Source: Gammaproteobacteria bacterium (GTDB taxonomy: Bacteria > Pseudomonadota > Gammaproteobacteria > Steroidobacterales > Steroidobacteraceae). From it: a stretch of 50,908 nt of DNA. Made by a program: the position numbers and the translations under genes. The notes beneath the pieces were generated by a model that ran no database searches, was not told the origin of the DNA, and saw only the letters and a list, made by a program, of their open reading frames with translations. Each line of letters starts with the position of its first letter. The stretch's first letter is position 1. This document shows, one piece after another, positions 1-50,908 of this stretch. The stretch is from contig JAURLT010000033.1 of NCBI GenBank assembly GCA_030831085.1, positions 1 through 50,908 of the forward strand. Reading direction: 5' to 3'.

Positions 1-162
1 CATAAAAAACCTCTAAGCCGAGGACGTCGCGATAAAGCTTTAGAGATTCATCGATATTTTCGACAATCAATGTTGTACGACGGTATATCGCCGGCTCCGC
101 GGCAGGTATTGGCGCCGCCAGGGTGGCGATCAACAACATGCAAAGAAACGTGCGTCGAATCA
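1..162 (-). CDS. VOC-family (glyoxalase/bleomycin-resistance/dioxygenase fold) protein with a signal peptide; 5' part only, the gene runs off the window start
   Basis: A reverse-strand ATG at 160-162 gives MIRRTFLCMLLIATLAAPIPAAEPAIYRRTTLIVENIDESLKLYRDVLGLEVFY..., a hydrophobic leader followed by the typical start of a VOC beta-alpha-beta module (ixVxniDeSlxfYrDvLGl). It is open at position 1, so it is absent from the ORF track. Confidence 0.5.
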
Positions 163-478
163 TGTTCTGCAACTCCAAATTGAGTCTTAATTACGCCTTA
201 GCTTTATTCTGTTTGCAGCGGTAGTTTACACGCTACTATTCGTGCCTTATGAATCCATGCTGCGCAGCCCTGAGTTTGGGAAGCTGGGCGTTGACAGCGT
301 TGGGCGCTGTGGAGTGCAACCCCTTTGCAGCGATACCCAAGCCGCCGACCTTGGTTTGGTTTATGTCAGCGGCGGTGATAAATTTTTCGTTGGGGCATCG
401 TGCTGGGATCAATCAAGCAACCCTGCTATCGCAGAGGGGATAAAAGCATGCACTTCCTAATTTGCGCAGCCGGAAACG

Positions 479-501
479 TGCTTACACACTTGCTTACACA
501 C
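479..501. repeat. Direct tandem repeat tgcttacacac-t-tgcttacacac in the 537-bp divergent intergenic region
   Basis: Read directly: 479-489 and 491-501 are identical 11-mers separated by one T. Confidence 0.6.
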
Positions 502-699
502 TGGCCTCGACGGTGGAATAGCCCGCAGAAAAATGCTGATTACGAACGGTACAAACCACTCATAATCCCTTGGTCCTTGGTTCGAATCCAAGCGGGCCCA
601 GCCTTGCAAAACAGCGAGTCGCGAATTGATTCATCATCAGCAACCGTGAGGGCCTATGGGCAGTGCGGCTGATGTCTTAATGGAGCTGCGGCCCGGCCA

Positions 700-1458
700 G
701 TGAGCGGAAGTTCCGCGATCGTCCCAGGTGATGCGTGTCTGTTCCTGGATTTCGACGGAACACTGGTCGACTTTGCGGCTGGCCCGAAGTCAGTCATCGT
801 AACGCCCGACCTCGTGCCCATGCTCCGCGACCTCAGCAATCGACTCGATGGTGCACTTGCGATGATTACCGGCCGCGCGTTGGATGATATCGATCAAATG
901 CTGTGGCCATTGCAGCTCCCTACGGCGGCTTTACACGGCACGATGCGACGCGATGGCTCCGGGAAAGTAACTATCGTTGGCAACCCGTCGGTCGAGGATT
1001 TCAAAGTAGCAAGCCGCAGGCTTTGTCAGCAGTTCCAGCGCTGGGTCGCCCGGCACCCTGGGGTCTGCGTGGAGGACAAGGGCCTTGCGTTGGCGCTTCA
1101 CTTCCGTAACGCTCAGCCGCGCTGGACGCCCGAACCCGATGACCTGAAGATACTGGCGTCGCTGCTCACGCCGGATCTCGAACTACTCAGCGGCGACCTT
1201 GTCCTGGAGGTTCGCCTGCGTGGTGGCAACAAGCGCACGGCGGTGGAGGCATTTCTGGCTGAGCCGCCCTTCACGGATCGTATGCCGATTTATATCGGCG
1301 ACGATGTCGCTGATGTGCCCGCCATGGAGACGGTCGAGCGACGCGGCGGCATGACCATCGCTATAGGTGCGCGAATCGACGCGCGTTGGTGCATGCCGGA
1401 CCCGGCCGCGCTTCGCCTCTGGCTGGCTGCCCTTGCGCGCCGCAACGATCCATCATGA
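700..1458 (+). CDS. otsB: Trehalose-6-phosphate phosphatase (HAD superfamily)
   Basis: GTG start. The N-terminal LFLDFDGTLVDF HAD motif I (DxDGT) sits at the position expected for OtsB. Length is 252 aa. Its stop overlaps the otsA start (ATGA at 1455-1458). Confidence 0.85.
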   Translation: MSGSSAIVPGDACLFLDFDGTLVDFAAGPKSVIVTPDLVPMLRDLSNRLDGALAMITGRALDDIDQMLWPLQLPTAALHGTMRRDGSGKVTIVGNPSVEDFKVASRRLCQQFQRWVARHPGVCVEDKGLALALHFRNAQPRWTPEPDDLKILASLLTPDLELLSGDLVLEVRLRGGNKRTAVEAFLAEPPFTDRMPIYIGDDVADVPAMETVERRGGMTIAIGARIDARWCMPDPAALRLWLAALARRNDPS

Positions 1459-2849
1459 GTAGGCTGGTCGTTGTTTCCAATCGTGTTGATCTTCCCCCGG
1501 GAGACACCGCCCCCGGGGGTCTTGCCATCAGTCTGGCGGCCACGATTCGCCACACAAACAGCCTTTGGATTGGATGGAGCGGCCAGGTTGGAGCCTTGAG
1601 TGATGTGCCAAGAAGGCATAACCAGAACGGGATCGAGTACGCCGTAGTGGAACTGTCGATCGACGATTACCAACACTACTACCTTGGATTCTGCAATCGG
1701 GTGCTATGGCCATTGAGCCATGGACAACTCCCGGCTCCGGACGCTGAAGGAGGTGCCTGGTACCGCGCCTATCGGCGCGTGAATTTTCGAATGGCTAACC
1801 AGATCAAGGGATCTCTGAAGCATGACGATGTACTGTGGGTGCACGACTACCATCTGTTGCCGCTGGGGCATTTTTTAAGGCAAGCCGGATGTCGGAACCC
1901 CATCGGTCATTTTCTGCACGTGCCGTTTCCAGCACTTGCAGATGGACCGGTGAGCCGTGAACTGCTCGGGAATTTATTGGCCTACGATTTGCTGGGTTTC
2001 CAGACCCCGAACGACCTTGCGGCCTTTGAGGCAGTGGCGCGCCGCCATTGGGGGGAGCATGCAGTGACCCCTGCTGGCGTTGCCAATGGGCAGGGAGGCC
2101 TCACGGCCACCGGCGTTTTTCCACTCGGAGTCGACATCGATTATTTGCGCCGCACAGCCTCGGCGACGATGAGGGAGGCTGCGCTGCGCTGGTGGTCTGT
2201 GGGTCAGCCTGGCCAGCGCGTCATTGGCGCTGACCGTCTGGATATCAGCAAGGCCTTGCCACAGCGCCTGCGGGCCTACAGGCAGCTATTGACGAATTGG
2301 CCGGCCAGACCGCGGCCCAACTATCTGCAGTTCATAACACCGTCGCGGCTCGCTCTCGATGCTCACCGCGAACTGCAGGAATCGATCCGTCGGGAAGCTG
2401 ATTTATCCAATTCCTCCTCCGACTTGCGGTGCGTCTTTGCCGCCGTCCCCCATGACGAACTCATGGGAATTCTGGCGAGCGCCGACGTTGGTCTGGTTAC
2501 TCCCCGGGCGGATGGAATGAATCTGTTGGCCAAGGAATTTTTGGCCGTACAGCCGGAGGAAGATCCCGGTGTGCTGGTGCTCTCGCGGGGAGCGGGCGCT
2601 GCGGTCGAGTTGGAGGCGGCCATACTGGTCCCGGCAGACGACCAGAACAGCCAAGCCGAGGGGCTTCGCCTTGCGCTTGAGATGCCACTGACGGAGCGTC
2701 GCTCACGTCATCAGTCGCTGCTGCGCGCATTGCGTCGTAACGAACTGCCGCGCTGGCAACAGCGATTCGTGGGTCGATTGCTTCAGGCCCGGCGCCCTGG
2801 CCTGGCAATTCGGCCTGGAGGCGGTCTATGCGACGCGGACCTCGCCTGA
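1455..2849 (+). CDS. otsA: Alpha,alpha-trehalose-phosphate synthase (UDP-forming), GT20 family
   Basis: The ORF track gives 1386..2849. I chose the in-frame ATG at 1455 (MSRLVVVSNRV...), which matches the OtsA N-terminus and overlaps the otsB stop. The product is about 464 aa, with GT20-like blocks (WVHDYHLLPL, LLGFQT). Confidence 0.9.
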   Translation: MSRLVVVSNRVDLPPGDTAPGGLAISLAATIRHTNSLWIGWSGQVGALSDVPRRHNQNGIEYAVVELSIDDYQHYYLGFCNRVLWPLSHGQLPAPDAEGGAWYRAYRRVNFRMANQIKGSLKHDDVLWVHDYHLLPLGHFLRQAGCRNPIGHFLHVPFPALADGPVSRELLGNLLAYDLLGFQTPNDLAAFEAVARRHWGEHAVTPAGVANGQGGLTATGVFPLGVDIDYLRRTASATMREAALRWWSVGQPGQRVIGADRLDISKALPQRLRAYRQLLTNWPARPRPNYLQFITPSRLALDAHRELQESIRREADLSNSSSDLRCVFAAVPHDELMGILASADVGLVTPRADGMNLLAKEFLAVQPEEDPGVLVLSRGAGAAVELEAAILVPADDQNSQAEGLRLALEMPLTERRSRHQSLLRALRRNELPRWQQRFVGRLLQARRPGLAIRPGGGLCDADLA

Positions 2850-3863
2850 TCCGGCGCGAACTGCCCCAATCCTTTTAAAACCTGCGGCCTCTAGGGCTGC
2901 AACGCTCTCCCGGGGTACGGCCGCCAGCAGGCCGCCTGAGGTCTGTGGGTCCTGCAGCACCGCAAGCACCGCCGGATCGACCTCATTCATGCCCACCTTC
3001 AGGTATCGGTGAGCCGAGGTCCTTACTCCGGCAGCCGCCGCCTCCAAAGCGCCGGGCAAGACAGGCAACAGGCTCGTATCGACAACGAGGTCGACGCCTG
3101 ATTGACGCGCCATTTCGCCTGCATGCCCAAGCAATCCGTACCCGGTTATGTCGGTGACCGCATGGGGTTGATGCCCCTGCGATCGTAGCGCCTCCGCGGC
3201 TGCGCGGTTGGTCGCCCTCATCACGCGCAGGGCTGCCGGAAGATGCACTTCCGACCTGCTTGATAGCAAAAGGCCGGTGCCGAGCTGCTTTGACAACATC
3301 AGGACGTCGCCGTCCTGTGCGCCCGACTTTCGCCAGATCTTGCCTGGATGGAGGAAGCCGATCACGCAAAGACCGAATACCGGTTCTGCGCAACGAATCG
3401 AATGTCCGCCGAGGATGGCGCCCCCGCAGCTGGCGACCAAGGCAGCTGCGGCCCGGTTGACCTCAGCCACTACAGAATCTGGTACAACCGCGGGAAATCC
3501 GCAGACGGTCAATGCTAGTACGACCTCGCCGCCCATGGCATATATGTCACTGACCGCGTTGGCGGCTGCAATGGTCCCGTAGTCGTCCGGATCATCGACC
3601 AAGGGTGGAAAGAAATCGACGGTGGCGACCAACGCCCGATCGTCAGCCAGAGGATAGACGACCGCATCGTCCGCGGGATCAAGCCCCACCAGTTCCTGAA
3701 CGTTCGTCAGTCCAGTGGCGGCAACGGTCTCCACCAATCGTGACACCAAGTCGGGTGGAGCCTTCGCTGCGCAGCCGCCAGAACCACTCAGGGCGCGCAA
3801 CCGTATGGGCGCCTGGAGACCAGGCTTGTCAATCAGGGTCAACGGCTCAGTACCGCAACTCAC
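2826..3863 (-). CDS. selD: Selenophosphate synthetase (selenide, water dikinase), Cys-type
   Basis: 345 aa. SGGCAAK aligns to E. coli GAGCGCK (catalytic Cys17 and Lys20). DDAVVY and TVDFFPPLVDDPDDYGTIAAANAVSDIYAMGG align to DDAAVY and [32 protein letters not shown]. The fold is PurM-like. The ATGA at 3860-3863 overlaps the upstream ACAD gene. Confidence 0.8.
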   Translation of the reverse strand: MSCGTEPLTLIDKPGLQAPIRLRALSGSGGCAAKAPPDLVSRLVETVAATGLTNVQELVGLDPADDAVVYPLADDRALVATVDFFPPLVDDPDDYGTIAAANAVSDIYAMGGEVVLALTVCGFPAVVPDSVVAEVNRAAAALVASCGGAILGGHSIRCAEPVFGLCVIGFLHPGKIWRKSGAQDGDVLMLSKQLGTGLLLSSRSEVHLPAALRVMRATNRAAAEALRSQGHQPHAVTDITGYGLLGHAGEMARQSGVDLVVDTSLLPVLPGALEAAAAGVRTSAHRYLKVGMNEVDPAVLAVLQDPQTSGGLLAAVPRESVAALEAAGFKRIGAVRAGSGEVRVA

Positions 3864-5161
3864 CGGGTTGGCTTGTCCGGTTGGGATTTGGATGTGTCAA
3901 AGCGGAGCCCTAACGTCTCAGCGATGGTGGTGCGTTGAACCTCGTCCGTGCCGCCTGGTATGCGCAGGTTGCGCGCGATCTGGAATAGCTTGTTGATCGG
4001 GTTGTTGCGCATCACGCCAAACCCGCCATGTAACTGCAGTGCGCGATCAGCAACGCGGTAGAACGACTCATCATTGCTGAGCTTTAAGGCACATATACGT
4101 CGGATCTCGTCTTTTGGACGGGGCAGGGCATACCAAGGTCCCGGCGTGTCGATCGAACGAGCCACCTCGAGTGACAAGGACCTGGTCTGCAACCAGTCGA
4201 GGTACATGTCGGCGATCATCCACTGGATGCCTTGGTTGGCGCCTAGCGGTCGATCGCCGATCTGGCGATTCTGGACCCGCTCGAGGCTGCGCTCGATCAA
4301 GTATTTTGACCAACCGGAACACATGCCAGCCCGCCTCATCCGGGTGTAATTAAACGACATGACCGCAATGTCAAAGCCTTGTCCGACTTCTCCTATGACT
4401 GCGCTGGGGGGTAAAACGAGGTCCTCGAAGAAAATTTCGCCGGTATAACCATCGCCGAACATCGTCTGGAAAAGTCGACCTGTCTTGTAGCCGCGCCCCA
4501 TCATCTCGCGTGCATCAAACATGAAGTAGCTAAAGCTCCGGCGGCCGGCACCGGGATCAGTCATGGCGAGTACTTGAACGACGTCGGCATCGAACGCATT
4601 TGTGATGTAGGCCTTGGACCCATTGAGCACCCAATCGTCGCCCCGTCTCCGCGCCTGCGTCTTCATGTCGAACAGGTTTGAGCCCGCACCTGCCTCAGTG
4701 ACGGCATGAAGGCTGGTTTTTTCGCCGCGAACAAGTGGCGCAACAAATTGCTCGCGTTGGTGATCGTGGCAGTACAGCAGACGCGGCGTTGCACCTTCAG
4801 ACCAGGAAAGCAGCGCCGGATTCAGGCCGCATCCATAGCTATAGACCTGTTCCTCTACGAATATCATGTCGGTGCGGCCAAGGCCGCCACCTCCGAGATG
4901 GGTCGGTAAATGCAGGCTGTACACGCCGGCTTGGCCGGCAGCGCGCATGATTTCCCGTCTGGCTGCCACTATTTCCGGATGCAACTTGCCATCGGCATCG
5001 AGATAGAGGCGCTCATCCTCGAGGCGGTGCCTAAGCGCTTCTTCGCGGGGCCGTACCTCATTGGTGTACAACGAACGGACGCGCGCAAGAGTGTCCTCCA
5101 GATGTGGTGGTGGATTGAGCTCCGCATCGAGCGGCGACGCATTGTTGGTGTCGATGGTCAT
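3860..5161 (-). CDS. Acyl-CoA dehydrogenase family flavoprotein
   Basis: 433 aa with ACAD-fold signatures through the C-terminal helical domain (ALQLHGGFGVMRNNPINKLFQIARNLRIPGGTDEVQRTTIAE). It is translationally coupled on both sides (ATGA at 5158-5161 and 3860-3863). Confidence 0.8.
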   Translation of the reverse strand: MTIDTNNASPLDAELNPPPHLEDTLARVRSLYTNEVRPREEALRHRLEDERLYLDADGKLHPEIVAARREIMRAAGQAGVYSLHLPTHLGGGGLGRTDMIFVEEQVYSYGCGLNPALLSWSEGATPRLLYCHDHQREQFVAPLVRGEKTSLHAVTEAGAGSNLFDMKTQARRRGDDWVLNGSKAYITNAFDADVVQVLAMTDPGAGRRSFSYFMFDAREMMGRGYKTGRLFQTMFGDGYTGEIFFEDLVLPPSAVIGEVGQGFDIAVMSFNYTRMRRAGMCSGWSKYLIERSLERVQNRQIGDRPLGANQGIQWMIADMYLDWLQTRSLSLEVARSIDTPGPWYALPRPKDEIRRICALKLSNDESFYRVADRALQLHGGFGVMRNNPINKLFQIARNLRIPGGTDEVQRTTIAETLGLRFDTSKSQPDKPTR

Positions 5162-6507
5162 CTTTTCTCCTCGGCATTAAGTGGCATCGGTTCGGGTGTA
5201 TCCGGCAGAGCCAAGGTGGTGTAAGCGCCTGGACGATGGCCGATGAAGAACGGACGATTGGCGAGGCCCAACAGCAGCGGCAATACCTCTGAGGCGCGCA
5301 GCCGACCGCATTCGCCCGTCAGCCCTGTGCGCTCGCCAAAGCTCGTGACCAAATCAGCACGTAGCCCGGGCGCCGCCACCACGACAGGTGTGGGGTCCCC
5401 GCTATGTAGCAGACTTCCGACCGAGGGTGAGGCGTGATCACCGGTTACTGCCACCACGGCGCGCCGTGCCAGCGCAGGCAGCGCGCTGAGTCCGGCATCG
5501 GTGGCGGCGATGACGTCGCGCTTGAAGCATGGGTTTTTGGAGTGTCCTGCCTCGTCCGTGGCCTTGACATGCACATGAACGAACGCGTGGGTATCCAGCA
5601 GGCGACTGGCAGCTTCTATCCGGCGCTGCATATCGGCTGCTGCGTCGGTAGGGTCGTAGGGAATATCGACACATTTCATCCCAAGCAGTCGAGCGAGCCC
5701 ACGGTACAGCGCGGTATCGGTGACCGCCGCACCGGCAATTCCGACTGCGGTGTGGAATTGCGGCAGCTCCGGGTCCAACAGGCTGGCCCACTTGGTGACA
5801 GCGACATCCAGCATGGGTAGTCCTGCCGCGTGCCGCTTTGCGTTGAATGATTGATGGCGCAATATCTGACGGCTTTCGAGCAGCCAACTCTCGAGGGCAT
5901 TCGCCAGTTCCTGTGCAGCCAGACGATCGACGGCTTCCGGTAGCGCGAGCGGGCGCATCCAGGGATGCAGGTGATCGAACAGGCTATCGCTGTCACTGAT
6001 TTCATGGCTACTAGCGCCGTGGGCGCATAAAACGGCTTCACCGGTACGCAGTGGCATGATTTCAAAGCGGATACCGGCTCGGGTCCTGCCGTTGAGCGCT
6101 GCGAACAATGCTGCGCAAACCTCGGTGTCCTCCTTTGGCCGGGCGCGAGCGCCAAGATAGAGGGCATTGTTTCGCAGGATTCCGGCTCGCAGCGCCAAGT
6201 GGAACAGGGGCACTCCGACCGGCGGGCTAAGGCCGACTCCCAACGCCTCAATGGCGGCACGCCCGGGAAACGGGACCCTGCCGAGACCAAAAAGGGCCCA
6301 ATGGGCGTGCTCGCTGGAGGTGGCGCAACCCGGCCCGAATGGGACATGGACGCCGTTAATCCCCATGGTTGCCAATGCGTCGAGATTTGGGGTCGCCGCC
6401 GCTTCACATGGCGTTTTGCCGTCAAGTTCCGGGGCTGCGCGGTCGCCGAGGCCGTCCAGAATCACCAACAGAATTGGCAACCGATCATCGACCATGTAAA
6501 ACCCCAA
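5158..6507 (-). CDS. Archaeal-type cofactor-independent phosphoglycerate mutase family (ApgM/COG3635-like metalloenzyme; phosphomutase or phosphotransferase)
   Basis: ILLVILDGLGDRAAPELDGKTPCEAAATPNLDALATMGINGV...GPGCATSSEHAHWALFGLG matches the ApgM N-terminal metal/phosphoserine block (DGxGDRP...KTP...TPNxD...GSDxAHL). 449 aa. Confidence 0.65.
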   Translation of the reverse strand: MGFYMVDDRLPILLVILDGLGDRAAPELDGKTPCEAAATPNLDALATMGINGVHVPFGPGCATSSEHAHWALFGLGRVPFPGRAAIEALGVGLSPPVGVPLFHLALRAGILRNNALYLGARARPKEDTEVCAALFAALNGRTRAGIRFEIMPLRTGEAVLCAHGASSHEISDSDSLFDHLHPWMRPLALPEAVDRLAAQELANALESWLLESRQILRHQSFNAKRHAAGLPMLDVAVTKWASLLDPELPQFHTAVGIAGAAVTDTALYRGLARLLGMKCVDIPYDPTDAAADMQRRIEAASRLLDTHAFVHVHVKATDEAGHSKNPCFKRDVIAATDAGLSALPALARRAVVAVTGDHASPSVGSLLHSGDPTPVVVAAPGLRADLVTSFGERTGLTGECGRLRASEVLPLLLGLANRPFFIGHRPGAYTTLALPDTPEPMPLNAEEKR

Positions 6508-7033
6508 TACCTGACCTCAGCCAGCTACCGAGTAACTCGCGCGCGCCGAGTGGGACGCTCTCGGGGACTCTGCCGCTAGTCCGTATGGTCTGTCGGATTT
6601 CCGACGCCGATAAGCGGTTAGCCAAGTCCCCCTCCACAACCAGTGGCGGATATCCCGCCGCCTCAAAACGACGGACCTTTTCGCGTTCCCAAGCCGAGAA
6701 AACCCGGACGAGCTGTGGCGTGCCAGGCGGGATCAGCAATGGCCAACACTCGCAACGGTCGAGCGGAAACGGGAAAACCTGCCAACAGGACGCCGAAATA
6801 CCATCCTCAAACAAGGCGGCCTCGATCAATTGCTGGCGCTGCGATACCGATAGCGGATTCGACTCGTCAAGGTGGCGGTGACTGCTGGTCGGATGGTGCT
6901 CATGGTGGTCATCTTCCGGGTTGGTGATTCCAATCAACACTCGGGTGGCCCGTTGCAGCGCAAATCGCACCATCTCCAGGTGTTGGCTATGAAAGGGCTG
7001 AAACCGTCCGGTAAAAGCGACGAGCGGAAGCAT
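6485..7033 (-). CDS. Cytidylyl/adenylyltransferase-fold nucleotidyltransferase, NadM (archaeal NMN adenylyltransferase)-like
   Basis: The N-terminal VAFTGRFQPFHSQHLEMV fits the (H/T)xGH nucleotidyltransferase motif in an NadM-like context (GRMQPFHRGHL). SASEIR near the C-terminus resembles the NadM ISGTEVR block. 182 aa. Its ATG overlaps the stop of the upstream 64-aa ORF (TAATG at 7031-7035). Confidence 0.6.
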   Translation of the reverse strand: MLPLVAFTGRFQPFHSQHLEMVRFALQRATRVLIGITNPEDDHHEHHPTSSHRHLDESNPLSVSQRQQLIEAALFEDGISASCWQVFPFPLDRCECWPLLIPPGTPQLVRVFSAWEREKVRRFEAAGYPPLVVEGDLANRLSASEIRQTIRTSGRVPESVPLGARELLGSWLRSGIGVLHGR

Positions 7034-7227
7034 TACGGTTGGCGCTCGATCTCCCGGCCGTAAAATATCCGGAGACCGAGGACATCGCGATAAGGCCTGG
7101 GCGTCTCATATATGGTTTCGTCGATCAATGTCGTCCGACGGTAGACCGCCGGCTCTGCTGAAAGTGTTGGCATGGACGGAACGACAGTAAGCAAAATTGA
7201 GATGATTAATCGCCCATGCATGAGCAA
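7033..7227 (-). pseudogene. Truncated N-terminal fragment (64 aa) of a signal-peptide VOC-family protein, a paralog of the gene at 1-162
   Basis: MLMHGRLIISILLTVVPSMPTLSAEPAVYRRTTLIDETIYETPRPYRDVLGLRIFYGREIERQP* shares the AEPA(V/I)YRRTTLI...YRDVLGL core with the 1-162 gene (about 75-80% nt identity over about 100 nt). It stops after about one quarter of a VOC domain. Confidence 0.4.
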
Positions 7228-7329
7228 GTGCCCTCCGGACCTGAGTCACGTTGAAAATGATGTCGTTGAACACGGGCCTTATTCCGAGGCCAGGCTAAAG
7301 TCTGACATGAAAAAGGCTCCGCGAGGATA

Positions 7330-7665
7330 TTGCGCAGAGCGCAGGGCGCCATCGTAAACATCGGGGCCGCTGCGGCGTTTTACCGGTCTGGCGCGGGCAT
7401 GGGGCCCTACGCTGCCAGTAAGGCAGCCGTAGGTCGAATGACGGAGAGCCTCGCGGCGGAAGAAATTCGCAACGGTGTACGGGTCAATGCAGTACTGCCG
7501 ACCATCATGGATACCCCTGCCAATCGGCGGGACATGCCCGACGCTGACTTTTCTACATGGGTCACGCCGGATGAGGTGGCTGAGGTCATCGCCTTTCTGT
7601 TGTCCTCCTCAGCGAGCGGCGTGACCGGCGCGAGCATTGTCGTCAACGGCCGTATCCAGCCCTGA
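7330..7665 (+). pseudogene. C-terminal remnant (about 110 aa) of a short-chain dehydrogenase/reductase
   Basis: GAIVNIG...YAASKAAV (catalytic YxxxK)...VRVNAVLPTIMDTP is the C-terminal half of a classical SDR. It has a TTG start, and an in-frame stop lies at 7303-7305 immediately upstream, so the Rossmann TGxxxGIG half is absent. Confidence 0.5.
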
Positions 7666-7843
7666 GCCTGCCGAACACAAGCGGGTGAGGGCCCCAGACT
7701 GGCAAGGTGCGCTCGCACGGCGGGCATTGACGGGCCTGTTCGTCAGTGAGTATGTTGAGTCGGGCTCGCTCACCCAGCCAAAGGTCCTCAACATCTTGAT
7801 TTGCGCTCCTGCAAGATCGATCTGCCGATTGCGCCCGGGATTG

Positions 7844-8386
7844 ATGGCTCTGCTCAGCATCCTGTTCCTTGCCCCGGCAGTCACGTTTGCCGACCCAGAT
7901 GCCCGGCGTGCGGGGATGGTCGAAGCCAGTGCCGAGTTCTCCGGCCGGCTGCGCGCTGCCCTGCAGGCGGCGATGAGAGAAGGGGGGCCTGTCGCGGCAA
8001 TCCAGGTTTGCCATCAGCAGGCCCCGGCCATCGCTAGGGCGGTCGGTGCCGAACGGAGCCTGCTCGTCAGGCGGACCGGTGTGCGCCTCCGCAATCCGGG
8101 CAATGTGGCCGATCCCCTGGACCAGCAGTTGATGGAGGACTTCGCCCGTCAGATTGCCGGAGGCAAGGACCCAGCGGCTCTGGAGGACCTCTCATCCACG
8201 ACCGACGGGCGTCTCCGCTATACCCGTGCCATTCCCGTCGAGGCCGTCTGCCTGGCCTGCCATGGCGAAACGATCGCCCCGTCCGTCTCCGAGGCCATCA
8301 CGGCCCACTATCCCGATGACCGGGCCACTGGCTTCCGGCCGGGGCAACTGAGAGGCCTGCTGGTGGTTGAGGCCCTGAACCCATGA
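7844..8386 (+). CDS. Periplasmic heme-c binding DUF3365 (Tll0287-like) domain protein
   Basis: The ORF track gives 7637..8386. I chose the in-frame ATG at 7844, which yields a signal peptide MALLSILFLAPAVTFA. It has a CLACHG CxxCH heme-c attachment motif, and the AIQVCHQQAPAIA region is typical of DUF3365. Confidence 0.55.
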   Translation: MALLSILFLAPAVTFADPDARRAGMVEASAEFSGRLRAALQAAMREGGPVAAIQVCHQQAPAIARAVGAERSLLVRRTGVRLRNPGNVADPLDQQLMEDFARQIAGGKDPAALEDLSSTTDGRLRYTRAIPVEAVCLACHGETIAPSVSEAITAHYPDDRATGFRPGQLRGLLVVEALNP

Positions 8387-10008
8387 GCATCACGCCGGCG
8401 GTCCTGCTGGTGGGCCTCGCCCAGGGGCTTCTGTTGTGGTTCTTGCATCATGCTGTGGCGGGCGGCGTCTGGCCGGCTGCGGGCCCTGGCCTGTGGCCGA
8501 TCTTCTATCTGGTGGTGCTGCTGCTGCCCCCCACGCTGTTGCTCCTGTGGGAGCAGCGCACTCGTCGCACTCTTCAGTTCCTGCTCGGCGGCATGGCGCT
8601 GTTCCTGGCCTCCAGTGCGCGCGCCCTGCTCGGCGAATTGCCGGTGCCGGGCACCGGCCAGGAGCCTGATGAAGTGGTAGTGCTGGGCTATCTGCTGCCT
8701 CTGGCGGCGGCGTGGCTGCTGGCCGTGCCGCTTTGGCGGGCGTCCCTTGAGGGTGGGCGCTGGCCTCCGGCGTATGCCGAGCTGTTTCGTGTCGCCTCGC
8801 GCAGCTACCTGACGCTGCTTGAATCTGCTGCGGTGATCCTGCTGTTCTGGGGCCTGATCGGCCTCTGGAGCGCACTGTTCCTGACGTTGGGTATCGAGTT
8901 GTTCCGCGACCTGTTCACCCATCCGGGATTCGTCTACCCGGCCACTTGCGTAGTGTTTGCTGCGGCCGTCCGCCTGGTCGCCGGCAGCGACCGCCTGCTG
9001 GATGGCCTGCTCGATCAGTTGCTGGGCCTGCTCAAGTGGCTGGCTCCGCTGGCCCTGGTGATCCTGGTGGCCTTCGTGGCCGCACTGGTGCCGCGCCTGC
9101 CCGCGCTGTTGGCCAGTGGCGAGCGGGTGATGGACAGCCACTGGCTGCTGTGTCTGGTCGTAGCAATGGTGCTGCTGCTCAACGCCGCGTTTCGCGATGG
9201 CGAGTCAGGGCCAGGTTACGGCCGATGGCTGGCCCAGATACTGCGGCTGGCGCCGCCCCTGATGCTCGTTGTGGCCCTTACGGCGACGTATTCACTGATT
9301 GTGCGTAGCACCGCCTTCGGACTTACTCCGCCACGTTTCTGGGGGCTGGCCATCGCCGGCCTGGCCGTGTTGTCCTCGGTTGGGTACAGCTATGCGAGCT
9401 GGCGTCGCGGCCCCTGGATGGGCGAGTTGAGGCGGGTGAACCTGTGGCTGGTCCTGGTCGCTCTGGCGGTCCTGCTGCTCAGCCTGACGCCGGCTGGCGA
9501 CCCCCTGCGCTGGAGCATCGTCGATCAACGGGCCCGGGCGTTGGCTGCCCGAACGCCAGAGGCGCGTCAGGGTCCGCTGGAGTTTCTGCGTTTCGATGCA
9601 GGCGAGGGTGGGCGTCGGGTTATCGCCGAGCTGGCACGCGCCGCCATCCAGGGCGCCCCGGCTGCGCTGCAGGCAGAGGCGGTAGCCATGGCGAGCCTGC
9701 AGGGTCGTGGCGCCAGGCCCGCGCTTAGCCCCGAGGTTCTGCAGGCGGAGGTGGTCCGTTGGCGGGAGAAACTGCAACTCCTGCCGGGGGGCACCCCGGT
9801 CCCCGGGCGATTTTCTGCTTCCCTCGACCAAGCCCTGGCCAGCCTGGTGAGCCAGGCGGGGGCGGGGGAAAAGCTGCCTTCCCTGCTGCTGGTACTGGCC
9901 GACACGGACGGCGACGGTCTCGAGGATGGCTTGCTGATCGTTGGCCCCCGTTCCGAAGGGGCCGTCCAAACTACCCGTTACCTGCCGCTCGTCCCACGCG
10001 ATGATTGA
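8383..10008 (+). CDS. Large polytopic membrane protein of unknown function (about 10 TM plus a C-terminal soluble region; possibly DUF4153-type)
   Basis: 541 aa. The ATGA overlap with the previous gene indicates co-translation. It has many Leu/Ala-rich predicted TM helices and no catalytic motif I can name. Confidence 0.5.
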   Translation: MSITPAVLLVGLAQGLLLWFLHHAVAGGVWPAAGPGLWPIFYLVVLLLPPTLLLLWEQRTRRTLQFLLGGMALFLASSARALLGELPVPGTGQEPDEVVVLGYLLPLAAAWLLAVPLWRASLEGGRWPPAYAELFRVASRSYLTLLESAAVILLFWGLIGLWSALFLTLGIELFRDLFTHPGFVYPATCVVFAAAVRLVAGSDRLLDGLLDQLLGLLKWLAPLALVILVAFVAALVPRLPALLASGERVMDSHWLLCLVVAMVLLLNAAFRDGESGPGYGRWLAQILRLAPPLMLVVALTATYSLIVRSTAFGLTPPRFWGLAIAGLAVLSSVGYSYASWRRGPWMGELRRVNLWLVLVALAVLLLSLTPAGDPLRWSIVDQRARALAARTPEARQGPLEFLRFDAGEGGRRVIAELARAAIQGAPAALQAEAVAMASLQGRGARPALSPEVLQAEVVRWREKLQLLPGGTPVPGRFSASLDQALASLVSQAGAGEKLPSLLLVLADTDGDGLEDGLLIVGPRSEGAVQTTRYLPLVPRDD

Positions 10009-10294
10009 TCCGCTCGAGGCCTTGCTGGTCTCCACCGGGGGCGTGGCGCTGGCCGAGATCGGGGACAAGACCCAACTGCTGGCGCTGGCTCTGGCTGCCC
10101 GCTACGAGTCCCTGCTGGCGGTGGTGGCCGGTACGACTATGGGCATGATGCTCGCCAACATCCCCGCAGTCCTGCTGGGAGAGGTCGCGGCACGCCGTGT
10201 TCGCGCTCGTCTCATGAACAGAATCGCCGCAGCGTTGTTCCTGCTCCTCGGCGCACTCATGCTGGTGGGCGGGTCCAGCCTGGAGGTTCCATGA
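10001..10294 (+). CDS. UPF0016/GDT1 (TMEM165) family cation transporter, single-repeat form
   Basis: The in-frame ATG at 10001 (track 9941) gives MIDPLEALLVSTGGVALAEIGDKTQLLALALAA. The E-x-GDKT signature defines UPF0016. At about 97 aa this is a half-size protein that probably dimerises. It overlaps the next gene by ATGA. Confidence 0.55.
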   Translation: MIDPLEALLVSTGGVALAEIGDKTQLLALALAARYESLLAVVAGTTMGMMLANIPAVLLGEVAARRVRARLMNRIAAALFLLLGALMLVGGSSLEVP

Positions 10295-10866
10295 AGCCCA
10301 GACCGCTTATCGCGCCGTGCCCGGATGAAGTGCTTCCCCAGTCCATGCGTGAGGCGGTGGCCAGATCGCGAAAATTGCGTGGCGACGATACCTTCATCCG
10401 CGTGATGGGTCATGCGCCGGAAATGTACGAGTGGTACGGTGATTTTTACCGCCGGATTTTCCACGGCGGCCGTGTAGGGGCTGCTTACAAGGAGCTGCTC
10501 CGTTACAGGCTCTCGACGCTGCACGGCTGTGCCTTCTGTAACAAGGGCAACCGCGAGGATGCGCTGGCAGCGGGCCTCAGCCCCGATCAACTGCGCCACA
10601 TCGACGACCCCGGCGCCGATTGCTGGAGTGCCGCGCAGGCGGTGGTCATCAGGCTGGCGGGAGAAATGGCCCTGACCCGTCCATCCGGCTCTCTCTCCCC
10701 CACGCTGCACGCCGAGCTGTCCGAGCACTTCGACGAAGGCCAGATCCTGGAGCTGGGCATCACCATGGCCGTATTGACCGGCATGGCAAAGTTCCTGTTC
10801 GTCTTCGACCTCGTGGAGCGCGAGGATTATTGCGAGTTCGGGCCGGCGCCCCCTACCGTACCGTGA
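10291..10866 (+). CDS. Carboxymuconolactone decarboxylase (AhpD-like) family protein
   Basis: 191 aa. HGCAFCNKG is the AhpD/CMD CxxC active-site context. Confidence 0.65.
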   Translation: MKPRPLIAPCPDEVLPQSMREAVARSRKLRGDDTFIRVMGHAPEMYEWYGDFYRRIFHGGRVGAAYKELLRYRLSTLHGCAFCNKGNREDALAAGLSPDQLRHIDDPGADCWSAAQAVVIRLAGEMALTRPSGSLSPTLHAELSEHFDEGQILELGITMAVLTGMAKFLFVFDLVEREDYCEFGPAPPTVP

Positions 10867-11293
10867 TGTTGATGACCGGCGAAACCAGCGCCGGCTCATG
10901 GGGGATGTGGTTGCGGTCGGCCAAGACCAGTTGCAGGGTGTGGGATCCCGCGGGCAGGTCCAGGGTAGTTTCCGTCTGACCCTTGCCGAAATGGACGTGG
11001 TTGGCATCCATCGGAATGATGGCGCCAGCCGGCGGGGTGGGAGCATTGATGATCAGGTGGTGGTGGCCGGTCGCCGGGAAATCGATGCCGGCCGGGGCGA
11101 TGCCCATGCCCTGGAGGCCCATGACCACCCGCACGGGTCCAGAGATCACCGCCCCATCGGCGGGCTCCACGAAATACACGCTGGCGCCCGGTACGGAGGG
11201 GGTGACGGGCATGACGGCCGTTTGTTCTGCGCCCGAGGCCAAGGCCAGCAGGCTACCGAAAGACAGGCAGAGCGCGCGGATGGTGGGTGACAT
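10853..11293 (-). CDS. Secreted His-rich periplasmic protein (DUF4399-like), possible metal binding
   Basis: Signal peptide MSPTIRALCLSFGSLLALASGA. ATGHHHLIINAP and HVHFGKGQTE resemble DUF4399. 146 aa. Confidence 0.45.
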   Translation of the reverse strand: MSPTIRALCLSFGSLLALASGAEQTAVMPVTPSVPGASVYFVEPADGAVISGPVRVVMGLQGMGIAPAGIDFPATGHHHLIINAPTPPAGAIIPMDANHVHFGKGQTETTLDLPAGSHTLQLVLADRNHIPHEPALVSPVINITVR

Positions 11294-11404
11294 TTCAAGG
11301 CCTCCGGAGGGGAACTTGCGATTGGGCTACGAATCTACCCTTCGCACGCCGCAGCGGCAATCGCGCGGGCGGCCGGGGAGCTCGATGTGGCATCATTTTC
11401 CTCT

Positions 11405-11884
11405 ATGAAGCACTCGATCTCCCTGGGGCTGCTGCTGGCTATCCTCTGGTGGTGCCTGTCGGGCTATCCCAAGCCGCTGCTGCTGGGGCTCGGTGCCGCG
11501 AGCGTGGTGTTCACCCTCTGGTTCGCGCACCGACTGGACGTGGTCGATCACGAAAGCCACCCGGTGCATATCAGCGGTGCCTTGCTGGCCTACTGGGGTC
11601 GGCTGACGGTTGAGATCCTCCGCTCCAGCGCCCAGGTGATCGGCACGATCCTCTCGCCGAAGCCAGCCATCGCCCCCTATTTCCTCCGGGTCAAGGTCGG
11701 TCAGCCCAGTGACCTGGGTAAGGTCATCCTTGGCAACTCCATCACCCTGACCCCCGGGACCGTGACTGTCCTTGTCAATGGCGACGAACTGCTTGTGCAC
11801 GCCCTCTCGCCCGTGTCCGGCGAAGGCGTTTCGCAAGGGGACCTGGATCGGCTGATTCCCGCGGATTGCGAGCGGCAGGCTTGA
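11405..11884 (+). CDS. mrpE: Na+/H+ antiporter subunit E (MnhE/MrpE)
   Basis: The track starts at a GTG at 11387. The ATG at 11405 gives MKHSISLGLLLAILWWCLSG, about 159 aa. GTVTVLVNGDELLVHAL is typical of MnhE. Confidence 0.7.
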   Translation: MKHSISLGLLLAILWWCLSGYPKPLLLGLGAASVVFTLWFAHRLDVVDHESHPVHISGALLAYWGRLTVEILRSSAQVIGTILSPKPAIAPYFLRVKVGQPSDLGKVILGNSITLTPGTVTVLVNGDELLVHALSPVSGEGVSQGDLDRLIPADCERQA

Positions 11885-12150
11885 TGCTGTTTGTGATTGC
11901 AATCGCTGTCCTGGTGGCCATGGCGCTGGCGTTGTTGCGGGCCTTTTTGGGACCCACCGTGTTCGACCGCATCCTCGCCGTGAACAGTTTCGGGACTAAG
12001 ACCGTGCTCCTCATCGCGCTGCTGGCTGAAGCGTCCGGTCGGGGTGATTATCTGGACCTTGCCCTCCTGTATGCGCTGCTCAACTTCATCGGCACGGTGG
12101 CCCTGCTGCGCTACACGGAGCAGGAACCGCGTCGGCAGGGCCAGCCATGA
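11884..12150 (+). CDS. mrpF: Na+/H+ antiporter subunit F (MnhF/MrpF)
   Basis: The ATG at 11884 overlaps the mrpE stop (TGATG); the track uses a TTG at 11866. MLFVIAIAVLVAMALALLRAFLGPTVFDRILAVNSFGTKTVLLIALL fits MnhF. Confidence 0.7.
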   Translation: MLFVIAIAVLVAMALALLRAFLGPTVFDRILAVNSFGTKTVLLIALLAEASGRGDYLDLALLYALLNFIGTVALLRYTEQEPRRQGQP

Positions 12151-12458
12151 TGCTGGCCGATGTCATTTCCGCTGGCTTGCTGGGTGTTGGAGCCGCCATG
12201 CTGGTGATCGGCAGCCTCGGTATCAACCGGTTTCCGCATTTCTACTCCAGGCTGCACGCAGCGGGCGTGGTGGATACCATAGCGTCCGGCTTGTTCCTGG
12301 CCGGCCTGGCCGTTCATTTCGGACCTGGTCTCGTGACCATCAAGCTGCTGTTGATCTTCATATTCCTGTTGTTTACCAGTCCGACCGCTTGCCACGCGCT
12401 GGCCAGGGCCGCTTACTCCAGCGGCCTGCGCGAACCCGAGTCGGAGGATGAGCGGTGA
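12147..12458 (+). CDS. mrpG: Na+/H+ antiporter subunit G (MnhG/MrpG)
   Basis: 103 aa. Three TM helices fit MnhG. The start overlaps the mrpF stop (ATGA). Confidence 0.7.
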   Translation: MMLADVISAGLLGVGAAMLVIGSLGINRFPHFYSRLHAAGVVDTIASGLFLAGLAVHFGPGLVTIKLLLIFIFLLFTSPTACHALARAAYSSGLREPESEDER

Positions 12459-12994
12459 TAGAGGAACTGATCGACGTTCTGTTGCTCGTCGCACTCCTGC
12501 TGGTCGCCCTGCAGGTCATCGGCAGCCGGGGATTGTTGGCTGCGATCATGACCTTCGGCGCCTTCAGCCTGGTCTGCGCAGGGCTGTTTATTACCCTTGA
12601 TGCCGTGGATGTGGCCTTTACCGAGGCGGCGGTCGGTGCTGGCGTGGCGACGCTGCTGATGCTCGCCGCCCTGCGGCGCTGCGGAGGCGAACCCGAGGAG
12701 TCGCCGCGCGTGCACTGGGGTGGCCTGGTGACCGTCCTGGTGCTCGGTGGTCTGCTGGTCTGGGGTATCCGCGACCTGCCGCCGGTCGGCCTGGCCGACA
12801 ATCCGGCGCACGAGCACGTGGCGCCTCGCTATCTGGAGCAATCGGGCACGGAGATTGGCATTCCCAACGTGGTCACCAGCGTCCTGGCCAGTTACCGGGG
12901 CTTTGATACCCTCGGTGAGGTCGTGGTGATTTTCACCGCCGGTCTCGGTGTCTGGCTGCTCCTTTCGGGTCGTCGGCCGGAGGAAGAGGAATGA
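12455..12994 (+). CDS. MnhB-domain (DUF4040) membrane protein, the free-standing equivalent of the MrpA C-terminal domain (MbhD/E-like)
   Basis: GTG start overlapping the mrpG stop. 179 aa with about 5 TM helices. Its position between mrpG and mrpB mirrors the Mbh/Mbx-type order. Confidence 0.5.
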   Translation: MIEELIDVLLLVALLLVALQVIGSRGLLAAIMTFGAFSLVCAGLFITLDAVDVAFTEAAVGAGVATLLMLAALRRCGGEPEESPRVHWGGLVTVLVLGGLLVWGIRDLPPVGLADNPAHEHVAPRYLEQSGTEIGIPNVVTSVLASYRGFDTLGEVVVIFTAGLGVWLLLSGRRPEEEE

Positions 12995-13413
12995 GCGACG
13001 ACCTGATCCTGCGAGTCGTCAGCAAGTTCCTGATCCCGGTGATTGTGCTGTTCGGCCTGTATGTGCAGTTCCATGGGGAGTATGGGCCCGGAGGCGGATT
13101 CCAGGCGGGGGTCATTCTGGGCTCTGCCGTGATCCTCTACCTGCTGGTCTTTGGCGCAGACGCGGCGCACGCCGTCGTGCCCACGAGGTGGCTGCGCTGG
13201 CAGGCGGCAGCTGGTGTCTTGCTATATGCCGGCACCGGCGTGGCGACTGTGCTGCTCGGCGGCAATTTCCTCGATTACGACGTACTGGCGAACAGCCCTG
13301 TGGCCGGCCAGCACCTGGGCATTATCCTGATTGAGCTCGGCGTCATGTTGACCGTGTCCTCGACGATCGCGCTGCTGGCCATGCTGTTTGCCGAGAGTCC
13401 GGAGGAACCGTGA
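12991..13413 (+). CDS. mrpB: Na+/H+ antiporter subunit B (MnhB/MrpB)
   Basis: FHGEYGPGGGFQAGVILGSAVILY is the MnhB signature. 140 aa. ATGA overlap. Confidence 0.7.
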   Translation: MSDDLILRVVSKFLIPVIVLFGLYVQFHGEYGPGGGFQAGVILGSAVILYLLVFGADAAHAVVPTRWLRWQAAAGVLLYAGTGVATVLLGGNFLDYDVLANSPVAGQHLGIILIELGVMLTVSSTIALLAMLFAESPEEP

Positions 13414-13757
13414 TCGATCTGGGGCTCTACAACTACTGGATCGTGATCGCGCTGATGATGTCGGGGCTGTATGCACTGATCGCGCGTGGCAACCTCATCC
13501 GCAAGCTGATTGGCCTCAATATCTTCCAGGCTTCGGTGTTTCTGCTCTATATCAGCGTGGGCTTCGTGCGCGATGGCGCCGCCCCCATCCTCGCTCCCGA
13601 TGTCGAGAGTTACTCCAATCCCTTGCCCCACGTGCTGATCCTCACCGCCATCGTGGTGGGCGTGGCTACCACCGCGCTCGGTTTGGCGCTTGCGGTTCGC
13701 ATCCACGGCGCCTACGGCAGCATCGACGATGATGTGCTCGACCGGCAACGAGACTAG
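13410..13757 (+). CDS. mrpC: Na+/H+ antiporter subunit C (MnhC/MrpC, NuoK-like)
   Basis: 115 aa. LIGLNIFQASVFLLYISVGF is NuoK/MnhC-like. GTGA overlap. Confidence 0.7.
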   Translation: MIDLGLYNYWIVIALMMSGLYALIARGNLIRKLIGLNIFQASVFLLYISVGFVRDGAAPILAPDVESYSNPLPHVLILTAIVVGVATTALGLALAVRIHGAYGSIDDDVLDRQRD

Positions 13758-13760
13758 GCC

Positions 13761-15233
13761 GTGATCCTCTCTCATGCCCAGGTCCTGGTGGTTGCGCTGC
13801 CGTTGCTGGCGGTGCCCATCTGCGCCCTGCTGCCCGGGCGCCGTCTGCCGGGCGTCTTTGCGACTCTTGTGGCGTGGGCAGTTCTGGCCCTTGCGCTGCT
13901 GCTGATGCAGGAGGTCTCTGCGGCGGGTGTGCTGCGCTATCAGCTCGGCGGTTGGGCGCCGCCCTGGGGCATCGAGTACCGGCTCGACCGCCTGGCGGCC
14001 CTCGTGCAATTGCTGCTGGCGCTCATCGCGGCCGTCGTCTTGCCCTACGCCGCGCGTAGCCTGAGCGACGAAGTGGGAGAGAGGTCAGGCGGAGCTTTTG
14101 CCGCGCTGCTGCTGCTGCTGACGGGACTGCTGGGTATCGTCGCGACCGGTGACGCGTTCAATGTATTTGTGTTTCTGGAAATCTCGTCACTCGCCAGCTA
14201 CACGCTCATCGCGCTCGGTCGACGCCGGCGTGCGCTGGTGGCCTCGTTCCGCTACCTGATCCTCGGCACCGTGGGCGCCACCTTTTTCCTGATCGGACTG
14301 GGCCTGCTTTACGCCCTGACGGGCACCTTGAACATGGACGACCTGGCGGCCCGCATGCCACCGCTGGCCGGGAGTCCCGCTGCCACTACGGCATTGTTTT
14401 TCATCGTCGTCGGTCTGGGCCTCAAGGCAGCGATGTTTCCCTTGCATCAATGGTTGCCGGACGCCTACGCAGAGGCGCCGCCGGCGGTCAGTGCCTTCAT
14501 GGCAGCGACCTCCACCAAGGTGGCGCTCTATGCCCTCGCCAGATTCCTGTTCGGGGTCTTCGGTTTGCAGCAACTCACCGAAGTCCCGATGCTGCAGGAG
14601 GGGCTGCAGTGGCTGGCAGTGGCGGGCATGCTGGGCGGCTCAATCCTGGCGCTGCGCGCTGCGGATATCGGCCGCATTCTTGCCCTGTCGAGCGTTGCCC
14701 AGGTGGGTTACATCCTGCTGGGGTTTGCCTTGCTTAGTACGGCAGGCGTGGCTGCCGGGCTGGTGCATCTTTTTAATCATGCGCTGATGAAGGGCGCACT
14801 GTTCCTGGCCTTGGGTGCGATGATCCACCGCTGCGGCGGCGGTGAGCTTGCGCGTTTGGAGGGGGTAGGGCACCGCATGCCCTGGACCATGGCGGCCTTC
14901 ATGGTGGGTGCGCTGAGCCTGATCGGCGTTCCGCTCACGGCCGGCTTTGTGGGCAAGTGGTACCTGGTGTCGGCCGTGATCGACCAGAGTGCGTGGTGGC
15001 TGGTGGCTGCCATCCTGGTGTCGTCCATCCTCTCGGTCTTCTATTTGTGGCGGATCGTCGAGGTAGCCTACCGACGACCTGCTGTGATGCCGCCCCGCGC
15101 GGAGGCGCCGCTCATCCTGCTGCTGCCGACTATGCTGCTGGCGCTGGCTAATCTCCTGGTGGGCTTGAACTCCTCGCCCTTGGTCAGCTGGGCGGAGGCC
15201 GCGAGCCTCTCCCTGCTCGGAACGGGGTCATGA
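13761..15233 (+). CDS. MrpD/NuoN-like proton-pumping antiporter subunit (copy 1)
   Basis: 490 aa with about 14 TM helices. The LFNHALMKGALFLALGAMIH block is characteristic of complex-I antiporter-like subunits. Confidence 0.7.
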   Translation: MILSHAQVLVVALPLLAVPICALLPGRRLPGVFATLVAWAVLALALLLMQEVSAAGVLRYQLGGWAPPWGIEYRLDRLAALVQLLLALIAAVVLPYAARSLSDEVGERSGGAFAALLLLLTGLLGIVATGDAFNVFVFLEISSLASYTLIALGRRRRALVASFRYLILGTVGATFFLIGLGLLYALTGTLNMDDLAARMPPLAGSPAATTALFFIVVGLGLKAAMFPLHQWLPDAYAEAPPAVSAFMAATSTKVALYALARFLFGVFGLQQLTEVPMLQEGLQWLAVAGMLGGSILALRAADIGRILALSSVAQVGYILLGFALLSTAGVAAGLVHLFNHALMKGALFLALGAMIHRCGGGELARLEGVGHRMPWTMAAFMVGALSLIGVPLTAGFVGKWYLVSAVIDQSAWWLVAAILVSSILSVFYLWRIVEVAYRRPAVMPPRAEAPLILLLPTMLLALANLLVGLNSSPLVSWAEAASLSLLGTGS

Positions 15234-16690
15234 GCTCAATGGACTGGCTGGCCTGCCTGCTGTGGGTGCCGGCGCTGGGCGTGCTGGGTATCGTGGCGGC
15301 CCGGCGCCATGCCAATCTTCGCGAGTCGGTAACGCTCGTGACGGCCCTGGCGCTGTTTCTGTCCGTCATTCAACTCGCCGCCTCCGGCGAGTCCCCGCGC
15401 TGGGTGCTGGCCGAGCCCCTGCCCGGGCTAGAGCTGGTGCTGTCTCCGGAGCCTCTGGGTCTGATGTTCGGTCTCATCGCCAGCGGTCTGTGGATCGTTA
15501 CGTCAATCTATGCCTTCGGTTACATGCGGGCCAAGCATGAGTCGCACCAGACCCGCTTTTATGCCTGTTTTGCCCTCTCCATCGGGGCAGCCATGGGCAT
15601 CGCCATGTCGGCCAACCTGCTCACGCTGTTTGTCTTTTATGAAGTCCTGACGCTCTCCACCTATCCGCTGGTCGCTCATCACGGCGACGACAAGGCACGA
15701 GCCGGGGCGAGGACCTACCTGCGGATTCTGCTAGGTACGTCCATCGGCCTGCTCCTGCCAGCCATCATCTGGACGTATCACCTCGCCGCGGGGGGCGACT
15801 TTCAGCCTGGTGGAATCCTTGCGGGCCGCGTCGATGCGACTACAGCCGGGCTGCTGCTGGCGCTTTATGTTCTGGGTGTCGGCAAGGCAGCGGTCATGCC
15901 GGTACACCGTTGGCTGCCGGCGGCCATGGTGGCACCGACCCCGGTCTCTGCATTGTTGCACGCCGTGGCGGTGGTCAAGGCGGGCGTGTTTGTCATACTA
16001 AAAGTGGTGGTCTACGTCTTCGGGATGGAATTCCTGGCGGGCGTGCCATTCGAGCGTGCACTGCTCTGGCTGGCCGGTTTTACCGTCCTGGCGGCTTCGC
16101 TGGTGGCCCTCAGGCAGGATAACCTCAAGCGCTTGCTCGCTTATTCCACCATCGGCCAGTTGTCCTACGTGGTCATGGCTGCGCTCACCCTCGGTGCGAC
16201 CGCGGGCTTGGCCGCCGCCTTGCATATCGCAGCGCATGCGGTTGCGAAGATCACCCTGTTCTTCACGGCGGGAGCCATCTACGTGGCGTCCGGCAAGACC
16301 GAGGTGTCGCAGCTCGACGGCATCGGGCGGCGGATGCCGGTGACCATGACCGCCTTCGCCGTTGCCGCACTCAGCATGGTTGGCTTACCGCCGACCGTGG
16401 GCTTCATCTCCAAGTGGATGATCCTGCAGGGTGCGCTGGAGGCGGACCAGCTGTTTGTCGTCACGGTGCTGGTCATCTCCACGGGACTGAATGCGGCGTA
16501 CTTCATGCCCATTGTCCACCGCGCCTTCTTCCGCGAAGAGCAGTCGGTCCCGAAAAATCACGGTGAGGCTCCGCCGCCAATGGTGGCTGCGCTGGTCGTC
16601 ACCGCGCTGTTGACCCTCCTCGGTGCGCTGGCCGCAGACGCGTTGATTGCCATGCAGTCGCCAGTGATGTTGGCCGGGAGAGTGGAATGA
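15230..16690 (+). CDS. MrpD/NuoM-like proton-pumping antiporter subunit (copy 2)
   Basis: 486 aa. ATGA overlap. The LHIAAHAVAKITLFFTAGAIY block is present. Confidence 0.7.
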   Translation: MSSMDWLACLLWVPALGVLGIVAARRHANLRESVTLVTALALFLSVIQLAASGESPRWVLAEPLPGLELVLSPEPLGLMFGLIASGLWIVTSIYAFGYMRAKHESHQTRFYACFALSIGAAMGIAMSANLLTLFVFYEVLTLSTYPLVAHHGDDKARAGARTYLRILLGTSIGLLLPAIIWTYHLAAGGDFQPGGILAGRVDATTAGLLLALYVLGVGKAAVMPVHRWLPAAMVAPTPVSALLHAVAVVKAGVFVILKVVVYVFGMEFLAGVPFERALLWLAGFTVLAASLVALRQDNLKRLLAYSTIGQLSYVVMAALTLGATAGLAAALHIAAHAVAKITLFFTAGAIYVASGKTEVSQLDGIGRRMPVTMTAFAVAALSMVGLPPTVGFISKWMILQGALEADQLFVVTVLVISTGLNAAYFMPIVHRAFFREEQSVPKNHGEAPPPMVAALVVTALLTLLGALAADALIAMQSPVMLAGRVE

Positions 16691-16935
16691 AGCGATGGTT
16701 CGAGCGCCTTGAGGGCGAGCGGCTGCCCCGCCGCTTCTGGCTGATCCTGTGGGCGGCGCTGGGCCTGAGCCTGGCGGCCCAGCTGCTGGTGCACCTGCAC
16801 GGATATTTCGGCTTCGATGAGTGGTTCGGTTTCAACGCTGTCTGGGGGTTCCTGACCTGCGTGGTCATGGTGCTTGGGGCGAAGCTGCTGGGGGTTGCGC
16901 TTAAGCGGCCTGAGGATTACTACGACCATGACTGA
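16687..16935 (+). CDS. Small membrane protein (82 aa) embedded between antiporter subunits
   Basis: ATGA overlap upstream, and ATGACTGA overlap with the next gene. There is one clear TM segment (FWLILWAALGLSLAAQLLV) and a second hydrophobic stretch (VWGFLTCVVMVLGAKLLGV). Confidence 0.5.
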   Translation: MKRWFERLEGERLPRRFWLILWAALGLSLAAQLLVHLHGYFGFDEWFGFNAVWGFLTCVVMVLGAKLLGVALKRPEDYYDHD

Positions 16936-18586
16936 GCTGGCTTTACTTCCCGCCGTGTGGTTAATGACTGGGGCGTTGTTGTCTGCTGTGCTGACCGGTC
17001 GAGCCCGGGAAGGGGTGATCCTGCTGGCCCCGCTGCTGGCCCTGTGGGCGGTTTGGCAACTGCCTGACGGCAACCTGTGGTCGATCAGCTACCTGGGCAT
17101 GACGCTCGAGCCCCTGTACGCGGATTCCCTCCGCCGGCTCTTCGCGACGGTGTTCTGCCTGATGGCCTTTACCGGTGCGCTGTTCGCCTTGCGCCAGTCG
17201 GCGGGTCGCGAATTGTCTGCCGCACTCGCCTATGCCGGGGGCGCCTTGGGAGTGTGCTTTGCCGGTGACCTGTTCACCCTGTTCCTGTTCTGGGAAGTCA
17301 TGGCGGTTTTTTCGACGCTGGTGATCTGGTGTGGCGGCGGTGACGGTGCCCGCCAGGCTGGCTTCAGATACGCGGTACTGCACTTTCTGGGTGGCGTAGT
17401 CCTGATGGCCGGCATCATCTGGCTGGGCGTCGAATCCGGGTCGCTGTCCATACGCGTACTGGAGCTGACCCACCCCGCAGCATGGCTGGTGCTTATCGGC
17501 GTGCTGGTCAACGCTGCAGCGCCGCCCTTTAGTGCCTGGGTGGCGGATGCCTATCCGGAGGCAAGCGCAGGCGGCAGCGTTTTCCTTTCGGCGTTCACCA
17601 CCAAGACAGCGGTGCTGGTCCTGATGCTCCTGTTTCCCGGCACTAAATTGCTCATCGGGGTAGGCCTGTTCATGGTGTTCTACGGCATTGTCTACGCGCT
17701 GCTCGAGAACGACATGCGACGCATCCTTGCGTATTCGATCGTCAACCAGGTCGGATTCATGGTCTGCGCCGTCGGCATTGGAACCGGGATGGCCCTGAAC
17801 GGTGCCGCGGCGCATGCCTTTGCCCATATCATCTACAAGGCGCTGCTGCTCATGAGCGCCGGTACGGTGCTCTGGCGAACCGGTCGACGGAAGTGCACCG
17901 ATCTCGGCGGACTGTACCGCTCGATGCCGTTCACCACCGCCTGCGGCATCATCGGCGCTCTCGCTATCTCCGCATTTCCCTTTACCTCTGGCTTCGTCAG
18001 CAAGTCCCTGACCAGCCAGGCGGCTGCTGACCTGTCGATGACCTGGGTCTGGCTGGCACTGACGGCCGCCTCGGCCGGGGTGTTCCTGCATGCGGGCATC
18101 AAGTTTCCGTGGTTTGTGTTCTTCCAGCGTGATTCCGGGCTCAGGCCGGCCGACCCCCCCTGGAATATGCGCCTGGCCATGGGCCTGTTTGCCCTGCTGT
18201 GCATCGTCCTTGGCTGCTTTCCTTCGCTGTTGTACGGTTTGCTGCCGTACCCTGTGGATTACCGCCCCTATACGGCGTCTCACCTCGTCAGCCAATTCCA
18301 GCTGCTGTTGTTTTCCGGTCTGGCCTTCTTTGCCCTGCTGCCAGCCATGCGTCGCACGCTGACCATCACGCTGGATTTCGATTGGCTCTATCGGGTGCCG
18401 CTGCAGCGCGTGGTGCTGGGGGTCGGCCAATTGCTGGAAATCTCGCGGGCGGCAATCGGCCAGGGGATGGTCAGCCTGATTGACCGGTTGCCTTCGCCCG
18501 AGCGGCTGGCACCGGTGACTGCGCCCGCCGGCGGCATGCTTCTGGTGCTGTTGATGGTTCTAATCGCGGGGATGCTGCTGGCCTGA
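16928..18586 (+). CDS. MrpA N-domain/NuoL-like antiporter subunit that lacks the fused MnhB domain (copy 3)
   Basis: The in-frame ATG at 16928 (MTELALLPAV) overlaps the small ORF stop; the track starts at 16874. 552 aa. The AFAHIIYKALLLMSAGTVL block fits a NuoL/MrpA-type subunit. Confidence 0.65.
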   Translation: MTELALLPAVWLMTGALLSAVLTGRAREGVILLAPLLALWAVWQLPDGNLWSISYLGMTLEPLYADSLRRLFATVFCLMAFTGALFALRQSAGRELSAALAYAGGALGVCFAGDLFTLFLFWEVMAVFSTLVIWCGGGDGARQAGFRYAVLHFLGGVVLMAGIIWLGVESGSLSIRVLELTHPAAWLVLIGVLVNAAAPPFSAWVADAYPEASAGGSVFLSAFTTKTAVLVLMLLFPGTKLLIGVGLFMVFYGIVYALLENDMRRILAYSIVNQVGFMVCAVGIGTGMALNGAAAHAFAHIIYKALLLMSAGTVLWRTGRRKCTDLGGLYRSMPFTTACGIIGALAISAFPFTSGFVSKSLTSQAAADLSMTWVWLALTAASAGVFLHAGIKFPWFVFFQRDSGLRPADPPWNMRLAMGLFALLCIVLGCFPSLLYGLLPYPVDYRPYTASHLVSQFQLLLFSGLAFFALLPAMRRTLTITLDFDWLYRVPLQRVVLGVGQLLEISRAAIGQGMVSLIDRLPSPERLAPVTAPAGGMLLVLLMVLIAGMLLA

Positions 18587-18669
18587 CGCTTCCGCGGCGA
18601 TAGCTACCGTTGATGGGCGTGGCAGACTTCCGGGTTGCCGTCAAAAACCGGGCATGCTGAGATGCGTGC

Positions 18670-20754
18670 ATGAAATTTCGCTACGCTGTGTTGCTGATGT
18701 TGGCGTGCCTGCCTCCCGCGTGGCTCGTGCTCGAACCGATTGGCCAGCCACCGCAAGCAGATCCACGTTCATTTATCGGACTGGGTGCAAGCCATGAGGT
18801 CAGGATTCGTCGTGACACCTGGGGCGTACCCCATATCAAGGGCGTGACCTCTGCCGATGCTGCCTTTGGCCTGGCCTACGCGCATTGCGAGGACGACTTC
18901 CAGACCATTGAGGACGTGCTGCTGGCCACCCGCGGCCGACTGGCCGAGGAGGCCGGGCCTGCTGCAGCGGTAGGTGATTATCTGGTTCATCTGCTCGACG
19001 TTCAGGCCACCGTCGAGGCTGGTTTTGAGGCGCTGCCCGCCGACCTGAGGGCCGTGCTGCAGGGCTATGCTGACGGCGTTAATTTCTACGTCGCAAAGAA
19101 TCCCGATCTGGCAAACCCGACCCTGCTGCCTGTGACGGACCGCGACATCGCCGCCGGTTTCGTGTTCAAGACCCCCTTCTTTTACGGCCTGGATCGCGAG
19201 CTGCGTCGCCTGTCCGAGGCGCCGGCGGACCCCTACCCCAAGGGATCCAATGCCGTGGCGCTGGCGCCTTCCCGCTCTGCGGAGGGGGCCACGCGACTGC
19301 TGGTCAACTCGCACCAGCCCTTCGAGGGCCCGGTGGCCTGGTACGAGGCCGTGGTGCAGAGCGACGATGGCTGGCATGTCGCCGGCGGCTTCTTTCCGGG
19401 CTCACCCTTCATGCTGCATGGGCACAACGAGCACCTCGCCTGGGCCAATACGGTCAACGCGCCCGACCTCGTGGATGTCTATCGGCTCGAGGTGGATCCG
19501 GGCGACCCTGAACGCTACCGATTCAATGGAGCATGGAAGCCCTTCGAGAAGCAGCGGGTGGGCATCCGGGTTCGGATCTGGGGGCCGTTTCACTGGACCT
19601 TCCGGCGCGAAGTACTGAAGAGTGTCCACGGCCCGGTGCTGGTCACCGATCACGGCCATTTCGCCTTGCGCTATGCCGGGATGGGGGAGTCGCGCCAGGC
19701 TCTGCAGTACTGGCGCCTGAATCGAGCCGAAAACCTGCAGGAGTGGAAGGAGGCGATGGCCCTGCAAGCGCTGCCCAGCATCAACTACCTGTATGCCGAT
19801 CGAGATGGCAACATCGGCTATGTCTACAACGGGCAGTTCCCGCGGCGGGCGGCGGGCGTGGATTGGTCCACCATCCTGCCTGGCGATCGGCCAGAGCTGG
19901 TCTGGAATGGCTACCTGGACTTCGACGCCGTGCCGCAGATATGGAATCCCGCTTCCGGGCTGCTGTTCAACGCCAACAACACGCCCTTTGTCGCCACGGG
20001 TGGTGACGATGGCCTGAACGAAGAGGACTTCGCCCCGGAGATGGGGATCCAGCAGGACATGACCAATCGGGCCTGGCGCCTGCTGGAAACCTACGGCTCG
20101 GATCCCGCAATCACCGACGATGAGTTTCATCGCTACAAGTACGACCTCACCTACAGCCCCCGCTCGGAAACGGCAGCCGTCGTCCGTGAGGTATTGGCGA
20201 GAAAAGCCGAGGCCGGTCCGAAACTTGCTGCGGAGCTGGACCTGTTGGCCAGCTGGGACCTGAATACCGACCGTGCCAACCGGGCTGCGCCGCTCGGCGT
20301 GCTCGCGGCAACCCACGTCATCAAGGCCCGGGAGGTCGGCAAAGTACCGGATGTCCTGGAGACGCTGGCTGAGGTGTCTGCCACGTTAAGGCGACATCAC
20401 GGACGTATCGATCCGCAATGGGCAGAGGTCAACCGCTTGCGCCGTGGCAGCGTGGATCTGCCGGTGGATGGTGGTCCGGATATCGTGCGGGCCATCTACG
20501 GGGCTGAAGATGAGGACGGCCGCTTGCGCGCTGTGGCGGGTGATACGCTGGTAATGTTCGTCAGCTGGGACCGTCGAGGCGAGCTGTCCAGCGAGGTTGT
20601 TCACCAGTTCGGCAGCGCCACCGGGCGGCCCGAATCACCCCACTATGCCGACCAAGTTCCCTTGTTTGCCGGAATGAAAACGCGCCCCGTACTGTTCACT
20701 GAAGAACAGCTGGCGGGGCGGGTGGCCGAAGACTATCGCCCAGGAGAACGCTAG
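18670..20754 (+). CDS. Penicillin acylase family Ntn-hydrolase (possible AHL acylase)
   Basis: 694 aa with a signal peptide. The RRDTWGVPHIKGVTSADAAFGLAYAHCEDD N-terminal block (GVPHI) and the overall size are typical of the PvdQ/QuiP/PGA family. Confidence 0.7.
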   Translation: MKFRYAVLLMLACLPPAWLVLEPIGQPPQADPRSFIGLGASHEVRIRRDTWGVPHIKGVTSADAAFGLAYAHCEDDFQTIEDVLLATRGRLAEEAGPAAAVGDYLVHLLDVQATVEAGFEALPADLRAVLQGYADGVNFYVAKNPDLANPTLLPVTDRDIAAGFVFKTPFFYGLDRELRRLSEAPADPYPKGSNAVALAPSRSAEGATRLLVNSHQPFEGPVAWYEAVVQSDDGWHVAGGFFPGSPFMLHGHNEHLAWANTVNAPDLVDVYRLEVDPGDPERYRFNGAWKPFEKQRVGIRVRIWGPFHWTFRREVLKSVHGPVLVTDHGHFALRYAGMGESRQALQYWRLNRAENLQEWKEAMALQALPSINYLYADRDGNIGYVYNGQFPRRAAGVDWSTILPGDRPELVWNGYLDFDAVPQIWNPASGLLFNANNTPFVATGGDDGLNEEDFAPEMGIQQDMTNRAWRLLETYGSDPAITDDEFHRYKYDLTYSPRSETAAVVREVLARKAEAGPKLAAELDLLASWDLNTDRANRAAPLGVLAATHVIKAREVGKVPDVLETLAEVSATLRRHHGRIDPQWAEVNRLRRGSVDLPVDGGPDIVRAIYGAEDEDGRLRAVAGDTLVMFVSWDRRGELSSEVVHQFGSATGRPESPHYADQVPLFAGMKTRPVLFTEEQLAGRVAEDYRPGER

Positions 20755-22373
20755 CGATCCAGGTTGGCGATGGTCGCTGTGACGTCGTAGCGTTCCACGT
20801 CGACATCATGGAAGGAGTAGCTGTCACCATCGGTGTCGACCAGCTTGATGTCGAAAATGGGATTACTGTAGCCCTGTAGTGAAAAGCGCATGCTCTCTCC
20901 GTTAGAGAGAATACGGCCCTCCAGCAGGTCATCTTCCCAGGAGCTGGCATTGTCCGGGCTGATGAAAATCTGCCCCAACGGGTATCCCGTATTGTTGGTG
21001 ACAACGACATGCAACTCGCTCAGATTCTGGGCGGCCTGCGCAGCCCTTGCAGAATCCAGCGGCATATTCGTATCCACCGCCGCAGGCATCAGAGTCCCGG
21101 TATCTTCGTAGGCTGGGGATTCACTGGCCATGGCATATGCCTCGACGTCCTGGAAATCCTCATCGTAGCTGGCAGCCGTTGCCCAGTCGTAAACCGAAGA
21201 AGTTCCCCACAAGACCAGCGAGAGCGCCACTGAACCCGCGTAGAGCTTTGGCACCAGTTTCTGTCTTTCCCGAATGGAACTGTATTCCTCCTCTGCCTGG
21301 TTCTTGAGGGAGGAGAAATCCGCCCCACGTCCGGCGGTCTTGATGGCCTCGAGCAGGCCCTGCCGGAAGCGCTGGCTATTTTCCTGGACCCGCTTGCCAA
21401 GGGAGTTGCTAAGGTAATAACCCACTCCGAGGATGGCCGCCGCCACCCATAAGGCCTTGCCAAACACCAGGGCGAGCATGCCGTTCGCGATGCCGGGCAG
21501 CCATGACATGTGCCCAAGCTTGTCGATTTCCGCCTGCCACTGACGTCGTTTGTCGTCCTCCGGACGATAGCCGAAGACCTGTCCAGAGCCGGCGTCCATC
21601 ACGACCTGATAGGTCGTGCCGTCATATTCATAGGTTTGTAGCCAAACCCCGGCGAGGAACGGGGTGCGGTCCTCTACGTCATAGTCAAAGGATACCTTGA
21701 CATTACGGTGGTGCGTGGGCGCTGACTCCATCGCCAGACCGTGTACGTGTGATTCAAGACGGGGATAGCCGCGGGCCATGAAAACTTCGTCGGACTCCAC
21801 CTGCTCGATCGCATGTTCAATGGCGTGATCCTTGACCAGGTCCGGAGAAAACTTGCTCAGTGCCTGGTCCTCGGTAGCCATTTGCAGGTTCCGAAGTAAT
21901 TCCTCGTCGATCCTCTGGGCAAGACAAACATCAAGCGTGCGCCTGCCCTTGAGGTTCCTCTGGAAGGGCTCCCAGGCAATTTCGGTGCGCTTCTGGTTGA
22001 CGTACTGGTTGCCAACCTTGACTCGAACGTAGTGGATTTCCTCGCGCCCAGCGTCGCAGGTCATCGCGCCGTCAAAGGAAAGTTTGTGGCGGTGAAATGG
22101 CGCGTACACGGCGTGGAGATCCTCCTTGACCTCGAAACTGATCAGGAGGTCGTCTGGGGTGAACTCTCCAGCTGCAAGAAACTCCAGGGTCTTTTCCTCG
22201 AATTCCTGACGCCCAAGCTTGATCGGGATCATTGCATTGAAGGTGATCGCTTCCGCATTCGGATCGCTGATTACCATGGTCTGGCCACAGTACGGGCACT
22301 CGGCGCTTGGCACCCCGGCCACAAAATCCAGGTTGCTGCCGCAACCCTTGCAGTTCAGTACGGTAACTTGCAT
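20751..22373 (-). CDS. Zinc-ribbon plus 2-TM protein of unknown function (third gene of the SPFH module)
   Basis: The N-terminal CKGCGSNLDF...ECPYCGQ is a four-Cys zinc ribbon. Two TM helices sit around residues 290-330 and 380-400. The C-terminal domain is uncharacterised. 540 aa. Confidence 0.55.
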   Translation of the reverse strand: MQVTVLNCKGCGSNLDFVAGVPSAECPYCGQTMVISDPNAEAITFNAMIPIKLGRQEFEEKTLEFLAAGEFTPDDLLISFEVKEDLHAVYAPFHRHKLSFDGAMTCDAGREEIHYVRVKVGNQYVNQKRTEIAWEPFQRNLKGRRTLDVCLAQRIDEELLRNLQMATEDQALSKFSPDLVKDHAIEHAIEQVESDEVFMARGYPRLESHVHGLAMESAPTHHRNVKVSFDYDVEDRTPFLAGVWLQTYEYDGTTYQVVMDAGSGQVFGYRPEDDKRRQWQAEIDKLGHMSWLPGIANGMLALVFGKALWVAAAILGVGYYLSNSLGKRVQENSQRFRQGLLEAIKTAGRGADFSSLKNQAEEEYSSIRERQKLVPKLYAGSVALSLVLWGTSSVYDWATAASYDEDFQDVEAYAMASESPAYEDTGTLMPAAVDTNMPLDSARAAQAAQNLSELHVVVTNNTGYPLGQIFISPDNASSWEDDLLEGRILSNGESMRFSLQGYSNPIFDIKLVDTDGDSYSFHDVDVERYDVTATIANLDR

Positions 22374-22388
22374 GTTTTTCTTCCTTGT

Positions 22389-23081
22389 TCAGCCCTTGCT
22401 TCGCGCGGTGCGTAAATGGAGGTCGCGCAGACTCAACAGCCGTAGAATCTTGTTGATTCCGGCCTCAAGTTCTTCCGGACTGCTGTTCACCAGATGGTGG
22501 AGTTCGCCGATCGCTGCAGCAATGTCGGCATTCTGTGGCGTGCCCTCTGCAGAGTCGCTGGGTGCATAGCGGCATTTTTCAGCCAGAGCCAGCAGGGCCG
22601 AGCGCATGCCAGCGTCGCGGGCATGGGCGCTCAGCACCTGTACCTGCTGATACCACTCGAGGTGTGCACTGCGTGGCGCTTCGGTAGTTGTGGCATGAGT
22701 CACGACTTCCTTCACCTTGCCAAGTACCAGCACGCCTATGGCCGTTGCGGCCACCGCGACGATGACCAGTGCCACAGACAGCTTTTCGGCACCTGCGATT
22801 GCGAGGACCAGGGCCAGCAGGGTGATGCCGATCACCACCAGGTTCAGGAAGAAATCGGGTCCCAGCAGCGCCAGCGGTACTGCATCATTGCCTTTGTGCC
22901 GCCCGGTCATGACCGCCAAAAGTCCTCCGACTGCTAACGACCAGGCAAAGGCCAGCGCTACAGCCAGCAGGCTGATGGCAACACTCCACTCCTCAAGCCG
23001 ATCGCCCAGCAGCAGCCAGCCAAGGGCAAGGACGGTGAGTGCGGCAATGGCAGGAATCGCCAACCCGGCTACGCGGTTCAT
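22389..23081 (-). CDS. Four-TM membrane protein of unknown function (middle gene of the SPFH module)
   Basis: The ATG at 23081 gives MNRVAGLAIPAIAALTVL and forms an ATGA overlap with the SPFH gene stop (23078-23080). The track's longer start is at 23102. Confidence 0.5.
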   Translation of the reverse strand: MNRVAGLAIPAIAALTVLALGWLLLGDRLEEWSVAISLLAVALAFAWSLAVGGLLAVMTGRHKGNDAVPLALLGPDFFLNLVVIGITLLALVLAIAGAEKLSVALVIVAVAATAIGVLVLGKVKEVVTHATTTEAPRSAHLEWYQQVQVLSAHARDAGMRSALLALAEKCRYAPSDSAEGTPQNADIAAAIGELHHLVNSSPEELEAGINKILRLLSLRDLHLRTARSKG

Positions 23082-24328
23082 GACGCCACCTCCGTGCCAC
23101 ATTCACCGCAGAACCTGGCGCCCCGGGTGAGCGCCGCGCCGCATTTGGCGCAGGCGGCAACCTGGCCCGACCCGCACTCGGGGCAGAACTTGCTGGAGGC
23201 GGGAATTGCGGCCGCGCACTTGACGCAGGCCTGAGGCATGTCGGCGCCGCACGATCGACAGGTTGAAGCGTCGCTGGCATTGTCGTCCCCGCATTTGGGG
23301 CAGGCGGTGACAGGGTCGGCGCAGTGCGGACAAAACTTGGAGCCACGAGGCATCGATCCCTGGCACTTGTCGCAGGTAATGGTCGGTGCCGGCGGTGGAG
23401 AGCCGGGGCCAGCCCCGCCCCCTTGGCCGGGTCCGCCAGGATTGCCTCCCGGCTGCAGGACAGAGCCAAGTTGGCCCACGCCCTGACCCAGTGGCACCCC
23501 TATGCCAACGCCTAAGCCCATGCCGAGACCGGCGCCCATCACGCCTCCCGCCGTGCCCTCGTTGCCCGCTGCAGTCTGCAGGATGTCGAGGCTACGATCC
23601 TGTTGATAGCTGATGCCCAGCAGGGAGAGTTCCGTCCGTTTGGCGAGGGCGGCTTTAAGCGTCTGCACCGCCGGGTCATCTTCCGGCACGTTGATGGAAT
23701 GAATATTGAACTGGACCAGACTGACGCCGTATTCCGCGAGGTCTGGTTGCAGGCTGTCCTTCAGTAAGCCGGACAGGGTGTTGAGTTCGGTGGAGATCTC
23801 CAGCACCGACTTGCCGTTCTTGATGATGGCGTCGGCGACTGCATTCTTGATCCGTGTCGTGAGCACCCCGCGCATGTAATTGGCGACGGTGGTCGAGTCA
23901 AACTTCGGTAGGGTTCCCACCAGCTTTAGCAGGAAGCGCTTGCTGTCCTCGATCAGGATGCCGTACTGGCCGAACGCCCTGACCGGGCACATGATCTGGA
24001 ACTTGGGATCCTGCAGCTGGATGGGGTCTGGTGTGCCCCAGCGGACGTCGAGGTTGGTGGCCTTGTTGACGTACCAGACCTCGGCGGTGAACGGGGTCTC
24101 GCCGCCAAAGGGTGCGGCAATCAGCCCCCTCAGCAGGGGAATGTTGGCCGTGCTCAGCGTGTGACGACCGGCCAGGAAGGGGCCCTGGTACACGCCTTCC
24201 TTGACCAGGAAGGCTTCCTGGGACTCGCTGACGATCAGCTGCGTCGCCGTAGACAGGTTCTCGGAGCCGAACTTCCAGGCAAGAATATCCGGCGACCCGT
24301 CCCATTTGACGCGGTCAATAATGGCCAT
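23078..24328 (-). CDS. SPFH/band-7 (stomatin/flotillin-like, COG4260 'virion core protein' type) protein with a C-terminal multi-zinc-ribbon tail
   Basis: The N-terminal 250 aa has the SPFH fold (MAIIDRVKWDGSPDILAWKF...). A Gly-rich linker follows. The tail has four CxxC...CxxC ribbons: CDKC..CPHC, CPKC..CRSC, CVKC..CPEC, CAKC..CGEC. Confidence 0.7.
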   Translation of the reverse strand: MAIIDRVKWDGSPDILAWKFGSENLSTATQLIVSESQEAFLVKEGVYQGPFLAGRHTLSTANIPLLRGLIAAPFGGETPFTAEVWYVNKATNLDVRWGTPDPIQLQDPKFQIMCPVRAFGQYGILIEDSKRFLLKLVGTLPKFDSTTVANYMRGVLTTRIKNAVADAIIKNGKSVLEISTELNTLSGLLKDSLQPDLAEYGVSLVQFNIHSINVPEDDPAVQTLKAALAKRTELSLLGISYQQDRSLDILQTAAGNEGTAGGVMGAGLGMGLGVGIGVPLGQGVGQLGSVLQPGGNPGGPGQGGGAGPGSPPPAPTITCDKCQGSMPRGSKFCPHCADPVTACPKCGDDNASDASTCRSCGADMPQACVKCAAAIPASSKFCPECGSGQVAACAKCGAALTRGARFCGECGTEVAS

Positions 24329-24398
24329 CGGTCCCCCTCGGTTAAGTCAAATCGGGGGTGAGTTTAGGCGGACTTTTGGCTCAAAACCAAGAAATCGG

Positions 24399-25721
24399 TC
24401 ACGCCTTGGGCCGCATCGCCAGTTCCACCCAGCGCAGCGGCAGGTAGATCGCCAGTGATCCGGCGAGCCCCAGCAGGGCCGGCACCATCTCTACATGAAT
24501 GGGCCAACCAGGCCTGCCATTCATGGCGGCCAGCAGCCCGCCCCCGACCAGGGCGACCAGCGCGGAAATGTTGGCAGGCGACTGGGCCAGCGGGTCTGCC
24601 AGGCTACGGCCCCGAAACAGGTAGTACTCCGCGATGACCGGGCCAACGATCGGCGGAACGATCATGGCCAGCAGCCCGATCCAGCCCAGGAACATCTGGT
24701 AGATGCCCAGGCCCAGGATGGTGCCCAGCACACCGCAGATGACCACCGTGACCCGTTTGGGTCGACGGAACAGGCTCGCCGTCTGAACGCTCGGCAGGTA
24801 GAGGTTGGTGTCGCCGGTAGTCCAGAGTGCCAGCGTCATGCCGACCAGCCCGAATAATGCCGCGGCCCCAGACAGGCTGGCCAGGTAAGCCGTGAAGTCG
24901 GCGGTGCCGCTGCCGATGACGCCGAGCGCGCCAACCAGGTGCAGTAGCAGCTGGTCCACTACCAGGACCATGAAGGGAATCGCCATGGCCACCGCGAAGC
25001 TGCGGGAAAAGCGCACGTACTCGGCCATCACCACGGCGCCGACGATCCAGGCGCCAACCACGATGTTGACGGCCTCCATGCCACTGATGGGCGACGACGC
25101 TGCCCGCTCGGCTGAGGCCTGCAGAACCCCATCGATACCGCCGAGCTTGTCGATATTCACCCAGGCCGCATAGAGCCCCACGGCCACCAAGATGACCATG
25201 GCCGGAATCCCGACGCGCTCGAGACCCTTGACGCCGAACAGGGTGGTCCCGGTGTAGAGCAGGCCGGCGAAGATGGCTACGCCGTAGTACAGGGCAGTGT
25301 CCGGCGCCTGGGTCCAGATCTGGGCGAAGGCGCCCACCACGATGCCCTGCCAGCCGATGGTCAGGAGCGCAATGAAGATCACCGGCACGTATGCCCCTGC
25401 GCGGCCGTACACCGAGCGGAAGATGAGTGCGCTGTTACAGCCCGTTCGGTAGGCCATGTAGCCCACCAGGGCACCGATGGCGAAGTTGATCGCGTTGCCG
25501 GTGAGCGAGTAGACGATCAGGTCGGGCCAGAGTTTGACGCCGCCGCCGAGGGCGCCGCCCGCCAGCAGGCCGGTGATCAGGAAGCCCCAGCCAAAGGCCA
25601 GTGCGAGCAGCGGCCCCGCGGGCCTTCGTTGCGCCTCGCCGAGGGGGGAGAGCGGATTGTCCGCGCTTTGGAGTTCCTGCTGTTCGTCCAGTTGCCACCA
25701 GCGGCTTAGCCAGTTACTCAT
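24399..25721 (-). CDS. NCS1-family nucleobase:cation symporter (cytosine/purine/allantoin/hydantoin permease, CodB-like)
   Basis: 440 aa with 12 predicted TM helices. The N-terminus resembles CodB. Confidence 0.55.
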   Translation of the reverse strand: MSNWLSRWWQLDEQQELQSADNPLSPLGEAQRRPAGPLLALAFGWGFLITGLLAGGALGGGVKLWPDLIVYSLTGNAINFAIGALVGYMAYRTGCNSALIFRSVYGRAGAYVPVIFIALLTIGWQGIVVGAFAQIWTQAPDTALYYGVAIFAGLLYTGTTLFGVKGLERVGIPAMVILVAVGLYAAWVNIDKLGGIDGVLQASAERAASSPISGMEAVNIVVGAWIVGAVVMAEYVRFSRSFAVAMAIPFMVLVVDQLLLHLVGALGVIGSGTADFTAYLASLSGAAALFGLVGMTLALWTTGDTNLYLPSVQTASLFRRPKRVTVVICGVLGTILGLGIYQMFLGWIGLLAMIVPPIVGPVIAEYYLFRGRSLADPLAQSPANISALVALVGGGLLAAMNGRPGWPIHVEMVPALLGLAGSLAIYLPLRWVELAMRPKA

Positions 25722-25751
25722 GTCTTGCCCCCCGTGTGCGGATCGTTTTTG

Positions 25752-26954
25752 TCAGCGTTCGAGCAGGTCCTCTTCCACTGCGTAGAAGGCCGAGTGTTGG
25801 CCTTTGCGAGCCAGGTCGCCCCCCGTTATGTAGAAGGCTACGCCAGTTCCAGAGTCTCTGTCGATCCAGAGTCCCGACACCAGCCCATAGGCGTCGCCGC
25901 CGTGGCCGACCCGTTCCACGCCGTCGCCAAAGCCGTCGTCGTCGCAGACCGGTCGCTGCGTGGCCAGTGTCTGGGTGGCAAGGCCATAGCGACAAAAGAA
26001 GGCACCGCCTGGGTCGCCGGTTTCCGCCTCGTAGGTCGCGCCGTTCACGCCGTTGAATTCCCACAGGGGACGAAACATCTCATCTACCGACTCCGGCATC
26101 AGCAGGCGCACGCCATTGAGTTCGCCGCCCTGCAGAAGCAGCCGACCGATTTTTGCCAGGTCGAGCGCCGAAATGCGCAGCCCTCCCTGGGGGCCAAACA
26201 GGCCACCGTTCTCGCCGGGCTGCCAGGCGTCCAGATCGCAGGAGCCGTCCGGTGCAGCGACCACCGGGCAGGCCGGTCGCTGGCCGCCCAGCGCGTCCAC
26301 GCCCACCTCGCCACTGGCGCGGTAGATCACCACGGCCCGGGCGATGGCCTGGTCGGAACAGCTCGCCCAGTTGTAGCAGGCATCGATGCCCAGCGGGTCC
26401 AGCACCAGCCGGTCCATCAGCCGGTCGAAGCGCTCGCCGGTGACGCGTTCCATGACGGCAGCCACCACCACGAAATTGAGGTTGGTGTACTGGAACCATT
26501 CGCCGGGCCCATAGTCCGCATTCCAGGCCGCGGGATTCTCGACCAGCTCCCGGGTGCGACTTGCGGCATGCGACACATAGCCGCCCTCGTCGGTCAGTCC
26601 CGAACGGTGCGACATGAGCAGGCGCAGGCTGATGGGCGTGTCGGGATGGGCCGGATGGCGCAGCGACCAGCCCAGGTAGGCGGAGACATCCCCATCGAGG
26701 TCAAGCTGGCCCTGTTCGACCAGTCGCATCAGGCCGATGGCCAGCACCAGCTTGGAAATCGAGGCAATGCGCACGGGATCCTCGGCGGTGACCTTGCGCC
26801 CCGACTCGCGGTCAGCCCAGCCATGCGCCAGCACGCGGGTCGGGCCCGATCGGTCGAAGTCGACCCTGACCTCGGCGCCGAACGGTTCGGCCTCCCGGGC
26901 GCAACCGGTCAGCAACAGGGCACAGGCGGCGGCAACTAGCCAGGCTGATCTCAT
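25752..26954 (-). CDS. Beta-lactamase-family serine hydrolase (class C/esterase/DD-peptidase fold) lipoprotein
   Basis: The ATG at 26954 gives MRSAWLVAAACALLLTGCA (LTGC lipobox); the track's longer start is at 27137. The SxxK motif is RIASISKLVLA. About 400 aa. ATGA overlap with the upstream paralog. Confidence 0.65.
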   Translation of the reverse strand: MRSAWLVAAACALLLTGCAREAEPFGAEVRVDFDRSGPTRVLAHGWADRESGRKVTAEDPVRIASISKLVLAIGLMRLVEQGQLDLDGDVSAYLGWSLRHPAHPDTPISLRLLMSHRSGLTDEGGYVSHAASRTRELVENPAAWNADYGPGEWFQYTNLNFVVVAAVMERVTGERFDRLMDRLVLDPLGIDACYNWASCSDQAIARAVVIYRASGEVGVDALGGQRPACPVVAAPDGSCDLDAWQPGENGGLFGPQGGLRISALDLAKIGRLLLQGGELNGVRLLMPESVDEMFRPLWEFNGVNGATYEAETGDPGGAFFCRYGLATQTLATQRPVCDDDGFGDGVERVGHGGDAYGLVSGLWIDRDSGTGVAFYITGGDLARKGQHSAFYAVEEDLLER

Positions 26955-28480
26955 GGGCAGGTCTCCGTTGAGGTCGGTGCGCCAGCCTCCAGCAGGCGCA
27001 GCTCCAGGTGCTGGATCAGCGGGGGCTGGATGGGAGCCAAAGTAATCTCGAACAGCACCGGCCCGTGCTCGCAGTTCATGGTCCACTGACCGCGCAGCGC
27101 GTTGGGCAGCCGGGTATAGCCATCGCTGCGGATGCACCGCCCGGCGGCTGCCGAAGTTTCCAGGAATTGTTGCCGTCGCTTGGCCAGCGAACGGTCGAGA
27201 AACAGGTTATTGGCCGCGATCCTCCGGGCCAGCCCATCGTCCCATTGCTCGAACAGGGACTCGACGTCGGCACGAGCACGGGTAAGCGCTGCCGAGGGCA
27301 CTGGCTGGCGCTGATGCAATACGCCGGCTGCGTCGAGTTGCGCGAAGACCTGGTCGAATACCGTGCTCCAACTCAGGTAGGTGCGGTTGCCCATGGCCAC
27401 CAACCCGATGCCGTACTCGGGCAGCCAGCGCATCTGCGAGCCAAAGCCGGGCAGTCCGCCGGTATGACCTGCAATCTGGCCGAAGCGGCAGTCCTGCCAG
27501 CTGCGCAGTCCATAGCCGTAACCGCCCGCAAACAGCACGGTCTGGCCCTCCGCATCGCGAGTGACTCGCGCCGATCGGCTGCGCCAGATCTGCTGCATTT
27601 CACGGAGCGAGGCGCGGGACAGGGGCAGGGTGTCCTCGCCGTCGCGGGCCGGGAATGCGGCAGTGAACATCCCGACATAACGGGCCAGGTCCTCCACCGA
27701 GGACAGCATGCCGCCCATCGCGCCAAAAGCCCCGTGCGCGGGCTGCGATTCAACGGAATGCACGCCGTCCTCGAACCGATAGCCTTCGCTACGTTGCGAG
27801 TCGGGCACCGACGCGGGCTCGAGGGTAGTGGAGCGCATGCCCAGCGGCTCCAGGATGTGCCGCTGCACGTAGTCCGCGTAACCCATACCGGACACGCGGC
27901 TGACCACACGCCCGAGCAGGGCGAAGCCCACGTTGGAATACTCGTACTCGGTGCCCGGTGCAGTGGAGAACGGCACTCCCTGGGTGAGCAACTCGGTAAA
28001 GGATTCCTCCGGCAGGTCCAGCTGACGGTCGCCCCAGGGATTGTCTTCCGGGAAGCCGCCGCTGTGGGTCAGCAGCTGGCGCAGGGTGATGCGAGGTGAA
28101 TCGCTGGTCGGATAAGGCAGATCGCGCAATTCAGGGAGAAACCTTTCCACGGGGTCGTCCAGCGACAGCTTGCCGGCATCCCTTAACTGAAGAATGGCCA
28201 CGGCGGTAAAGCTCTTGGTCATGGAAGCGATGCGAAAAACCGTGTCCGGCCCAACAGGGGTATCGGTGCCTAGCTGGCGAAGCCCCGTACTGCCAGCGTG
28301 GACCAGGCGGCCATCGACCACCAGGCCCCAGGCAGCCCCGGGCACGTTTTCACGGGCGGCGAACTCCGTGAACGCGGTGTCGAGAGCGTCCAGCACCGCG
28401 GCGGGGAGGTGGCTGGCCCGGCTCGGCGGGCCACTAGCCAACGTCAGGCACAGGAGCAATGAACAAGTTAAGCGCTTCAT
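26951..28480 (-). CDS. Beta-lactamase-family serine hydrolase with a C-terminal extension domain
   Basis: Signal peptide MKRLTCSLLLCLTLASG. The SxxK motif is RIASMTKSFTAVAIL. 509 aa. Confidence 0.65.
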   Translation of the reverse strand: MKRLTCSLLLCLTLASGPPSRASHLPAAVLDALDTAFTEFAARENVPGAAWGLVVDGRLVHAGSTGLRQLGTDTPVGPDTVFRIASMTKSFTAVAILQLRDAGKLSLDDPVERFLPELRDLPYPTSDSPRITLRQLLTHSGGFPEDNPWGDRQLDLPEESFTELLTQGVPFSTAPGTEYEYSNVGFALLGRVVSRVSGMGYADYVQRHILEPLGMRSTTLEPASVPDSQRSEGYRFEDGVHSVESQPAHGAFGAMGGMLSSVEDLARYVGMFTAAFPARDGEDTLPLSRASLREMQQIWRSRSARVTRDAEGQTVLFAGGYGYGLRSWQDCRFGQIAGHTGGLPGFGSQMRWLPEYGIGLVAMGNRTYLSWSTVFDQVFAQLDAAGVLHQRQPVPSAALTRARADVESLFEQWDDGLARRIAANNLFLDRSLAKRRQQFLETSAAAGRCIRSDGYTRLPNALRGQWTMNCEHGPVLFEITLAPIQPPLIQHLELRLLEAGAPTSTETCP

Positions 28481-28656
28481 GTCGCCAAGTTAACCGATAG
28501 TCTGCGACGCCCCAAGCCCACGTTTGTCTCATTTAAACAACGCTATAGCGCGTGATTGCGCCAACCCGAAGGCGGGTGTTGCCCAAACAGCACAATGTGG
28601 TATTTTCATTATAACGACACAATGACTGAGCGCTAAACAACAACAGCAACACACAG

Positions 28657-28663
28657 AAAGGAG
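28657..28663 (+). promoter_or_regulatory. Shine-Dalgarno AAAGGAG about 11 nt upstream of the TonB-receptor ATG
   Basis: Read directly: acacagaaaggagtacggatcaccATG. Confidence 0.45.
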
Positions 28664-28674
28664 TACGGATCACC

Positions 28675-31059
28675 ATGAAGAGCAAGCTATCGATCGGCGG
28701 TTCTCTATGGCTGGGAGCATCGCTGGCCCTGCCCATTCAGGCACAAGAGGTGGCTAAGGCGTCCGCTGAGACTGCCACGCAACTTCAGGAAATCACCGTC
28801 ACCGCCACCAAGCGGGACGCGCTGGCGCACAAGATTCCGTATAACGTCACCGCCATCGGTGAATCCGAGCTACGTGCCGAGAACATCACCGACATCAAGT
28901 CGCTGATCGCCAACAGCGTCGGTATCGATGCGCCGCAGAACGGTGCCCGCTTTACTGATTCGGTCACGGTACGTGGCTTGAATATCTCGCGTGCAGATGC
29001 CAACAACCTCGAATGGTTCACCCGCAGCACGCTGGCCTACTACCTCGACGATGCGCCGCTGCCGTTCATGGCCTACCGCATCAAGGACGTCGCGCGTGTG
29101 GAGACCCTGCTCGGTCCGCAGGGCACCCTCTTCGGCGGAGGCGCCCTGGGGGGCGCCGTGCGCTACATCACCAACCAGCCCAAGATCGGCGAAATGGAAG
29201 CGCGTATTTCCACCAGCTTCTACCAGACCAAAAACGGCGGGCTGTCCAACGATACCGATGCGATGGTAAACCTGCCGCTGGGCGACACGGTGGCGTTGCG
29301 CATCTCGCTCGCTCGCCTTGATGAGAAGGGGTACACCGACCGCTATGCCGCCACGCCCGATTACCTGAGCGACTCGCCGTGGACGCCGCTGCCCAATGGT
29401 TCCAAGGACGTCTACAAGGATGATGACTGGAACGAGGTGGAAGGCGGCCGGATCGCCCTGCGCTGGCAGGCGTCGGAAAACTTCGCCCTCACCCTGTCAC
29501 ACATCGACCAGTCCCAGACCGCGCATGGCACGCGCGGAGCGCAACTGGTGGTCGGGTTCGGTGACCCGGGGCGCTACACGGCACCTCAGGCGTTCAATTC
29601 CCAAACGGTGCTGTCGCGTTACCCCGAATACCTGGATCGCGACTTCCGCATGTCGACCCTGAGCTTCGAGTGGGACCTTGGCTTCGCCAACCTGACTTCA
29701 TCGACCTCGGACTACGAGGACATTCGCGAAGGCGAGGCCGACTACCTGGCCTATGGGTCCTTCTTCTACGGCACCCTGGGTTTCTCGCCCTTTGAACTCG
29801 GCAACCCGAACTGGGCCGGTGAGACCTCCTACATCACCTTCGATAACCGCAACAGCGGACTGCTGCACGAGACGCGGCTGGTCTCTGCTGGCGACGGTCC
29901 GCTCAGCTGGGTGGTGGGCGTCTACTATGCCGACCAGGATCGTCAGCAGCAGTTCTCGGAGTGGATGCCGGGGCTTGAGCCCTACAAGTTCGGCGGTGGC
30001 CGCACCGATGAGGGCTACAACGAAAACCAGGCTGGTGACTTCACCGAGAGCGCACTGTTCGGCGAGTTGTCCTACCAGGTTACTCCTAAGCTGACCCTGA
30101 CCGGTGGCGCCCGGCTGTTCTCCTACGAGGACAAGTCGCTGAACCGTGTCGAAGACTACGCCTTCGACCTGGTCACCGGCACCAAGGTGGACAAGGAGAA
30201 GAAGAGCGGCGAGTCCTACTTCAAGTTCAACGCCTCCTACGAAATCACCGACGACTTCCTGGGCTACGCCACCTTCTCCCAGGGCTTCCGCCGTGGCGGT
30301 GCCAACAACTGGCGCGAGGGGCCCGAGTGCTTCACCTGTGGCGGGGCGATCTCGGACGAGTTGCGCAACTACCAGCCGGATACGACCGATAACTACGAAC
30401 TGGGCCTGAAGGGCTTCCTGCTCGACCGGCGCCTGTACCTGCAGGCCAGCCTGTTCGCCATCGACTGGAACGATCCCCAGACCTACTTCTCGCAGGACGT
30501 GAACTTCTTCCCGGTCAACGGCACCACCAACGGTCCGGACGCCCGGTCGGAAGGCTACGAGCTACAGGGTAACTTCCTGCTCGGTGCGGGGTTCCAGTTC
30601 TCGTTTGCCACCAACCGCACCGAAGCGGAGTGGGACGAGACCAAGACCCTCTGCCTGTACGCCAATGGCACCTCCTGCCGGACCTACAACAAGGGCGGCA
30701 AGCTGGGCGGTACGGCCAAGGACAAGTACACGCTGGGCCTGCGCTGGCGGGGTTCCACCAGTGGTGGTCTCGACCTGAACGCCTCAGCGCGCATGCGTTA
30801 CCAGGGCAAGAAGCAGTCGGATCGTGGTGACAACCCGGACTCGGTCATTTTCGCCTATCCTAGCTACTCCACGCTAAACCTCAATTTCGGAGCGGCGACG
30901 GATAAATGGGACCTGAACGTCTGGATCAACAACGCTACCGACGAGGACAAGGTGGTTTCCTTCCAGGGAACCTCCTTGATCGGCAACATCACCGGCCTGC
31001 GGGCGATCTACCTGCAGCCGCGCACCATCGGGACGACCTTCAGCTACTACTTCCGCTGA
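28675..31059 (+). CDS. TonB-dependent outer-membrane receptor
   Basis: Signal peptide, then a plug domain (ITVTATKRDALAHKIPYNVTAIG, NLEWFTRSTLAYYLDDAPLPFMAY), then a long beta-barrel. 794 aa. The C-terminus is unusual: ...FSYYFR. Confidence 0.8.
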   Translation: MKSKLSIGGSLWLGASLALPIQAQEVAKASAETATQLQEITVTATKRDALAHKIPYNVTAIGESELRAENITDIKSLIANSVGIDAPQNGARFTDSVTVRGLNISRADANNLEWFTRSTLAYYLDDAPLPFMAYRIKDVARVETLLGPQGTLFGGGALGGAVRYITNQPKIGEMEARISTSFYQTKNGGLSNDTDAMVNLPLGDTVALRISLARLDEKGYTDRYAATPDYLSDSPWTPLPNGSKDVYKDDDWNEVEGGRIALRWQASENFALTLSHIDQSQTAHGTRGAQLVVGFGDPGRYTAPQAFNSQTVLSRYPEYLDRDFRMSTLSFEWDLGFANLTSSTSDYEDIREGEADYLAYGSFFYGTLGFSPFELGNPNWAGETSYITFDNRNSGLLHETRLVSAGDGPLSWVVGVYYADQDRQQQFSEWMPGLEPYKFGGGRTDEGYNENQAGDFTESALFGELSYQVTPKLTLTGGARLFSYEDKSLNRVEDYAFDLVTGTKVDKEKKSGESYFKFNASYEITDDFLGYATFSQGFRRGGANNWREGPECFTCGGAISDELRNYQPDTTDNYELGLKGFLLDRRLYLQASLFAIDWNDPQTYFSQDVNFFPVNGTTNGPDARSEGYELQGNFLLGAGFQFSFATNRTEAEWDETKTLCLYANGTSCRTYNKGGKLGGTAKDKYTLGLRWRGSTSGGLDLNASARMRYQGKKQSDRGDNPDSVIFAYPSYSTLNLNFGAATDKWDLNVWINNATDEDKVVSFQGTSLIGNITGLRAIYLQPRTIGTTFSYYFR

Positions 31060-31086
31060 TCGTCGCCGGCCGACAGTCCTTAGGCT

Positions 31087-32562
31087 GTGTTCGGCCCGCT
31101 TGATTGGGCGGTCACCGGCGCGTACTTCGCGCTGGTGACCGTCGTCGGTCATCTGTCGAGCCGCCGCGGCTCGACGCTGAACGAATACCTGCTCGCCTCG
31201 CGTTCGCTCCCCTGGCCGGCGGTGTCGGCCAGTATCGTCGCCACCACGGTCAGCGGCGTCACCTTCATCGGCGTCCCCGCCCTGGTGTTCGCCCAGGGGG
31301 GTGACTTCCGCTACCTGCAGTTCACCGTGGCCGGTGTCATTGCTAAGGCGGCGCTCGGTTATTGGATCCTGCCCCGAATGTACGCGGGAGAATTCAGCAG
31401 CCCCTACCAGTTCATCCGCGCCCAGCTCGGTCCCCGCCTGGGGGGCGCCTCGGCCCTGCTGTTTTTTGTGGGCGCCGTGCTCGGCCAGGGCGTACGGGTG
31501 TTCGCGGTGGCGCTGGTGCTGGAACTGCTCACCGGGCTCGATATGGAGCTCTGCGTGCTGGTGATCGTGGTGTTTTCCACCCTGCACACCTGGATGGGAG
31601 GCATCCGCGCCGTGGTCTGGACCGATGCCATCCAGTTTGTGGTGCTGGTGGCCGGCGGTCTCCTCGCGATCGCCTTCGTCGCCCAGGGTGGGGCAGGGGG
31701 CTTCGGTGCGGTGCTGGAGGCTGGTTCAGAGGCGGGCAAGCTGCGCACCTTCGACTTCACCGCCGACCCACGCGTGCAGTTCACCTTCTGGGCCGGCGTA
31801 TTTGCCATGCCTTTCCAGAACCTGGCTGCCTACGGCTCCGATCAGATCAACATCCAGCGCATGCTGTGCTGCCGTAACCTGCGTGATGCCCGCGTCGCCC
31901 TGTACGTCAGCAACTTCGGGGAACTGGTGGTGGTGCTGTTTCTGTGCGTCGGACTCTCCCTGTGGTGGTTCTATGGTCACCATCCCCTGGACGGGTCCTT
32001 CGCAGCCCTGGTCGCCGAGCGTGCGGACCGGATCTTTCCTGCTTTCATCCTCACCGAGCTGCCAGCAGGGGTGAAGGGCCTGATGGTGGCGGGCGTATTC
32101 GCCGCGGCGATGTCGAGTCTCGATTCCGTGCTTGCGGCCCTTTCCCAGGTAACGCTCACAATGTTCCACAAGGGCCACCTGACCGGTGAGCTGACCGACG
32201 CCCGTGCAGTAACGCTGTCGCGCATTTTCGTGGCAGTGTGGGGCGTGATACTCGGCGCATTTGCCCTGCTGGTGTCCGGATCTGGCGAGGCGTTGGTCCC
32301 CCTGGCCTTTGCCATGACCGCCTATACCTATGGGCCGATGCTGGGACTCCTGCTGCTGGCGCTGTTCGTACCGGTGAAGCGGATCGGCAGCGCCACGCTG
32401 GGGGTGGTGGTGTCCATGGTCGGCGTCCTGCTGGTCCATAACGCGAAGAATTTCGGCTTTACGGATGGCACCGACCTGGTGGCCTTCCCCTGGCTCTTCC
32501 CGCTGGGCGTGCTGCTCTGCCTGGGGACGGCACTGCTGCCTTGGGGGCGGCGGGCTACGTGA
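31087..32562 (+). CDS. Sodium:solute symporter (SSS) family transporter
   Basis: GTG start. 491 aa. The N-terminal block (GHLSSRRGSTLNEYLLASRSLPWPAVSASIVATTVSGVTFIGVP) and the overall topology fit the SSS family. Confidence 0.65.
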   Translation: MFGPLDWAVTGAYFALVTVVGHLSSRRGSTLNEYLLASRSLPWPAVSASIVATTVSGVTFIGVPALVFAQGGDFRYLQFTVAGVIAKAALGYWILPRMYAGEFSSPYQFIRAQLGPRLGGASALLFFVGAVLGQGVRVFAVALVLELLTGLDMELCVLVIVVFSTLHTWMGGIRAVVWTDAIQFVVLVAGGLLAIAFVAQGGAGGFGAVLEAGSEAGKLRTFDFTADPRVQFTFWAGVFAMPFQNLAAYGSDQINIQRMLCCRNLRDARVALYVSNFGELVVVLFLCVGLSLWWFYGHHPLDGSFAALVAERADRIFPAFILTELPAGVKGLMVAGVFAAAMSSLDSVLAALSQVTLTMFHKGHLTGELTDARAVTLSRIFVAVWGVILGAFALLVSGSGEALVPLAFAMTAYTYGPMLGLLLLALFVPVKRIGSATLGVVVSMVGVLLVHNAKNFGFTDGTDLVAFPWLFPLGVLLCLGTALLPWGRRAT

Positions 32563-33710
32563 TTCGCTATCTGTGCCCGGACGCCGTCCTGCTCGAAGGT
32601 CGCCTTCAAGCCGGTCATGCCGTGGCCCTCACCGGTGCCATCATCGAGTCCGTCCTGCCGCTCGAAGCAGTGCCTGCGGAAGCTGAGCGCGAGGTCCTGT
32701 CGGGACTGCTCGCCCCGGGCTTCATCGACCTGCAGGTGAACGGCGGTGGAGACCTCCTGTTTAACGACCAGCCGGACCTGGATGGTCTGCGTCGCATTGC
32801 TGCCGCCCATGCCGCGCTGGGCACGACGGGCTTCCTGCCCACGGTGATCACGGATTCGCCAGCGGTGCTCGAGTCTGCGCTGAACGCCGTAGAGGCCGCG
32901 GCTGCGCAACGGATGCCGGGTGTGCTCGGCTTGCACGTCGAGGGCCCCTTTATCGAGCCGGCCAGGGCGGGCATACACGCGACTGGGCATATTCGTGCGC
33001 TCGATGACTCCATGCTTGAGCGGCTCCTTGCGTTCAGGGGTGGCGGGTTGCTGGTGACGCTCGCACCCGAGTGCGTTCCACCCGGCGTAATCCGTCGCCT
33101 GGTCGACGCTGGAGTGGTGGTGGCTGCCGGGCACACCAACGCCAGCTATGAGCAAATCAGGTCCGCGATGGACGAGGGGCTTTCGGGCTTCACGCACTTG
33201 TTCAACGCCATGGCGCAGCTGACGGCCCGCCAGCCGGGCGTCGTGGGTGCAGCGCTCGATGCAAGCGATTGCTGGGCCTCGGTGATCGTCGACGGGCACC
33301 ACGTTCATCCCGCAGCGCTCAGGATCGCCCTGACCTGTCTGGGTGATGGGCGGATGGTGCTGGTGTCCGATGCGATGCCGCCGGTCGGCGGTCGCAATTC
33401 ACGCTTCCGCTTACAGGGACGGGAGATCACCGTCGAGGACGGCCGCTGCGTCTCGGCGGAGGGCACGCTGGCCGGGGCAGCCATCGCGCTCGCCGATGCC
33501 GTGCGTCGCGCGCGTGACGAGATGCGTGTCCCGCTGGAGGCGGCGATCAGCATGGCGACCCGGGCCCCTGCTCGTGCCCTGGGCGTCGAAAGAGGCGAGA
33601 TCGAGGCAGGCCAACCCGCGGATCTAGTGCTGCTGGATGAGACCGGCGCGGTGCAGGGCACCTGGGTGGGCGGTCAGGTGGTCGAGCCCCCCACCTGGAG
33701 CACGACCTGA
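32559..33710 (+). CDS. nagA: N-acetylglucosamine-6-phosphate deacetylase
   Basis: The track starts at a TTG at 32541. The GTG at 32559 gives a GTGA overlap with the SSS stop and a VIRYL... start. GFIDLQVNGGGD matches the NagA GFIDxQxNG metal-site motif. About 383 aa. Confidence 0.75.
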   Translation: MIRYLCPDAVLLEGRLQAGHAVALTGAIIESVLPLEAVPAEAEREVLSGLLAPGFIDLQVNGGGDLLFNDQPDLDGLRRIAAAHAALGTTGFLPTVITDSPAVLESALNAVEAAAAQRMPGVLGLHVEGPFIEPARAGIHATGHIRALDDSMLERLLAFRGGGLLVTLAPECVPPGVIRRLVDAGVVVAAGHTNASYEQIRSAMDEGLSGFTHLFNAMAQLTARQPGVVGAALDASDCWASVIVDGHHVHPAALRIALTCLGDGRMVLVSDAMPPVGGRNSRFRLQGREITVEDGRCVSAEGTLAGAAIALADAVRRARDEMRVPLEAAISMATRAPARALGVERGEIEAGQPADLVLLDETGAVQGTWVGGQVVEPPTWSTT

Positions 33711-34579
33711 CCCGGTGGCAGCCCGCGGGTGCGGGCAAGGTGGATAGCGCCAGACAAGGGATCTCCCAGGGGTTCGCGGAGGCGCAGCCGTACGCTGACG
33801 GCCAGCCAGTCGTGAATACGTTTGGAGAGCCCGCCCATCAGGCAGCAGTGTGGCACGCCGCGATCGAACAGCATGCCGATCAACTGATCGATACGATGGG
33901 CGCATTCCTGGACGATCGGCTCTGCCACCGCGTCGCCACGCTCCGCAAAGTCCATCACCAGCGGCGCAAAGGAGGCGTAGTCCCTTGCCGTGGCCGTATC
34001 GGTCCAGGTGATCACCTCGCCCGCCGATCCGGAAAAGTGGGCGAGGATGGCCTCGGTCATGGGCGAATGATCGAGCCTTCCGTCGCGGGCCCACAGCGAG
34101 CGGCGGATGGCTTGCATGCCGAGATCGGCGCCGCTGCCCTCGTCAGAGACCGGAAATCCGTAACCACCTACCGAGACGATTTCCTCGCCAATGCGACCGA
34201 AGCCAATGCTGCCGGTACCCACCACGACGATGCCGCCGTCGGCCCCATCATGGGCGCCGATGCAGGCGATCGAGGCGTCGCTGGCGATGGCGAGGGTCTC
34301 GAAGGGGAAGGGGTGGGCGCGAAGCCCCGGGAGCACGCCGCGCCGGTTCAGTCCGGCAATGCCAAGGCCCGCGCGAATACCGGCGCTCGCCGCGCCCTCG
34401 ACTCCTGCGGCTGTTGCCGCAGCACGCCAGGCCAGGTTGATTTCATGCAGGCAGCGATCCAGCCCGAGCCGCGTATTGGCGGGGCCCGCTTCGCCCTCAC
34501 CCATCACGGTTCCGTCCTCGTCAACCAGCCGGGCACGGGTATGGGTGCCTCCCGCATCAATGCCGAGATACAGGCTCAT
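33674..34579 (-). CDS. BadF/BadG/BcrA/BcrD-type ATPase; N-acetylglucosamine/N-acetylmuramate kinase (MurK/NAGK-like)
   Basis: The ATG at 34579 gives MSLYLGIDAGGTHTRARLVDEDG (ASKHA phosphate-1 motif). The track's longer N-terminus would overlap murQ. About 301 aa. Confidence 0.65.
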   Translation of the reverse strand: MSLYLGIDAGGTHTRARLVDEDGTVMGEGEAGPANTRLGLDRCLHEINLAWRAAATAAGVEGAASAGIRAGLGIAGLNRRGVLPGLRAHPFPFETLAIASDASIACIGAHDGADGGIVVVGTGSIGFGRIGEEIVSVGGYGFPVSDEGSGADLGMQAIRRSLWARDGRLDHSPMTEAILAHFSGSAGEVITWTDTATARDYASFAPLVMDFAERGDAVAEPIVQECAHRIDQLIGMLFDRGVPHCCLMGGLSKRIHDWLAVSVRLRLREPLGDPLSGAIHLARTRGLPPGQVVLQVGGSTT

Positions 34580-34607
34580 GGCTACAATTCTAGCCCACGG
34601 AGGGCAG

Positions 34608-35501
34608 ATGGCGACTGAGGGCATCGACGAACGCTATGCGGGCCTGGACAACTGGCCGGCCGAAAGGTTGGTCAGCGCGTTATTGGAAGCCAAGATCGCG
34701 GCGCTGGATACGGTCCGGTCTCAAGCCGTGCTGGTGGGGAGGGCCATCGAAGCCGCGGCAGCCCGTCTGGAGCGGGAGGGACGCCTGATCTATGCGGGTG
34801 CCGGCACCTCCGGGCGGGTGGCGGTGCAGGACGGGGTCGAATTGCAGCCGACCTTTGGCTGGCCGCGCGAGCGGCTGGCCTATCTGATGGCAGGCGGCAC
34901 GGCGGCGCTGGAGCGCAGCGTCGAGGGTGCGGAGGACGACGCCAGGGCCGGACGTAAGGCGTTGCTGGCGCTCGCGCCCGGGCCGGCCGACGTGGTGCTG
35001 GCCGTGGCGGCCAGCGGGCGCACTCCGTACACGGTAGCGGTGGCCGAGACCGCTCGCGCCGCGGGCGCGCTGGTCATCGGCATTGCCTGCAACCCGGACA
35101 CCCCGCTGCTGGCCGCGGCCGACCATCCCCTGTGTGTGGGAGGTGCTGCAGAGATCGTGGCAGGTTCCACCCGACTGAGTTCAGGCACTGCGCAAAAGGC
35201 GGCGCTGAACGCGATCTCTACCGGCGTGATGGTCCGCCTGGGACGGGTCTACGGCAATCTCATGGTCGGCATGCAGGTGACCAACGACAAGCTGCGGCGG
35301 CGGGCAGTCGCCATGGTGGCGCGGCTGGCCCGCGTCGATGAGCGGCAGGCGGCCACGCAGCTTGGGATAGCCTCTGACGACATTCGGCTGGCCGTTCTCC
35401 TGGCGCTGGGTGTTCCGGGCGATCGTGCGGCGTCGGCGCTGGCTGACGCCGGGGGGCGGTTGGGTGAGGCGGCCCGCTTGCTTGGCCTCGACGCGCCATG
35501 A
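34608..35501 (+). CDS. murQ: N-acetylmuramic acid 6-phosphate etherase (SIS domain)
   Basis: The in-frame ATG at 34608 gives MATEGIDERYAGLDNWPAERLVSAL; the track's 34191 start runs antisense through the kinase. GAGTSGRVAVQDGVEL and TPYTVAVAE fit MurQ. 297 aa. Confidence 0.75.
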   Translation: MATEGIDERYAGLDNWPAERLVSALLEAKIAALDTVRSQAVLVGRAIEAAAARLEREGRLIYAGAGTSGRVAVQDGVELQPTFGWPRERLAYLMAGGTAALERSVEGAEDDARAGRKALLALAPGPADVVLAVAASGRTPYTVAVAETARAAGALVIGIACNPDTPLLAAADHPLCVGGAAEIVAGSTRLSSGTAQKAALNAISTGVMVRLGRVYGNLMVGMQVTNDKLRRRAVAMVARLARVDERQAATQLGIASDDIRLAVLLALGVPGDRAASALADAGGRLGEAARLLGLDAP

Positions 35502-36682
35502 GGATGCAGCTACTGGCAATCGGCACCGGCGTACTCCTGTCGAGTCTTGCACTGGCCGAGACGCCTGTCGCGCCCTTCGGCGAACTCGATGCAACGATCG
35601 AGCAGGCCATCGAGGCGGGGGCCGCGCCCGGCGCCGTGGTGCTGGTGGGGCAGGGAGAGCGGGTCCTGTATCGGCGCGCCTATGGCTGGAGGTCGCTGTC
35701 CGACCCGCGCGAGCCGATGACCGAGGACACGATCTTCGACTTTGCCTCCTTGACCAAGGTGCTGGCCACCGCGACGGCCTTGATGGTCCTGGTCGACGAA
35801 GGCGGGCTCTCGCTGGAAGATCCCGTCTCGAAATGGCTGCCGGATTGGGCAGGCTCCGACAAGGCAGCCCTGACCGTGCGGCAGTTGGCGACCCACGTGG
35901 CAGGGTTTGCACCCGACGTGGACCTCGAGGCCCCATGGGTCGGGCGCGAGACGGCGATGCGGCTGGCGCGTGAGACGCCGCTGGCGGCGCCCCCGGGTGA
36001 GCGCTTCATCTATAGCGACATCGGCTATTTCGTGCTGGCCGCAGTCATCGAGCAGGCGGCTGGCGTACCGTTCGAGACCTTCGTGACGGAACGAGTGCTC
36101 CGCCCATTGGGCATGAACGATACCGCCTTCAGCCCGGCACAGGGCCTGCGTTCGCGCGTTGCGCCCACCGAGCCGGGGGTGGAGCGCGGTGTGGTGCATG
36201 ATCCCACCGCGCGGCGCATGGGCGGGGTGGCTGGTCACGCAGGCCTGTTCTCGACCGCCGAGGACCTCTCGCGCTTTGCACGGATGATCCTGGCCGGGGG
36301 CAGTCTGGAGGGTGTTCGGGTGCTGTCCCCGGAAGCGGTCGGCGTGATGACCTCGACCCAGACACCGTCGGGCATGCAACAACGCCGCGGCATTGGCTGG
36401 GACATCGACACGGCTTTTTCCACCCCGCGAGGCGAGCGTTTTCCCATTGGCTCGATCGGGCATACCGGGTTCACTGGCACCTCGATGTGGCTGGATCCTG
36501 ATAGCGGTGCCTACCTGCTGCTGCTGACCTCGCGATTGCATCCTGATGGCAAGGGCGACGTCCGTTCGTTGCGCAAGCAGGCGGCCACCCTGGTGGCCCG
36601 GGCGGTCCTCGACGAAGGCGCCGGTCAGGCTTCCGGGGGTGGGGGCGGATCGGCTAAGGTGGCGCCCGGGAACACACCATGA
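35498..36682 (+). CDS. Beta-lactamase-family serine hydrolase (third paralogous fold in the window), secreted
   Basis: Signal peptide MRMQLLAIGTGVLLSSLALA. The SxxK motif is FDFASLTKVLAT. ATGA overlaps on both sides (murQ upstream, DUF1611 downstream). Confidence 0.65.
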   Translation: MRMQLLAIGTGVLLSSLALAETPVAPFGELDATIEQAIEAGAAPGAVVLVGQGERVLYRRAYGWRSLSDPREPMTEDTIFDFASLTKVLATATALMVLVDEGGLSLEDPVSKWLPDWAGSDKAALTVRQLATHVAGFAPDVDLEAPWVGRETAMRLARETPLAAPPGERFIYSDIGYFVLAAVIEQAAGVPFETFVTERVLRPLGMNDTAFSPAQGLRSRVAPTEPGVERGVVHDPTARRMGGVAGHAGLFSTAEDLSRFARMILAGGSLEGVRVLSPEAVGVMTSTQTPSGMQQRRGIGWDIDTAFSTPRGERFPIGSIGHTGFTGTSMWLDPDSGAYLLLLTSRLHPDGKGDVRSLRKQAATLVARAVLDEGAGQASGGGGGSAKVAPGNTP

Positions 36683-37680
36683 AAATAGAACAGCCTTACC
36701 TGCTTTTTCTGGGCGATGCCCCCGATATCCTTGCTGCCAAGACCGCCATCGGCGTGTGGTACTGGCGCCCCGAGCATTGCGTGGGTCAGCTGCGCCTGCC
36801 GGGCTGCGTGCCGAGGCTCCCGGCCCCCGAACTCGACATCGCTGCCGCGGTGGCGGCCGGTGCGCGGACGCTGCTGATCGGGGTGGCGAACCGGGGTGGC
36901 AGGATCGGTGAGGCCTGGGTGCCGACCCTGGTGGAGGCCCTCGATCGGGGTCTCGACCTTGCCAGCGGCCTGCACGTACGCCTGTCCAGCGTGCCCGAAG
37001 TGGCCGAGGCGGCGAAGCGCAATGGCCGTCGCCTGATCGAGGTGCGCGAACCGGGCAGGGAGTTCCCGGTAGCCAATGCGAAGCCGCGCAGCGGCCACCG
37101 CCTGTTGGCCGTCGGCACCGACTGTTCGGTCGGCAAGATGTACACCACGCTCGCGCTGGAGCGGGAGATGCGCGCGCGGGGCATGAAGGCGAACTTTCGC
37201 GCCACTGGTCAGACCGGCATCATGATTTCCGGTGAGGGTGTGCCGGTGGACGCGGTGGTCTCCGACTTCATTGCGGGCTCCATCGAGGAGCTGTGCCCGG
37301 CCAACGACGCGGATCACTGGGACCTGGTGGAAGGCCAGGGTTCGCTCTTCCATCCCTCCTTCTCTGGGGTCAGCCTGGGCCTGCTGCATGGTGCGGCGCC
37401 GGACGCCCTTGTCATGTGTCACGAGCCTACGCGCACACACCTGCGCGGATTGCCCCACTGGCCGGTGCCGAACCTCGCCGAGTGTCTCGAGCTTCACCTG
37501 CGCTGCGCGCGCCTGATGAACCCCGAGGTCCGTTTCGTCGGCATGGCCGTGAACACGTCCGCGCTGGCCGAACCCGAAGCGCAGTCGTTGTTGGCCCGCC
37601 TGCAGGAGACGCATGGCCTGCCTTGTGTCGACCCGGTGCGCACGGGCGTGGAGCCCATCGTCGACCTGCTGCAGTCCTGA
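36679..37680 (+). CDS. DUF1611-family protein (commonly paired with L-Ala-D/L-Glu epimerase)
   Basis: MKIEQPYLLFLGDAPDILAAKTAIGVWYWRPE is the DUF1611 N-terminal pattern. 333 aa. A one-nt overlap (TGATG) couples it to the epimerase. Confidence 0.55.
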   Translation: MKIEQPYLLFLGDAPDILAAKTAIGVWYWRPEHCVGQLRLPGCVPRLPAPELDIAAAVAAGARTLLIGVANRGGRIGEAWVPTLVEALDRGLDLASGLHVRLSSVPEVAEAAKRNGRRLIEVREPGREFPVANAKPRSGHRLLAVGTDCSVGKMYTTLALEREMRARGMKANFRATGQTGIMISGEGVPVDAVVSDFIAGSIEELCPANDADHWDLVEGQGSLFHPSFSGVSLGLLHGAAPDALVMCHEPTRTHLRGLPHWPVPNLAECLELHLRCARLMNPEVRFVGMAVNTSALAEPEAQSLLARLQETHGLPCVDPVRTGVEPIVDLLQS

Positions 37681-38699
37681 TGCGCGAGGTGCAGCTGCGC
37701 CGCGAGCGCTGGCCGCTCAGGGAGCCGTTTCGGATCTCGCGTGGCGTGAAGACCGCCGCCGACGTCGTGGTGGTCGAAGTGATCGAACAGGGTGTCACGG
37801 GCCGCGGTGAGGGCGTGCCCTACGCACGCTATGGCGAGTCGGTGGAGGGTGTACTGGCCCAGCTCGAGTCTGCGGCCGGTGCGCTGCGCGAGGGTATGAC
37901 CCGCACCGAACTGCAAGCCTTCATGAAGGCAGGTGCCGCGCGTAACGCGCTCGACTGCGCGCTGTGGGACCTGGAGGCGCAGTTGGCCGGCCAGACGGTC
38001 TGGCAACTCGCCGGCCTGCCAGAGCCGGCTGCTCTGGTGACCGCTCAGACCATTAGCCTGGATACCCCCGAAGCGATGGGGGCGGCCGCAACACGCCATG
38101 CTCATCGACCGCTCCTGAAGCTCAAGCTCGACGCCCACCTGGTGGCCGAGCGCGTGGCCTCGGTGCGTGCCGCGGCGCCGGCCGCACGGCTCATCGTGGA
38201 TGCCAACGAGGGCTGGACGCCCGAGGTGCTGGAGGAGGCGCTGCCGGCGCTGGAGTCGCTGGGCATCGAGTTGCTGGAGCAGCCCTTGAAGGCCGACCAG
38301 GATGGCCCGCTGGACGGCATCGGACATGCCCTGCCCATCGCAGCCGACGAGTCCTGCCACACGCGTGCCGACCTGGAGGCACTCAGTCGGCGCTACGATT
38401 TCGTCAACGTGAAGCTGGACAAGTCTGGCGGGCTGACCGAGGCGCTCGCCATGGTGGGCGAGGCGCGTCGTCTGGGCCTCGGCGTATTCGTAGGGTGCAT
38501 GATCTGCACGTCGCTCTCGATCCGCCCGGCCCTCCTGGTCGCAGCGCAGGCCGACTACGTCGACCTGGACGGCCCGCTATGGCTCACGAACGACCGCGAG
38601 GGCGGAGTTCGCCTCGGCCAGGATGGCAGGCTGGAGCCAGGCGACGCCGCACTGTGGGGCGGGCTCAGCCCGCGTCTGGCGCTCCAAACACCGACTTGA
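37680..38699 (+). CDS. L-Ala-D/L-Glu dipeptide epimerase (enolase superfamily, YcjG/AeeP-like)
   Basis: The in-frame ATG at 37680 gives MREVQLRRERWPLREPFRISRGVKTAADVVVVEV. KLKLD, DANEGW, and the DES...NVKLDKSGGLTEA blocks match MR/MLE-type enolase-superfamily metal and base residues. 339 aa. Confidence 0.7.
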   Translation: MREVQLRRERWPLREPFRISRGVKTAADVVVVEVIEQGVTGRGEGVPYARYGESVEGVLAQLESAAGALREGMTRTELQAFMKAGAARNALDCALWDLEAQLAGQTVWQLAGLPEPAALVTAQTISLDTPEAMGAAATRHAHRPLLKLKLDAHLVAERVASVRAAAPAARLIVDANEGWTPEVLEEALPALESLGIELLEQPLKADQDGPLDGIGHALPIAADESCHTRADLEALSRRYDFVNVKLDKSGGLTEALAMVGEARRLGLGVFVGCMICTSLSIRPALLVAAQADYVDLDGPLWLTNDREGGVRLGQDGRLEPGDAALWGGLSPRLALQTPT

Positions 38700-40101
38700 T
38701 CTCGACAAACTCCTCGAAACCGAAGGCGCCCCACTCACGGCCGATGCCCGATTGCTTGAAGCCGCCGAAGGCGGCGCGGGTATCCAGCCTGGCCCCATTC
38801 AGGTGGACGTTGCCGGCCCTGAGACGTGCTCCGATGCGCGCGGCTTCCGCGGAATCGGCGCCGTACACGTAGGCCGATAGGCCGTAGGGCGTGTCGTTGG
38901 CGATCCGCACCGCTTCCTCCACGTCGTCGTAGGGCAGCATGCACAGCACGGGGCCGAAGATCTCTTCGCGCGCAATGGTCATGTCGTTGGTCACGTCGCT
39001 GAACAGGGTCGGGCGAGAGTAAAAGCCCCTGGTGAGCCCCTCCGGCCTACCGGTCCCGCCCGCCACCAGCCGCGCACCTTCCGAGATGCCCTGCTGGATA
39101 AGCGACTGGACCCGCTCCCACTGCTTGCCGTTGGCCTGCGGACCGAGCGTCGTGGAGGCTTCGAGCGGGTCACCCACCACCAGCTTCGCCATCACCTGCA
39201 CGGCAATGGCCTCGGCCTCGGCCAGCTGAGCGCGGGGCACGAGCATGCGCGAGGGGGCGTTGCAGCTCTGGCCCGTGTTGTTCATCAGCGATCGCACACC
39301 ATGGGTGACGGCCTTCTCCAGCGGTGCCCCGGGCAGGATCAGGTTGGGCGACTTGCCGCCGAGTTCCAGGGAGATTTTCTTGACGGTGTCCGCTGCCGCC
39401 TTCGCCACCAGGATGCCGGCGCGGGTGGAACCGGTGAAGGACATCATCTCGAGGCCCGGGTGGGCGGCCATGGCCGCGCCCACCGAGGGGCCATCGCCAT
39501 ACACCAGGTTGAAGACGCCGGCAGGCACGCCGGCTTCGTGCAGGATCTCGGCGATGATCTGGGCCGAGAACGGCGCCAGTTCGCTGGGCTTCAGGACCAT
39601 GGTGCAGCCGGTGGCGAGCGCAGGCGCCACCTTGCAGGCGATCTGGTTGGCCGGCCAGTTCCAGGGGGTGATCAGGCCGCAGGCGCCGACCGGCTCACGC
39701 ACGATGCGGGTGCTGCCGAGCGGCTTGTCGAATTCGTAGCTTGCCAGCACGCCCATGGCAGTGGCGAGATGGCCGAGGCCGGAGGGCGCCTGCTGGGGCT
39801 TGGCCACGGTCTCCAGCGGCGCACCCATCTCCTCACAGATGGCCAGCGCCAGGTCATCCATGCGCTGCTTGTAGACTTCGATGACGCGCCCGAACAGCGC
39901 CAGGCGTTCCTCGCGGGTGCTGCGTGACCAGCCCTCGAAGGCCTCGCGGGCGGCCGTCACGGCGGCCTCGACCTCCGCGGGTCCACCCATGGCGACCCGG
40001 CCGGCGGCCTGCTCGGTCGCCGGGTTGATCACCTCGTTGAACTGATCGCCGGAGGGGGCGACCCAGCGGCCACCGATGTAGAAGCTGTCGAGTTCGCGCA
40101 T
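38665..40101 (-). CDS. NAD(P)-dependent aldehyde dehydrogenase
   Basis: 478 aa. FTGSTRAG, ELGGKSP and the catalytic-Cys region (GQSCNAPSRMLV) match ALDH signatures. Confidence 0.8.
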   Translation of the reverse strand: MRELDSFYIGGRWVAPSGDQFNEVINPATEQAAGRVAMGGPAEVEAAVTAAREAFEGWSRSTREERLALFGRVIEVYKQRMDDLALAICEEMGAPLETVAKPQQAPSGLGHLATAMGVLASYEFDKPLGSTRIVREPVGACGLITPWNWPANQIACKVAPALATGCTMVLKPSELAPFSAQIIAEILHEAGVPAGVFNLVYGDGPSVGAAMAAHPGLEMMSFTGSTRAGILVAKAAADTVKKISLELGGKSPNLILPGAPLEKAVTHGVRSLMNNTGQSCNAPSRMLVPRAQLAEAEAIAVQVMAKLVVGDPLEASTTLGPQANGKQWERVQSLIQQGISEGARLVAGGTGRPEGLTRGFYSRPTLFSDVTNDMTIAREEIFGPVLCMLPYDDVEEAVRIANDTPYGLSAYVYGADSAEAARIGARLRAGNVHLNGARLDTRAAFGGFKQSGIGREWGAFGFEEFVEIKSVFGAPDAG

Positions 40102-40180
40102 GCCGCCCAGTCCTCATGCCTGCCAGACCAGCTCACAGTCTAGCGACCGTCACGCCGGCCTGCTGCGCTAACATGGCCGC

Positions 40181-41980
40181 ATGAGCGCGACGGTGTTTCA
40201 GCAGGCGGTGGCGGCGTTCCAGGCTGGCGACATGGCTGCGGCGAAGCGGCAGGTGGACCGGGTGCTGGCCGCCCAGCCGCGCCAGCCGGATGCCCTGCAC
40301 CTCGCGGCGCTGATTAGTCGCCAGTTGGGTCGCCAGCTCGAGGCGCTGACGCAGTTCGAGGCGAGCCTGAAGGCAAGCCCGCACCAGCCGGTCGTACTCT
40401 CGAACCTGGGCAACCTGCTACGTGACCTCGGCCGCCATGATGAGGCGGAGCAGCGTTATGGACGAGCCGTCGAACTGATGCCCCAGTTCGCCGATGCCTG
40501 GTACCAACGCGGGTTGCTCGCCATGGAGCGGCACCGGTCGGGGGATGCCGTTCTGCACCTGACGAAGGCGCGCGAGCTGGATCCACAACCCCGGGTACTC
40601 GCCGCGCTGGCGAGCGTGCAACTGGAGGGAGGCAAGCCCGCCGATGCGCTGCTCACTGCCCGCGACTTCGGGCGTATCGCCCCCATGGATGCCCGTGCCG
40701 TCGCGCTCGAGGCCAGGGCGCTCGCCAGGCTGGGAGACGAGACGGCTGCTCAAGGGCTGTTGCAGTCGGGACTCGGCAAGGTGGACGATCCAGCCAGCCT
40801 GCATCATGAACTCGGCCTGCTGGCCCTGGAGCGGGGTGATGCCCGGGAAGCGATGGACTGTTTCCGGGCGGCCATTCGGGCCAGGCCGGAGTTCATCGAT
40901 GCGCATCGGGCGCTCAATCGCTTGCAGTGGGAGCGTGGCGATGCGACGTTCATGGAGTCCTACCGGCAGGCGCTCGAACAGACGCCTGCCTGCGCGCCCC
41001 TGCATCACAACCTGGCCGCCGCCTGCATCGCCAGCGGCGATGAAGACGGCGCAACAACGGTGCTTGAACGGGCTCTGGACACTGCAGGCTCCGACCCGTT
41101 CCTGCTGCACGGCCTTGCCGTTCAGTATCTGAAGGGCGGCGACCTGGGCCGCGCGCGCGAGGGCTTCGATCGCGCGCTGGCCTCGAGGCCGGACGAGGTG
41201 CGCTTTCTGATCGACAGCGCCAACCTGTGTCTCCGCGAACAGCAACCCGATGCTGCCCAGCAGGCCATCAGCCGGGCACTGGCCGTCTCGCCGCATCACC
41301 AGGAGGCCTGGGCTTACCAGGGGGTGCTCTGGCGGCTCGCTGGCGACGCCCGTCACGACTGGTTGAACGATTACGATGGCCTGCTGCGCGACTACGCGCT
41401 GCCCGTGCCGGCAGGTTTTGCCTCACTGCCCGAGTTCATGCAGGCCTTGGCCTCCGAGCTGGCGGGGCGGCATACCGCGGTGCGCCAGCCACTGGACCAG
41501 AGCGTGCGTCATGGCACCCAGACCACCGGCGTACTGCTGGACGATCCCCATCCGCTGCTGGTGGCCCTGCGCAGCGCCATCGATACCTGCCTGCAGGACT
41601 ACCTGGGCAGGCTGCAGCGGGAGTCCGAACACCCGCTCAGTTCGCGGTTGGGTCGCGGCGCGCGCTTTGCCGGCAGCTGGTCGGTGAGTCTCGGTGGAGA
41701 GGGCTATCACGCCAACCACGTCCATCCGCTAGGCTGGCTGTCCTGCTGTACCTACGTGATGCTGCCGGAGGCGATCGGCGCAGGGGGCGAGGATCGGCGA
41801 GGCTGGATCAAGTTCGGCGAAACCGCGCTTGGTCTCGGTGACCGGGAGCAGGTGGCGCGTGCCATCCAGCCGCGCGTGGGGCACTGCGTGTTCTTCCCGG
41901 CCTATTTCTGGCACGGCACCTTTCCTTTTCAGGAAACCGGCCGCAGGTTGACCGTGCCCTGCGATTTCGAGCCGGGCTGA
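40181..41980 (+). CDS. TPR-repeat protein with a C-terminal 2OG-Fe(II) oxygenase-like domain
   Basis: 599 aa. The first two-thirds is TPR repeats. The C-terminal HANHVHPLGWLSCCTYVMLPE...GHCVFFPAYFWHGTFPF fits an HxD/H...H cupin oxygenase of the PF13759 type. Confidence 0.6.
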   Translation: MSATVFQQAVAAFQAGDMAAAKRQVDRVLAAQPRQPDALHLAALISRQLGRQLEALTQFEASLKASPHQPVVLSNLGNLLRDLGRHDEAEQRYGRAVELMPQFADAWYQRGLLAMERHRSGDAVLHLTKARELDPQPRVLAALASVQLEGGKPADALLTARDFGRIAPMDARAVALEARALARLGDETAAQGLLQSGLGKVDDPASLHHELGLLALERGDAREAMDCFRAAIRARPEFIDAHRALNRLQWERGDATFMESYRQALEQTPACAPLHHNLAAACIASGDEDGATTVLERALDTAGSDPFLLHGLAVQYLKGGDLGRAREGFDRALASRPDEVRFLIDSANLCLREQQPDAAQQAISRALAVSPHHQEAWAYQGVLWRLAGDARHDWLNDYDGLLRDYALPVPAGFASLPEFMQALASELAGRHTAVRQPLDQSVRHGTQTTGVLLDDPHPLLVALRSAIDTCLQDYLGRLQRESEHPLSSRLGRGARFAGSWSVSLGGEGYHANHVHPLGWLSCCTYVMLPEAIGAGGEDRRGWIKFGETALGLGDREQVARAIQPRVGHCVFFPAYFWHGTFPFQETGRRLTVPCDFEPG

Positions 41981-41985
41981 GTGCC

Positions 41986-43503
41986 TCAGGCCCGAGGGCC
42001 TGACTCTTCGAAGGTGGCGTCGAAGGTGCTCTGGAAGCGTTCCCAGCGCCCGATCGAGCCAGCGTAAAGAGGTTGCCTGACCTGCCAGACACTCGCTGTG
42101 CGGACGGTATTCGACAGCGTATGAAACTCCAGGCAGGCGTCATCCCAGGGCTCGCCCAGAAACTCCAGCAGGCGTCCGATCTGTGCTTTCGGTTCGGCGA
42201 CCACCTGCTCATAGTCGACGACCAGCAGGTCTTTGCCGAGCAGCGCCTGCCAGTGGGCGATCAAGCGGTCATGCTGCGCGATGAAATGCCGGATGTGCGC
42301 GAGGTCGGTGGCATAGGGCGCCATCGGGCCGAGTCGGGTGGCGAAGATCGAGGTGGCGACGTCGCGCCAGTCGCGGCGGGTGACCACGACCCGTGCGGCG
42401 GGAAACAGCGCCTTGATGAGGCCCAGATACAGGAAGTTGTCCGGTCGCTTGTCGGTGATGCGGGTGTCCTTGCCGAAGATGGCCTCGGTCTCGCGCTGGT
42501 AGCTGCGGGCCCAGGACTTCAGGCGGCCCGCGTCGACGCTCGCGATCTCGCGCGGATAGCCCGGCAATTGCGCGGCGACCAGCCGGGGGAAGAACTCGCG
42601 CTCCCCTCCTGGGGTGAACGCCGGATGCGCGGCCAGCGCCTGCTCGAGGAGCGTGGAGCCGGAACGCAGCATGCCGCAGATGAACACCGGCGAGGTCGCC
42701 TGACCAGTGGAGAGGCGGGCCAGCCACTCGGGCGTGCAAGTGGCGATCAGCGTGTCGATTCCCGATTCCACCCGCCCGGGTGAATACGCGGGCATCACGC
42801 TTCGATCAAGGCGGTTGGCCTCGGCATAAGCTTGCCATGCGGCCTCATACTGGCCACGTTGCTCGCGCGCCCGCCCGACCGCGAAATGCAGGTCCGGATC
42901 GCGGGAGCCCCCTGCAGCGGCCTCAAGGCGCTGGAGCACCGGCTCACCGTCCACGTTGAAGTCGAAGGTGTCGGCCAGTCGGGCGAGGGAGGGCGTGGCC
43001 GCCGGATCGATTTCGAGACACCGCCCGAACAGTTCGCGGGCACGCTCCAGTTGCCCCTCCTGTTCGGCGAGGCCGCCGAGATTGTGCACGGCCGGCAGGT
43101 AGGCGGGATTCAGGCGGAGGGCTTGCTCGAGGTGCTGCTTCGCGCGACGGTCGTCGCGCAGCACCGAGGAGTACAGGTTGGCCAGGTTGGTATGTGCTTC
43201 CTCGGCCCGCGGGATGCCAAGCTCGATGGCTTTCTCGTAGTGGCGCACCGCCACCATGGGCTGGCCCTGGCGGGCGCTGAACCAGGCGAAGTTGAAATGC
43301 CCCAGCGAGGAGCGCGGGTGGGTGCGCAGGTACTGTTCCCAGGCCGCGGCCGCGGCATCCAGCCTGCCGCTGCGCAGGCACAGCTGGCCCAGCTGGTTCA
43401 ACAGGGGCAGCGGTTCCGGAGACTGGCGGATGGCACGCCGCAACTCGCCGATGGCCGCTTCGAGGTTCGCTCCAGTGGGGGGCTTTCCTGCTGCGTCGTT
43501 CAT
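41986..43503 (-). CDS. TPR-repeat sulfotransferase-family protein
   Basis: 505 aa. The N-terminal half is TPR. VFICGMLRSGSTLLEQAL is the 5'-PSB PAPS-binding loop. RDWRDVATS and the HY/R context follow. Confidence 0.65.
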   Translation of the reverse strand: MNDAAGKPPTGANLEAAIGELRRAIRQSPEPLPLLNQLGQLCLRSGRLDAAAAAWEQYLRTHPRSSLGHFNFAWFSARQGQPMVAVRHYEKAIELGIPRAEEAHTNLANLYSSVLRDDRRAKQHLEQALRLNPAYLPAVHNLGGLAEQEGQLERARELFGRCLEIDPAATPSLARLADTFDFNVDGEPVLQRLEAAAGGSRDPDLHFAVGRAREQRGQYEAAWQAYAEANRLDRSVMPAYSPGRVESGIDTLIATCTPEWLARLSTGQATSPVFICGMLRSGSTLLEQALAAHPAFTPGGEREFFPRLVAAQLPGYPREIASVDAGRLKSWARSYQRETEAIFGKDTRITDKRPDNFLYLGLIKALFPAARVVVTRRDWRDVATSIFATRLGPMAPYATDLAHIRHFIAQHDRLIAHWQALLGKDLLVVDYEQVVAEPKAQIGRLLEFLGEPWDDACLEFHTLSNTVRTASVWQVRQPLYAGSIGRWERFQSTFDATFEESGPRA

Positions 43504-43538
43504 GGTGCAAGGATACCGTCCGAGGGTTTTTCAGGCAC

Positions 43539-43567
43539 AAAAAAAGAGGCGGGCCGAAGCCCGCCTC
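43539..43567 (-). terminator. Rho-independent terminator downstream of the TonB-receptor gene
   Basis: On the minus strand: GAGGCGGGC-ttcg-GCCCGCCTC followed by TTTTTTT (plus strand aaaaaaaGAGGCGGGCcgaaGCCCGCCTC). Confidence 0.55.
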
Positions 43568-43594
43568 CAGGTGTCACGAGAGGACGCCTTGCGC

Positions 43595-46393
43595 TTAGAA
43601 GCGCAGGGTGGCCTTCATGAACAGGTAACGACCCAGCGTGTCGTAGAAGCCAGCGACGGTGTTCGCGTTGCTGGTCAGGGTGGCGCCCAACAGCGGCGGC
43701 TCCTCGTCCAGAACGTTATTGACACCCATCACGATGTCGGAGTTTTCCATGAACCGGAACGTGGCGTTCAGGTCCAGGTAAATTTCCGTATCCAGATTAT
43801 CCGCTGCGATTCTATCGGTGGTTCCCACGTACTTGGTCTTGTCCATGTAACGGATACGCGCGCCCACAGCCCACCACTCGTTGGAGTCGTAGGATGTATT
43901 CAACACGAACCGGTACTCAGGTGTGGGGAAACACCCAGAGCTGATGATGCCGACGCAGTCATTCTTCGTGGCGTTGTCGGTAGGAATGGGCTGGGATTCC
44001 TTGGTCAGCATGTAGGTGCCGATCAGGTTCACCGAAATGCTGCCACCGAGTGCATCCGTGCGGTAAGCAGCTGCAATGTCGATGCCCTCGTAGGTGGCTT
44101 CACCGAAGTTCTGCAGCGTGTTTTCCACGTACCCCGCCTGACCCAGCCACAGGCTGCCGCCCTGCGGCGAACGCGTAATGGCTCCGCAGAGATTGCCGTA
44201 CAACCCGCACTGCTCCAGGATCAGCGCCGGACCGAGGGTGCTGATCGTATCCTCCAGCGCGATGCTCCAGTAGTCCACTGAGAGCGTCAGGTTATCCATC
44301 GGGGTCACCACCACGCCGAAGGTGACCGTATCCGCCTTTTCAGGCTTCAGTCCGAGGTTGCCGCCAGACAACTGGTTGTACTGGCCCGCTGGGCTGAACG
44401 AGATGCTCCCGTACTGGGCAGCCGTTACACCGGTGTTGGCGCACTGAGCCTGGGTGTACAACGGCGTCGCGCCAGCGCAGGGGTCAACGCCCTGCCAAAG
44501 TCCAAGCTGGTTGGCCGTGTACAGCTCGCTGATGTTCGGGGCGCGAACCGCACGGTTGTAGCCGCCGCGTACCCGCAGCATGTCCAGCGGGCTCCAATCC
44601 AGCCCGACACGATAGGTGTCGGTGCCCCCGGCAGTGCTGTAGTCGGAGAACCGGTACGCCGCATCCAGTGTGAGGTTATCGAGAACCGGCACACTGAACT
44701 CGGTGAAATACTCCATGACGGTAAAGCCGCCCCTCAGGCTCACGAACGGCCCGCCCTGGCCTGCCAGCTCGCCGTCGGTGTATAGCTTGTCGGTTACGCG
44801 GTCGTAAGTATCCTGACGGTGCTCAAAGCCAAACACCGCCTGGATGTTGTCTGCTCCCGGCAGGCCGAACCCGAGATCACCGCTGACGTAGCCGCCGAGC
44901 ACCTCGGTCGAGGTGTCGCCGGTGGCAATCGCAGTGCCGCCCAAGGCCGAGGCCTGGGTCGAGGTGACACCACCGAAGGTGAACACCTGATAGCAGCCCC
45001 CCGGAGTACTGGCACAGTCGACGCCGATCGCGTTCCTGATTGCCGAGAACAGCAGGTCATTCTGGTAAGCAGAACTGGAGGCCGTCTTGCCGAGCTGATA
45101 GAACAGGTCATAGCTCCAGTTCTCGGTCAGCTGGCCACGGCTGCCGCCCACCAGGCGGAAGCTATCGTAGTCGGTATTCTCCGCTCGCGGACCGCCTTCC
45201 TTGTTCCGCTTGCCAACGTACACCAGCCAGGCAGCCGCGTTAGGATTAATGGCCGCCAGAGACGCCTGGAAGGCGGCCGGGAACAGGAAATAATCACCCG
45301 GAAGAACATAGCCTTCGCCAAAGAAGGTCCCTGATTCCGCAATCTGCGCGCGAGACGCAGAGCTGGTGAAATTCACCTCCATGTACGGGGTGAAGTGTTC
45401 ATTGACCTCGAAATCAACAAACGCACCGAGGGAGTACTTCTCGTCAGGCCGCATGAAATAGTTGATCGGCGCAAAGTTGTAACGATTTGAGCCGTCGAAC
45501 GGCGCCAACGAGCTGTCGGGCTGCAGCGTGAAGAAAGAAGTGTCGTAGTCCAGATAGCTTCCGTCCGGCCCGAGCGGGTACAGGAAGTAGTTGGGGTTTG
45601 GGGCCGTGCCCGAACCACCGCAACTTAACCCAGAGTCGCCCAGGGCACAGGAGGAATAGTCGCGGGAACCCTCAAGGAGGGCGTCGCCCTTACGCCAGGT
45701 GGCGTAGGCGGTCGCGTTACCCCGACCGTCAGCGAAATCCGACCCGATCAGGACGTCGAGGTTGTAAGACCGACCATCAATGTCCGTGCTCCCTGTGGGA
45801 TAGTCGAAGCCGCGGGCGTCCATGCGGCCCTGGATGTACGTGTTGTCGTTCTTGTGCTGATAGCCGCCAGCACCAAGGCTGACTTCCACGCCGTTGACGC
45901 GCCGGGTGATGAAGTTCACCACGCCGGCGACCGCGTCGGCGCCGTAGGTAGCAGATGCACCGCCCGTGAGTACCTCAATCCGCTCGACAATGGCCGCCGG
46001 GATCTGGTTGATGTCGGGGATCTGTGTGTTCACGCCGCCCGGTTGCAGGCGCTTGCCGTTGAACAGCACCAGGGTGCGGCTCGCACCCAGCCCGCGTAAG
46101 TCGAGCGAGGCGGTGCCGGTGGCGCCGTTGGAGATGAACGAGTTCTGGGCGGCTTCGATGGAGGGCAGGCTGTTCAGCACGTCCTCCAGACGGGTCATAC
46201 CGGTGAGCTTGATGTCCTCGGAGGTGACCACCGACACCGGGGCCACCTGACCGAAACCGTCAGCGGCCGCGATACGCGAACCGGTGACCATGACTTCTTC
46301 GAGTTCCTGCGCCGCGACGGTAGACGACAGGCCTGCTGCAGCAAGGCCGAGGGTCGTCGAGACCGCGAGGGCAAGAGGTGTGTTCTTACGCAT
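43595..46393 (-). CDS. TonB-dependent outer-membrane receptor (large, Oar-like)
   Basis: 932 aa. Signal peptide, then a plug domain (EEVMVTGSRIAAADGFGQVAPVSVVTSEDI). The C-terminus ends ...FMKATLRF with a terminal aromatic residue. Confidence 0.8.
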   Translation of the reverse strand: MRKNTPLALAVSTTLGLAAAGLSSTVAAQELEEVMVTGSRIAAADGFGQVAPVSVVTSEDIKLTGMTRLEDVLNSLPSIEAAQNSFISNGATGTASLDLRGLGASRTLVLFNGKRLQPGGVNTQIPDINQIPAAIVERIEVLTGGASATYGADAVAGVVNFITRRVNGVEVSLGAGGYQHKNDNTYIQGRMDARGFDYPTGSTDIDGRSYNLDVLIGSDFADGRGNATAYATWRKGDALLEGSRDYSSCALGDSGLSCGGSGTAPNPNYFLYPLGPDGSYLDYDTSFFTLQPDSSLAPFDGSNRYNFAPINYFMRPDEKYSLGAFVDFEVNEHFTPYMEVNFTSSASRAQIAESGTFFGEGYVLPGDYFLFPAAFQASLAAINPNAAAWLVYVGKRNKEGGPRAENTDYDSFRLVGGSRGQLTENWSYDLFYQLGKTASSSAYQNDLLFSAIRNAIGVDCASTPGGCYQVFTFGGVTSTQASALGGTAIATGDTSTEVLGGYVSGDLGFGLPGADNIQAVFGFEHRQDTYDRVTDKLYTDGELAGQGGPFVSLRGGFTVMEYFTEFSVPVLDNLTLDAAYRFSDYSTAGGTDTYRVGLDWSPLDMLRVRGGYNRAVRAPNISELYTANQLGLWQGVDPCAGATPLYTQAQCANTGVTAAQYGSISFSPAGQYNQLSGGNLGLKPEKADTVTFGVVVTPMDNLTLSVDYWSIALEDTISTLGPALILEQCGLYGNLCGAITRSPQGGSLWLGQAGYVENTLQNFGEATYEGIDIAAAYRTDALGGSISVNLIGTYMLTKESQPIPTDNATKNDCVGIISSGCFPTPEYRFVLNTSYDSNEWWAVGARIRYMDKTKYVGTTDRIAADNLDTEIYLDLNATFRFMENSDIVMGVNNVLDEEPPLLGATLTSNANTVAGFYDTLGRYLFMKATLRF

Positions 46394-46617
46394 AGGTCAT
46401 ACCTCTTCCATTTGTGAACTAACAACGAATTCGGTGCAGCGTTCCGCTTGACCCCTCGCCGCACCGGACCAATTTGGATCCAAAGGCCAAACTGCACGAG
46501 ACGTTAGTCGAATTCCTTCGGCTAATCAATACATTGTGGCCAAAATACAACAGTCGGAAGGGGCTTTTGTGACTCGTATCATCGCGCCCGGGGCCGGGAA
46601 ACGTTATGTCGAAAACC

Positions 46618-47118
46618 CTAGCGGACGAACTCCACGCCTACGGACCGGCCCGTGGCGTTCACGGTGAGCACGTGGAAGCCGAAAAAGTTGCGGCGAATCG
46701 TCACTTCCAGGTCGTCACCGGTGTATCTGTAACGGCCGGGCTGGCGCTGCTTCCAGACCTGGCCGTTTTCCAATCGAAACAAGGTGTTACCGTCCCAGCC
46801 CTCAAAGGGGCGCTGCACGCGGCTCACGATGCGGGTGTCTTCGGCTGCCTCTCTGACTTCCTCGTTAGTGCGCTGCAGCATCTCCGCCTCGCCTGCGGTG
46901 TACCGCAACAGCCAGGCATCGAGCGCCGCAAGTTCCTGGGGGGATAGCTTGTTCAGTCCGGCCGAGTCGAACTCGGCCGGACTCATGAGCCTGCCGACTC
47001 CCGGAAATTTTTTCTGATTCAGAGAGTTATCAGCCTGAGCGGCCAATGCCGCAAGGCCCTGAAGGAGGGCCACCGTCAGGCAAAGGAGGGTGATTCGATA
47101 CAGTGTCAAGCAAAGCAA
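46618..47118 (-). CDS. Secreted hypothetical protein
   Basis: Signal peptide MLCLTLYRITLLCLTVALLQGLAALAAQA. TTG start. 166 aa. No recognisable domain. Confidence 0.4.
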   Translation of the reverse strand: MLCLTLYRITLLCLTVALLQGLAALAAQADNSLNQKKFPGVGRLMSPAEFDSAGLNKLSPQELAALDAWLLRYTAGEAEMLQRTNEEVREAAEDTRIVSRVQRPFEGWDGNTLFRLENGQVWKQRQPGRYRYTGDDLEVTIRRNFFGFHVLTVNATGRSVGVEFVR

Positions 47119-47125
47119 CCGCGGT

Positions 47126-47404
47126 TCAGCCCCCGGTATTGCCCTGAATACCGTTGGTCATCCGCTCACTCGCCTGCCCCTTCTCGGTCGCTTCCTGGGC
47201 AATTTTCCGTGCCTCGTCCCACTGAGCCTGGGTCAAGCAGGTCTTCTTGGCGATCCGTGTGCCGGTTGGCGCTACGGACTTGCAAACCCGACGCTCGTTC
47301 TTTGTGGGTTCTGCGGCTGTCGTAGCGGGCCCATCGGCCTGTGCCAGCGCGGCGAAGAGCGAAAGACTGCCCAACAGGCAGGCGGCGGCTGAAAATTTGC
47401 GCAT
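47126..47404 (-). CDS. Small secreted Cys-pair protein with a Gly tail (paralog 1)
   Basis: Signal peptide MRKFSAAACLLGSLSLFAALAQA. Core RRVCKSVAPTGTRIAKKTCLTQAQWDEARKIAQEATEKGQ. It ends ...NTGG. Confidence 0.6.
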   Translation of the reverse strand: MRKFSAAACLLGSLSLFAALAQADGPATTAAEPTKNERRVCKSVAPTGTRIAKKTCLTQAQWDEARKIAQEATEKGQASERMTNGIQGNTGG

Positions 47405-47529
47405 GAGCGTCCCCTATTGAGCCCTTGGCCCCGCAGTCGTCCCAAACCGTAGGTTACCATCCCGGCCGATGGTAATTAAGCGAATGCCGTCAAAAGGGGC
47501 TAAAAAACGGTCCCGCCCCGGGCTTGACG

Positions 47530-47829
47530 CTAGCCGCCACCCCCACCGCCGCCTCCGGACATGTTGATCATCAGCGCGCTAACCTGCCCCCTCTCGGTCG
47601 CTTCCTGGGCAATCTTTCTCGCCTCGTCCCACTGGGCGACCGTCAGGCAGGTTCGTTTGGCAATTCGTGAGCCGGTTGGAGCGACGGTCTTGCAAATCCT
47701 CCGCTGATTGGCGGTGGGGTTCTTCACGCCTTTAGGGACGATTTCCACGCTGTCGTCGGCGTGAGCGCCGCCAGTCAACAACACTGCACCAACGGCCAGG
47801 GCGACAAGTCTAAATTTGGTTGGTCCCAT
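47530..47829 (-). CDS. Small secreted Cys-pair protein with a poly-Gly tail (paralog 2)
   Basis: The ATG at 47829 gives MGPTKFRLVALAVGAVLLTGGAHA; the track's 48057 start adds an implausible leader. Core RRICKTVAPTGSRIAKRTCLTVAQWDEARKIAQEATERGQ. It ends GGGGGGGG. Confidence 0.6.
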   Translation of the reverse strand: MGPTKFRLVALAVGAVLLTGGAHADDSVEIVPKGVKNPTANQRRICKTVAPTGSRIAKRTCLTVAQWDEARKIAQEATERGQVSALMINMSGGGGGGGG

Positions 47830-47868
47830 GCTGGTACGGCTCACGGCCAAACGGGTTAACCTACGGCG

Positions 47869-49890
47869 ATGCAAGGTAAGGTACCACGGCCAGGACACCC
47901 CGAGTGGTTGAGGGACGGAATCCGTCGCGCTGAGGCTCTGATGTCGACCGATCCCGCAGCTGCGGCGGCGGAGGCAGAGGCGGTGCTGCAGAGGCAGCCC
48001 GGATACCCGGTTGCCATGCTGCTCGTGGGGGTGGCCAACCGCCTGCTTGGGAAGCATGACAAAAGCCTCGGGGTCCTGGGGAACCTCGCGCGTGCGCAGC
48101 CCAATTCGGGGGTTGCCCAGTTTGAATTTGCCCTGAGCCTTGCAGCCGCTGGCCAGGACGAGGCCGCGATGCAGGGCCTGAAGCGCGCGGTCGAAGCCAA
48201 TCCCCAGCTCGCTGCCGCGTGGCTAGAGTTGGCGAGTCGCCTCCACGCGATGGGTCAAGCATTGGACGCGAGAAATGCCTACGACAATTATGTGACTGCA
48301 TCGTCGAGGGATCCCGATCTTTCCAGCGGATCCGACGGAAACGAGGGATACGAGCAGCGGCTCTGGAATCGCGTCACGGCCCGGCCAGATGACCTCGCCG
48401 CCTTGAAAATCCTTGCCGACCTAGAATTTTCCCTGGGCAGGAATGCGGATGCCCGAAACCTGTATGCGCGTTGCCTGCTTCTGGCGCCGGGCTTCATGAC
48501 AGCAGCCTATGGGCTGGCACAATCCCTGCTGCGGATTGGAGATTACCCGGCAGCTCAGGCGCAGGCGGAACGCCTGCTTGAACTGGAGCCTGATAGTCCG
48601 TCGTATCTAATGCTGCGCGGCGCGATCCACGTGCGAACCGGCAACACGGATGCGGCGTTGCCGGTCTACCAGCGCGCGGTTGAAGTTAACGGCGGTGCCG
48701 GTAGGCCGCTTCTGTCCTACGGCAACGCTTTGCGTGCCGCAGGCAAGACGGAAGAGGCCATCGACGCCTACCGGCGCTGCATTGTTGACCAACCCGCCTC
48801 GGGGGAGGCCTGGTGGGGGCTCGCGAACCTCAAGACATACCGCTTTACCTCGGAGGAAACGTCGCAGATGGAGTCACTGCTGGAAACGGCGGGACTTTCG
48901 GATCATGACCGCCTGCATCTCGCGTTTTCCGTCGCTAAGTCCCTCGAGGATGCGGGCGAGTATGAACGCGCCTTCTCCCGGTATTCGCTCGGCAATGCCT
49001 TGCGCAGGGCAGCCATCGGACACGATTCCGGAGAGACGACCTCACTAGTTGAGGCCTCGCGCAGGCTTTTCACCGCAGAGTATGTGGACGCGGCGGCCGG
49101 GTTGGGCTGCGAGCGGTCCGATCCGATCTTCATCGTGGGCATGCCGCGGGCTGGCTCGACGCTGCTCGAGCAGATTCTTGCCAGCCATTCCCAGGTGGAA
49201 GGCACCATGGAGTTACCCAACGTGATGGGGATCGCTCGCGACCTCGGAACCGAAGGCGAAGGACGCTGGCCGGGCAGTTTGTGTGGGGTAATGCGCAGTC
49301 TGGACGGGCGACGCTGGAAAGAACTGGGCGAACGGTATCTTGCCGAAACGATGGTGCAGCGCAAGACGTCTGCGCCACACTTCGTCGATAAGCAGCCCAG
49401 CAATTTTCTTCACGCCGGGCTTATCCTGTTGATGTTGCCGCGCGCCCGGATCATCGATGCTCGCCGTCACCCCATGTCCTGCTGCTTTTCGAACTTCAAG
49501 CAGCATTTCGCGCATGGCCAGAAATTTGCCTATGACCTTGGCGACCTCGCCCGGTATTACAGCGATTACGTGGAACTGATGGCCCACTTCGACCAGGTGT
49601 TCCCGGGGCGCATCCTGCGTGTGCACTACGAGGACATGGTGAGCGATACGGAAGCGCAGGTGCGGCGTCTGCTCGATTACTGCCGGCTGCCCTTCGAGGA
49701 GTCCTGCCTGCGTTTCTACGAGAATCCGCGTTCGGTCCGCACGGTCAGTTCCGAACAGGTCCGCCGGCCGATCTACCGGGAGGGCGTCGACCAGTGGCGG
49801 CACTTTGAGCCCTGGCTGGGGCCACTGAAGGAGGGCCTGGGGGAGGTGCTGGAGCGCTACCCCGCCGTGCCGGAATTCCCGGAGGTCTGA
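47869..49890 (+). CDS. TPR-repeat sulfotransferase-family protein (second paralog)
   Basis: 673 aa; an alternative ATG at 47941 is possible. TPR repeats come first, then IFIVGMPRAGSTLLEQILASH (5'-PSB loop) and the same C-terminal architecture as 41986-43503. Confidence 0.65.
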   Translation: MQGKVPRPGHPEWLRDGIRRAEALMSTDPAAAAAEAEAVLQRQPGYPVAMLLVGVANRLLGKHDKSLGVLGNLARAQPNSGVAQFEFALSLAAAGQDEAAMQGLKRAVEANPQLAAAWLELASRLHAMGQALDARNAYDNYVTASSRDPDLSSGSDGNEGYEQRLWNRVTARPDDLAALKILADLEFSLGRNADARNLYARCLLLAPGFMTAAYGLAQSLLRIGDYPAAQAQAERLLELEPDSPSYLMLRGAIHVRTGNTDAALPVYQRAVEVNGGAGRPLLSYGNALRAAGKTEEAIDAYRRCIVDQPASGEAWWGLANLKTYRFTSEETSQMESLLETAGLSDHDRLHLAFSVAKSLEDAGEYERAFSRYSLGNALRRAAIGHDSGETTSLVEASRRLFTAEYVDAAAGLGCERSDPIFIVGMPRAGSTLLEQILASHSQVEGTMELPNVMGIARDLGTEGEGRWPGSLCGVMRSLDGRRWKELGERYLAETMVQRKTSAPHFVDKQPSNFLHAGLILLMLPRARIIDARRHPMSCCFSNFKQHFAHGQKFAYDLGDLARYYSDYVELMAHFDQVFPGRILRVHYEDMVSDTEAQVRRLLDYCRLPFEESCLRFYENPRSVRTVSSEQVRRPIYREGVDQWRHFEPWLGPLKEGLGEVLERYPAVPEFPEV

Positions 49891-49905
49891 ATCCGAGCCT
49901 GAGTC

Positions 49906-50908
49906 CTAGCCAAACCTGAGCGCTGGATCGGCCACAGGTTTTAGCCGGGTATCAAGCCAGTCCCGCAGGTAGTTCTGGTGCACTCGCCACGGAAAACGAT
50001 CGCCCTGGCTGGGCAGTTCTTTAAGCGCGCGCTGGATGTAACCCGGATTGAAGTCGACGAAGGGGCGCTCTTCCACCGAGGGATCGCGCTCCGGGCGCAC
50101 CGACGTAAGGCCCTCGCGGTCGAGATGACGGATCAGGCGCCGGACCAGTAAGGCGACCAGTTCAGCCCGCAGGGTCCAGGAGGCGTTGATGTAGCCGAAG
50201 GTGTAAGCCAGGTTTGGCACTCCGCTCAGCATGGCGCCGCGATAGACCATGGTGTCGGCGAGTTGTACGGGCCGTCCGTCCTCGGTCAGGCGCATCCCGC
50301 CGAGCGGACGGATGACCAGGCCCGTGGCGGTGACCACCACATCGGCTGCGAGCAGGCGGCCGGAGCGGGTCAGGATCCCTTCGGGCAGGAACCGCTCGAT
50401 GTGGTCGGTGACCATTTCGACCGTGCCCGCCGAGATGGCGGCAAACAGGTCGCCGTCAGGCACGGCACAGACGCGCTGGTCCCAGGGGTCGTAGCTCGCC
50501 CGAAAATGTTCCTCGACGGGATAGCCTGCGGGCAGCGCAGCACGGGCCATCCTGAGGATCTGCCGCTTGATGAAATCAGGACGCCAGCGAGCCAGCGCAT
50601 ACTGCAACTGGGCCTCGAGGATCTTCTTCCACCTGACCAACTGCCAGGCCACTCGGCCGGGCAGCCAGGGAAACAGCAGACGACCCACCGGGTCCCGGGC
50701 CGGCTGGCTAGCCACCCAGGAGGGGGAGCGCTGCAGCAGGGTGACGTGTGCCGCCTCGCGGGCGAGGGCTGGCACCAGTGTCACCGCCGTGGCGCCGCTG
50801 CCGATGACCACGATGCGCCTGCCACGGAGATCGAGATCCTCCGGCCAGTGCTGCGGATGGACGATGCGTCCGAAAAAGCGTTCCTCACCCTCGAAGCGGG
50901 GCCGGTAG
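49906..50908 (-). CDS. Flavin-containing/Baeyer-Villiger-type monooxygenase; 3' part only, the start lies beyond the window end
   Basis: The reverse frame from 50907 reads YRPRFEGEERFFGRIVHPQHWPEDLDLRGRRIVVIGSGATAVT (FMO FxGxxxHxxxW motif plus a second GxGxxA dinucleotide fold) and continues to the stop at 49906. Confidence 0.65.
   Translation of the reverse strand, partial: YRPRFEGEERFFGRIVHPQHWPEDLDLRGRRIVVIGSGATAVTLVPALAREAAHVTLLQRSPSWVASQPARDPVGRLLFPWLPGRVAWQLVRWKKILEAQLQYALARWRPDFIKRQILRMARAALPAGYPVEEHFRASYDPWDQRVCAVPDGDLFAAISAGTVEMVTDHIERFLPEGILTRSGRLLAADVVVTATGLVIRPLGGMRLTEDGRPVQLADTMVYRGAMLSGVPNLAYTFGYINASWTLRAELVALLVRRLIRHLDREGLTSVRPERDPSVEERPFVDFNPGYIQRALKELPSQGDRFPWRVHQNYLRDWLDTRLKPVADPALRFG

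Follow-up and report, generated by a model that had tools for sequence, protein, structure and literature searches.

Mrp complexes of group 1, represented by the structures from B. pseudofirmus (7QRU) and Anoxybacillus flavithermus (6Z16), are encoded in the order mrpABCDEFG, and those of group 2 in the order mrpA'CDEFG with A and B fused. Group 3 Mrp systems have an irregular gene order, often E-F-G-B-B'-C-D plus additional D genes (PMC5703873, PMC8415708; Ito et al. 2017, Haja et al. 2021), and their stand-alone form is an established category (PMC8415708). The stand-alone mrpEFGBB'CD operon of P. furiosus (Pf1147-53; PMC8415708), reported to be Na+-coupled and to play a role in pH homeostasis, starts with E-F-G, contains no redox genes and encodes the MrpA C-terminal domain as a separate protein (B, an MbhD/E homologue) followed by B', C and D, ending after one MrpD without an MrpA-N-type subunit. 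For the group 3 Mrp of Aphanothece halophytica (mrpCD1D2EFGAB), the account cited in PMC5703873 describes Na+/H+ antiport. An 'MrpEFGBBCDD' cluster has been named in a Solemya symbiont (PMC4287430), and two MrpD-like subunits stand in for NuoL in the 'green complex I' of rhizobia (PMC9040806). In the membrane arms of MBH (6CFW) and MBS (6U8Y), MbhD/MbhE-type pieces are separate and the E/F/G homologues MbhA/B/C lead, while the complex I module NuoJ/K/N/M/L places three consecutive antiporter-like subunits beside a NuoK-like and a NuoJ-like (MbhD) subunit. The Mrp-like set of Ehrlichia chaffeensis (PMC8395091) comprises E, F, G, DUF4040, B and C proteins of 163, 89, 99, 181, 139 and 111 aa and three D-type proteins of 491, 489 and 519 aa, and its genes partially complement the Na+ sensitivity of E. 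coli.

Operon layout and subunit inventory

The locus analysed here occupies positions 11387-18586 on the plus strand of the window, the whole stretch of 50,908 nucleotides. The run of ten plus-strand genes that an earlier note had read from the sequence was recovered in full, every ORF lying where it had been placed:

11387..11884, plus strand: mrpE, 165 aa from GTG 11387, with ATG 11405 as alternative start (Pfam MNHE, E = 2.7e-26)
11884..12150, plus strand: mrpF, 88 aa from ATG 11884 (Pfam MrpF_PhaF, E = 4.3e-19)
12147..12458, plus strand: mrpG, 103 aa (Pfam PhaG_MnhG_YufB, E = 3.6e-24)
12455..12994, plus strand: B1, free-standing MrpA C-terminal domain, 179 aa (Pfam MbhD and MbhE; annotated as DUF4040 protein)
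12991..13413, plus strand: B2 (mrpB), 140 aa (Pfam MnhB, E = 3.6e-30)
13410..13757, plus strand: mrpC, NuoK-like, 115 aa (Pfam Oxidored_q2)
13761..15233, plus strand: D1, MrpD/MbhH/NuoN-type antiporter-like subunit, 490 aa (Pfam Proton_antipo_M)
15230..16690, plus strand: D2, MrpA-N/NuoL-type antiporter-like core without lateral helix, 486 aa (Pfam Proton_antipo_M)
16687..16935, plus strand: X82, two-helix small membrane protein, candidate tenth subunit, 82 aa (no Pfam or NCBIfam match)
16928..18586, plus strand: D3, distal antiporter-like subunit of the PRK12668 clade, 552 aa (Pfam Proton_antipo_M)

The ten genes are tightly coupled. Six junctions (F/G, G/B1, B1/B2, B2/C, D1/D2 and D2/X82) are 4-nt overlaps, and E/F overlap by 1 nt (TGATG) given the mrpF start at ATG 11884; the longest mrpF ORF begins at TTG 11866. 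The earlier description of mostly 4-nt or 1-nt overlaps is borne out, the exceptions being an 8-nt overlap of X82 and D3 (ATGACTGA; D3 start at ATG 16928) and a 3-nt gap between C and D1. These start/stop overlaps indicate co-translation. A promoter/terminator scan of positions 10800-19000 gave no signal above shuffled expectation, and the downstream neighbour, previously described as a secreted acylase, is a penicillin-amidase gene.

Pfam matches of the nine assignable products range from E = 1e-11 to 1e-65, and four subunits pass NCBIfam equivalog cut-offs: B1 (NF009159, 194 bits versus a cut-off of 141), B2 (NF009162, 181.6 versus 120), mrpC (NF005624, 133.8 versus 95) and D3 (NF009310/PRK12668, subunit D, 674 versus 564). 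The mrpG product scored 79.7 bits against TIGR01300 (cut-off 63.1). By Pfam and NCBIfam, all seven subunit types of the Mrp/CPA3 inventory, the same as in group 1, are present, the N-domain of MrpA being represented by D2 and its C-domain by B1. Of the earlier reading of the 179-aa product as an MnhB-domain, DUF4040-like protein, the DUF4040 part stood (NF009159) but the MnhB part did not, since MbhD plus MbhE correspond to the MrpA C-terminal domain.

The order E-F-G-B1-B2-C-D1-D2-X82-D3 is that of neither group 1 nor group 2; relative to group 1, MrpA is split into the D2 core and B1, and the operon has one more antiporter-like subunit, making three, as well as a small tenth protein. With the P. 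furiosus operon the locus shares its E-F-G-first order, its freedom from redox genes and the separate MrpA C-terminal domain preceding B', C and D, whereas D2, X82 and D3 are extra here. The A. halophytica operon is likewise irregular with more than one MrpD-type gene, but there C-D-D come first and, as far as described in PMC5703873, two large subunits accompany the A/B pieces as opposed to three in the present operon, with no X82-type gene reported. For the nine proteins listed above, the inventory of E. chaffeensis is the same, at almost equal lengths and including the split B genes, yet those genes are scattered over several loci, unlike the present operon. MBH contains one and MBS two antiporter-like subunits, compared with three here.

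The three antiporter-like subunits and X82

Subunits were typed by ranked HMMER scores against PDB chains, together with signature residues. Detection of Proton_antipo_M in D1, D2 and D3 confirms the three NuoL/M/N-type subunits proposed earlier. D1 is nearest to MbsH/MbhH (best matches MbsH, 225 bits; MbhH, 197; MrpD, 185) and has TM5 Glu, TM7 Lys, TM8 Lys and TM12 Lys. D2, which terminates after TM14, finds its best PDB matches in NdhF and MrpA, with MrpA outscoring MrpD in all three Mrp structures, and 77 of 79 orthologues carry the TM8 His that is a signature of MrpA/NuoL (PMC7419157). By sequence, the role of the NuoL/MrpA-N-like subunit, assigned in the earlier note to the 552-aa protein, belongs to the 486-aa D2.

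Comparison with PDB entries placed D3 with MbsH', MbhH, ND5 and MrpA, MbsH' being the top profile match, and its Foldseek ranking was led by MrpA, followed by NuoL/ND5/NdhF. The AF2 model (pLDDT 82.5) shows helices at residues 450-475, 485-518 and 533-551, and the tail was also profiled by hydrophobicity and hydrophobic moment; the lateral-helix segment of the model is of low confidence (pLDDT about 50-70). D3 represents a separate clade, and its predicted tail, in which an amphipathic helix lies between TM15 and TM16, is of the MrpA/NuoL type, as found in the distal subunit of complex I, although the predicted lateral helix comprises only ~34 residues in comparison with the latter. The MrpD-like pair of 'green complex I' may be related to D2 and D3.

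All three subunits invariably have TM5 Glu, TM8 Lys, TM11 His/His/Lys and TM12 Lys, the last contrasting with Glu in NuoM and Asp in NuoL. D1 and D2 retain the Glu/Lys/His channel residues known from group 1 MrpD and MrpA-N, including the TM7 Lys, which is replaced in D3 by Asn195 (80/80 orthologues); with respect to the channel residues typical of Mrp/CPA3 (TM5 Glu, TM7 Lys, TM8 Lys/His, TM12 Lys), D3 thus deviates at TM7 only.

X82 sits between D2 and D3 in 79 of 80 related loci, with H36, H38, F41, D44, W46, F47 and a C-terminal DYY as invariant residues, and its AF2 model is a helical hairpin (pLDDT 73). No Pfam or NCBIfam family was matched, and neither a PDB sequence search (best E about 1) nor Foldseek gave a significant match, while 1,929 database representatives were collected at E <= 1e-3. 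X82 is a member of a large family that has no name, which we consider modestly new. Where public sources name the family at all, the name is 'hypothetical protein'.

Class assignment and distribution

All subunit types in an irregular order with extra D genes fit the definition of group 3 Mrp, and we consider it probable that the region is one translationally coupled operon encoding a stand-alone, ten-subunit Mrp/CPA3 member of this published class. The earlier characterization as a stand-alone module of Mbh-like architecture holds: E-F-G lead, and an MbhD/E-type gene of its own encodes the MrpA C-terminal domain. The idea of an unusual or novel permutation does not: D3 relatives were found in at least 588 species genomes, and the identical ten-gene order recurs in 63 of 80 fetched loci across gamma-, alpha- and betaproteobacteria (the mrpE orthologue occupying position one in 63 loci), a further 14 being compatible with this order but interrupted by contig ends. 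NCBIfam equivalog coverage and the published group 3 class point the same way. The layout, recurring in hundreds of proteobacterial species, is therefore typical and not a one-off, the very outcome (a taxon-typical gene order) that had been named beforehand as speaking against novelty. Near relatives are MAG proteins of Lysobacterales/Xanthomonadales/Steroidobacteraceae.

A literature search did not find the ten-gene string EFGBBCDD-x-D described as such, and queries for 'three MrpD' and 'group 3 Mrp' turned up P. furiosus and Nitrospira items alone. Two clade-invariant substitutions, the Asn replacing MrpF Asp38 and that replacing the D3 TM7 Lys, are modestly new. The present locus itself matters little: it is a further instance of an automatically annotated Mrp operon that is common in proteobacteria, and what seems odd in its gene order and splitting is typical of the family. 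For bioenergetics, the wider family has some interest as a natural redox-free, three-channel relative of the complex I membrane arm with a conserved small subunit missing from Pfam and NCBIfam, and could inform how extra antiporter-like subunits alter the H+/ion ratio.

Proposed function and alternative readings

Guided by the order of the genes and by the solved structures of Mrp and MBH, we infer an arrangement in which E, G, F, B2, B1 and the NuoK-like C would form the cation-handling module; next to it would come a row of antiporter-like proton-channel subunits, three in number: D1, then D2, then distal D3. The amphipathic helix of D3 and its terminal TM anchor would extend back along the neighbouring subunit, as in MrpA/NuoL, and the X82 hairpin may be a dedicated small subunit at the D2/D3 end. 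The proton-motive force would push H+ inward via the D subunits, and H+ entry would be coupled through the conserved Glu/Lys/His chain to extrusion of Na+, possibly K+, by the small-subunit module. The third proton channel would plausibly increase the H+/cation ratio, which, as we propose, would support pH homeostasis or the export of cations when the driving force is low. Na+-coupled antiport is the behaviour of published relatives, as reported for P. furiosus mrpEFGBB'CD (PMC8415708) and, in the account cited in PMC5703873, for cyanobacterial group 3, and as the partial complementation by the Ehrlichia genes (PMC8395091) indicates. A more far-reaching interpretation would make the ten-gene family a functionally distinct Mrp class, i.e. 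a stand-alone machine with three channels in a row that mimics the proton module of complex I and is clamped by the distal amphipathic helix, with X82 (HxHG-F-D-WF) as tenth subunit, both Asn replacements, and altered stoichiometry or ion; we put this forward tentatively and regard it as rather doubtful.

The residues of the proposed Na+ pathway bear on the ion, with numbering after B. pseudofirmus (MrpA E687/D776/E780; MrpB H34/F41/D121; MrpF D32/D38). D776/E780, H34, F41 and D121 are proposed Na+ exit-site residues in Mrp (PMC9568556). B1, which aligns to MrpA residues ~644-820 and also to MbsD/MbhD plus MbsE/MbhE, retains a YRGFDTLGE motif as the counterpart of D776/E780; B2 retains the counterparts of H34 and PGGGF41 (F41), and its D121 position is acidic (Glu). 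MrpF aligns to 6cfw_B and 7qru_F and keeps the D32/R33 counterparts, but carries Asn at Asp38, a proposed Na+ site, in 63/63 orthologues. B1 likewise differs from group 1: the E687 position is Gly, and the Glu sits a helical turn before it, as in MbsD, within a 'TEAAVGAG' motif of the Mbh/Mbs type. That two canonical Mrp positions (MrpF Asp38 and D3 TM7 Lys) are altered to Asn in every member counts against Na+-coupled group 3 antiport as we propose it. Because the clade has both replacements and has gained X82 (HxH...D...W), an Mrp-type architecture with other transport chemistry might be envisaged, namely exchange of K+ or Ca2+ for H+, or an H+/cation stoichiometry that is markedly different. 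The invariance of both Asn residues, the conserved and clade-specific X82 and the missing E687 counterpart would be in line with this, as would the documented Mrp systems with Ca2+/H+ (Thermomicrobium roseum) or K+ (Pha systems) chemistry (PMC5703873). We nevertheless consider it unlikely, as the remaining proposed Na+-pathway residues are mostly conserved, MBH and MBS, which have the same TEAA motif, translocate Na+ (PMC8415708, PMC7684303), and the Ehrlichia genes partly complement Na+ sensitivity. Many carrier MAGs moreover bear marine names (Haliea, Woeseiaceae, Arenicella, Paraglaciecola, Shewanella algicola), which, going by record titles, would fit Na+ handling.

The earlier suggestion of an orphaned membrane arm, taken here as an orphaned or physically separate respiratory arm that would receive a redox module (hydrogenase, formate dehydrogenase or Nuo-like) with its genes elsewhere, draws on the MBH/MBS-like features of the locus (E-F-G leading, MbhD/E-type piece separate) and on MbsH' as top profile match of D3. 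It is very unlikely because none of the ten products is a NuoH/MbhM-like subunit, the redox docking site in MBH, MBS and complex I (PMC7419157), and no redox partner turned up among the window's Pfam-scanned genes or recurred in the flanks of related loci. Within the operon, as among the Pfam-scanned genes of the window, NuoH/MbhM, NuoB/D and hydrogenase genes are lacking, in agreement with the earlier remark on the absence of catalytic genes nearby. Clustering of flanking genes disclosed no conserved redox neighbour around the 80 related loci, and the operon-split loci L060 and L061 adjoin chemotaxis, transporter and lipid genes. The combination that marks MBH/MBS (MbhM plus NuoB/C/D/I-like or NiFe subunits) is thus absent from the operon and the window's Pfam-scanned genes and does not recur in the related flanks, and no MbhI-like protein was recognised. 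Of complex I, the operon encodes just NuoK and NuoL/M/N homologues and the NuoJ-related MbhD piece, without NuoA, NuoH, NuoJ, NuoB-G, NuoI or a peripheral arm, whereas MrpE/F/G/B are present. Stand-alone group 3 Mrp, by contrast, has precedent. As a separate observation, a Rap1a-like gene is the only recurrent flank neighbour (24 loci).

A partial artefact or decaying locus, in which frameshifts or over-calling would have produced the 179-aa DUF4040 and 82-aa ORFs, is hardly credible: B1-B2 form a single fused gene in 40 of 64 related loci, so that a frameshift is possible in principle, but they are separate in the other 24, including the closest relative fetched (L001), each matches its own NCBIfam equivalog model end to end and above cut-off, their junction is an ordinary ATGA overlap, Ehrlichia carries the same split (PMC8395091), and X82 shows the conservation described above. 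The B1/B2 split accordingly reflects natural fission/fusion variation.

Gene order, distribution and class of the operon

The ten plus-strand ORFs that the earlier note had read at this locus were all found where it had placed them:

11387-18586, plus strand: operon encoding E, F and G (mrpE, mrpF, mrpG), B1 (179-aa MrpA C-terminal domain protein), B2 (140-aa mrpB), C (mrpC, 115 aa), the antiporter-like subunits D1 (490 aa) and D2 (486 aa), X82, and the antiporter-like subunit D3 (552 aa)
16687-16935, plus strand: X82, an 82-aa ORF between D2 and D3 that belongs to a large small-protein family

Six junctions (F/G, G/B1, B1/B2, B2/C, D1/D2 and D2/X82) are 4-nt overlaps; E and F share 1 nt (TGATG) given an F start at ATG 11884, X82 and D3 overlap by 8 nt (D3 start at ATG 16928), and C and D1 lie 3 nt apart. 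Pfam assigned E, F and G to MNHE, MrpF_PhaF and PhaG_MnhG, respectively, C to the NuoK family and each of D1, D2 and D3 to Proton_antipo_M, and the scan placed X82 in no family. B1 matched MbhD plus MbhE and B2 matched MnhB, so that the "MnhB-domain" label previously given to the 179-aa protein properly falls on the 140-aa one. Four products also passed curated NCBIfam equivalog cut-offs, and exactly such a subunit set is therefore already recognised by the NCBI annotation pipeline.

NCBIfam equivalog models passed by operon products
NF009159 (DUF4040 protein): B1, above cut-off
NF009162 (subunit B): B2, above cut-off
NF005624 (subunit C): C, above cut-off
NF009310/PRK12668 (subunit D): D3, 674 bits versus a cut-off of 564

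More than 8,000 proteins in the collection score as relatives of D3; sources that name them use 'Na(+)/H(+) antiporter subunit D' or 'multicomponent Na+:H+ antiporter subunit D', and a one-genome-per-species scan confirmed at least 588 relatives. When all ten window proteins were compared by tblastn with 80 fetched loci, the order E-F-G-B1-B2-C-D1-D2-X82-D3 was identical in 63; 14 others were interrupted by contig ends, yet compatible with it, and one (L079) gave no X82 match. Most carriers belong to the gamma-, alpha- and betaproteobacteria, for example Haliea, Shewanella algicola, Woeseia, Arenicella, Pelagibius and Ca. Accumulibacter. The operon is a taxon-typical group 3 Mrp, a class of irregularly ordered clusters (PMC5703873), already covered by annotation models; the arrangement is not novel, an identical order in related taxa being the very outcome that the earlier note had named as speaking against novelty.

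The remaining two loci, from gammaproteobacterial MAGs (L060, 6388-11593; L061, 6478-11668), cluster C-D1-D2-X82-D3 only, with E, F, G, B1 and B2 absent within 10 kb, which suggests that a 'proton module' can separate from a 'small-subunit module', as has happened in Ehrlichia. In an Arenicella MAG (L004, 159-2355 on the minus strand and 2498-3469), a second group 3 Mrp cluster, with E, F, G, MbhD and MbhE+MnhB among its genes, adjoins the ten-gene operon, divergently transcribed, with a LysR-type regulator gene between the two.

Among published relatives, the stand-alone mrpEFGBB'CD of P. furiosus encodes a B homologous to MrpA TM17-21 (MbhD/E) and a B' homologous to MrpB, and deletion studies indicated a role in Na+-coupled pH homeostasis (PMC8415708). 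The Solemya velum symbiont genome paper names a 'multi-subunit MrpEFGBBCDD complex' (PMC4287430), and a Nitrospira preprint describes two extra NuoM/L-like genes after a group 3 Mrp (10.1101/2020.03.05.977850). The Ehrlichia chaffeensis set has the same inventory as the window operon at nearly equal sizes (E 163, F 89, G 99, DUF4040 181, B 139, C 111, plus three D-type proteins), and its genes partially complemented E. coli EP432 (PMC8395091). Our literature search found no description of the full ten-gene unit or of the 82-aa gene.

Subunit identities and conserved residues

Both subunit identity and residue conservation can be read off directly. B1 aligns with MrpA residues ~644-820 and with MbsD/MbhD plus MbsE/MbhE; it retains the YRGFDTLGE motif (equivalent to D776/E780) and carries the Mbh/Mbs-type 'TEAAVGAG' motif in place of the Glu at the Bacillus E687 position. 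B2 retains H34 and PGGGF41, and its position corresponding to D121 is acidic. Of 64 loci, 24 (among them the window and its nearest fetched relative, L001) have B1 and B2 as two genes, and the other 40 have a single fused ORF. Given this recurrence, and NCBIfam models that cover the split and the fused state alike, the DUF4040 gene stands alone through natural fission, not through the sequencing frameshift considered earlier. Fission or fusion has recurred within one operon type, as a comparison of L021 (5411-6430, fused) with the window (12455-13413, split) illustrates.

F (11884-12150) retains the D32/R33 pair and has Asn at the position of Bacillus MrpF Asp38, as do all 63 of 63 orthologues; Asp38 was described as 'highly conserved', with a Na+ site proposed via MD simulations (PMC9568556). 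D1, D2 and D3 alike keep the TM5 Glu, TM8 Lys, TM11 His/His/Lys and TM12 Lys. The TM7 Lys is replaced in D3 alone (Asn195), again by an Asn found in every orthologue (80/80). The D3 and MrpF substitutions thus hold throughout the clade, at two sites that the Mrp/Mbh proteins studied so far conserve.

D1 best matches MbsH (225 bits), followed by MbhH (197) and MrpD (185). D2 best matches NdhF, MrpA, MbhH and NuoL, scores higher against MrpA than against MrpD for each of the three solved Mrp complexes, and has the TM8 His (77/79 orthologues) that is specific to MrpA/NuoL (PMC7419157); it terminates directly after TM14. D3 has an NCBIfam family of its own, and its profile search put MbsH' and MbhH on top, then MrpD, MrpA and ND5. 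Its AlphaFold2 model (pLDDT 82.5) comprises a confident 14-helix core, TM15 (450-475), a low-confidence 34-residue helix (485-518) and a terminal TM (533-551); Foldseek ranked MrpA first and NuoL/ND5/NdhF next, and the hydrophobicity and hydrophobic-moment profile is compatible with a TM, an amphipathic helix and a TM. Judged from sequence and model, the lateral-helix architecture is predicted to reside in D3, and the MrpA-N sequence signature resides in D2. The proposed 'split MrpA' accordingly holds for the C-terminal domain (B1), not for D3 as MrpA-N.

X82 sits between D2 and D3 in 79/80 loci. When 1.84 billion representatives were searched with its profile, 1,929 relatives scored E <= 1e-3, of which 661 reached E <= 1e-10; their length is almost always 70-130 aa, and sources that name the protein call it no more than 'hypothetical protein'. 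The HxHG-F-D-WF loop is invariant in the family, and invariant residues include H36, H38, F41, D44, W46, F47 and a C-terminal R-x-x-DYY. The family was found in neither Pfam nor NCBIfam, and the model, a two-helix hairpin (pLDDT 73), had neither sequence nor fold match in the PDB. X82 is best read as a candidate dedicated tenth subunit, so far unnamed. The window locus itself is ordinary; what a specialist might find worth purifying is the wider family, a three-channel Mrp, as yet uncharacterised, that includes a conserved subunit with no name.

Proposed mechanism and the redox-partner question

Assembly order, ion and stoichiometry are argued here by analogy. From solved Mrp and MBH structures and from gene order, the cation path would run through E/G/F/B2/B1/C, and D1, D2 and D3 would form three proton channels in series, like NuoN, NuoM and NuoL, with the D3 helix as a possible brace on a neighbouring subunit. 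Driven by the proton-motive force, H+ would enter and Na+ (or K+) would leave the cell, the extra channel plausibly raising the H+/cation ratio. The invariant Asn substitutions in MrpF and D3, and likewise the presence of X82, leave room for an ion or stoichiometry different from those of studied Mrp, a departure that we consider rather improbable.

The lack of partners is again an observation. Pfam detected no NuoH/MbhM-like protein among the ten operon products, this subunit type being the peripheral-arm docking point in MBH, MBS and complex I (PMC7419157), and no further Mrp or NuoL/M/N paralogue was found within the window. Its other Pfam-scanned genes encode trehalose synthesis, acyl-CoA dehydrogenase, TonB receptors, beta-lactamase-family enzymes, a Na+/solute symporter, penicillin amidase and TPR-sulfotransferases, in keeping with the previous statement that no hydrogenase or NuoB/D-like catalytic subunit is present. 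Flank-ORF clustering across the 80 loci revealed no recurrent redox gene (the flanks of L060 and L061 hold chemotaxis, transporter, copper-chaperone and lipid genes), the sole frequent neighbour being an upstream Rap1a-like protein. Since a docking subunit is missing and redox genes neither occur among the scanned window genes nor recur in flanks, an orphaned membrane arm of a redox complex is unlikely. The earlier note's observation thus stands, and so, in part, does its reading: a stand-alone module with a split MrpA C-terminal domain is borne out, the suggested orphan arm is not supported, and the arrangement is a common one.

Neighbouring genes

In 24/80 loci, for example L022 (3744-4358) and L004 (3789-4310), the gene for the Rap1a-immunity-like protein (PF18602, ~170-200 aa) precedes mrpE by roughly 70 nt in the same orientation; the window has no such gene. 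Just upstream of the mrp region (7637-10008) lie two genes that share 4 nt, one for a Tll0287-like protein of 249 aa and the other for a protein of 541 aa that is rich in hydrophobic segments, is apparently a polytopic membrane protein and matched nothing in Pfam; the two possibly form a two-gene unit. The window's OtsB/OtsA-like genes, for trehalose-phosphatase and trehalose-6-phosphate synthase, and its sodium:solute symporter gene (700-2849 and 31087-32562) would fit, if weakly, a host that lives under salt or osmotic stress. Three fusions of TPR-repeat proteins with sulfotransferase or 2OG-Fe(II) oxygenase domains are encoded at 40181-43503 and 47869-49890, flanking a TonB-dependent receptor gene.

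Follow-up and report, generated by a model that had tools for sequence, protein, structure and literature searches.

A probable PspA-less variant of the YdjG/YdjI (SamG/SamI) membrane-stress module in a gammaproteobacterium

Introduction

The closest described relative of the locus reported here is the pspA-ydjGHI operon of Bacillus subtilis, renamed pspA-samGHI. In this bacterium, YdjI is a soluble protein whose membrane foci require both YdjG and YdjH, while the foci of PspA require YdjI (PMC8581546). SamGH has been described as a stress sensor that is held back by SamI, PspA being dispensable for the phenotype (bioRxiv 10.64898/2026.02.06.704340), and the YdjG/SamG family has been stated to adopt an NTF2-like fold related to YpeB (PMC11237479). 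A second system of the PSP type dispenses with PspA and assembles a Band-7 + SHOCT protein with polyamine, DUF350 and DUF4178 genes (Ravi et al. 2024, PMC11237479); its example in our material is a Ralstonia megaplasmid locus (L021). The SPFH proteins of HflK/C-FtsH and QmcA-YbbJ(NfeD) carry their own TM anchor, belong to Pfam Band_7 and either face the periplasm (HflK/C) or are paired with NfeD.

Here, we analyzed a window of 50.9 kb (the whole stretch of DNA under study) from a gammaproteobacterium, in which an original prediction made from the sequence alone had noticed a three-gene membrane module paralleling pspA-ydjGHI. Our results indicate that this parallel is one of homology rather than of analogy, as YdjI is matched at 1e-17 and YdjG at an hhalign probability of 99.9%.

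Results

A conserved three-gene operon

The module consists of three ORFs that all lie on the minus strand (Table 1), and the single operon that had been predicted, with an ATGA overlap at 23078-23081 and a 15-nt gap at 22374-22388, was reproduced at every coordinate. The overlap joins the stop of gene 1 to the start of gene 2 (23081-23078). The longest ORF of gene 2 begins at 23102, seven codons upstream of the ATGA methionine, and this methionine is the start in all homologues. Orthologues at 78-88% amino-acid identity are found in unchanged order in Steroidobacteraceae MAGs, and the three genes are real. A sigma-70 consensus scan of the 70-nt region upstream of gene 1 returned no match; a promoter may be located in this region. 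The trio is flanked by genes for two beta-lactamase-fold hydrolases, a cytosine/purine-type permease and a penicillin-amidase-family acylase. Its neighborhood is identical in two other loci (L002 and L003), the flanks are syntenic across related MAGs, neither tRNA nor integrase lies near the trio, and the GC content dips just from ~0.64 to ~0.58, so that the idea of an accessory stretch is weakly supported.

Table 1. Coordinates of the three genes, their parts and the adjoining non-coding regions in the window
Feature	Coordinates	Strand	Basis
Gene 1, YdjI/SamI-type SPFH protein, 416 aa, no TM helix	23078..24328	-	Band_7_1, BLASTP to B. subtilis YdjI, orthologues
Gene 1 SPFH (Band_7_1) domain, residues 24-217	23678..24259	-	Pfam coordinates
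Gene 1 Gly-rich linker, residues ~250-315	23384..23581	-	Read from sequence; glycine-zipper-like hydrophobic stretch 262-280 and Pro/Gly spacer
Gene 1 four tandem CxxC-x10-CxxC zinc ribbons (two DZR units), residues 316-416	23081..23383	-	Pfam DZR, Zn_Ribbon_1, CxxC positions
Gene 2, 230 aa, predicted 4 TM helices (~5-122) and cytoplasmic helical bundle (139-229)	22389..23081	-	Hydropathy, AF2 model
Gene 3, 540-aa YdjG/SamG-like membrane protein with added, predicted periplasmic domain	20751..22373	-	YdjG homology, AF2 model
Gene 3 N-terminal zinc ribbon (C8, C11, C26, C29; CKGC...CPYC, residues 8-29)	22269..22373	-	Cys columns, alignment to YdjG residues 56-79
Gene 3 alpha+beta YdjG-family domain, predicted cytoplasmic, residues ~36-290	21504..22268	-	hhalign to YdjG; pLDDT mostly >90
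Gene 3 predicted short membrane hairpin, residues 291-322 (helices 291-304, 308-322)	21408..21503	-	AF2 helix break
Gene 3 putative cytoplasmic helical loop, residues 323-372	21258..21407	-	Lys/Arg-rich at both ends
Gene 3 predicted third TM segment, residues ~373-395	21189..21257	-	Hydropathy, AF2 helix 354-403
Gene 3 acidic disordered linker, predicted periplasmic, residues ~396-449	21027..21188	-	pLDDT <50 at 410-441
Gene 3 beta-sandwich, predicted periplasmic, residues 450-540	20754..21026	-	phmmer relatives, fold similarity
Gene 2/gene 3 spacer	22374..22388	-	15 nt, acaaggaagaaaaac, Shine-Dalgarno-like AAGGAAG
Intergenic region upstream of gene 1	24329..24398	-	70 nt, ribosome-binding site GAGGGGGA

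Gene 1 encodes a YdjI-type SPFH protein

The succession of SPFH domain, Gly-rich linker and four zinc ribbons first read in gene 1 was recovered in full. Pfam Band_7_1 (PF13421) matches at 4.8e-42 with 144.4 bits against a gathering cut-off of 24, on which YdjI itself scores 146.9 bits, and residues 341-414 match DZR (8e-25) and Zn_Ribbon_1 (2.9e-16). Eight CxxC motifs (at 319, 333, 343, 357, 368, 382, 393 and 407) make up the four ribbons, compared with one ribbon in YdjI. BLASTP aligns gene 1 with B. subtilis YdjI over 241 residues at 22% identity (E=1e-17), and the two proteins have in common the Pfam architecture of Band_7_1, low-complexity linker and C-terminal zinc ribbon. Like YdjI, gene 1 has no TM helix, every 19-residue Kyte-Doolittle mean being <1.6. 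The maximum of 1.54 is reached at the glycine-zipper stretch (262-280), just under the TM threshold of 1.6, and this stretch might insert into the membrane by itself. Orthologues in three other trio loci (L005, L026 and L027) are 56-62% identical. Assignment of gene 1 to the HflK/C or QmcA type was rejected, given the lack of a TM helix, a Band_7_1 score far above that of Band_7 and no match to NfeD; what it has in common with these proteins is the SPFH fold and the oligomeric scaffolding expected at the inner membrane. Gene 1 is consequently not a standard HflK/C or QmcA paralog with its NfeD partner.

Gene 3 combines a YdjG-family domain with an added beta-sandwich

The N-terminal region of gene 3 is homologous to YdjG/SamG and displays the same combination of zinc ribbon, alpha+beta domain without Pfam model and membrane anchor. 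BLASTP aligns residues 8-320 with YdjG residues 56-341 (E=5e-11), and a profile of the 42-sequence gene 3 family matches YdjG over 263 columns with an hhalign probability of 99.9% (E=6.8e-32). The Cys columns of the ribbon are invariant or nearly so in the family (A1 and A2), and this single ribbon pairs with the second of the two present in YdjG. The YdjG-family domain, which is characterized by long beta-hairpins and by TPDD and W-x-x-Y-x-Y motifs, has neither a Pfam model nor a PDB relative. Among the models suggested beforehand for gene 3, YdjG was thus the one to match, whereas TPM and DUF4178 did not (Pfam); at E<=1, neither DUF350 nor DUF4178 matched gene 3 or gene 2. Moreover, gene 3 is not a known enzyme.

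The zinc ribbon, a following domain, membrane segments and a C-terminal domain had all been anticipated in gene 3, but the number of membrane segments and the extent of the last domain had to be revised. The domain after the ribbon is globular and extends to residue ~270. The C-terminal hydrophobic segment of YdjG aligns with gene 3 residues 291-320. At this position, the AF2 model (mean pLDDT 87.6) places a hairpin, and two separate TM helices are seen in an orthologue (P0016) and in three relatives (P0102, P0053 and P0067); relatives with TonB_C, TPM or SH3_3 after the N-domain also have three TM helices. Because of this model and of the relatives with three clear TM helices, gene 3 more likely has three membrane segments (hairpin plus the 373-395 helix) than the two first proposed, and the positive-inside rule would place the 323-372 loop in the cytoplasm. 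The ~150-aa C-terminal domain originally delimited proved to be a ~45-aa disordered acidic linker followed by a beta-sandwich of ~90 aa (450-540).

This beta-sandwich is a member of a widespread family of secreted domains without Pfam model. The domain bears the motifs TNNTGY, W and D-x-DGD-x-Y, and its relatives come from a phmmer search of 1.84 billion representatives. Signal peptides or lipoboxes are present on stand-alone members, in line with a periplasmic placement of the domain in gene 3, and others are fused to Trypsin_2, Peptidase_C14 or RDD. The fold resembles that of PDB 2mca, an uncharacterized protein of Eubacterium rectale (YP_002937094.1), but differs from it in sequence (just 15-18% identity), and a profile of the family gave no sequence-level match to 2mca.

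Gene 2 encodes a four-TM protein without database family

Both hydropathy and the AF2 model agree with the four TM helices and C-terminal helical soluble tail first described for gene 2, placing the helices at residues 5-24, 33-58, 74-95 and 99-~122 ahead of a helical tail that is modeled at a pLDDT of 85-90 (139-229). A conserved basic motif, RSKG, is located at the C-terminal end. Searches of Pfam, NCBIfam, PADLOC and PHROGs returned no match, and gene 2 shares no homology with YdjH, TPM giving no match. A protein of the same architecture occupies the position of gene 2 in four other loci (L011, L026, L027 and L020). The role proposed for gene 2 below is suggested by its position and architecture.

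Distribution of the trio and of a simpler pair

The order SPFH gene, gene for a 4TM protein (~219-261 aa) and YdjG-like gene recurs in six independent lineages (window with L002/L003; L005/L011; the P0033 locus; the P0117 locus; L026; L027), and the three genes thus do co-occur elsewhere, as the original prediction required. Two parts of the module differ by lineage: the periplasmic domain can be a beta-sandwich, TPM or TonB_C or can be lacking altogether, and the SPFH protein ends in either zinc ribbons (again four in L027) or SHOCT. In the gene 3 orthologue of another Gammaproteobacteria MAG (P0016), a sister lineage of the window module, the beta-sandwich is replaced by TPM, the domain that defines YdjH. 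A simpler pair, in which the YdjG-like gene directly follows the SPFH gene, occurs in Comamonas, Paracoccus, Tsukamurella and Vibrio, which extends the association over Alpha-, Beta- and Gammaproteobacteria and Actinomycetota. Among 72,556 plasmid records, every organism group with a match to the N-domain also has one to gene 1, and the two matches are adjacent wherever both coordinates are listed. Of the 17 lineages that were sampled and carry a YdjG-like gene, 5 have no SPFH gene nearby; the pairing is thus frequent, not obligatory.

Discussion

Compared with pspA-ydjGHI, the genes of which are also in an operon, the trio departs in several respects. As stated in the original prediction, pspA is missing here: a single-sequence phmmer search with Bacillus PspA found nothing in the six-frame ORFs of the 50.9-kb window or of the trio loci, though such a gene could lie elsewhere in the genome. 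The different gene order was also noted correctly, the order being reversed here so that the SPFH gene leads. A separate TPM protein is lacking, the middle gene encoding instead the 4TM and helical-bundle protein without database family, and gene 3 has two extra membrane segments and the periplasmic beta-sandwich relative to YdjG. Finally, the host is Gram-negative and sigma-W control therefore does not apply. The DUF350/DUF4178 operon of Ralstonia offers a further point of comparison: it also lacks PspA, and its Band_7_1 SPFH protein, which has a Gly-rich segment and ends in a small adaptor, is accompanied by a small 4TM protein and by a partner that bears a zinc ribbon and is anchored in the membrane. 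However, this partner consists of a zinc ribbon and two DUF4178 domains (matched at 1.2e-30), the 4TM protein belongs to DUF350, and polyamine genes lie alongside.

Based on these homologies, the trio is probably a Gram-negative version of the YdjG/YdjI (SamG/SamI) membrane-stress module that lacks PspA and acts independently of it as an envelope-stress sensor and scaffold. This mechanism is carried over from one Gram-positive model, with which the sequences share 20-22% identity. Together, gene 3 and gene 2 would form a sensor/anchor complex in the inner membrane, to which gene 3 would contribute its cytoplasmic zinc ribbon and YdjG-family domain, with hairpin and third TM segment as anchor, and gene 2 its four TM helices and cytoplasmic helical bundle. 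The beta-sandwich would be displayed in the periplasm on the flexible acidic linker, and this periplasmic domain, which is swapped between lineages, may determine the envelope cue or structure to be monitored. Gene 1, which has no TM helix of its own, would be recruited to this complex at the inner leaflet, where it would oligomerize into an SPFH ring or cage and restrain or scaffold the sensor, as SamI does for SamGH. Its C-terminal array of zinc ribbons could provide an exchangeable adaptor to partners or to clients.

Alternatively, the trio could be a strict PspA adaptor without any function of its own, which tethers to damaged membrane a PspA/IM30 protein whose gene lies in another part of the genome. 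The dependence of PspA foci on YdjI in B. subtilis (PMC8581546) is in line with this view, and our view of the genome is limited to 50.9 kb. It nevertheless appears unlikely, as pspA is found neither in the window nor in any trio or pair locus examined, SamGHI has PspA-independent phenotypes (bioRxiv 10.64898/2026.02.06.704340), and the C-terminal adaptor of the SPFH protein varies across the loci examined (zinc ribbon, SHOCT, GYF_2 or HTH), which argues against one fixed client. An anti-phage or conflict system, in which the sensor would detect infection-linked envelope damage and the SPFH assembly would trigger or gate a membrane-directed abortive response, is suggested by the defense-like or mobile genes that adjoin some loci. 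After the P0033 trio come genes for VWA, PP2C and a Ser/Thr kinase, a triad that occurs in conflict systems with Band7-like effector domains (PMC7159879); the Vibrio pair adjoins TIR and TRAF-binding genes, P0041 adjoins AbiJ, IS elements and an integrase, and L026 a serine recombinase. In addition, the partner proteins diverge much faster than the SPFH protein (20-43% versus 56-62% identity). We nonetheless consider such a function quite unlikely: these neighbors are anecdotal and without statistical scoring, no PADLOC-DB v2 family matches any of genes 1-3 at E<=1, an effector domain of enzymatic or pore-forming type is not apparent, and the trio of the window is surrounded by ordinary genes for transporters and hydrolases, in synteny across MAGs.

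SPFH proteins are also established as frequent scaffolds of membrane proteases (bioRxiv 10.64898/2026.02.06.704340), and the C-terminal domain of gene 3 has relatives that occur in fusion with Trypsin_2 and caspase-like peptidases. A classical protease or quality-control partnership of the HflK/C-FtsH or QmcA-NfeD kind, in which gene 1 would enclose either a membrane protease or some client, for example the neighboring permease, is very unlikely in view of the Band_7_1 profile of gene 1 and its lack of an N-terminal TM anchor. Furthermore, genes 1-3 contain no NfeD, FtsH or other protease domain, and the permease and hydrolase flanks are not kept with the trio in other lineages. This last point bears equally on the view that the trio is an accessory part of the neighboring catabolic cluster (hydrolases, permease and acylase) and is co-transcribed with it. 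The trio does lie on the permease/hydrolase strand at a gap of just 70 nt in which no promoter-like site was found, in a neighborhood shared with L002 and L003, but this synteny is confined to close relatives, while L005/L011, L026, L027 and the plasmid pairs keep the module among entirely different neighbors, which makes this explanation highly improbable.

To conclude, our results favor a PspA-less YdjG/YdjI variant. More speculatively, and in our opinion rather doubtfully, the trio could be a self-contained transmembrane device for signaling or conflict that works without PspA, in which an exchangeable periplasmic reader domain on the YdjG-like protein would signal across the membrane to a cytoplasmic SPFH cage, whose exchangeable tail would select the output. 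The reader (beta-sandwich, TPM or TonB_C) would then report a specific envelope insult, possibly inflicted by a phage or a toxin, and the tail options would be zinc ribbons, SHOCT, GYF and HTH. If true, this would represent a modular logic of sensor, scaffold and output, so far undescribed among bacterial SPFH proteins.

Relationship to the YdjGHI system

The three genes studied here (the trio) encode an SPFH protein (gene 1), a protein with four transmembrane (TM) helices (gene 2, the 4TM protein) and a YdjG-like protein (gene 3), and the locus is a variant of a core system that has already been characterised. The coupling of an SPFH protein with YdjG, YdjH and PspA is known in Firmicutes (PMC8581546, PMC11237479), and Band-7 variants without PspA are on record for other PSP-type operons (PMC11237479). 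The ydj locus of the Bacillus subtilis group was retrieved from metagenome contigs with the published ydjG cloning primer (PMC8581546), and YdjG, YdjH and YdjI were read there. YdjI has the Pfam architecture of gene 1, namely Band_7_1 (8.2e-43) followed by a C-terminal zinc ribbon, and the two proteins align at E=1e-17. In gene 1, Band_7_1 (PF13421) covers residues 24-217 at 4.8e-42, with the generic Band_7 model reaching just 5.3e-07, and residues 341-414 are matched by DZR and Zn_Ribbon models. Eight CxxC motifs make up four ribbons. No TM helix is predicted; within the Gly-rich residues 250-315, a glycine-zipper-like stretch (262-280) has a hydropathy of 1.54, slightly under the TM threshold used. 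A phage origin of gene 1, in line with the old COG name 'virion core protein-like', was rejected: a relative occurs in just 2 of 50,697 phage records, both unannotated faecal-metagenome fragments.

A phmmer search with gene 3 against 1.84 billion representatives returned 1,322 proteins at E<=1e-3, which split into matches to residues 1 to ~280 and matches to residues ~450-540; gene 3 is composite. Full-length relatives were found by word-indexed search in a few Steroidobacteraceae-type MAGs only. Many N-terminal matches are ~360-aa proteins made of two zinc ribbons, the YdjG-family part (N-domain) and a C-terminal TM helix, an arrangement also reported for YdjG (PMC11237479). At the sequence level, the homology of the gene 3 N-terminal part to YdjG is confirmed both by BLASTP (residues 8-320 against YdjG 56-341, E=5e-11) and by a 42-sequence N-domain family profile (99.9% probability, E=6.8e-32, 263 columns). 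In the six-frame ORFs of the window and of the trio loci, no match to PspA was obtained (phmmer, one Bacillus PspA query). Together with the YdjI and YdjG matches, this supports the original prediction of a YdjGHI-type parallel without pspA.

The YdjG core domain has no Pfam model, the ribbons alone being matched (Zn_Ribbon_TF and similar), and no PDB relative by sequence profile or Foldseek; searched against PDB sequences, the N-domain and C-terminal domain profiles gave zinc-ribbon or low-complexity noise only. Conservation in the N-domain concerns four Cys, a TPDD motif and Gly, Pro, Trp and Tyr positions. Since no catalytic-looking residue set is conserved in the alignments, we infer that the core is an interaction domain. 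The suggested check of gene 3 for a TPM or DUF4178 identity was negative, as neither Pfam model matches, and a 'Glycoamylase' match (20 bits, under the cut-off, over the TM and linker region) was taken as spurious. By Foldseek (BFVD), the gene 3 model matches two giant-virus proteins, A0A5K0UBJ7 (Yasminevirus, E=8.7e-10) and A0A3G4ZSZ8 (Edafosvirus, E=5.8e-07), over 250-380 columns; both are annotated 'DnaJ-like subfamily C member 3', and the matches suggest that the YdjG-type domain is also present in nucleocytoviricota. An N-domain relative also occurs in two phage records (H12, H13, Enterococcus phage Efs 1-1-1).

Operon organisation and surroundings

The predicted operon, with three minus-strand ORFs, an ATGA overlap and a 15-nt gap, was borne out by the ORF listing and by reading of the junctions. 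The gene 1/gene 2 junction reads gtcATGAacc, and its methionine is the start of all gene 2 homologues; the 15 nt between genes 2 and 3 contain AAGGAAG. Upstream of gene 1, a 70-nt gap (24329-24398) bears a GAGGGGGA ribosome-binding site. As a sigma-70 promoter scan of the trio region including this gap gave no site, transcription may read through from the upstream permease gene. Every terminator-like match in the same region is intragenic. Gene 3 and a convergent penicillin-amidase-family gene (18670-20754, plus) share 4 nt at their stop codons (20751-20754), which leaves no space for an intergenic terminator; the same overlap is seen in a close Steroidobacteraceae MAG (L002, 9587-9590). The GC content drops from ~0.64 to 0.58 over genes 3 and 2 (window 21001-23000), with 0.63-0.68 in the flanking 10 kb, a modest dip that is compatible with a separate ancestry of these two genes without proving it. 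The window holds no tRNA. In related Steroidobacteraceae MAGs, the acylase gene and the Mrp-type antiporter genes are separated by an additional Amidohydro_3 gene (L002, 11746-13476), which is absent from the corresponding place in the window (18587-18669); the region just past the trio is therefore variable between relatives. Strongly negative AT skew (-0.26 to -0.32) along long plus-strand stretches (window 8001-19000 and 31001-33000) reflects the T-rich codons of membrane proteins; by synteny with L002, the skewed part at 13.7-18.6 kb corresponds to multisubunit cation/proton antiporter genes of the Proton_antipo_M type.

Features of the trio (AF2, predicted gene 3 model)
Feature	Window position	Strand	Gene 3 residues	Length	Source or remark
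Gene 1	23078-24328	minus		416 aa	ORF listing
Gene 2	22389-23102 (longest ORF); ATG at 23081	minus			ORF listing and junction reading
Gene 3	20751-22373	minus		540 aa	ORF listing
Ribbon			1-50		AF2
Alpha+beta domain with long hairpins			55-270		AF2
Helices			274-289, 291-304, 308-347, 354-403		AF2
Disordered segment			410-441		AF2
Beta-sandwich, modelled			454-534		AF2
Beta-sandwich	20754-21026		450-540		relatives P0018-P0162

Membrane topology and the periplasmic domain

The AF2 model of gene 3 has a mean pLDDT of 87.6. The number of its membrane segments, initially put at two, is probably three. Its closest divergent orthologue (P0016, 43% identity) has two separate hydrophobic helices in place of the compressed stretch 291-322, and three TM helices, two close together and the third ~60 residues on, are found in P0016 (TPM end) as in two other relatives, P0102 (TonB_C end) and P0080 (SH3_3 end). 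The gene 3 loop 323-372 is Lys/Arg-rich at both ends, and the sequence is strongly acidic past residue 395. In the C-terminal domain family, the stand-alone proteins have a Sec signal peptide or a lipobox, and other members are fused to Trypsin_2, Peptidase_C14 or RDD. The three-TM relatives, the charge distribution and the signal peptides of stand-alone members indicate that the N-terminus is cytoplasmic and that the C-terminus, with the beta-sandwich, is periplasmic.

The beta-sandwich has no Pfam model, and the only structure found to resemble it is PDB 2mca, an uncharacterised protein. Its large family has a consensus of roughly YVxITNxTGYxIxxIYVSPxxSxxWExDVLGxxxLxxGxTxRxxLxGYxSPIFDIRxVDEDGDTYTF, with TNxTGY, W and DxDGDxY as motifs in the family alignment (A8). 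Some members are secreted proteins or lipoproteins of ~110 aa, some have up to 8 tandem copies of the domain, and some are fusions. From its sequence, DxDGDxY looks like a putative Ca2+-binding loop. The TPM domain of P0016 and YdjH could not be linked directly by sequence (BLASTP not significant); each protein matches Pfam TPM independently.

For gene 2, as for gene 3, searches of Pfam, NCBIfam, PADLOC and PHROGs gave no significant family, and word-indexed searches with its sequence and profile retrieved only Steroidobacteraceae-type relatives of at least 78% identity and a 219-aa protein of the L011 locus, which aligns end to end at 29% identity. By hydropathy and AF2, it has four TM helices and, on the cytoplasmic side, a confidently modelled helical bundle (139-229). 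The gene 2 profile also matches the C-terminal half of the L026 middle protein (E=8.9e-5), and all middle proteins with available DNA, those of L011, L026, L027 and L020 (Bacteroides), share one build, with 4 TM helices and a helical tail of 100-130 aa ending in [SA][KR][GVA].

Distribution and exchange of partners

The order SPFH protein, ~219-261 aa protein, YdjG-like protein recurs in six lineages.

Lineages with the three-gene order
Locus	SPFH protein	Middle protein	YdjG-like protein	Flanks
Window and L002/L003	zinc-ribbon tail	230 aa	beta-sandwich end	syntenic in related MAGs
L005/L011 (Gammaproteobacteria MAG)	56% identical, SHOCT tail	219 aa	TPM end	
P0033 locus (GCA_041443045.1)	Band_7_1 and SHOCT tail	232 aa	508 aa	VWA, PP2C_2, Pkinase
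P0117 locus	343 aa	229 aa	307 aa	
L026	62% identical, SHOCT tail	227 aa	TonB_C end	serine recombinase
L027	four zinc ribbons, phmmer 6.5e-129	261 aa	731 aa, three TM helices	

In a four-gene variant (L022), two genes, for a 3TM and a TPR protein, take the middle position, and a related-locus search with a narrower N-domain alignment found one locus, of the same lineage as L005. In a two-gene form, the SPFH gene is followed directly by a gene for two zinc ribbons, a YdjG-family domain and a TM helix; it occurs in Comamonas (Betaproteobacteria), Paracoccus (Alphaproteobacteria), Vibrio (Gammaproteobacteria) and Tsukamurella (Actinomycetota), and its SPFH proteins are without TM helix, match gene 1 at 1e-36 to 1e-39 and have tails resembling HTH or GYF domains. 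The N-domain is present in 10 of 72,556 plasmid records (Paracoccus 5, Vibrio 2, and Pseudorhodobacter, Tsukamurella and Comamonas) and a gene 1 relative in 146, which include all these organism groups; wherever both coordinates were listed, the two matches are adjacent. Five sampled lineages (P0008, P0030, P0017, P0061 and P0041, the last with IS fragments upstream) have a YdjG-like gene but lack an SPFH gene in its vicinity, so that the pairing tally, B. subtilis included, stands at 12 lineages with and 5 without in a non-random sample.

Across L005, L026 and L027, identity is 56-62% for the SPFH protein, 20-29% for the 4TM protein and ~25-43% for the YdjG-like protein: the scaffold changes much more slowly than its partners. 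Gene 1 relatives are also paired with other zinc-ribbon proteins, in Ralstonia (L021: DUF350, SPFH-SHOCT, a protein with zinc ribbon, two DUF4178 and TM, then an AdoMet-decarboxylase-like gene) and in Bacteroides (L020: SPFH-GYF_2, a 4TM protein with tail, then a zinc ribbon-TPR protein). The L021 operon (R. solanacearum megaplasmid, 4539-8131) also encodes a small TM protein rich in Gly and Ser. An SPFH protein that resembles gene 1 and has a SHOCT tail is found in 132 Ralstonia megaplasmid records, the operon having been read in one; one record names the gene 'ydjI: antifreeze protein, type I', a misleading product name. At some loci the neighbouring genes are defence-like or mobile: a TIR-domain protein and a TRAF-binding protein beside the SPFH/YdjG-like locus of the Vibrio coralliilyticus OCN008 plasmid (L019, 1-3833), AbiJ_NTD3, a fragmented DDE transposase and an integrase beside the YdjG-like locus L013 (3325-5606), and DUF2924 and a large serine recombinase beside the L026 trio (7705-9551).

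Proposed function and alternatives

YdjI is a soluble protein whose membrane foci require both YdjG and YdjH; its interaction partners are YdjH and PspA, and YdjH also interacts with YdjG (PMC8581546). A 2026 preprint, in which the genes are renamed samGHI, argues that the SPFH protein SamI restrains a membrane stress-sensor complex, SamGH, and that this phenotype does not require PspA (10.64898/2026.02.06.704340). By homology and architecture, the products of genes 3 and 2 would act as integral-membrane sensor and anchor. The gene 1 product would be recruited to their cytoplasmic faces and oligomerise there, and its assembly may scaffold or restrain the complex. Oligomerisation is a property of SPFH proteins. 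The periplasmic domain of gene 3 would set what is sensed and the C-terminal adaptor of gene 1 what is recruited. The termini of gene 3-type and gene 1-type proteins are both swapped between lineages while the cores are kept, which fits this sensor/adaptor reading. Likewise, no TM helix is predicted in P0033 or in the short variants P0117 and P0041, so that the 4TM middle protein would be the sole integral anchor there, as fits a sensor and anchor.

A strict adaptor for PspA, with pspA encoded elsewhere in a genome of which 50.9 kb were seen, is unlikely. We consider a defence or conflict module quite unlikely, even if some loci adjoin VWA-PP2C-kinase, TIR, AbiJ/IS or recombinase genes and the partner proteins diverge faster than the SPFH protein. 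In the P0033 locus, the VWA, PP2C_2 and Pkinase genes directly follow a divergent copy of the trio, and the VWA-PP2C-kinase triad is known from NTP-dependent conflict systems with Band7-like domains as effectors (PMC7159879). However, the trio proteins have no catalogued defence match in PADLOC and no evident effector, and in the lineage of the window the flanks are ordinary and syntenic. A classical protease-scaffold role is poorly supported, with no NfeD, FtsH or protease domain found in genes 1-3 by Pfam and NCBIfam, and so is membership of the flanking catabolic cluster.

Significance

To our knowledge, YdjGHI/SamGHI has been studied in B. subtilis only, and comparative work describes it as a Firmicute coupling to PspA. 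In the literature searched, we found no description of a PspA-less pair of SPFH and YdjG-like proteins outside Firmicutes, of a three-gene form with a 4TM protein, or of three-TM YdjG-like proteins with exchangeable periplasmic domains. The core of SPFH and YdjG-like proteins is spread over Proteobacteria, Actinomycetota and Firmicutes, usually without pspA. In the three-gene form there is also a 4TM protein that had no name before, and the YdjG-like protein has a periplasmic domain that is exchanged from one lineage to another. Two widespread domains, the YdjG core and the secreted TNxTGY/DxDGDxY beta-sandwich, emerge without Pfam model or solved relative, the structural neighbour 2mca aside. 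These loci offer a testable frame for the role of TM-less Band_7_1 SPFH proteins in Gram-negative bacteria and for the generality of the recently proposed 'SPFH brake on a membrane stress sensor'.

Follow-up and report, generated by a model that had tools for sequence, protein, structure and literature searches.

The locus described here, from a Steroidobacteraceae-like gammaproteobacterium of soil or freshwater, is composed of two divergent units and a tightly coupled four-gene operon, and on balance we consider it a probable system for peptidoglycan-fragment utilisation. Most likely, the cluster imports wall fragments of other bacteria and degrades their MurNAc sugar and D-glutamate. Its features are located in a 51-kb window (the whole stretch of 50,908 nucleotides that was analysed) as follows.

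24399..25721, minus strand: NCS1-family permease, 440 aa (Pfam Transp_cyt_pur, 3e-11)
25752..26954, minus strand: BlaU2, S12 (beta-lactamase-fold) serine peptidase, 400 aa (PF00144, 1e-45)
26951..28480, minus strand: BlaU1, S12 serine peptidase, 509 aa (PF00144, 2e-72)
28481..28674, no strand: BlaU1-receptor divergent intergenic region, 194 bp (sequence read)
28675..31059, plus strand: TonB-dependent outer-membrane receptor (TBDR), 794 aa (Plug 5e-10, barrel 2e-31)
31087..32562, plus strand: SSS-family secondary transporter, 491 aa, GTG start (SSF, 1.5e-26)
32559..33710, plus strand: NagA, GlcNAc-6-phosphate deacetylase, 383 aa, GTG start (TIGR00221)
33674..34579, minus strand: BadF/BcrAD-type N-acetyl-amino-sugar kinase, 301 aa (BcrAD_BadFG, PF01869, 4e-27)
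34580..34607, no strand: kinase-murQ spacer between divergent starts, 28 bp (sequence read)
34608..35501, plus strand: MurQ, MurNAc-6-phosphate etherase, 297 aa (NF003915)
35498..36682, plus strand: Hyd, S12 / beta-lactamase-fold serine hydrolase, 394 aa (PF00144, 1e-75)
36679..37680, plus strand: DgcN, D-glutamate N-acetyltransferase (DUF1611), 333 aa (DUF1611 5e-77; NF041892)
37680..38699, plus strand: DgcA, N-acetyl-D-glutamate racemase (enolase superfamily), 339 aa (MR_MLE N- and C-terminal domains; NF042940)

An earlier sequence-only reading had listed eight genes from the TBDR to the enolase-superfamily gene. Direct reading of the ORFs and junctions confirmed that all eight are present on the stated strands, with GTGA, ATGA and TGATG overlaps and 28 bp between the divergent starts; the coordinates also stood, except that those of the kinase and murQ are each one base lower than that reading implied. 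The SSS gene starts with GTG 27 nt after the TBDR stop and shares GTGA (32559-32562) with nagA, which is convergent with the kinase gene, their 3' ends overlapping by 37 nt. ATGA overlaps join murQ to Hyd and Hyd to the DUF1611 gene, and TGATG joins the latter to the enolase-superfamily gene. Left out of the earlier gene list was the divergent upstream operon with two S12 peptidases and an NCS1 permease, in which BlaU1 and BlaU2 also overlap by ATGA and the permease, as the third gene, starts 30 nt past the stop of the preceding peptidase gene. The gene calls of 383, 301, 297 and 394 aa share start sites with metagenome contigs 94-99% identical, and the domain matches across the locus are far beyond chance in profile searches. 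The same order of genes, upstream ones included, is seen in three further loci (L001-L003) and in a species-level relative (L004), and the synteny comparison proposed for the receptor found it conserved in the nearest species.

On family models, the assignments of MurQ, NagA and the BadF-type sugar kinase are solid, and they support the earlier proposal that a cytoplasmic MurNAc route is encoded. NagA reaches 284.5 bits against TIGR00221 (cutoff 225.65), while MurQ reaches 312 bits against the subfamily model NF003915 (cutoff 168), shares 41% identity with E. coli MurQ and retains the residues aligned to the catalytic Glu83 and Glu114. The sole NCBIfam match of the kinase is NagK_SO3507, at 245 bits and below the cutoff of 370, and in the PDB the kinase matches 1ZC6 (“probable GlcNAc kinase”, 4e-37) and 8ZO3 (“MurNAc/GlcNAc kinase”, 2e-15). 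No match to Tannerella forsythia MurK was found at E <= 0.001. The kinase is closer to the proteobacterial NagK type than to characterised MurK, and the label “MurK-like” given to it before reflects pathway logic, not homology.

The DUF1611 and enolase-superfamily pair is more plausibly assigned to D-glutamate catabolism than to stem-dipeptide epimerisation, because the NCBIfam equivalog cutoffs are passed both for DgcN (517.6 bits against NF041892; cutoff 480) and for DgcA (463.2 bits against NF042940; cutoff 400). DgcN also matches PDB 7XRJ (1e-126). DgcN converts D-Glu to N-acetyl-D-Glu, which DgcA converts to N-acetyl-L-Glu (PMC11747546, PMC12363236). The initial view of the pair as an L-Ala-D-Glu epimerase system is weakened by these scores and by free D-Glu as the substrate, although DgcA passes the YcjG model too (368.6 bits against NF011708; cutoff 343), shares 51% identity with E. 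coli YcjG and has 1JPD as its closest PDB match. With these three observations in its favour, a true L-Ala-D/L-Glu epimerase beside a DUF1611 protein of another role is still improbable, since the DgcA equivalog scores above the YcjG model, the gene is translationally coupled to the DgcN equivalog and lies directly 3' of the DgcN gene in 71 of 80 related genomes as well, and the E. coli YcjG gene has no adjoining DUF1611 partner. The setting of peptidoglycan peptide catabolism is shared with E. coli ycjG-mpaA (L-Ala-D/L-Glu epimerase and murein tripeptide amidase), but MpaA is absent here and, unlike in E. coli, coupling of the DgcA gene to DgcN implies N-acetyl-D-Glu as the substrate. As in the DgcN-DgcA pathway of marine Proteobacteria (EC 2.3.1.312, EC 5.1.1.25), both genes are adjacent in the usual order and pass the equivalog cutoffs; unlike in the usual loci, the pair forms the distal half of a murQ operon. 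Typically the pair lies near a class IV (D-amino-acid) aminotransferase (21 of the 80 related genomes), an FGase-family amidohydrolase (10), Ddl (10) or an amidase (9), while the murQ-dgcNA linkage is found in one of the 80 (L004), with a looser version in the lineage of the sister locus L005.

The hydrolase embedded in the operon, Hyd, has a signal peptide, and its S84-x-x-K87, Y172-S-D and H322-T-G motifs are invariant across 40 homologues and E. coli YfeW (32% identity). The Ser/Lys, Tyr and HTG motifs are all kept, and the loss of the class-C Tyr/Lys, which the earlier reading had named as a sign of an inactive enzyme, is not seen. By sequence and by analogy, Hyd most likely serves as a periplasmic MurNAc-L-Ala amidase of the AmiE / PBP4B type. 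Its position is that of PBP4B in E. coli and AmiE in B. subtilis. It is fused to the exo-muramidase NamZ (DUF1343) in at least 9 of the best 120 homologues (fused relatives 50-56% identical), and further homologues adjoin NamZ, or a MurQ-like SIS gene together with an SSF transporter. AmiE is a PF00144 exo-MurNAc-L-Ala amidase (PMC8054146; PMC10653849, Table 1), acting in the order NagZ, AmiE, NamZ (PMC8054146), while PBP4B was described as a DD-carboxypeptidase (PMC5061867, ref. 19). Hyd could instead be an esterase (e.g. for MurNAc O-deacetylation, or EstG-like on periplasmic glucans) or a PBP4B-like DD-/LD-carboxypeptidase, which we regard as possible but rather unlikely. The AlphaFold2 model of Hyd (pLDDT 86.5) has the esterase EstG of Caulobacter as its best PDB fold match (E 5e-28, 29% identity), followed by family VIII carboxylesterases and no peptidoglycan amidase, but AmiE could not be returned by this search, which had no solved AmiE structure to compare. 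PBP4B is the best NCBIfam match, but at 154.8 bits Hyd stays below the equivalog cutoff of 385. Fusion or adjacency to NamZ, which needs peptide-free MurNAc ends, fits an amidase acting just before NamZ.

The SSS transporter scores 184.3 bits against TIGR00813 (cutoff 184), and its nearest solved relatives are SMVT (3e-42) and the sialic-acid symporter SiaT (2e-41), well ahead of SGLTs. Such grouping with carboxylate/anion carriers (SiaT, SMVT, SMCT) rather than SGLTs would suit MurNAc or an acidic amino acid. The protein is a candidate inner-membrane importer of MurNAc or another peptidoglycan-derived carboxylate. Homologues adjoin NamZ, a Hyd orthologue (52%), Amidase_2 with PG_binding_1, LdcA and DgcN. 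In 26 metagenome loci, which were drawn from few lineages and are not independent, DgcN occurs in 14, Hyd::NamZ in 11-12 and LdcA in 8. Because murQ, nagA and the kinase are never near the SSS relatives in these 26 loci, the transporter could instead carry D-Glu or a peptide. The sister-lineage locus L005 has the order LdcA, TBDR-like, Hyd::NamZ, PhyH, SSS (65%), class-A-like lactamase and DgcN. Together with the Hyd neighbourhoods, these associations back the peptidoglycan theme proposed at the outset.

The TBDR has a signal peptide and a TonB-box-like EITVTAT, and none of the siderophore, haem or B12 equivalogs of NCBIfam comes near its cutoff. Homologues are 93% identical in Steroidobacteraceae and 47-61% identical in Burkholderiales and Cellvibrionales. 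In Roseateles, Simiduia and Pseudoduganella, they always adjoin a Peptidase_C39_2 (C39-like) protein and a BlaU2 orthologue, a PF00144 gene with 35-40% identity to BlaU2 over ~360 aa; none of the three loci contains murQ, nagA or SSS. Judged from these neighbourhoods, what stays with the TBDR from order to order is the S12 peptidase of the divergent upstream operon (BlaU2 type), not SSS, nagA or murQ. BlaU2 is a predicted lipoprotein (LLTGC) with SISK, YTN and HGG motifs, and among PDB entries it is closest to the Streptomyces R61 DD-peptidase (1e-18). BlaU1, divergent from the TBDR, has a signal peptide, a C-terminal extension and SMTK, YSN and HTG motifs; it matches Pab87 best (9e-40), then LACTB and alkaline D-peptidase, and is kept at the same position in L001 (99%) and L004 (77%). 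All three PF00144 proteins (BlaU1, BlaU2 and Hyd) thus have signal or lipoprotein sequences and intact catalytic motifs. The NCS1 permease falls below the NCBIfam cytosine permease model (173.7 bits; cutoff 326), and its position is likewise occupied in L001.

The 194-bp region between BlaU1 and the TBDR is presumed to be a shared control region. It is 73% identical to that of L004, in conserved blocks, and an AAGGAG ribosome-binding site precedes the TBDR ATG, while neither an inverted repeat nor a consensus promoter was found in it. By consensus matching only, the kinase-murQ spacer has overlapping -10-like hexamers on both strands, with TCGCCA-16-TAGAAT on the minus strand, and the hexamers are kept in L004 (TACAAT on the plus strand; TAGAAT or TATGAT on the minus strand). 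In promoter and terminator scans of the locus, matches were not above chance.

Two other readings of the whole locus were weighed. In one, the TBDR, SSS, NagA and kinase serve GlcNAc/chitooligosaccharide import and catabolism, as in the nag loci of Caulobacter, Xanthomonas and Shewanella, and the murQ-hydrolase-dgcNA operon is a mere neighbour. The NagK-type matches of the kinase (a Shewanella GlcNAc kinase in NCBIfam, 1ZC6 in PDB) agree with this, as does TonB-dependent GlcNAc/chitooligosaccharide uptake beside nagA, established in Caulobacter (PMC13046382, PMC11658791), and the window has no MurNAc-specific transporter of known type. However, nagB, NagR and chitinase are likewise missing from the window, and the kinase starts 28 bp from murQ, a spacing kept in L004. 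The SSS subfamily is repeatedly beside NamZ, AmiE-like/Amidase_2 enzymes and DgcN, never beside chitinases, nor beside nagA outside the present lineage, and the TBDR homologues are accompanied by S12 and C39-like peptidases rather than by chitinases/GH20. We therefore hold this reading to be distinctly unlikely. In Caulobacter and Xanthomonas, such loci target chitin products and combine NagB with PTS or NagP transporters and a regulator of the GntR or LacI type, whereas the partners here are MurQ, S12 peptidases and DgcN/DgcA.

In the other, two independent modules meet: the TBDR, upstream S12 peptidases and NCS1 permease would act on a non-peptidoglycan D-amino-acid peptide or guanidino compound, and only SSS through dgcA would serve peptidoglycan products. 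The receptor's separate partners in the three genera speak for it. An arginase-family gene is adjacent in two of the three loci (L092 and L094; Roseateles and Pseudoduganella), and the Roseateles locus also has an NCS1 permease, an aldehyde dehydrogenase, a DAO-type oxidase and an aminotransferase; the arginase-family genes and the L092 aldehyde-dehydrogenase and aminotransferase genes are hints of a non-peptidoglycan receptor substrate. But the close TBDR-SSS-nagA spacing, with no terminator between, is kept in L004, the Simiduia locus contains GH3 (NagZ-like) and YkuD, pointing to peptidoglycan, and in the sister lineage the Hyd::NamZ-SSS-DgcN locus also includes a TonB-type receptor, though a different one. 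This arrangement seems unlikely to us, if somewhat less so than the chitin-related one.

Under the preferred reading of peptidoglycan-fragment utilisation, the TBDR would take peptide-bearing wall fragments across the outer membrane, Hyd, like B. subtilis AmiE, would split MurNAc from the stem peptide in the periplasm, and BlaU1 and BlaU2 may shorten the peptide with its D-amino acids. Between them, the SSS and NCS1 permeases would bring MurNAc, together with D-Glu or small peptides, through the inner membrane. By homology, the kinase would then form the 6-phosphate in the cytoplasm, MurQ would take the D-lactyl ether off MurNAc-6-P to give GlcNAc-6-P, and NagA would deacetylate this to GlcN-6-P, while DgcN would acetylate free D-glutamate with acetyl-CoA and DgcA would racemise the product to N-acetyl-L-Glu. 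The “complete catabolism” first claimed for the locus was overstated: the 51-kb window contains no NagB, no NagZ/NamZ or other glycosidase, no N-acetyl-L-Glu deacetylase, no regulator and no known D-Glu-releasing peptidase (MpaA, NlpC/P60 or PepD-type). Glycosidase, D-Glu release, N-acetyl-L-Glu deacetylation and NagB would have to be supplied from elsewhere in the genome.

A PF00144 enzyme in a murQ operon has precedents in E. coli murQ-murP-yfeW (PMC5061867) and B. subtilis murQ-murR-murP-amiE-nagZ-namZ (PMC8054146; PMC10653849, Table 1). Like the B. subtilis operon and the E. coli murR / murQ-murP-yfeW divergon, the locus combines MurQ with a secreted PF00144 (S12) hydrolase and a MurNAc importer (a candidate here), and leads from MurNAc-6-P to GlcNAc-6-P. 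Unlike them, it has no PTS transporter MurP, MurR, NagZ or NamZ, so that the 6-phosphate must come from a separate ATP-dependent kinase, and it adds NagA, a TBDR and DgcN/DgcA. Non-PTS MurNAc uptake (again a candidate here), an ATP-dependent BadF-type kinase and then MurQ are shared with the murT-murK-murQ cluster of T. forsythia, but the transporter here is of the SSS family, whereas MurT has been assigned to a Bacteroidetes family of its own (PMC7670621), the kinase lacks a MurK match at the above threshold, and AmpG is absent from the locus.

All parts of the locus come from known families, and their combination and the two candidate transporters have not been described before. Translational coupling within one operon links MurQ to DgcN/DgcA, so that the wall's sugar and its D-amino acid would be handled together.

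The locus is a real and coherent catabolic locus of eight genes, which lie where the sequence-only reading placed them, with spacers and overlaps that were confirmed by direct reading. Start sites are identical in independent gene calls on metagenome contigs (94–99% identity), and the Pfam and NCBIfam matches of the eight genes have E-values from 1e-10 to 1e-155, so this layout is not due to chance. That reading had stopped at the receptor gene and left out an upstream operon (23078–28480), divergent from it across a 194-bp spacer and containing two S12 proteins and an NCS1 permease. The arrangement of this operon is retained in a near-identical metagenome contig (L001), and BlaU1 is retained in a species-level relative (L004).

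Genes of the locus and of the divergent upstream operon
23078–24328, minus strand: SPFH/Band-7 protein with three C-terminal zinc ribbons, after the NCS1 permease gene
24399–25721, minus strand: NCS1 permease
25752–26954, minus strand: BlaU2, S12 family, predicted lipoprotein, nearest to R61 DD-peptidase
26951–28480, minus strand: BlaU1, S12 family, nearest to Pab87, LACTB and alkaline D-peptidase, ATGA-coupled to BlaU2
28675–31059, plus strand: TonB-dependent receptor
31087–32562, plus strand: sodium:solute symporter-family (SSS) transporter, 27 nt beyond the receptor end
Start within 32559–32562: nagA, whose GTG start overlaps the SSS stop as GTGA
33674–34579, minus strand: BadF-type kinase, convergent with nagA
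Start at 34608: murQ, exactly 28 bp from the kinase start
35498–36682: Hyd, beta-lactamase-fold hydrolase, ATGA overlap with murQ
36679–37680: DUF1611 gene (dgcN), ATGA overlap with Hyd
37680–38699: enolase-superfamily gene (dgcA), TGATG overlap with dgcN

The 3' ends of nagA and the kinase gene overlap by 37 nt (33674–33710), which leaves no space for a terminator between the two. The kinase and murQ starts are separated by 28 bp (34580–34607), within which −10-like hexamers can be read in both directions, as TACAAT on the plus strand and as TAGAAT or TATGAT on the minus strand; they are conserved in L004 (7530–7558). The minus-strand hexamer ends 7 nt ahead of the kinase ATG, and a leaderless kinase transcript is therefore possible. 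No inverted repeats were found in either divergent spacer. Consensus scans over 24000–40300 gave one promoter-like and three terminator-like sites, not exceeding shuffled controls, and are uninformative on co-regulation. With Pfam and NCBIfam, no transcription factor was detected in the window, and MurR, NagR, NagC, GntR and LysR are absent among its other ORFs. Downstream, an aldehyde dehydrogenase gene (38665–40101, minus strand) is convergent with dgcA with a 35-nt overlap of the 3' ends; it is 41% identical to its counterpart in a receptor-homologue locus of Roseateles and has no evident pathway role.

The cytoplasmic route from MurNAc-6-P to GlcN-6-P and from D-Glu to N-acetyl-L-Glu can be assigned with high confidence. 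MurQ passes the subfamily model NF003915 (312.3 bits, cutoff 168) and scores below the stricter equivalog TIGR00274 (227 vs 302). Aligned by BLASTP to E. coli MurQ (41% identity), it has E78 and E109 opposite the catalytic Glu83 and Glu114 of that enzyme. NagA passes the equivalog TIGR00221 (284.5 bits, cutoff 225.65) and stays below PRK11170 (305 vs 483). The kinase has the BadF/BcrAD ATPase fold (PF01869, 4e-27), and its sole NCBIfam match is the Shewanella GlcNAc kinase model NagK_SO3507, at 245 bits below the cutoff of 370. The sequence-only reading had called it MurK-like; however, the best solved relative is 1ZC6, a “probable GlcNAc kinase” (4e-37), the MurNAc/GlcNAc kinase 8ZO3 is more distant (2e-15) and T. 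forsythia MurK was not matched, so the NagK type is nearer than characterised MurK. The kinase is the obvious source of MurNAc-6-P, because MurQ requires this substrate and a PTS is absent; this assignment follows from pathway logic, not from homology.

The last two genes were previously taken for a stem-dipeptide epimerase (L-Ala-D/L-Glu) and its DUF1611 partner, and they are better read as DgcA and DgcN, as both pass the respective equivalog cutoffs. The DUF1611 protein reaches 517.6 bits against the DgcN equivalog NF041892 (cutoff 480) with a full-length match (1–326 of 326), contains both DUF1611 domains (PF17396 and PF07755) and matches the solved protein PDB 7XRJ at 1e-126. The enolase member reaches 463.2 bits against the DgcA equivalog NF042940 (cutoff 400). 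It also passes the YcjG model (368.6 bits, cutoff 343) and is 51% identical to E. coli YcjG. The DgcA reading is preferred because the gene is coupled to dgcN, a pairing retained in 71 of the 80 DgcN loci from related genomes. In two papers, DgcN is a D-glutamate N-acetyltransferase and DgcA an N-acetyl-D-glutamate racemase, which jointly convert D-Glu to N-acetyl-L-Glu (PMC11747546; PMC12363236), and dgcN is described as key to a racemisation route that is irreversible (PMC12363236). Judged by sequence, the DUF1611 protein is a predicted acetyl-CoA-dependent D-Glu acetyltransferase, and the enolase member is probably DgcA acting on N-acetyl-D-Glu, with L-Ala-D/L-Glu epimerase activity as a possible one. 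The common annotation of “L-Ala-D/L-Glu epimerase” beside a DUF1611 gene would accordingly be corrected to DgcA beside DgcN.

Hyd has a signal-like sequence at the N-terminus, MRMQLLAIGTGVLLSSLALAETP, and is predicted to be secreted. As a refuting outcome, the sequence-only reading had named an inactive enzyme lacking the Tyr/Lys of the class-C triad; that outcome is not borne out, as the motifs of the PF00144 fold are intact, and neither the 40 homologues compared nor E. coli PBP4B (YfeW) departs from S84LTK87, Y172SD and H322TG at the catalytic positions. Orthology to PBP4B itself was rejected (NF002968, 154.8 bits vs cutoff 385; 32% identity). A PF00144 enzyme also occurs in the E. coli operon murQ-murP-yfeW (PMC5061867). 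According to PMC8054146 and PMC10653849 (Table 1), the B. subtilis operon murQ-murR-murP-amiE-nagZ-namZ includes the PF00144 enzyme AmiE, an exo-MurNAc-L-Ala amidase working between NagZ and NamZ. Moreover, at least 9 of the top 120 Hyd homologues (50–56% identity) are fused to NamZ/DUF1343. The sister-lineage locus L005 encodes an 847-aa Hyd::NamZ fusion, unfused Hyd homologues lie beside NamZ in L086, and the Acidobacteriia locus L087 has a fused homologue adjacent to genes for an SSF transporter and a MurQ-like SIS protein. These murQ-operon precedents and the NamZ fusions and adjacency favour a putative AmiE-like MurNAc-L-Ala amidase. The fold search raises a rival, that Hyd might be an esterase, since its AlphaFold2 model (pLDDT 86.5) is nearest to Caulobacter EstG and family VIII esterases; however, the PDB search returned only esterases and class C lactamases, from a set of structures that does not include AmiE.

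The receptor contains both the Plug (PF07715) and the 22-strand barrel domain (PF00593), with a TonB box, EITVTAT, after the signal peptide. A siderophore, haem or B12 role was rejected, as all NCBIfam equivalogs score 20–60 bits against cutoffs of 300–900. Roseateles, Simiduia and Pseudoduganella have receptor homologues with 48–58% identity, and each adjoins a BlaU2 orthologue (35–40% identity) and Peptidase_C39_2 proteins. The Simiduia locus also contains GH3 and YkuD, the Roseateles locus an NCS1 permease, an arginase-family gene, an aldehyde dehydrogenase, a DAO-type oxidase and an aminotransferase, and the Pseudoduganella locus an arginase-family gene. All three lack murQ, nagA and this SSS gene. 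The conserved partner of the receptor is the upstream peptidase BlaU2, which argues for a peptide-bearing substrate, possibly other than a muropeptide; muropeptides are not mentioned in a 2024 review of TonB-dependent transporter substrates. In two near-identical metagenome contigs from two samples (L001 and L002, 97–99% identical), the receptor gene is about 83 nt shorter at window-equivalent 29680–29753 and is called as three ORFs (206, 138 and 382 aa), which reflects either a genuine frameshift in that allele or an error of assembly.

The SSS protein passes TIGR00813 at the border (184.3 bits, cutoff 184) and PF00474 clearly (93.6 bits, cutoff 22.8). Among solved proteins it is closest to SMVT, the sialic-acid symporter SiaT, SMCT1 and NIS, with glucose carriers far behind, and it thus belongs with the carboxylate and anion carriers of the family. 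Four homologue loci at 50–65% identity were compared. NamZ and HGSNAT_cat genes are divergent from PhyH-SSS in L088; in L089 a Hyd orthologue is followed by SSS, RlpA and a PBP5-family (Peptidase_S11) carboxypeptidase gene; PhyH precedes SSS in L090; and SSS is followed by an Amidase_2 gene with PG_binding_1 in L091. A metagenome scan added 26 SSS loci at 63–68% identity from only a few lineages, with DgcN downstream in 14, Hyd::NamZ in 11–12 and LdcA in 8; murQ, nagA and the kinase were found in none of the 26. These contexts clearly connect the subfamily with peptidoglycan processing; given its steady link with DgcN, D-Glu or a D-Glu peptide competes seriously with MurNAc as the candidate substrate. 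The SSS gene beside murQ in L087 was rejected as an orthologue (only 23% identical; a second SSS there, 32%), so L087 does not fix the SSS substrate.

Two further genes recur around SSS. A PhyH-family gene (2-oxoglutarate/Fe(II) dioxygenase) lies directly upstream in L005, L088, L090 and 22 of the 26 metagenome loci, and not in the window. A PF13354 class-A-like beta-lactamase gene lies between SSS and dgcN in L005 (9102–10004) and in 14 of the 26 loci (L096–L121); the slot it takes in the sister lineage is held by nagA, the kinase, murQ and Hyd in the window.

The combination is rare. In 80 species-representative genomes with DgcN at 57–92% identity, the usual DgcN neighbours are a class IV aminotransferase (21), an FGase-family amidohydrolase (10), Ddl (10) and an amidase (9), and L004, from an uncultured gammaproteobacterium whose DgcN is 92% identical, is the only one with the full layout of receptor-SSS-nagA, kinase and murQ-Hyd-dgcNA. 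L005 carries a looser version without murQ. The nearest named relatives of the window proteins are Steroidobacteraceae MAGs, and the SSS and receptor neighbourhoods comprise only about 35 contexts, drawn from a few lineages.

Pfam and NCBIfam scans detected neither nagB nor a glycosidase in the 51-kb window, which also lacks an MpaA-, NlpC/P60- or PepD-type enzyme freeing D-Glu and an N-acetyl-L-Glu deacetylase. Because these steps are absent there, the “complete catabolism” proposed from the sequence was an overstatement. Elsewhere in the window, a TPR-repeat protein cluster (40181–49890) surrounds a second, larger TonB-dependent receptor (43595–46393, 932 aa), with TPR proteins fused to sulfotransferase domains (41986–43503 and 47869–49890) or to a 2OG-Fe(II) oxygenase domain (40181–41980). 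A penicillin-amidase/PvdQ-like Ntn-hydrolase acylase gene (18670–20754, 694 aa) directly follows an Mrp-type cation/proton antiporter operon (about 11387–18586), and two ORFs of 540 and 237 aa at 20751–23102 (minus strand) have coding-like GC3 (0.71 and 0.67) and no Pfam or NCBIfam match.

In soils, lakes and the sea, peptidoglycan and its D-amino acids form a large pool of organic carbon and nitrogen with slow turnover. For the cytoplasmic steps the enzymes are already known, MurQ for MurNAc and DgcN/DgcA for D-Glu; to our knowledge, the passage of wall fragments over two membranes in Gram-negative scavengers is known only from a few models (AmpG, MurP, MurT). Every component of the locus comes from a known family, and the novelty lies in the combination and in two transport families that are candidates for handling products of peptidoglycan. 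For the envelope half (the receptor, three S12 hydrolases and two permeases), putative roles are assigned by context only. Tentatively, and with rather more doubt than confidence, we propose that the locus defines two undescribed transport steps for environmental peptidoglycan: a receptor family for peptide-bearing wall fragments, always with S12 D-peptidases, and an SSS subfamily importing MurNAc or anhydro-MurNAc, alternatively D-Glu or a D-Glu peptide, both wired to one MurQ and DgcN/DgcA operon. If so, the SSS subfamily would stand in for MurP, MurT or AmpG, and in this lineage a single operon, tied to both transport steps, would consume the wall sugar through MurQ and the wall D-glutamate through DgcN/DgcA. 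The locus supplies testable candidates for both membrane steps, and in one gammaproteobacterial lineage it joins the sugar and D-glutamate branches in a single predicted expression unit.

Follow-up and report, generated by a model that had tools for sequence, protein, structure and literature searches.

TPR-fused sulfotransferases, an oxygenase and small exported Cys-hairpin proteins beside a TonB-dependent receptor: a bacterial gene cluster that suggests modification of envelope proteins

The window, a 50,908-nucleotide stretch of DNA from a member of the Steroidobacteraceae, holds three TPR-fused enzymes whose genes flank those of a TonB-dependent receptor and of small exported proteins. Do these genes form a functional unit, and on what would the enzymes act? 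The initial annotation had proposed a modified, exported and re-imported peptide signal or a nutrient-capture system. Our analysis partly supports this interpretation. All the genes it described are present, with small start-codon corrections (Table 1), and the arrangement is conserved in relatives much more broadly than expected. By contrast, "peptide signal" is a poor fit, as the small proteins are of the Sec type with signal peptides, some being lipoproteins, and are not leader-peptide RiPPs.

Table 1. Features of the cluster in window coordinates
Feature	Position	Strand	Details
TPR-fused putative 2OG/Fe(II) oxygenase, 599 aa	40181..41980	+	TPR + PF13759 2OG-FeII_Oxy_5
TPR-fused TPST-like PAPS sulfotransferase, 505 aa	41986..43503	-	Sulfotransfer_3 E 7e-36
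Terminator-like hairpin 3' of the receptor gene	43545..43568	-	10-pair stem, 8 G-C, then TTTTTTT
TonB-dependent receptor, 932 aa, "VVTGSRI" class	43595..46393	-	Plug E 2.6e-22, barrel E 1.5e-31
TGSRI pentapeptide right after the receptor TonB box (ELEEVMVTGSRIAAAD)	46271..46285	-	Translation checked
Secreted 166-aa protein (P166 family)	46618..47118	-	Signal peptide, helical region, small beta domain
Small exported Cys-hairpin protein 1, 92 aa	47126..47404	-	Family profile match E 1.5e-37
TGTRI loop motif, small protein 1	47252..47266	-	Translation checked
Small exported Cys-hairpin protein 2, 99 aa, start MGPTKF	47530..47829	-	Family profile E 9.5e-36
TGSRI loop motif, small protein 2	47662..47676	-	Translation checked; identical to receptor pentapeptide
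Second TPR-fused sulfotransferase, 673 aa	47869..49890	+	Sulfotransfer_3 E 1.9e-49; loop GMPRAGST
FMO-like gene	49906 onward	-	Continues past window end

Genes and domains of the locus

As annotated, the 599-aa protein combines TPR repeats with a C-terminal 2OG-Fe(II) oxygenase domain, which Pfam places at residues 499-594 (PF13759, E 9e-18, 65 bits against a cutoff of 27). Residues H510, H513, H515, H578, R589 and D595 are invariant among 29 orthologues, and full-length orthologues are found in Xanthomonadales, Marinihelvus, Porticoccaceae and Woeseiaceae. Both proposed sulfotransferases indeed consist of TPR repeats and a domain with a PAPS loop, which reads GMLRSGST in the 505-aa protein. 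The solved chains closest to the sulfotransferase domain are the protein-tyrosine sulfotransferases 1 and 2 (TPST1/2; E 1.5e-14 to 3.5e-10), and a Glu is aligned with the Glu base in the CGEET of TPST. The TPR region of the enzymes, the oxygenase included, is most similar to that of OGT/SPINDLY. A TPST1/2-like sulfotransferase and an OGT/SPINDLY-like TPR fit protein-directed enzymes.

The two sulfotransferases share only 30% identity over 364 aa and are old paralogs. The 505-aa enzyme keeps its position adjoining the receptor in the related loci L001-L003, L009, L010 and L011, and the 673-aa enzyme, transcribed divergently from the second small gene, keeps its own in L001-L008; the latter possibly starts at Met25, for a length of 649 aa like that in L001. 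Signal peptides are absent from the TPR enzymes of the window and from the AspH-like neighbors at small-protein loci. An FMO-like gene lies at the window edge, as had been noted.

The 932-aa receptor has both plug and barrel domains, a strong terminator-like hairpin follows its gene, and its only similarity to a solved structure is at the plug level, to BtuB. Receptors that adjoin small-protein genes in other loci match it with 160-1870 bits, compared to the other receptor of the window (28675-31059), which did not reach E 1e-5. The linked receptors are of related subfamilies, unlike this second receptor.

The 166-aa protein belongs to a family, here termed P166, that carries the β-domain motif F.GW.G.T.F.L.NGQVW.QR and has no match in Pfam or NCBIfam. 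AlphaFold2 modeled it with a pLDDT of 83, and Foldseek found no PDB match to the model. Its ORF starts with TTG, and in close relatives public gene callers predict a 122-aa protein; the long secreted form that had been annotated is nevertheless favored, because most of the 106 homologues found are 155-170 aa long and cover the signal-peptide region.

The two small secreted proteins are paralogs as proposed, with 55% identity overall and 72% in the core, and the boundary of the second gene was corrected to 99 aa, a 175-aa ORF having been rejected. The first gene has an AGGGGA sequence 5' of its ATG and encodes a signal peptide cleaved at ALAQA/DG, with a mature form of about 69 aa, and the second protein has a signal peptide cleaved at GGAHA/DD and a poly-Gly tail. 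Cys41 and Cys56 (numbering of the first protein) are invariant, and AlphaFold2 predicted for its core a Cys-clamped β-hairpin and a helix (pLDDT 78), a fold that no solved structure matches. The family comprises at least 589 clusters at 50% identity, has no model in Pfam or NCBIfam, and occurs in taxa that include Sphingomonadales, Caulobacterales, Xanthomonadales, Cellvibrionales and Steroidobacteraceae. Its genes are found in 1 to 5 tandem copies per locus, with 1 or 2 in the close relatives of the window. Some members are lipoproteins and therefore stay in the envelope. In agreement with the initial annotation, neither protein of the window contains Tyr, and the family logo has no conserved Tyr. 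The family has an invariant loop motif, T-G-[ST]-R-[ILF] (T 88%, G 100%, S/T 99% and R 94% in the logo).

Unexpectedly, this loop motif recurs after the TonB box of the receptor. Among 44 linked receptors, 38 have TG[ST]R[ILFVM] at this place, compared to a background frequency of T-G-[ST]-R-[ILF] of 0.0125 per 1000 aa.

Linkage of the genes across genomes

Scanning a single genome per species for the motif gave 109 species-representative loci with a true family match, each viewed in an uncentred 8-kb block, and 10 false-positive pattern loci served as the control. A sulfotransferase shares the block with the small gene in 39/109 loci, an AspH-like hydroxylase (PF05118) in 31/109 and a PF13759 oxygenase in 8/109, with at least one of these enzymes in 52/109 (48%). 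A TonB-dependent receptor plug is present in 33/109 blocks (30%) and a P166 gene in 16/109, and 63/109 hold any partner gene or a P166 gene, compared to none of the ten control loci. In 19 loci the view extends 3 kb to either side; 12 of these hold a sulfotransferase and 16 at least one partner gene.

The sulfotransferase lies less than 400 bp from the small gene in 21 of its 39 loci, mostly on the same strand, and in sphingomonads the operon runs from the receptor through the sulfotransferase and one or more small genes to the AspH-like hydroxylase. A separate, independent Pfam census of 114 neighbor ORFs counted TPR (18), Sulfotransfer_3 (13), Asp_Arg_Hydrox (13), Sulfotransfer_2 (6), receptor (7), methyltransferase (5) and 2OG-FeII_Oxy_3 (5). 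The cluster is kept whole in close Steroidobacteraceae relatives, and the distant small proteins P0139 and P0200, which are 35-44% identical, sit in clusters of the same type.

Could the genes have come together without a functional link, through chance or hitch-hiking in genomes rich in receptors? Receptor genes are very numerous in these taxa, and some receptor adjacency is therefore to be expected. However, sulfotransferase and hydroxylase genes are rare, yet they occur in almost half of the small-protein blocks and in no control block; the gene order is conserved across two proteobacterial classes (alpha- and gammaproteobacteria); and the linked receptors form related subfamilies distinct from the second receptor of the window. 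By neighborhood statistics, the arrangement far exceeds chance expectation, and a chance origin, already disfavored, seems to us extremely improbable.

Candidate substrates of the enzymes

Our favored explanation, held tentatively and with somewhat less than even confidence, is that exported proteins working with the receptor undergo TPR-guided hydroxylation and sulfation in the cytoplasm. Each of the three cytoplasmic enzymes, the PF13759 oxygenase and the two TPST-like sulfotransferases, would use its N-terminal TPR superhelix to capture still-unfolded precursors of co-encoded exported proteins. Foremost among the candidate substrates are the two small Cys-hairpin proteins, with the 166-aa protein or the receptor N-terminus as alternatives. 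Hydroxylation and O-sulfation of the precursor would come ahead of Sec export and disulfide formation, since the enzymes lack a signal peptide and their cofactor PAPS is cytoplasmic. After export and signal-peptide cleavage, a disulfide of the Cys pair would clamp the β-hairpin and display the T-G-[ST]-R-[ILF] loop, and the modified proteins might then work alongside the "VVTGSRI"-class receptor and the 166-aa protein, in the periplasm or outer membrane. Tandem copies and the predicted disulfide hairpin are substrate-like features of the small proteins, and the hairpin recalls the EGF-type substrates on which the TPR-bearing human AspH acts.

Several observations run against this favored reading. 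Cytoplasmic modification of a Sec substrate is unusual, with HMW1C and TibC as precedents. About 40% of the small-protein loci have no partner gene in the visible block, many small genes lying near a block edge. Moreover, the sulfotransferases are TPST-like, yet the small proteins have no Tyr; RaxX and the sulfonated lanthipeptides, both sulfated peptides of bacteria, are described as Tyr-sulfated.

The oxygenase-anchored clusters may point to a different division of roles. The receptor adjoins the enzymes in 4/4 of these loci, whereas the small protein does so in 2/4; L010 and L012 have the receptor and the enzymes, yet no small protein lies within 10 kb. P166, found in 6/6 distant loci (L009-L014), is the more constant partner. 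Given these absences and the constancy of P166, the substrate could be the 166-aa protein or the receptor instead. The small hairpin proteins would then be unmodified periplasmic accessories or regulators, and might even imitate the TonB box and so bind the receptor or the C-terminal domain of TonB, consistent with the loop they share with most linked receptors and with the lipoproteins that remain in the envelope. Nevertheless, in a sample selected on the small gene, many loci have the sulfotransferase gene immediately next to a small gene and in the same orientation, and in several of them no receptor gene lies beside the sulfotransferase; tandem multiplication, too, is typical of substrates more than of accessories. 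We consider this alternative reading unlikely, while giving it some weight.

Comparison with known systems

TPST1/2 are nearest in sequence to the sulfotransferase domain of the window, and human-type AspH likewise fuses TPR to an oxygenase, with PF05118 AspH-like genes being frequent neighbors of the small-protein family. The candidate substrate, a small, secreted and predictedly disulfide-clamped hairpin, is comparable to EGF-like hairpins. However, the bacterial enzymes are cytoplasmic, in contrast to the eukaryotic secretory pathway, the oxygenase of the window is PF13759 and not PF05118, and the small proteins have neither a conserved Tyr nor the C-x-[DN]-x4-[FY]-x-C consensus. OGT/SPINDLY and the bacterial flagellin glycosyltransferase FlmG likewise place a catalytic domain after a TPR array, and the TPR of the window scores best against OGT; HMW1C and TibC, which act on Sec substrates in the cytoplasm, share the idea of modifying an exported protein ahead of export. 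All of these glycosylate, compared to the sulfation and hydroxylation proposed here.

A further comparison is with TonB-box-bearing proteins taken up through TonB-dependent receptors, such as group B colicins and pyocins, and with lasso-peptide clusters that include a receptor; as there, the gene of a small secreted protein lies next to a receptor gene, and the protein has a short motif in common with the TonB-box flank of the receptor. Here, however, the common stretch is no longer than a pentapeptide and immediately follows the canonical TonB box instead of lying inside it, no toxin gene, immunity gene or outer-membrane secretion route is present, and some family members are lipoproteins. 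In Xanthomonas oryzae, RaxST is a sulfotransferase beside a small secreted polypeptide, RaxX. The enzymes here differ in being fused to TPR arrays, which to our knowledge RaxST lacks. RaxX is described as having a leader peptide and as being processed and exported by the peptidase-transporter RaxB, whereas the Tyr-free small proteins carry signal peptides of the Sec or lipoprotein type, and a RaxA/B-type exporter is absent.

The closest precedent in gene content also bears on a further reading, in which the enzymes tailor a small-molecule metabolite (e.g. siderophore-like) taken up by the receptor, with the small proteins as unrelated neighbors. Such a product was proposed, in the relevant passages of the comparative-genomic study by Iyer, Abhiman, de Souza and Aravind (2010; PMC2938197), for neighborhoods of TonB-like receptors, SapC, tryptophan halogenases, JmjC/Syn9-gp52-like 2OG dioxygenases and sulfotransferases. 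In line with this, SapC adjoins the oxygenase in L011, and JmjC_2 and 2OG-FeII_Oxy_3 adjoin the receptor in L010. However, the clusters examined (window relatives and distant loci) encode neither an NRPS, PKS or ligase that could form a backbone nor a conserved importer or exporter of the inner membrane. All tailoring enzymes of the window have long TPR arrays like OGT, a protein-modifying enzyme, the sulfotransferase is TPST-like, and statistics link the small-protein family to these enzymes. A metabolite product seems to us quite improbable.

The same passages describe operons in which β-hydroxylase and sulfotransferase genes accompany those of secreted Gly-rich or collagen-like proteins, and predict "hydroxylate first, then sulfate" for co-encoded secreted proteins, tail-collar proteins being a further candidate substrate (PMC2938197). 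The enzyme and receptor associations are the same here. The differences are that genes for a halogenase, an NRPS or SapC are missing from the window, and that those passages contain no Cys-hairpin family, 166-aa family or motif shared with the TonB-box region.

The gene content, domain identities, signal-peptide pattern, predicted fold and alpha/gammaproteobacterial linkage are established here. That the cluster is a dedicated system modifying envelope proteins seems to us quite possible, if just short of probable; the occurrence of the modification, its residue and the receptor cargo are what we infer. A literature search found no publication on this cluster or system, and the window holds one copy of a widespread, previously undescribed bacterial gene cluster. 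Altogether, the grouping of small exported disulfide-hairpin proteins with TPR-fused sulfotransferases and hydroxylases, and with one particular kind of outer-membrane receptor, suggests a so far unstudied protein-modification system of the cell envelope.

Gene content of the cluster and its surroundings

An ORF listing of the window together with Pfam and NCBIfam scans bore out the gene list of the initial annotation, which had placed a TPR-oxygenase, two TPR-sulfotransferases, a TonB-dependent receptor and small secreted proteins in one stretch. None of the three cluster enzymes has a signal peptide in its ORF translation. Both small proteins possess an A-x-A signal-peptide site and a single Cys pair, and the C-terminus of the second consists of eight Gly. 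A terminator between the two small genes was rejected, as the fold is no better than that of shuffled sequence (z = 0.2).

Features of the window
Feature	Positions	Strand	Detail
TonB-dependent receptor, second cluster	28675-31059		
SSF symporter	31087-32562		
Amidohydrolase	32541-33710		
SIS-domain protein	34191-35501		
394-aa protein with S-x-x-K motif (ASLTK)	35498-36682		reads like a serine beta-lactamase/DD-peptidase-type hydrolase
DUF1611 protein	36679-37680		
Possible enolase-superfamily epimerase	to 38699		by reading only
Penicillin-amidase gene	18670-20754		follows the Proton_antipo_M genes
TPR + C-terminal PF13759 (2OG-FeII_Oxy_5) protein, 599 aa	40181-41980	+	Pfam E 9e-18
TPR + Sulfotransfer_3 protein, 505 aa	41986-43503	-	E 7e-36; PAPS loop GMLRSGST
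Strong terminator-like hairpin after receptor gene	43545-43568		
TonB-dependent receptor of the cluster, 932 aa	43595-46393	-	plug E 2.6e-22, barrel E 1.5e-31
Pentapeptide after receptor TonB box	46271-46285		TGSRI, in the context VMVTGSRI; ELEEVMVTGSRI
166-aa ORF with signal peptide	46618-47118	-	
Small gene 1, 92 aa	47126-47404	-	
TGTRI, small protein 1	47252-47266		
Small gene 2, 99 aa	47530-47829	-	correct extent
TGSRI, small protein 2	47662-47676		
TPR + Sulfotransfer_3 protein, 673 aa	47869-49890	+	E 2e-49; PAPS loop GMPRAGST
FMO-like gene	49906 onward		cut by window end

Across 43000-50000, which holds the receptor, the small genes and the second sulfotransferase, the G+C content is 0.60-0.63, compared to 0.68-0.70 in the preceding 10 kb with the oxygenase and first sulfotransferase; this fall might mark a horizontally acquired island, and the whole window ranges from 0.54 to 0.70. 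A second, unrelated receptor cluster upstream (28675-38699) has the look of a locus for scavenging peptides or muropeptides. At 8000-19000 and 31000-33000, T strongly exceeds A (AT skew -0.26 to -0.32), in coincidence with membrane-protein genes: the SSF symporter gene and, at 13761-18586, three genes for Proton_antipo_M (Mrp/Nuo-type) subunits. At the other end, the window cuts an FMO/Baeyer-Villiger-type monooxygenase gene (49906-50908). In close Steroidobacteraceae relatives (L001-L005), a P450 gene precedes the monooxygenase and a CsgG-like gene follows it; the window has no CsgG-like gene between monooxygenase and sulfotransferase.

Enzymes and secreted proteins of the cluster

The two sulfotransferases score 124.9 and 169.3 bits against Sulfotransfer_3 (PF13469; cutoff 27), and their loops GMLRSGST and GMPRAGST align with GMPRSGTT of the protein-tyrosine sulfotransferases (TPST). 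In the 505-aa enzyme, GGERE is aligned to TPST CGEET in the catalytic-base region; the corresponding region of the 673-aa enzyme reads EGTME by comparison of the two window enzymes, the TPST alignment covering the 505-aa enzyme only. Among solved structures, the only significant relatives of the sulfotransferase domain are protein-tyrosine sulfotransferases 1 and 2 (E 1.5e-14 to 3.5e-10), besides one marginal polyketide-synthase match (E 0.008). The two enzymes share only 30% identity and thus represent old paralogs.

The 599-aa oxygenase scores 65.0 bits against PF13759 (cutoff 27), and falls short of the cutoff of the narrower TIGR02466 subfamily (29.9 vs 62.5 bits). PF13759 is presumably the "Syn9-gp52-like" family of Iyer and colleagues, an assumption based on its TIGR02466/cyanophage association. 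Residues H510, H513, H515, H578, R589 and D595 are invariant in 29 orthologues, a pattern that would fit an active metal centre of the H-x-H...H...R type and not one with the classical H-x-D. Xanthomonadales, Marinihelvus, Porticoccaceae and Woeseiaceae have full-length orthologues of about 600 aa. The TPR region has its best scores against O-GlcNAc transferase (OGT) and SPINDLY, in which the TPR superhelix holds unfolded protein substrates. Given the TPST-like domain, the OGT-like TPR region and the absence of signal peptides from the AspH-like hydroxylases that neighbor small genes elsewhere, the cluster enzymes appear to be cytoplasmic and of a protein-directed type.

A word-indexed search recovered only 10 relatives of the small proteins, named as Steroidobacteraceae MAG proteins, and a profile of the conserved core run against 1.84 billion representatives recovered at least 589 clusters at E <= 1e-3. 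Members are nearly all 75-130 aa with the domain at the C-terminus, and in some of them a lipobox replaces the type I signal peptide. We define the family by an N-terminal signal peptide or lipobox and a C-terminal core [VI]-C-K-x4-T-G-[ST]-R-[ILF]-x-K-[KR]-x-C-x-T-x2-[QE]-W. Both window proteins match the family profile (E about 1e-36 to 1e-37) with every motif position present, and scans of the window proteins found no Pfam or NCBIfam model for them. The logo of 258 members reads [DN]-[RK]-x-[VI]-C-K-x4-T(88%)-G(100%)-[ST](99%)-R(94%)-[FIL]-x-K-[KR]-x-C-x-T(89%)-x2-[QE]-W(100%)-[DE], with a D/N/E-rich position 4-6 residues before the first Cys. As the initial annotation had stated, the translations of both window proteins lack Tyr; the logo has no conserved Tyr column either, which rules out a conserved Tyr as TPST-type acceptor in this family. 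The hydroxylation of disulfide hairpins by AspH-type enzymes is an analogy rather than a membership, since the Pfam scan found no PF05118 gene in the window and the 258-member logo has no conserved Asp or Asn in the Cys-bounded loop.

An AlphaFold2 model of the small protein, built from a 72-sequence alignment (mean pLDDT 78), has a β-hairpin of strands 7-12 and 21-26 followed by a long helix; the predicted hairpin would put the two Cys on opposite strands. Foldseek against the PDB found no match for this model (best E 1.9), nor did tblastn of the core against PLSDB plasmids. One profile match of 1060 aa with eight matched stretches (P0159) was discarded as a false positive, produced by TPR repeats matching the helix part of the profile. 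Motif-scan loci carry 1 to 5 copies among the matches listed. Up to five tandem small genes stand beside one receptor, as at L077 434-2718 of Pseudoteredinibacter isoporae LMG 25246. Some genomes hold three or more separate loci (L027, L073 and L095 belong to one MAG), so the family is multi-copy per genome.

A search with the 166-aa protein returned 106 homologues; most measure 155-170 aa, in favor of the long form that includes a signal peptide. Public gene calls in the close relatives (L001-L008) begin at an internal Met, giving 122 aa and losing the signal peptide; judged by the homologue lengths, these calls are probably truncated. The family has no Pfam model. Its AlphaFold2 structure (pLDDT 83) consists of a helical part and a small β domain, for which Foldseek against the PDB found no match (best E 0.08). 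A semi-conserved aromatic residue (Tyr or Phe) followed by acidic residues is the family's only approach to a conserved Tyr acceptor.

Linkage across two proteobacterial classes

The initial annotation had proposed conservation in related genomes as a check of the arrangement, and close relatives, distant loci and a species scan all show the linkage. In the close relatives (L001-L008) the cluster is complete, and the number of small genes is one or two. The receptor is adjacent in all four oxygenase-anchored contexts (L009-L012), and in three of the four a TPR-sulfotransferase lies between it and the oxygenase. L009 has a clear small-protein member and L011 a divergent lipoprotein member; L010 and L012 have none within 10 kb. 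All six distant loci (L009-L014) encode a protein of the 166-aa family, which in gammaproteobacteria accompanies the receptor and enzymes no less constantly than the small protein does. Two profile matches picked solely for their long contigs, P0139 (44% identity) and P0200 (Pseudoxanthomonas, 35%), both sit in the same cluster type, the Pseudoxanthomonas locus adding a TPR-AspH-like hydroxylase and several TPR-sulfotransferases.

The species scan, which applied a hand-built degenerate DNA pattern for the core motif to one genome per species, yielded at least 119 loci as uncentred blocks of up to 8 kb. An HMM identified 109 as true family hits, from Sphingomonadales, Caulobacterales, Parvularculaceae, Xanthomonadales/Lysobacterales, Cellvibrionales (Microbulbifer, Halieaceae, Pseudoteredinibacter) and Woeseiaceae; the other 10, including Nitrospira, Streptococcus, Streptosporangiaceae, Dysosmobacter and Onishia, are pattern false positives that make a crude control. 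Partners were counted with HMMs built from the window's domains, in the same block as the small gene. Among the matches listed, the 109 loci hold a sulfotransferase in 39, an AspH-like hydroxylase (PF05118) in 31, a PF13759 oxygenase in 8, a receptor plug in 33 and a 166-aa family protein in 16; at least one enzyme occurs in 52 and any partner in 63, compared to 0/10 control blocks with any partner. Of the 19 loci whose blocks show 3 kb to either side, 12 carry a sulfotransferase and 16 some partner, again among the matches listed. Of the 39 loci with a sulfotransferase among the matches listed, 21 have it no more than 400 bp from the small gene, mostly on the same strand. A Pfam census of 114 neighbor ORFs from 29 centred loci counted, among the matches listed, TPR (18), Sulfotransfer_3 (13), Asp_Arg_Hydrox (13), receptor (7), Sulfotransfer_2 (6), methyltransferases (5) and 2OG-FeII_Oxy_3 (5). 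The sphingomonad operon runs from receptor to TPR-sulfotransferase, one to three small genes and AspH-like hydroxylase (e.g. L050, L059 and L087). From the neighborhood counts and the census, the linkage is real and spans two proteobacterial classes; chance adjacency is effectively excluded.

The surrounding genes vary. An ECF sigma factor, a single-pass anti-sigma-like protein (174-184 aa) and a DUF4097 protein adjoin the receptor in L010 (19724-21746) and L014 (15516-17512); this trio, absent from the window, may regulate the system. Accessory enzymes include SapC (L011 9198-9968), JmjC_2 with 2OG-FeII_Oxy_3 (L010 17948-19716) and a methyltransferase with an AspH-like hydroxylase (L013 16035-18156). 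Such variation between otherwise equivalent clusters suggests that the tailoring enzymes are a shuffled toolkit around a constant core of receptor and 166-aa protein.

A motif shared with the receptor and the proposed function

The cluster receptor has a signal peptide, TonB box, plug and barrel; its N-terminus reads ...TVAAQ followed by ELEEVMVTGSRI, and the receptor peptide is ELEEVMVTGSRIAAAD. It reaches the cutoff of no substrate-specific NCBIfam equivalog, and no solved receptor is similar to it beyond the plug. Among the matches listed, receptors adjoining small genes are related to it, at 300-1870 bits in gammaproteobacteria and about 170-200 bits in sphingomonads. The second receptor of the window fails to reach E 1e-5 against it.

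The most conserved element of the small family, T-G-[ST]-R-[ILF], sits at the tip of the modeled hairpin and recurs in the receptor immediately after its TonB box. Among the matches listed, 38 of the 44 linked receptors whose N-terminus is complete have it there, and 126 of 161 small ORFs contain it; its frequency in all remaining six-frame ORFs of these loci is 0.0125 per 1000 aa. EITVTATKRD stands at that place in the unlinked receptor of the window, which lacks the motif. "VVTGSRI" is probably common among receptors throughout these taxa; if so, the motif would mark a class of receptors and not just this cluster. The sharing may reflect a common partner (the TonB C-terminal domain or the TPR enzymes) or convergence.

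We propose, with somewhat less than even confidence, that the TPR enzymes hydroxylate and sulfate exported envelope proteins ahead of Sec export, and that the modified products would function alongside the dedicated receptor and the 166-aa protein. As the likeliest substrate we favor the small hairpin proteins, since they are adjacent, co-oriented and tandemly multiplied. The main weakness is that the sulfotransferase looks, by its closest relatives, like a tyrosine-type enzyme and the small proteins lack Tyr, which would leave as acceptor a Ser/Thr (the invariant [ST] of the loop, T6 or T17), a newly introduced hydroxyl, or another protein. The chief rival takes up the last option: the enzymes' target would be the receptor or the 166-aa protein, with the small proteins as TonB-box-like accessories, a reading that we regard as unlikely yet worth weighing. 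A more specific form of modification is a long shot: the TPR enzymes would O-sulfate, or hydroxylate and then sulfate, the motif Ser/Thr in the small proteins and possibly the receptor flank, or the hairpin would be a TonB-box mimic, and either way modification would tune TonB engagement of "VVTGSRI" receptors.

Related neighborhoods of enzymes and receptors are described by Iyer et al. 2010 (PMC2938197), who also predict hydroxylation then sulfation for other co-encoded secreted proteins. Compared to their neighborhood of TonB receptor, Syn9-gp52-like dioxygenase, sulfotransferase, SapC and tryptophan halogenase, the window has the receptor, the PF13759 oxygenase and the sulfotransferases; SapC was seen only in L011, and no halogenase in the window or L001-L014. 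The small-molecule reading of Iyer et al. 2010 is improbable here, as the conserved clusters lack NRPS, PKS or ligase genes that would form a backbone and lack a conserved inner-membrane transporter. A RiPP identity of the small proteins was rejected, because their N-termini are signal peptides of the common Sec or lipoprotein kinds and the clusters encode neither a RiPP peptidase nor a RiPP transporter; no ABC peptidase-transporter occurs in any examined cluster (close relatives, oxygenase-anchored and P0139/P0200 loci). They differ from RaxX/RaxST in lacking Tyr and in having Sec-type signal peptides with A-x-A sites, or lipoboxes in some relatives. The TPR~Sulfotransfer_1 architecture was listed in a 2005 survey, and a full-text literature search found no account of this cluster, its Cys-hairpin and 166-aa families, their linkage or the shared motif.

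The work defines two protein families without a Pfam/NCBIfam model or a match among solved structures, and could account for an association of TonB-dependent receptors with adjacent hydroxylases and sulfotransferases that has lacked an explanation since it was noted in 2010. To our knowledge, protein sulfation and side-chain hydroxylation typify the secreted proteins of eukaryotes and have scarcely been seen in bacteria, where RaxX is the classic sulfated exception. The interest of the system is that it is widespread, genetically compact and directly testable in culturable carriers (Sphingopyxis sp. J-6 with its locus at NZ_CP145810, 3,984-3,992 kb, Luteimonas wenzhouensis YD-1, Parahaliea aestuarii S2-26, Pseudoteredinibacter isoporae LMG 25246 and several Microbulbifer species), offering a defined setting for asking whether bacteria so modify their own envelope proteins. 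If sulfation of the motif Ser/Thr proved true, it would be the first non-tyrosine protein O-sulfation in bacteria, and its tuning of TonB engagement would add a new control layer over TonB-dependent transport in sphingomonads, caulobacters, xanthomonads and Cellvibrionales. Very large receptor repertoires underlie much of the ecological success of these lineages, and modification or mimicry at the TonB-box flank would matter for nutrient uptake by soil, plant-surface and marine bacteria.
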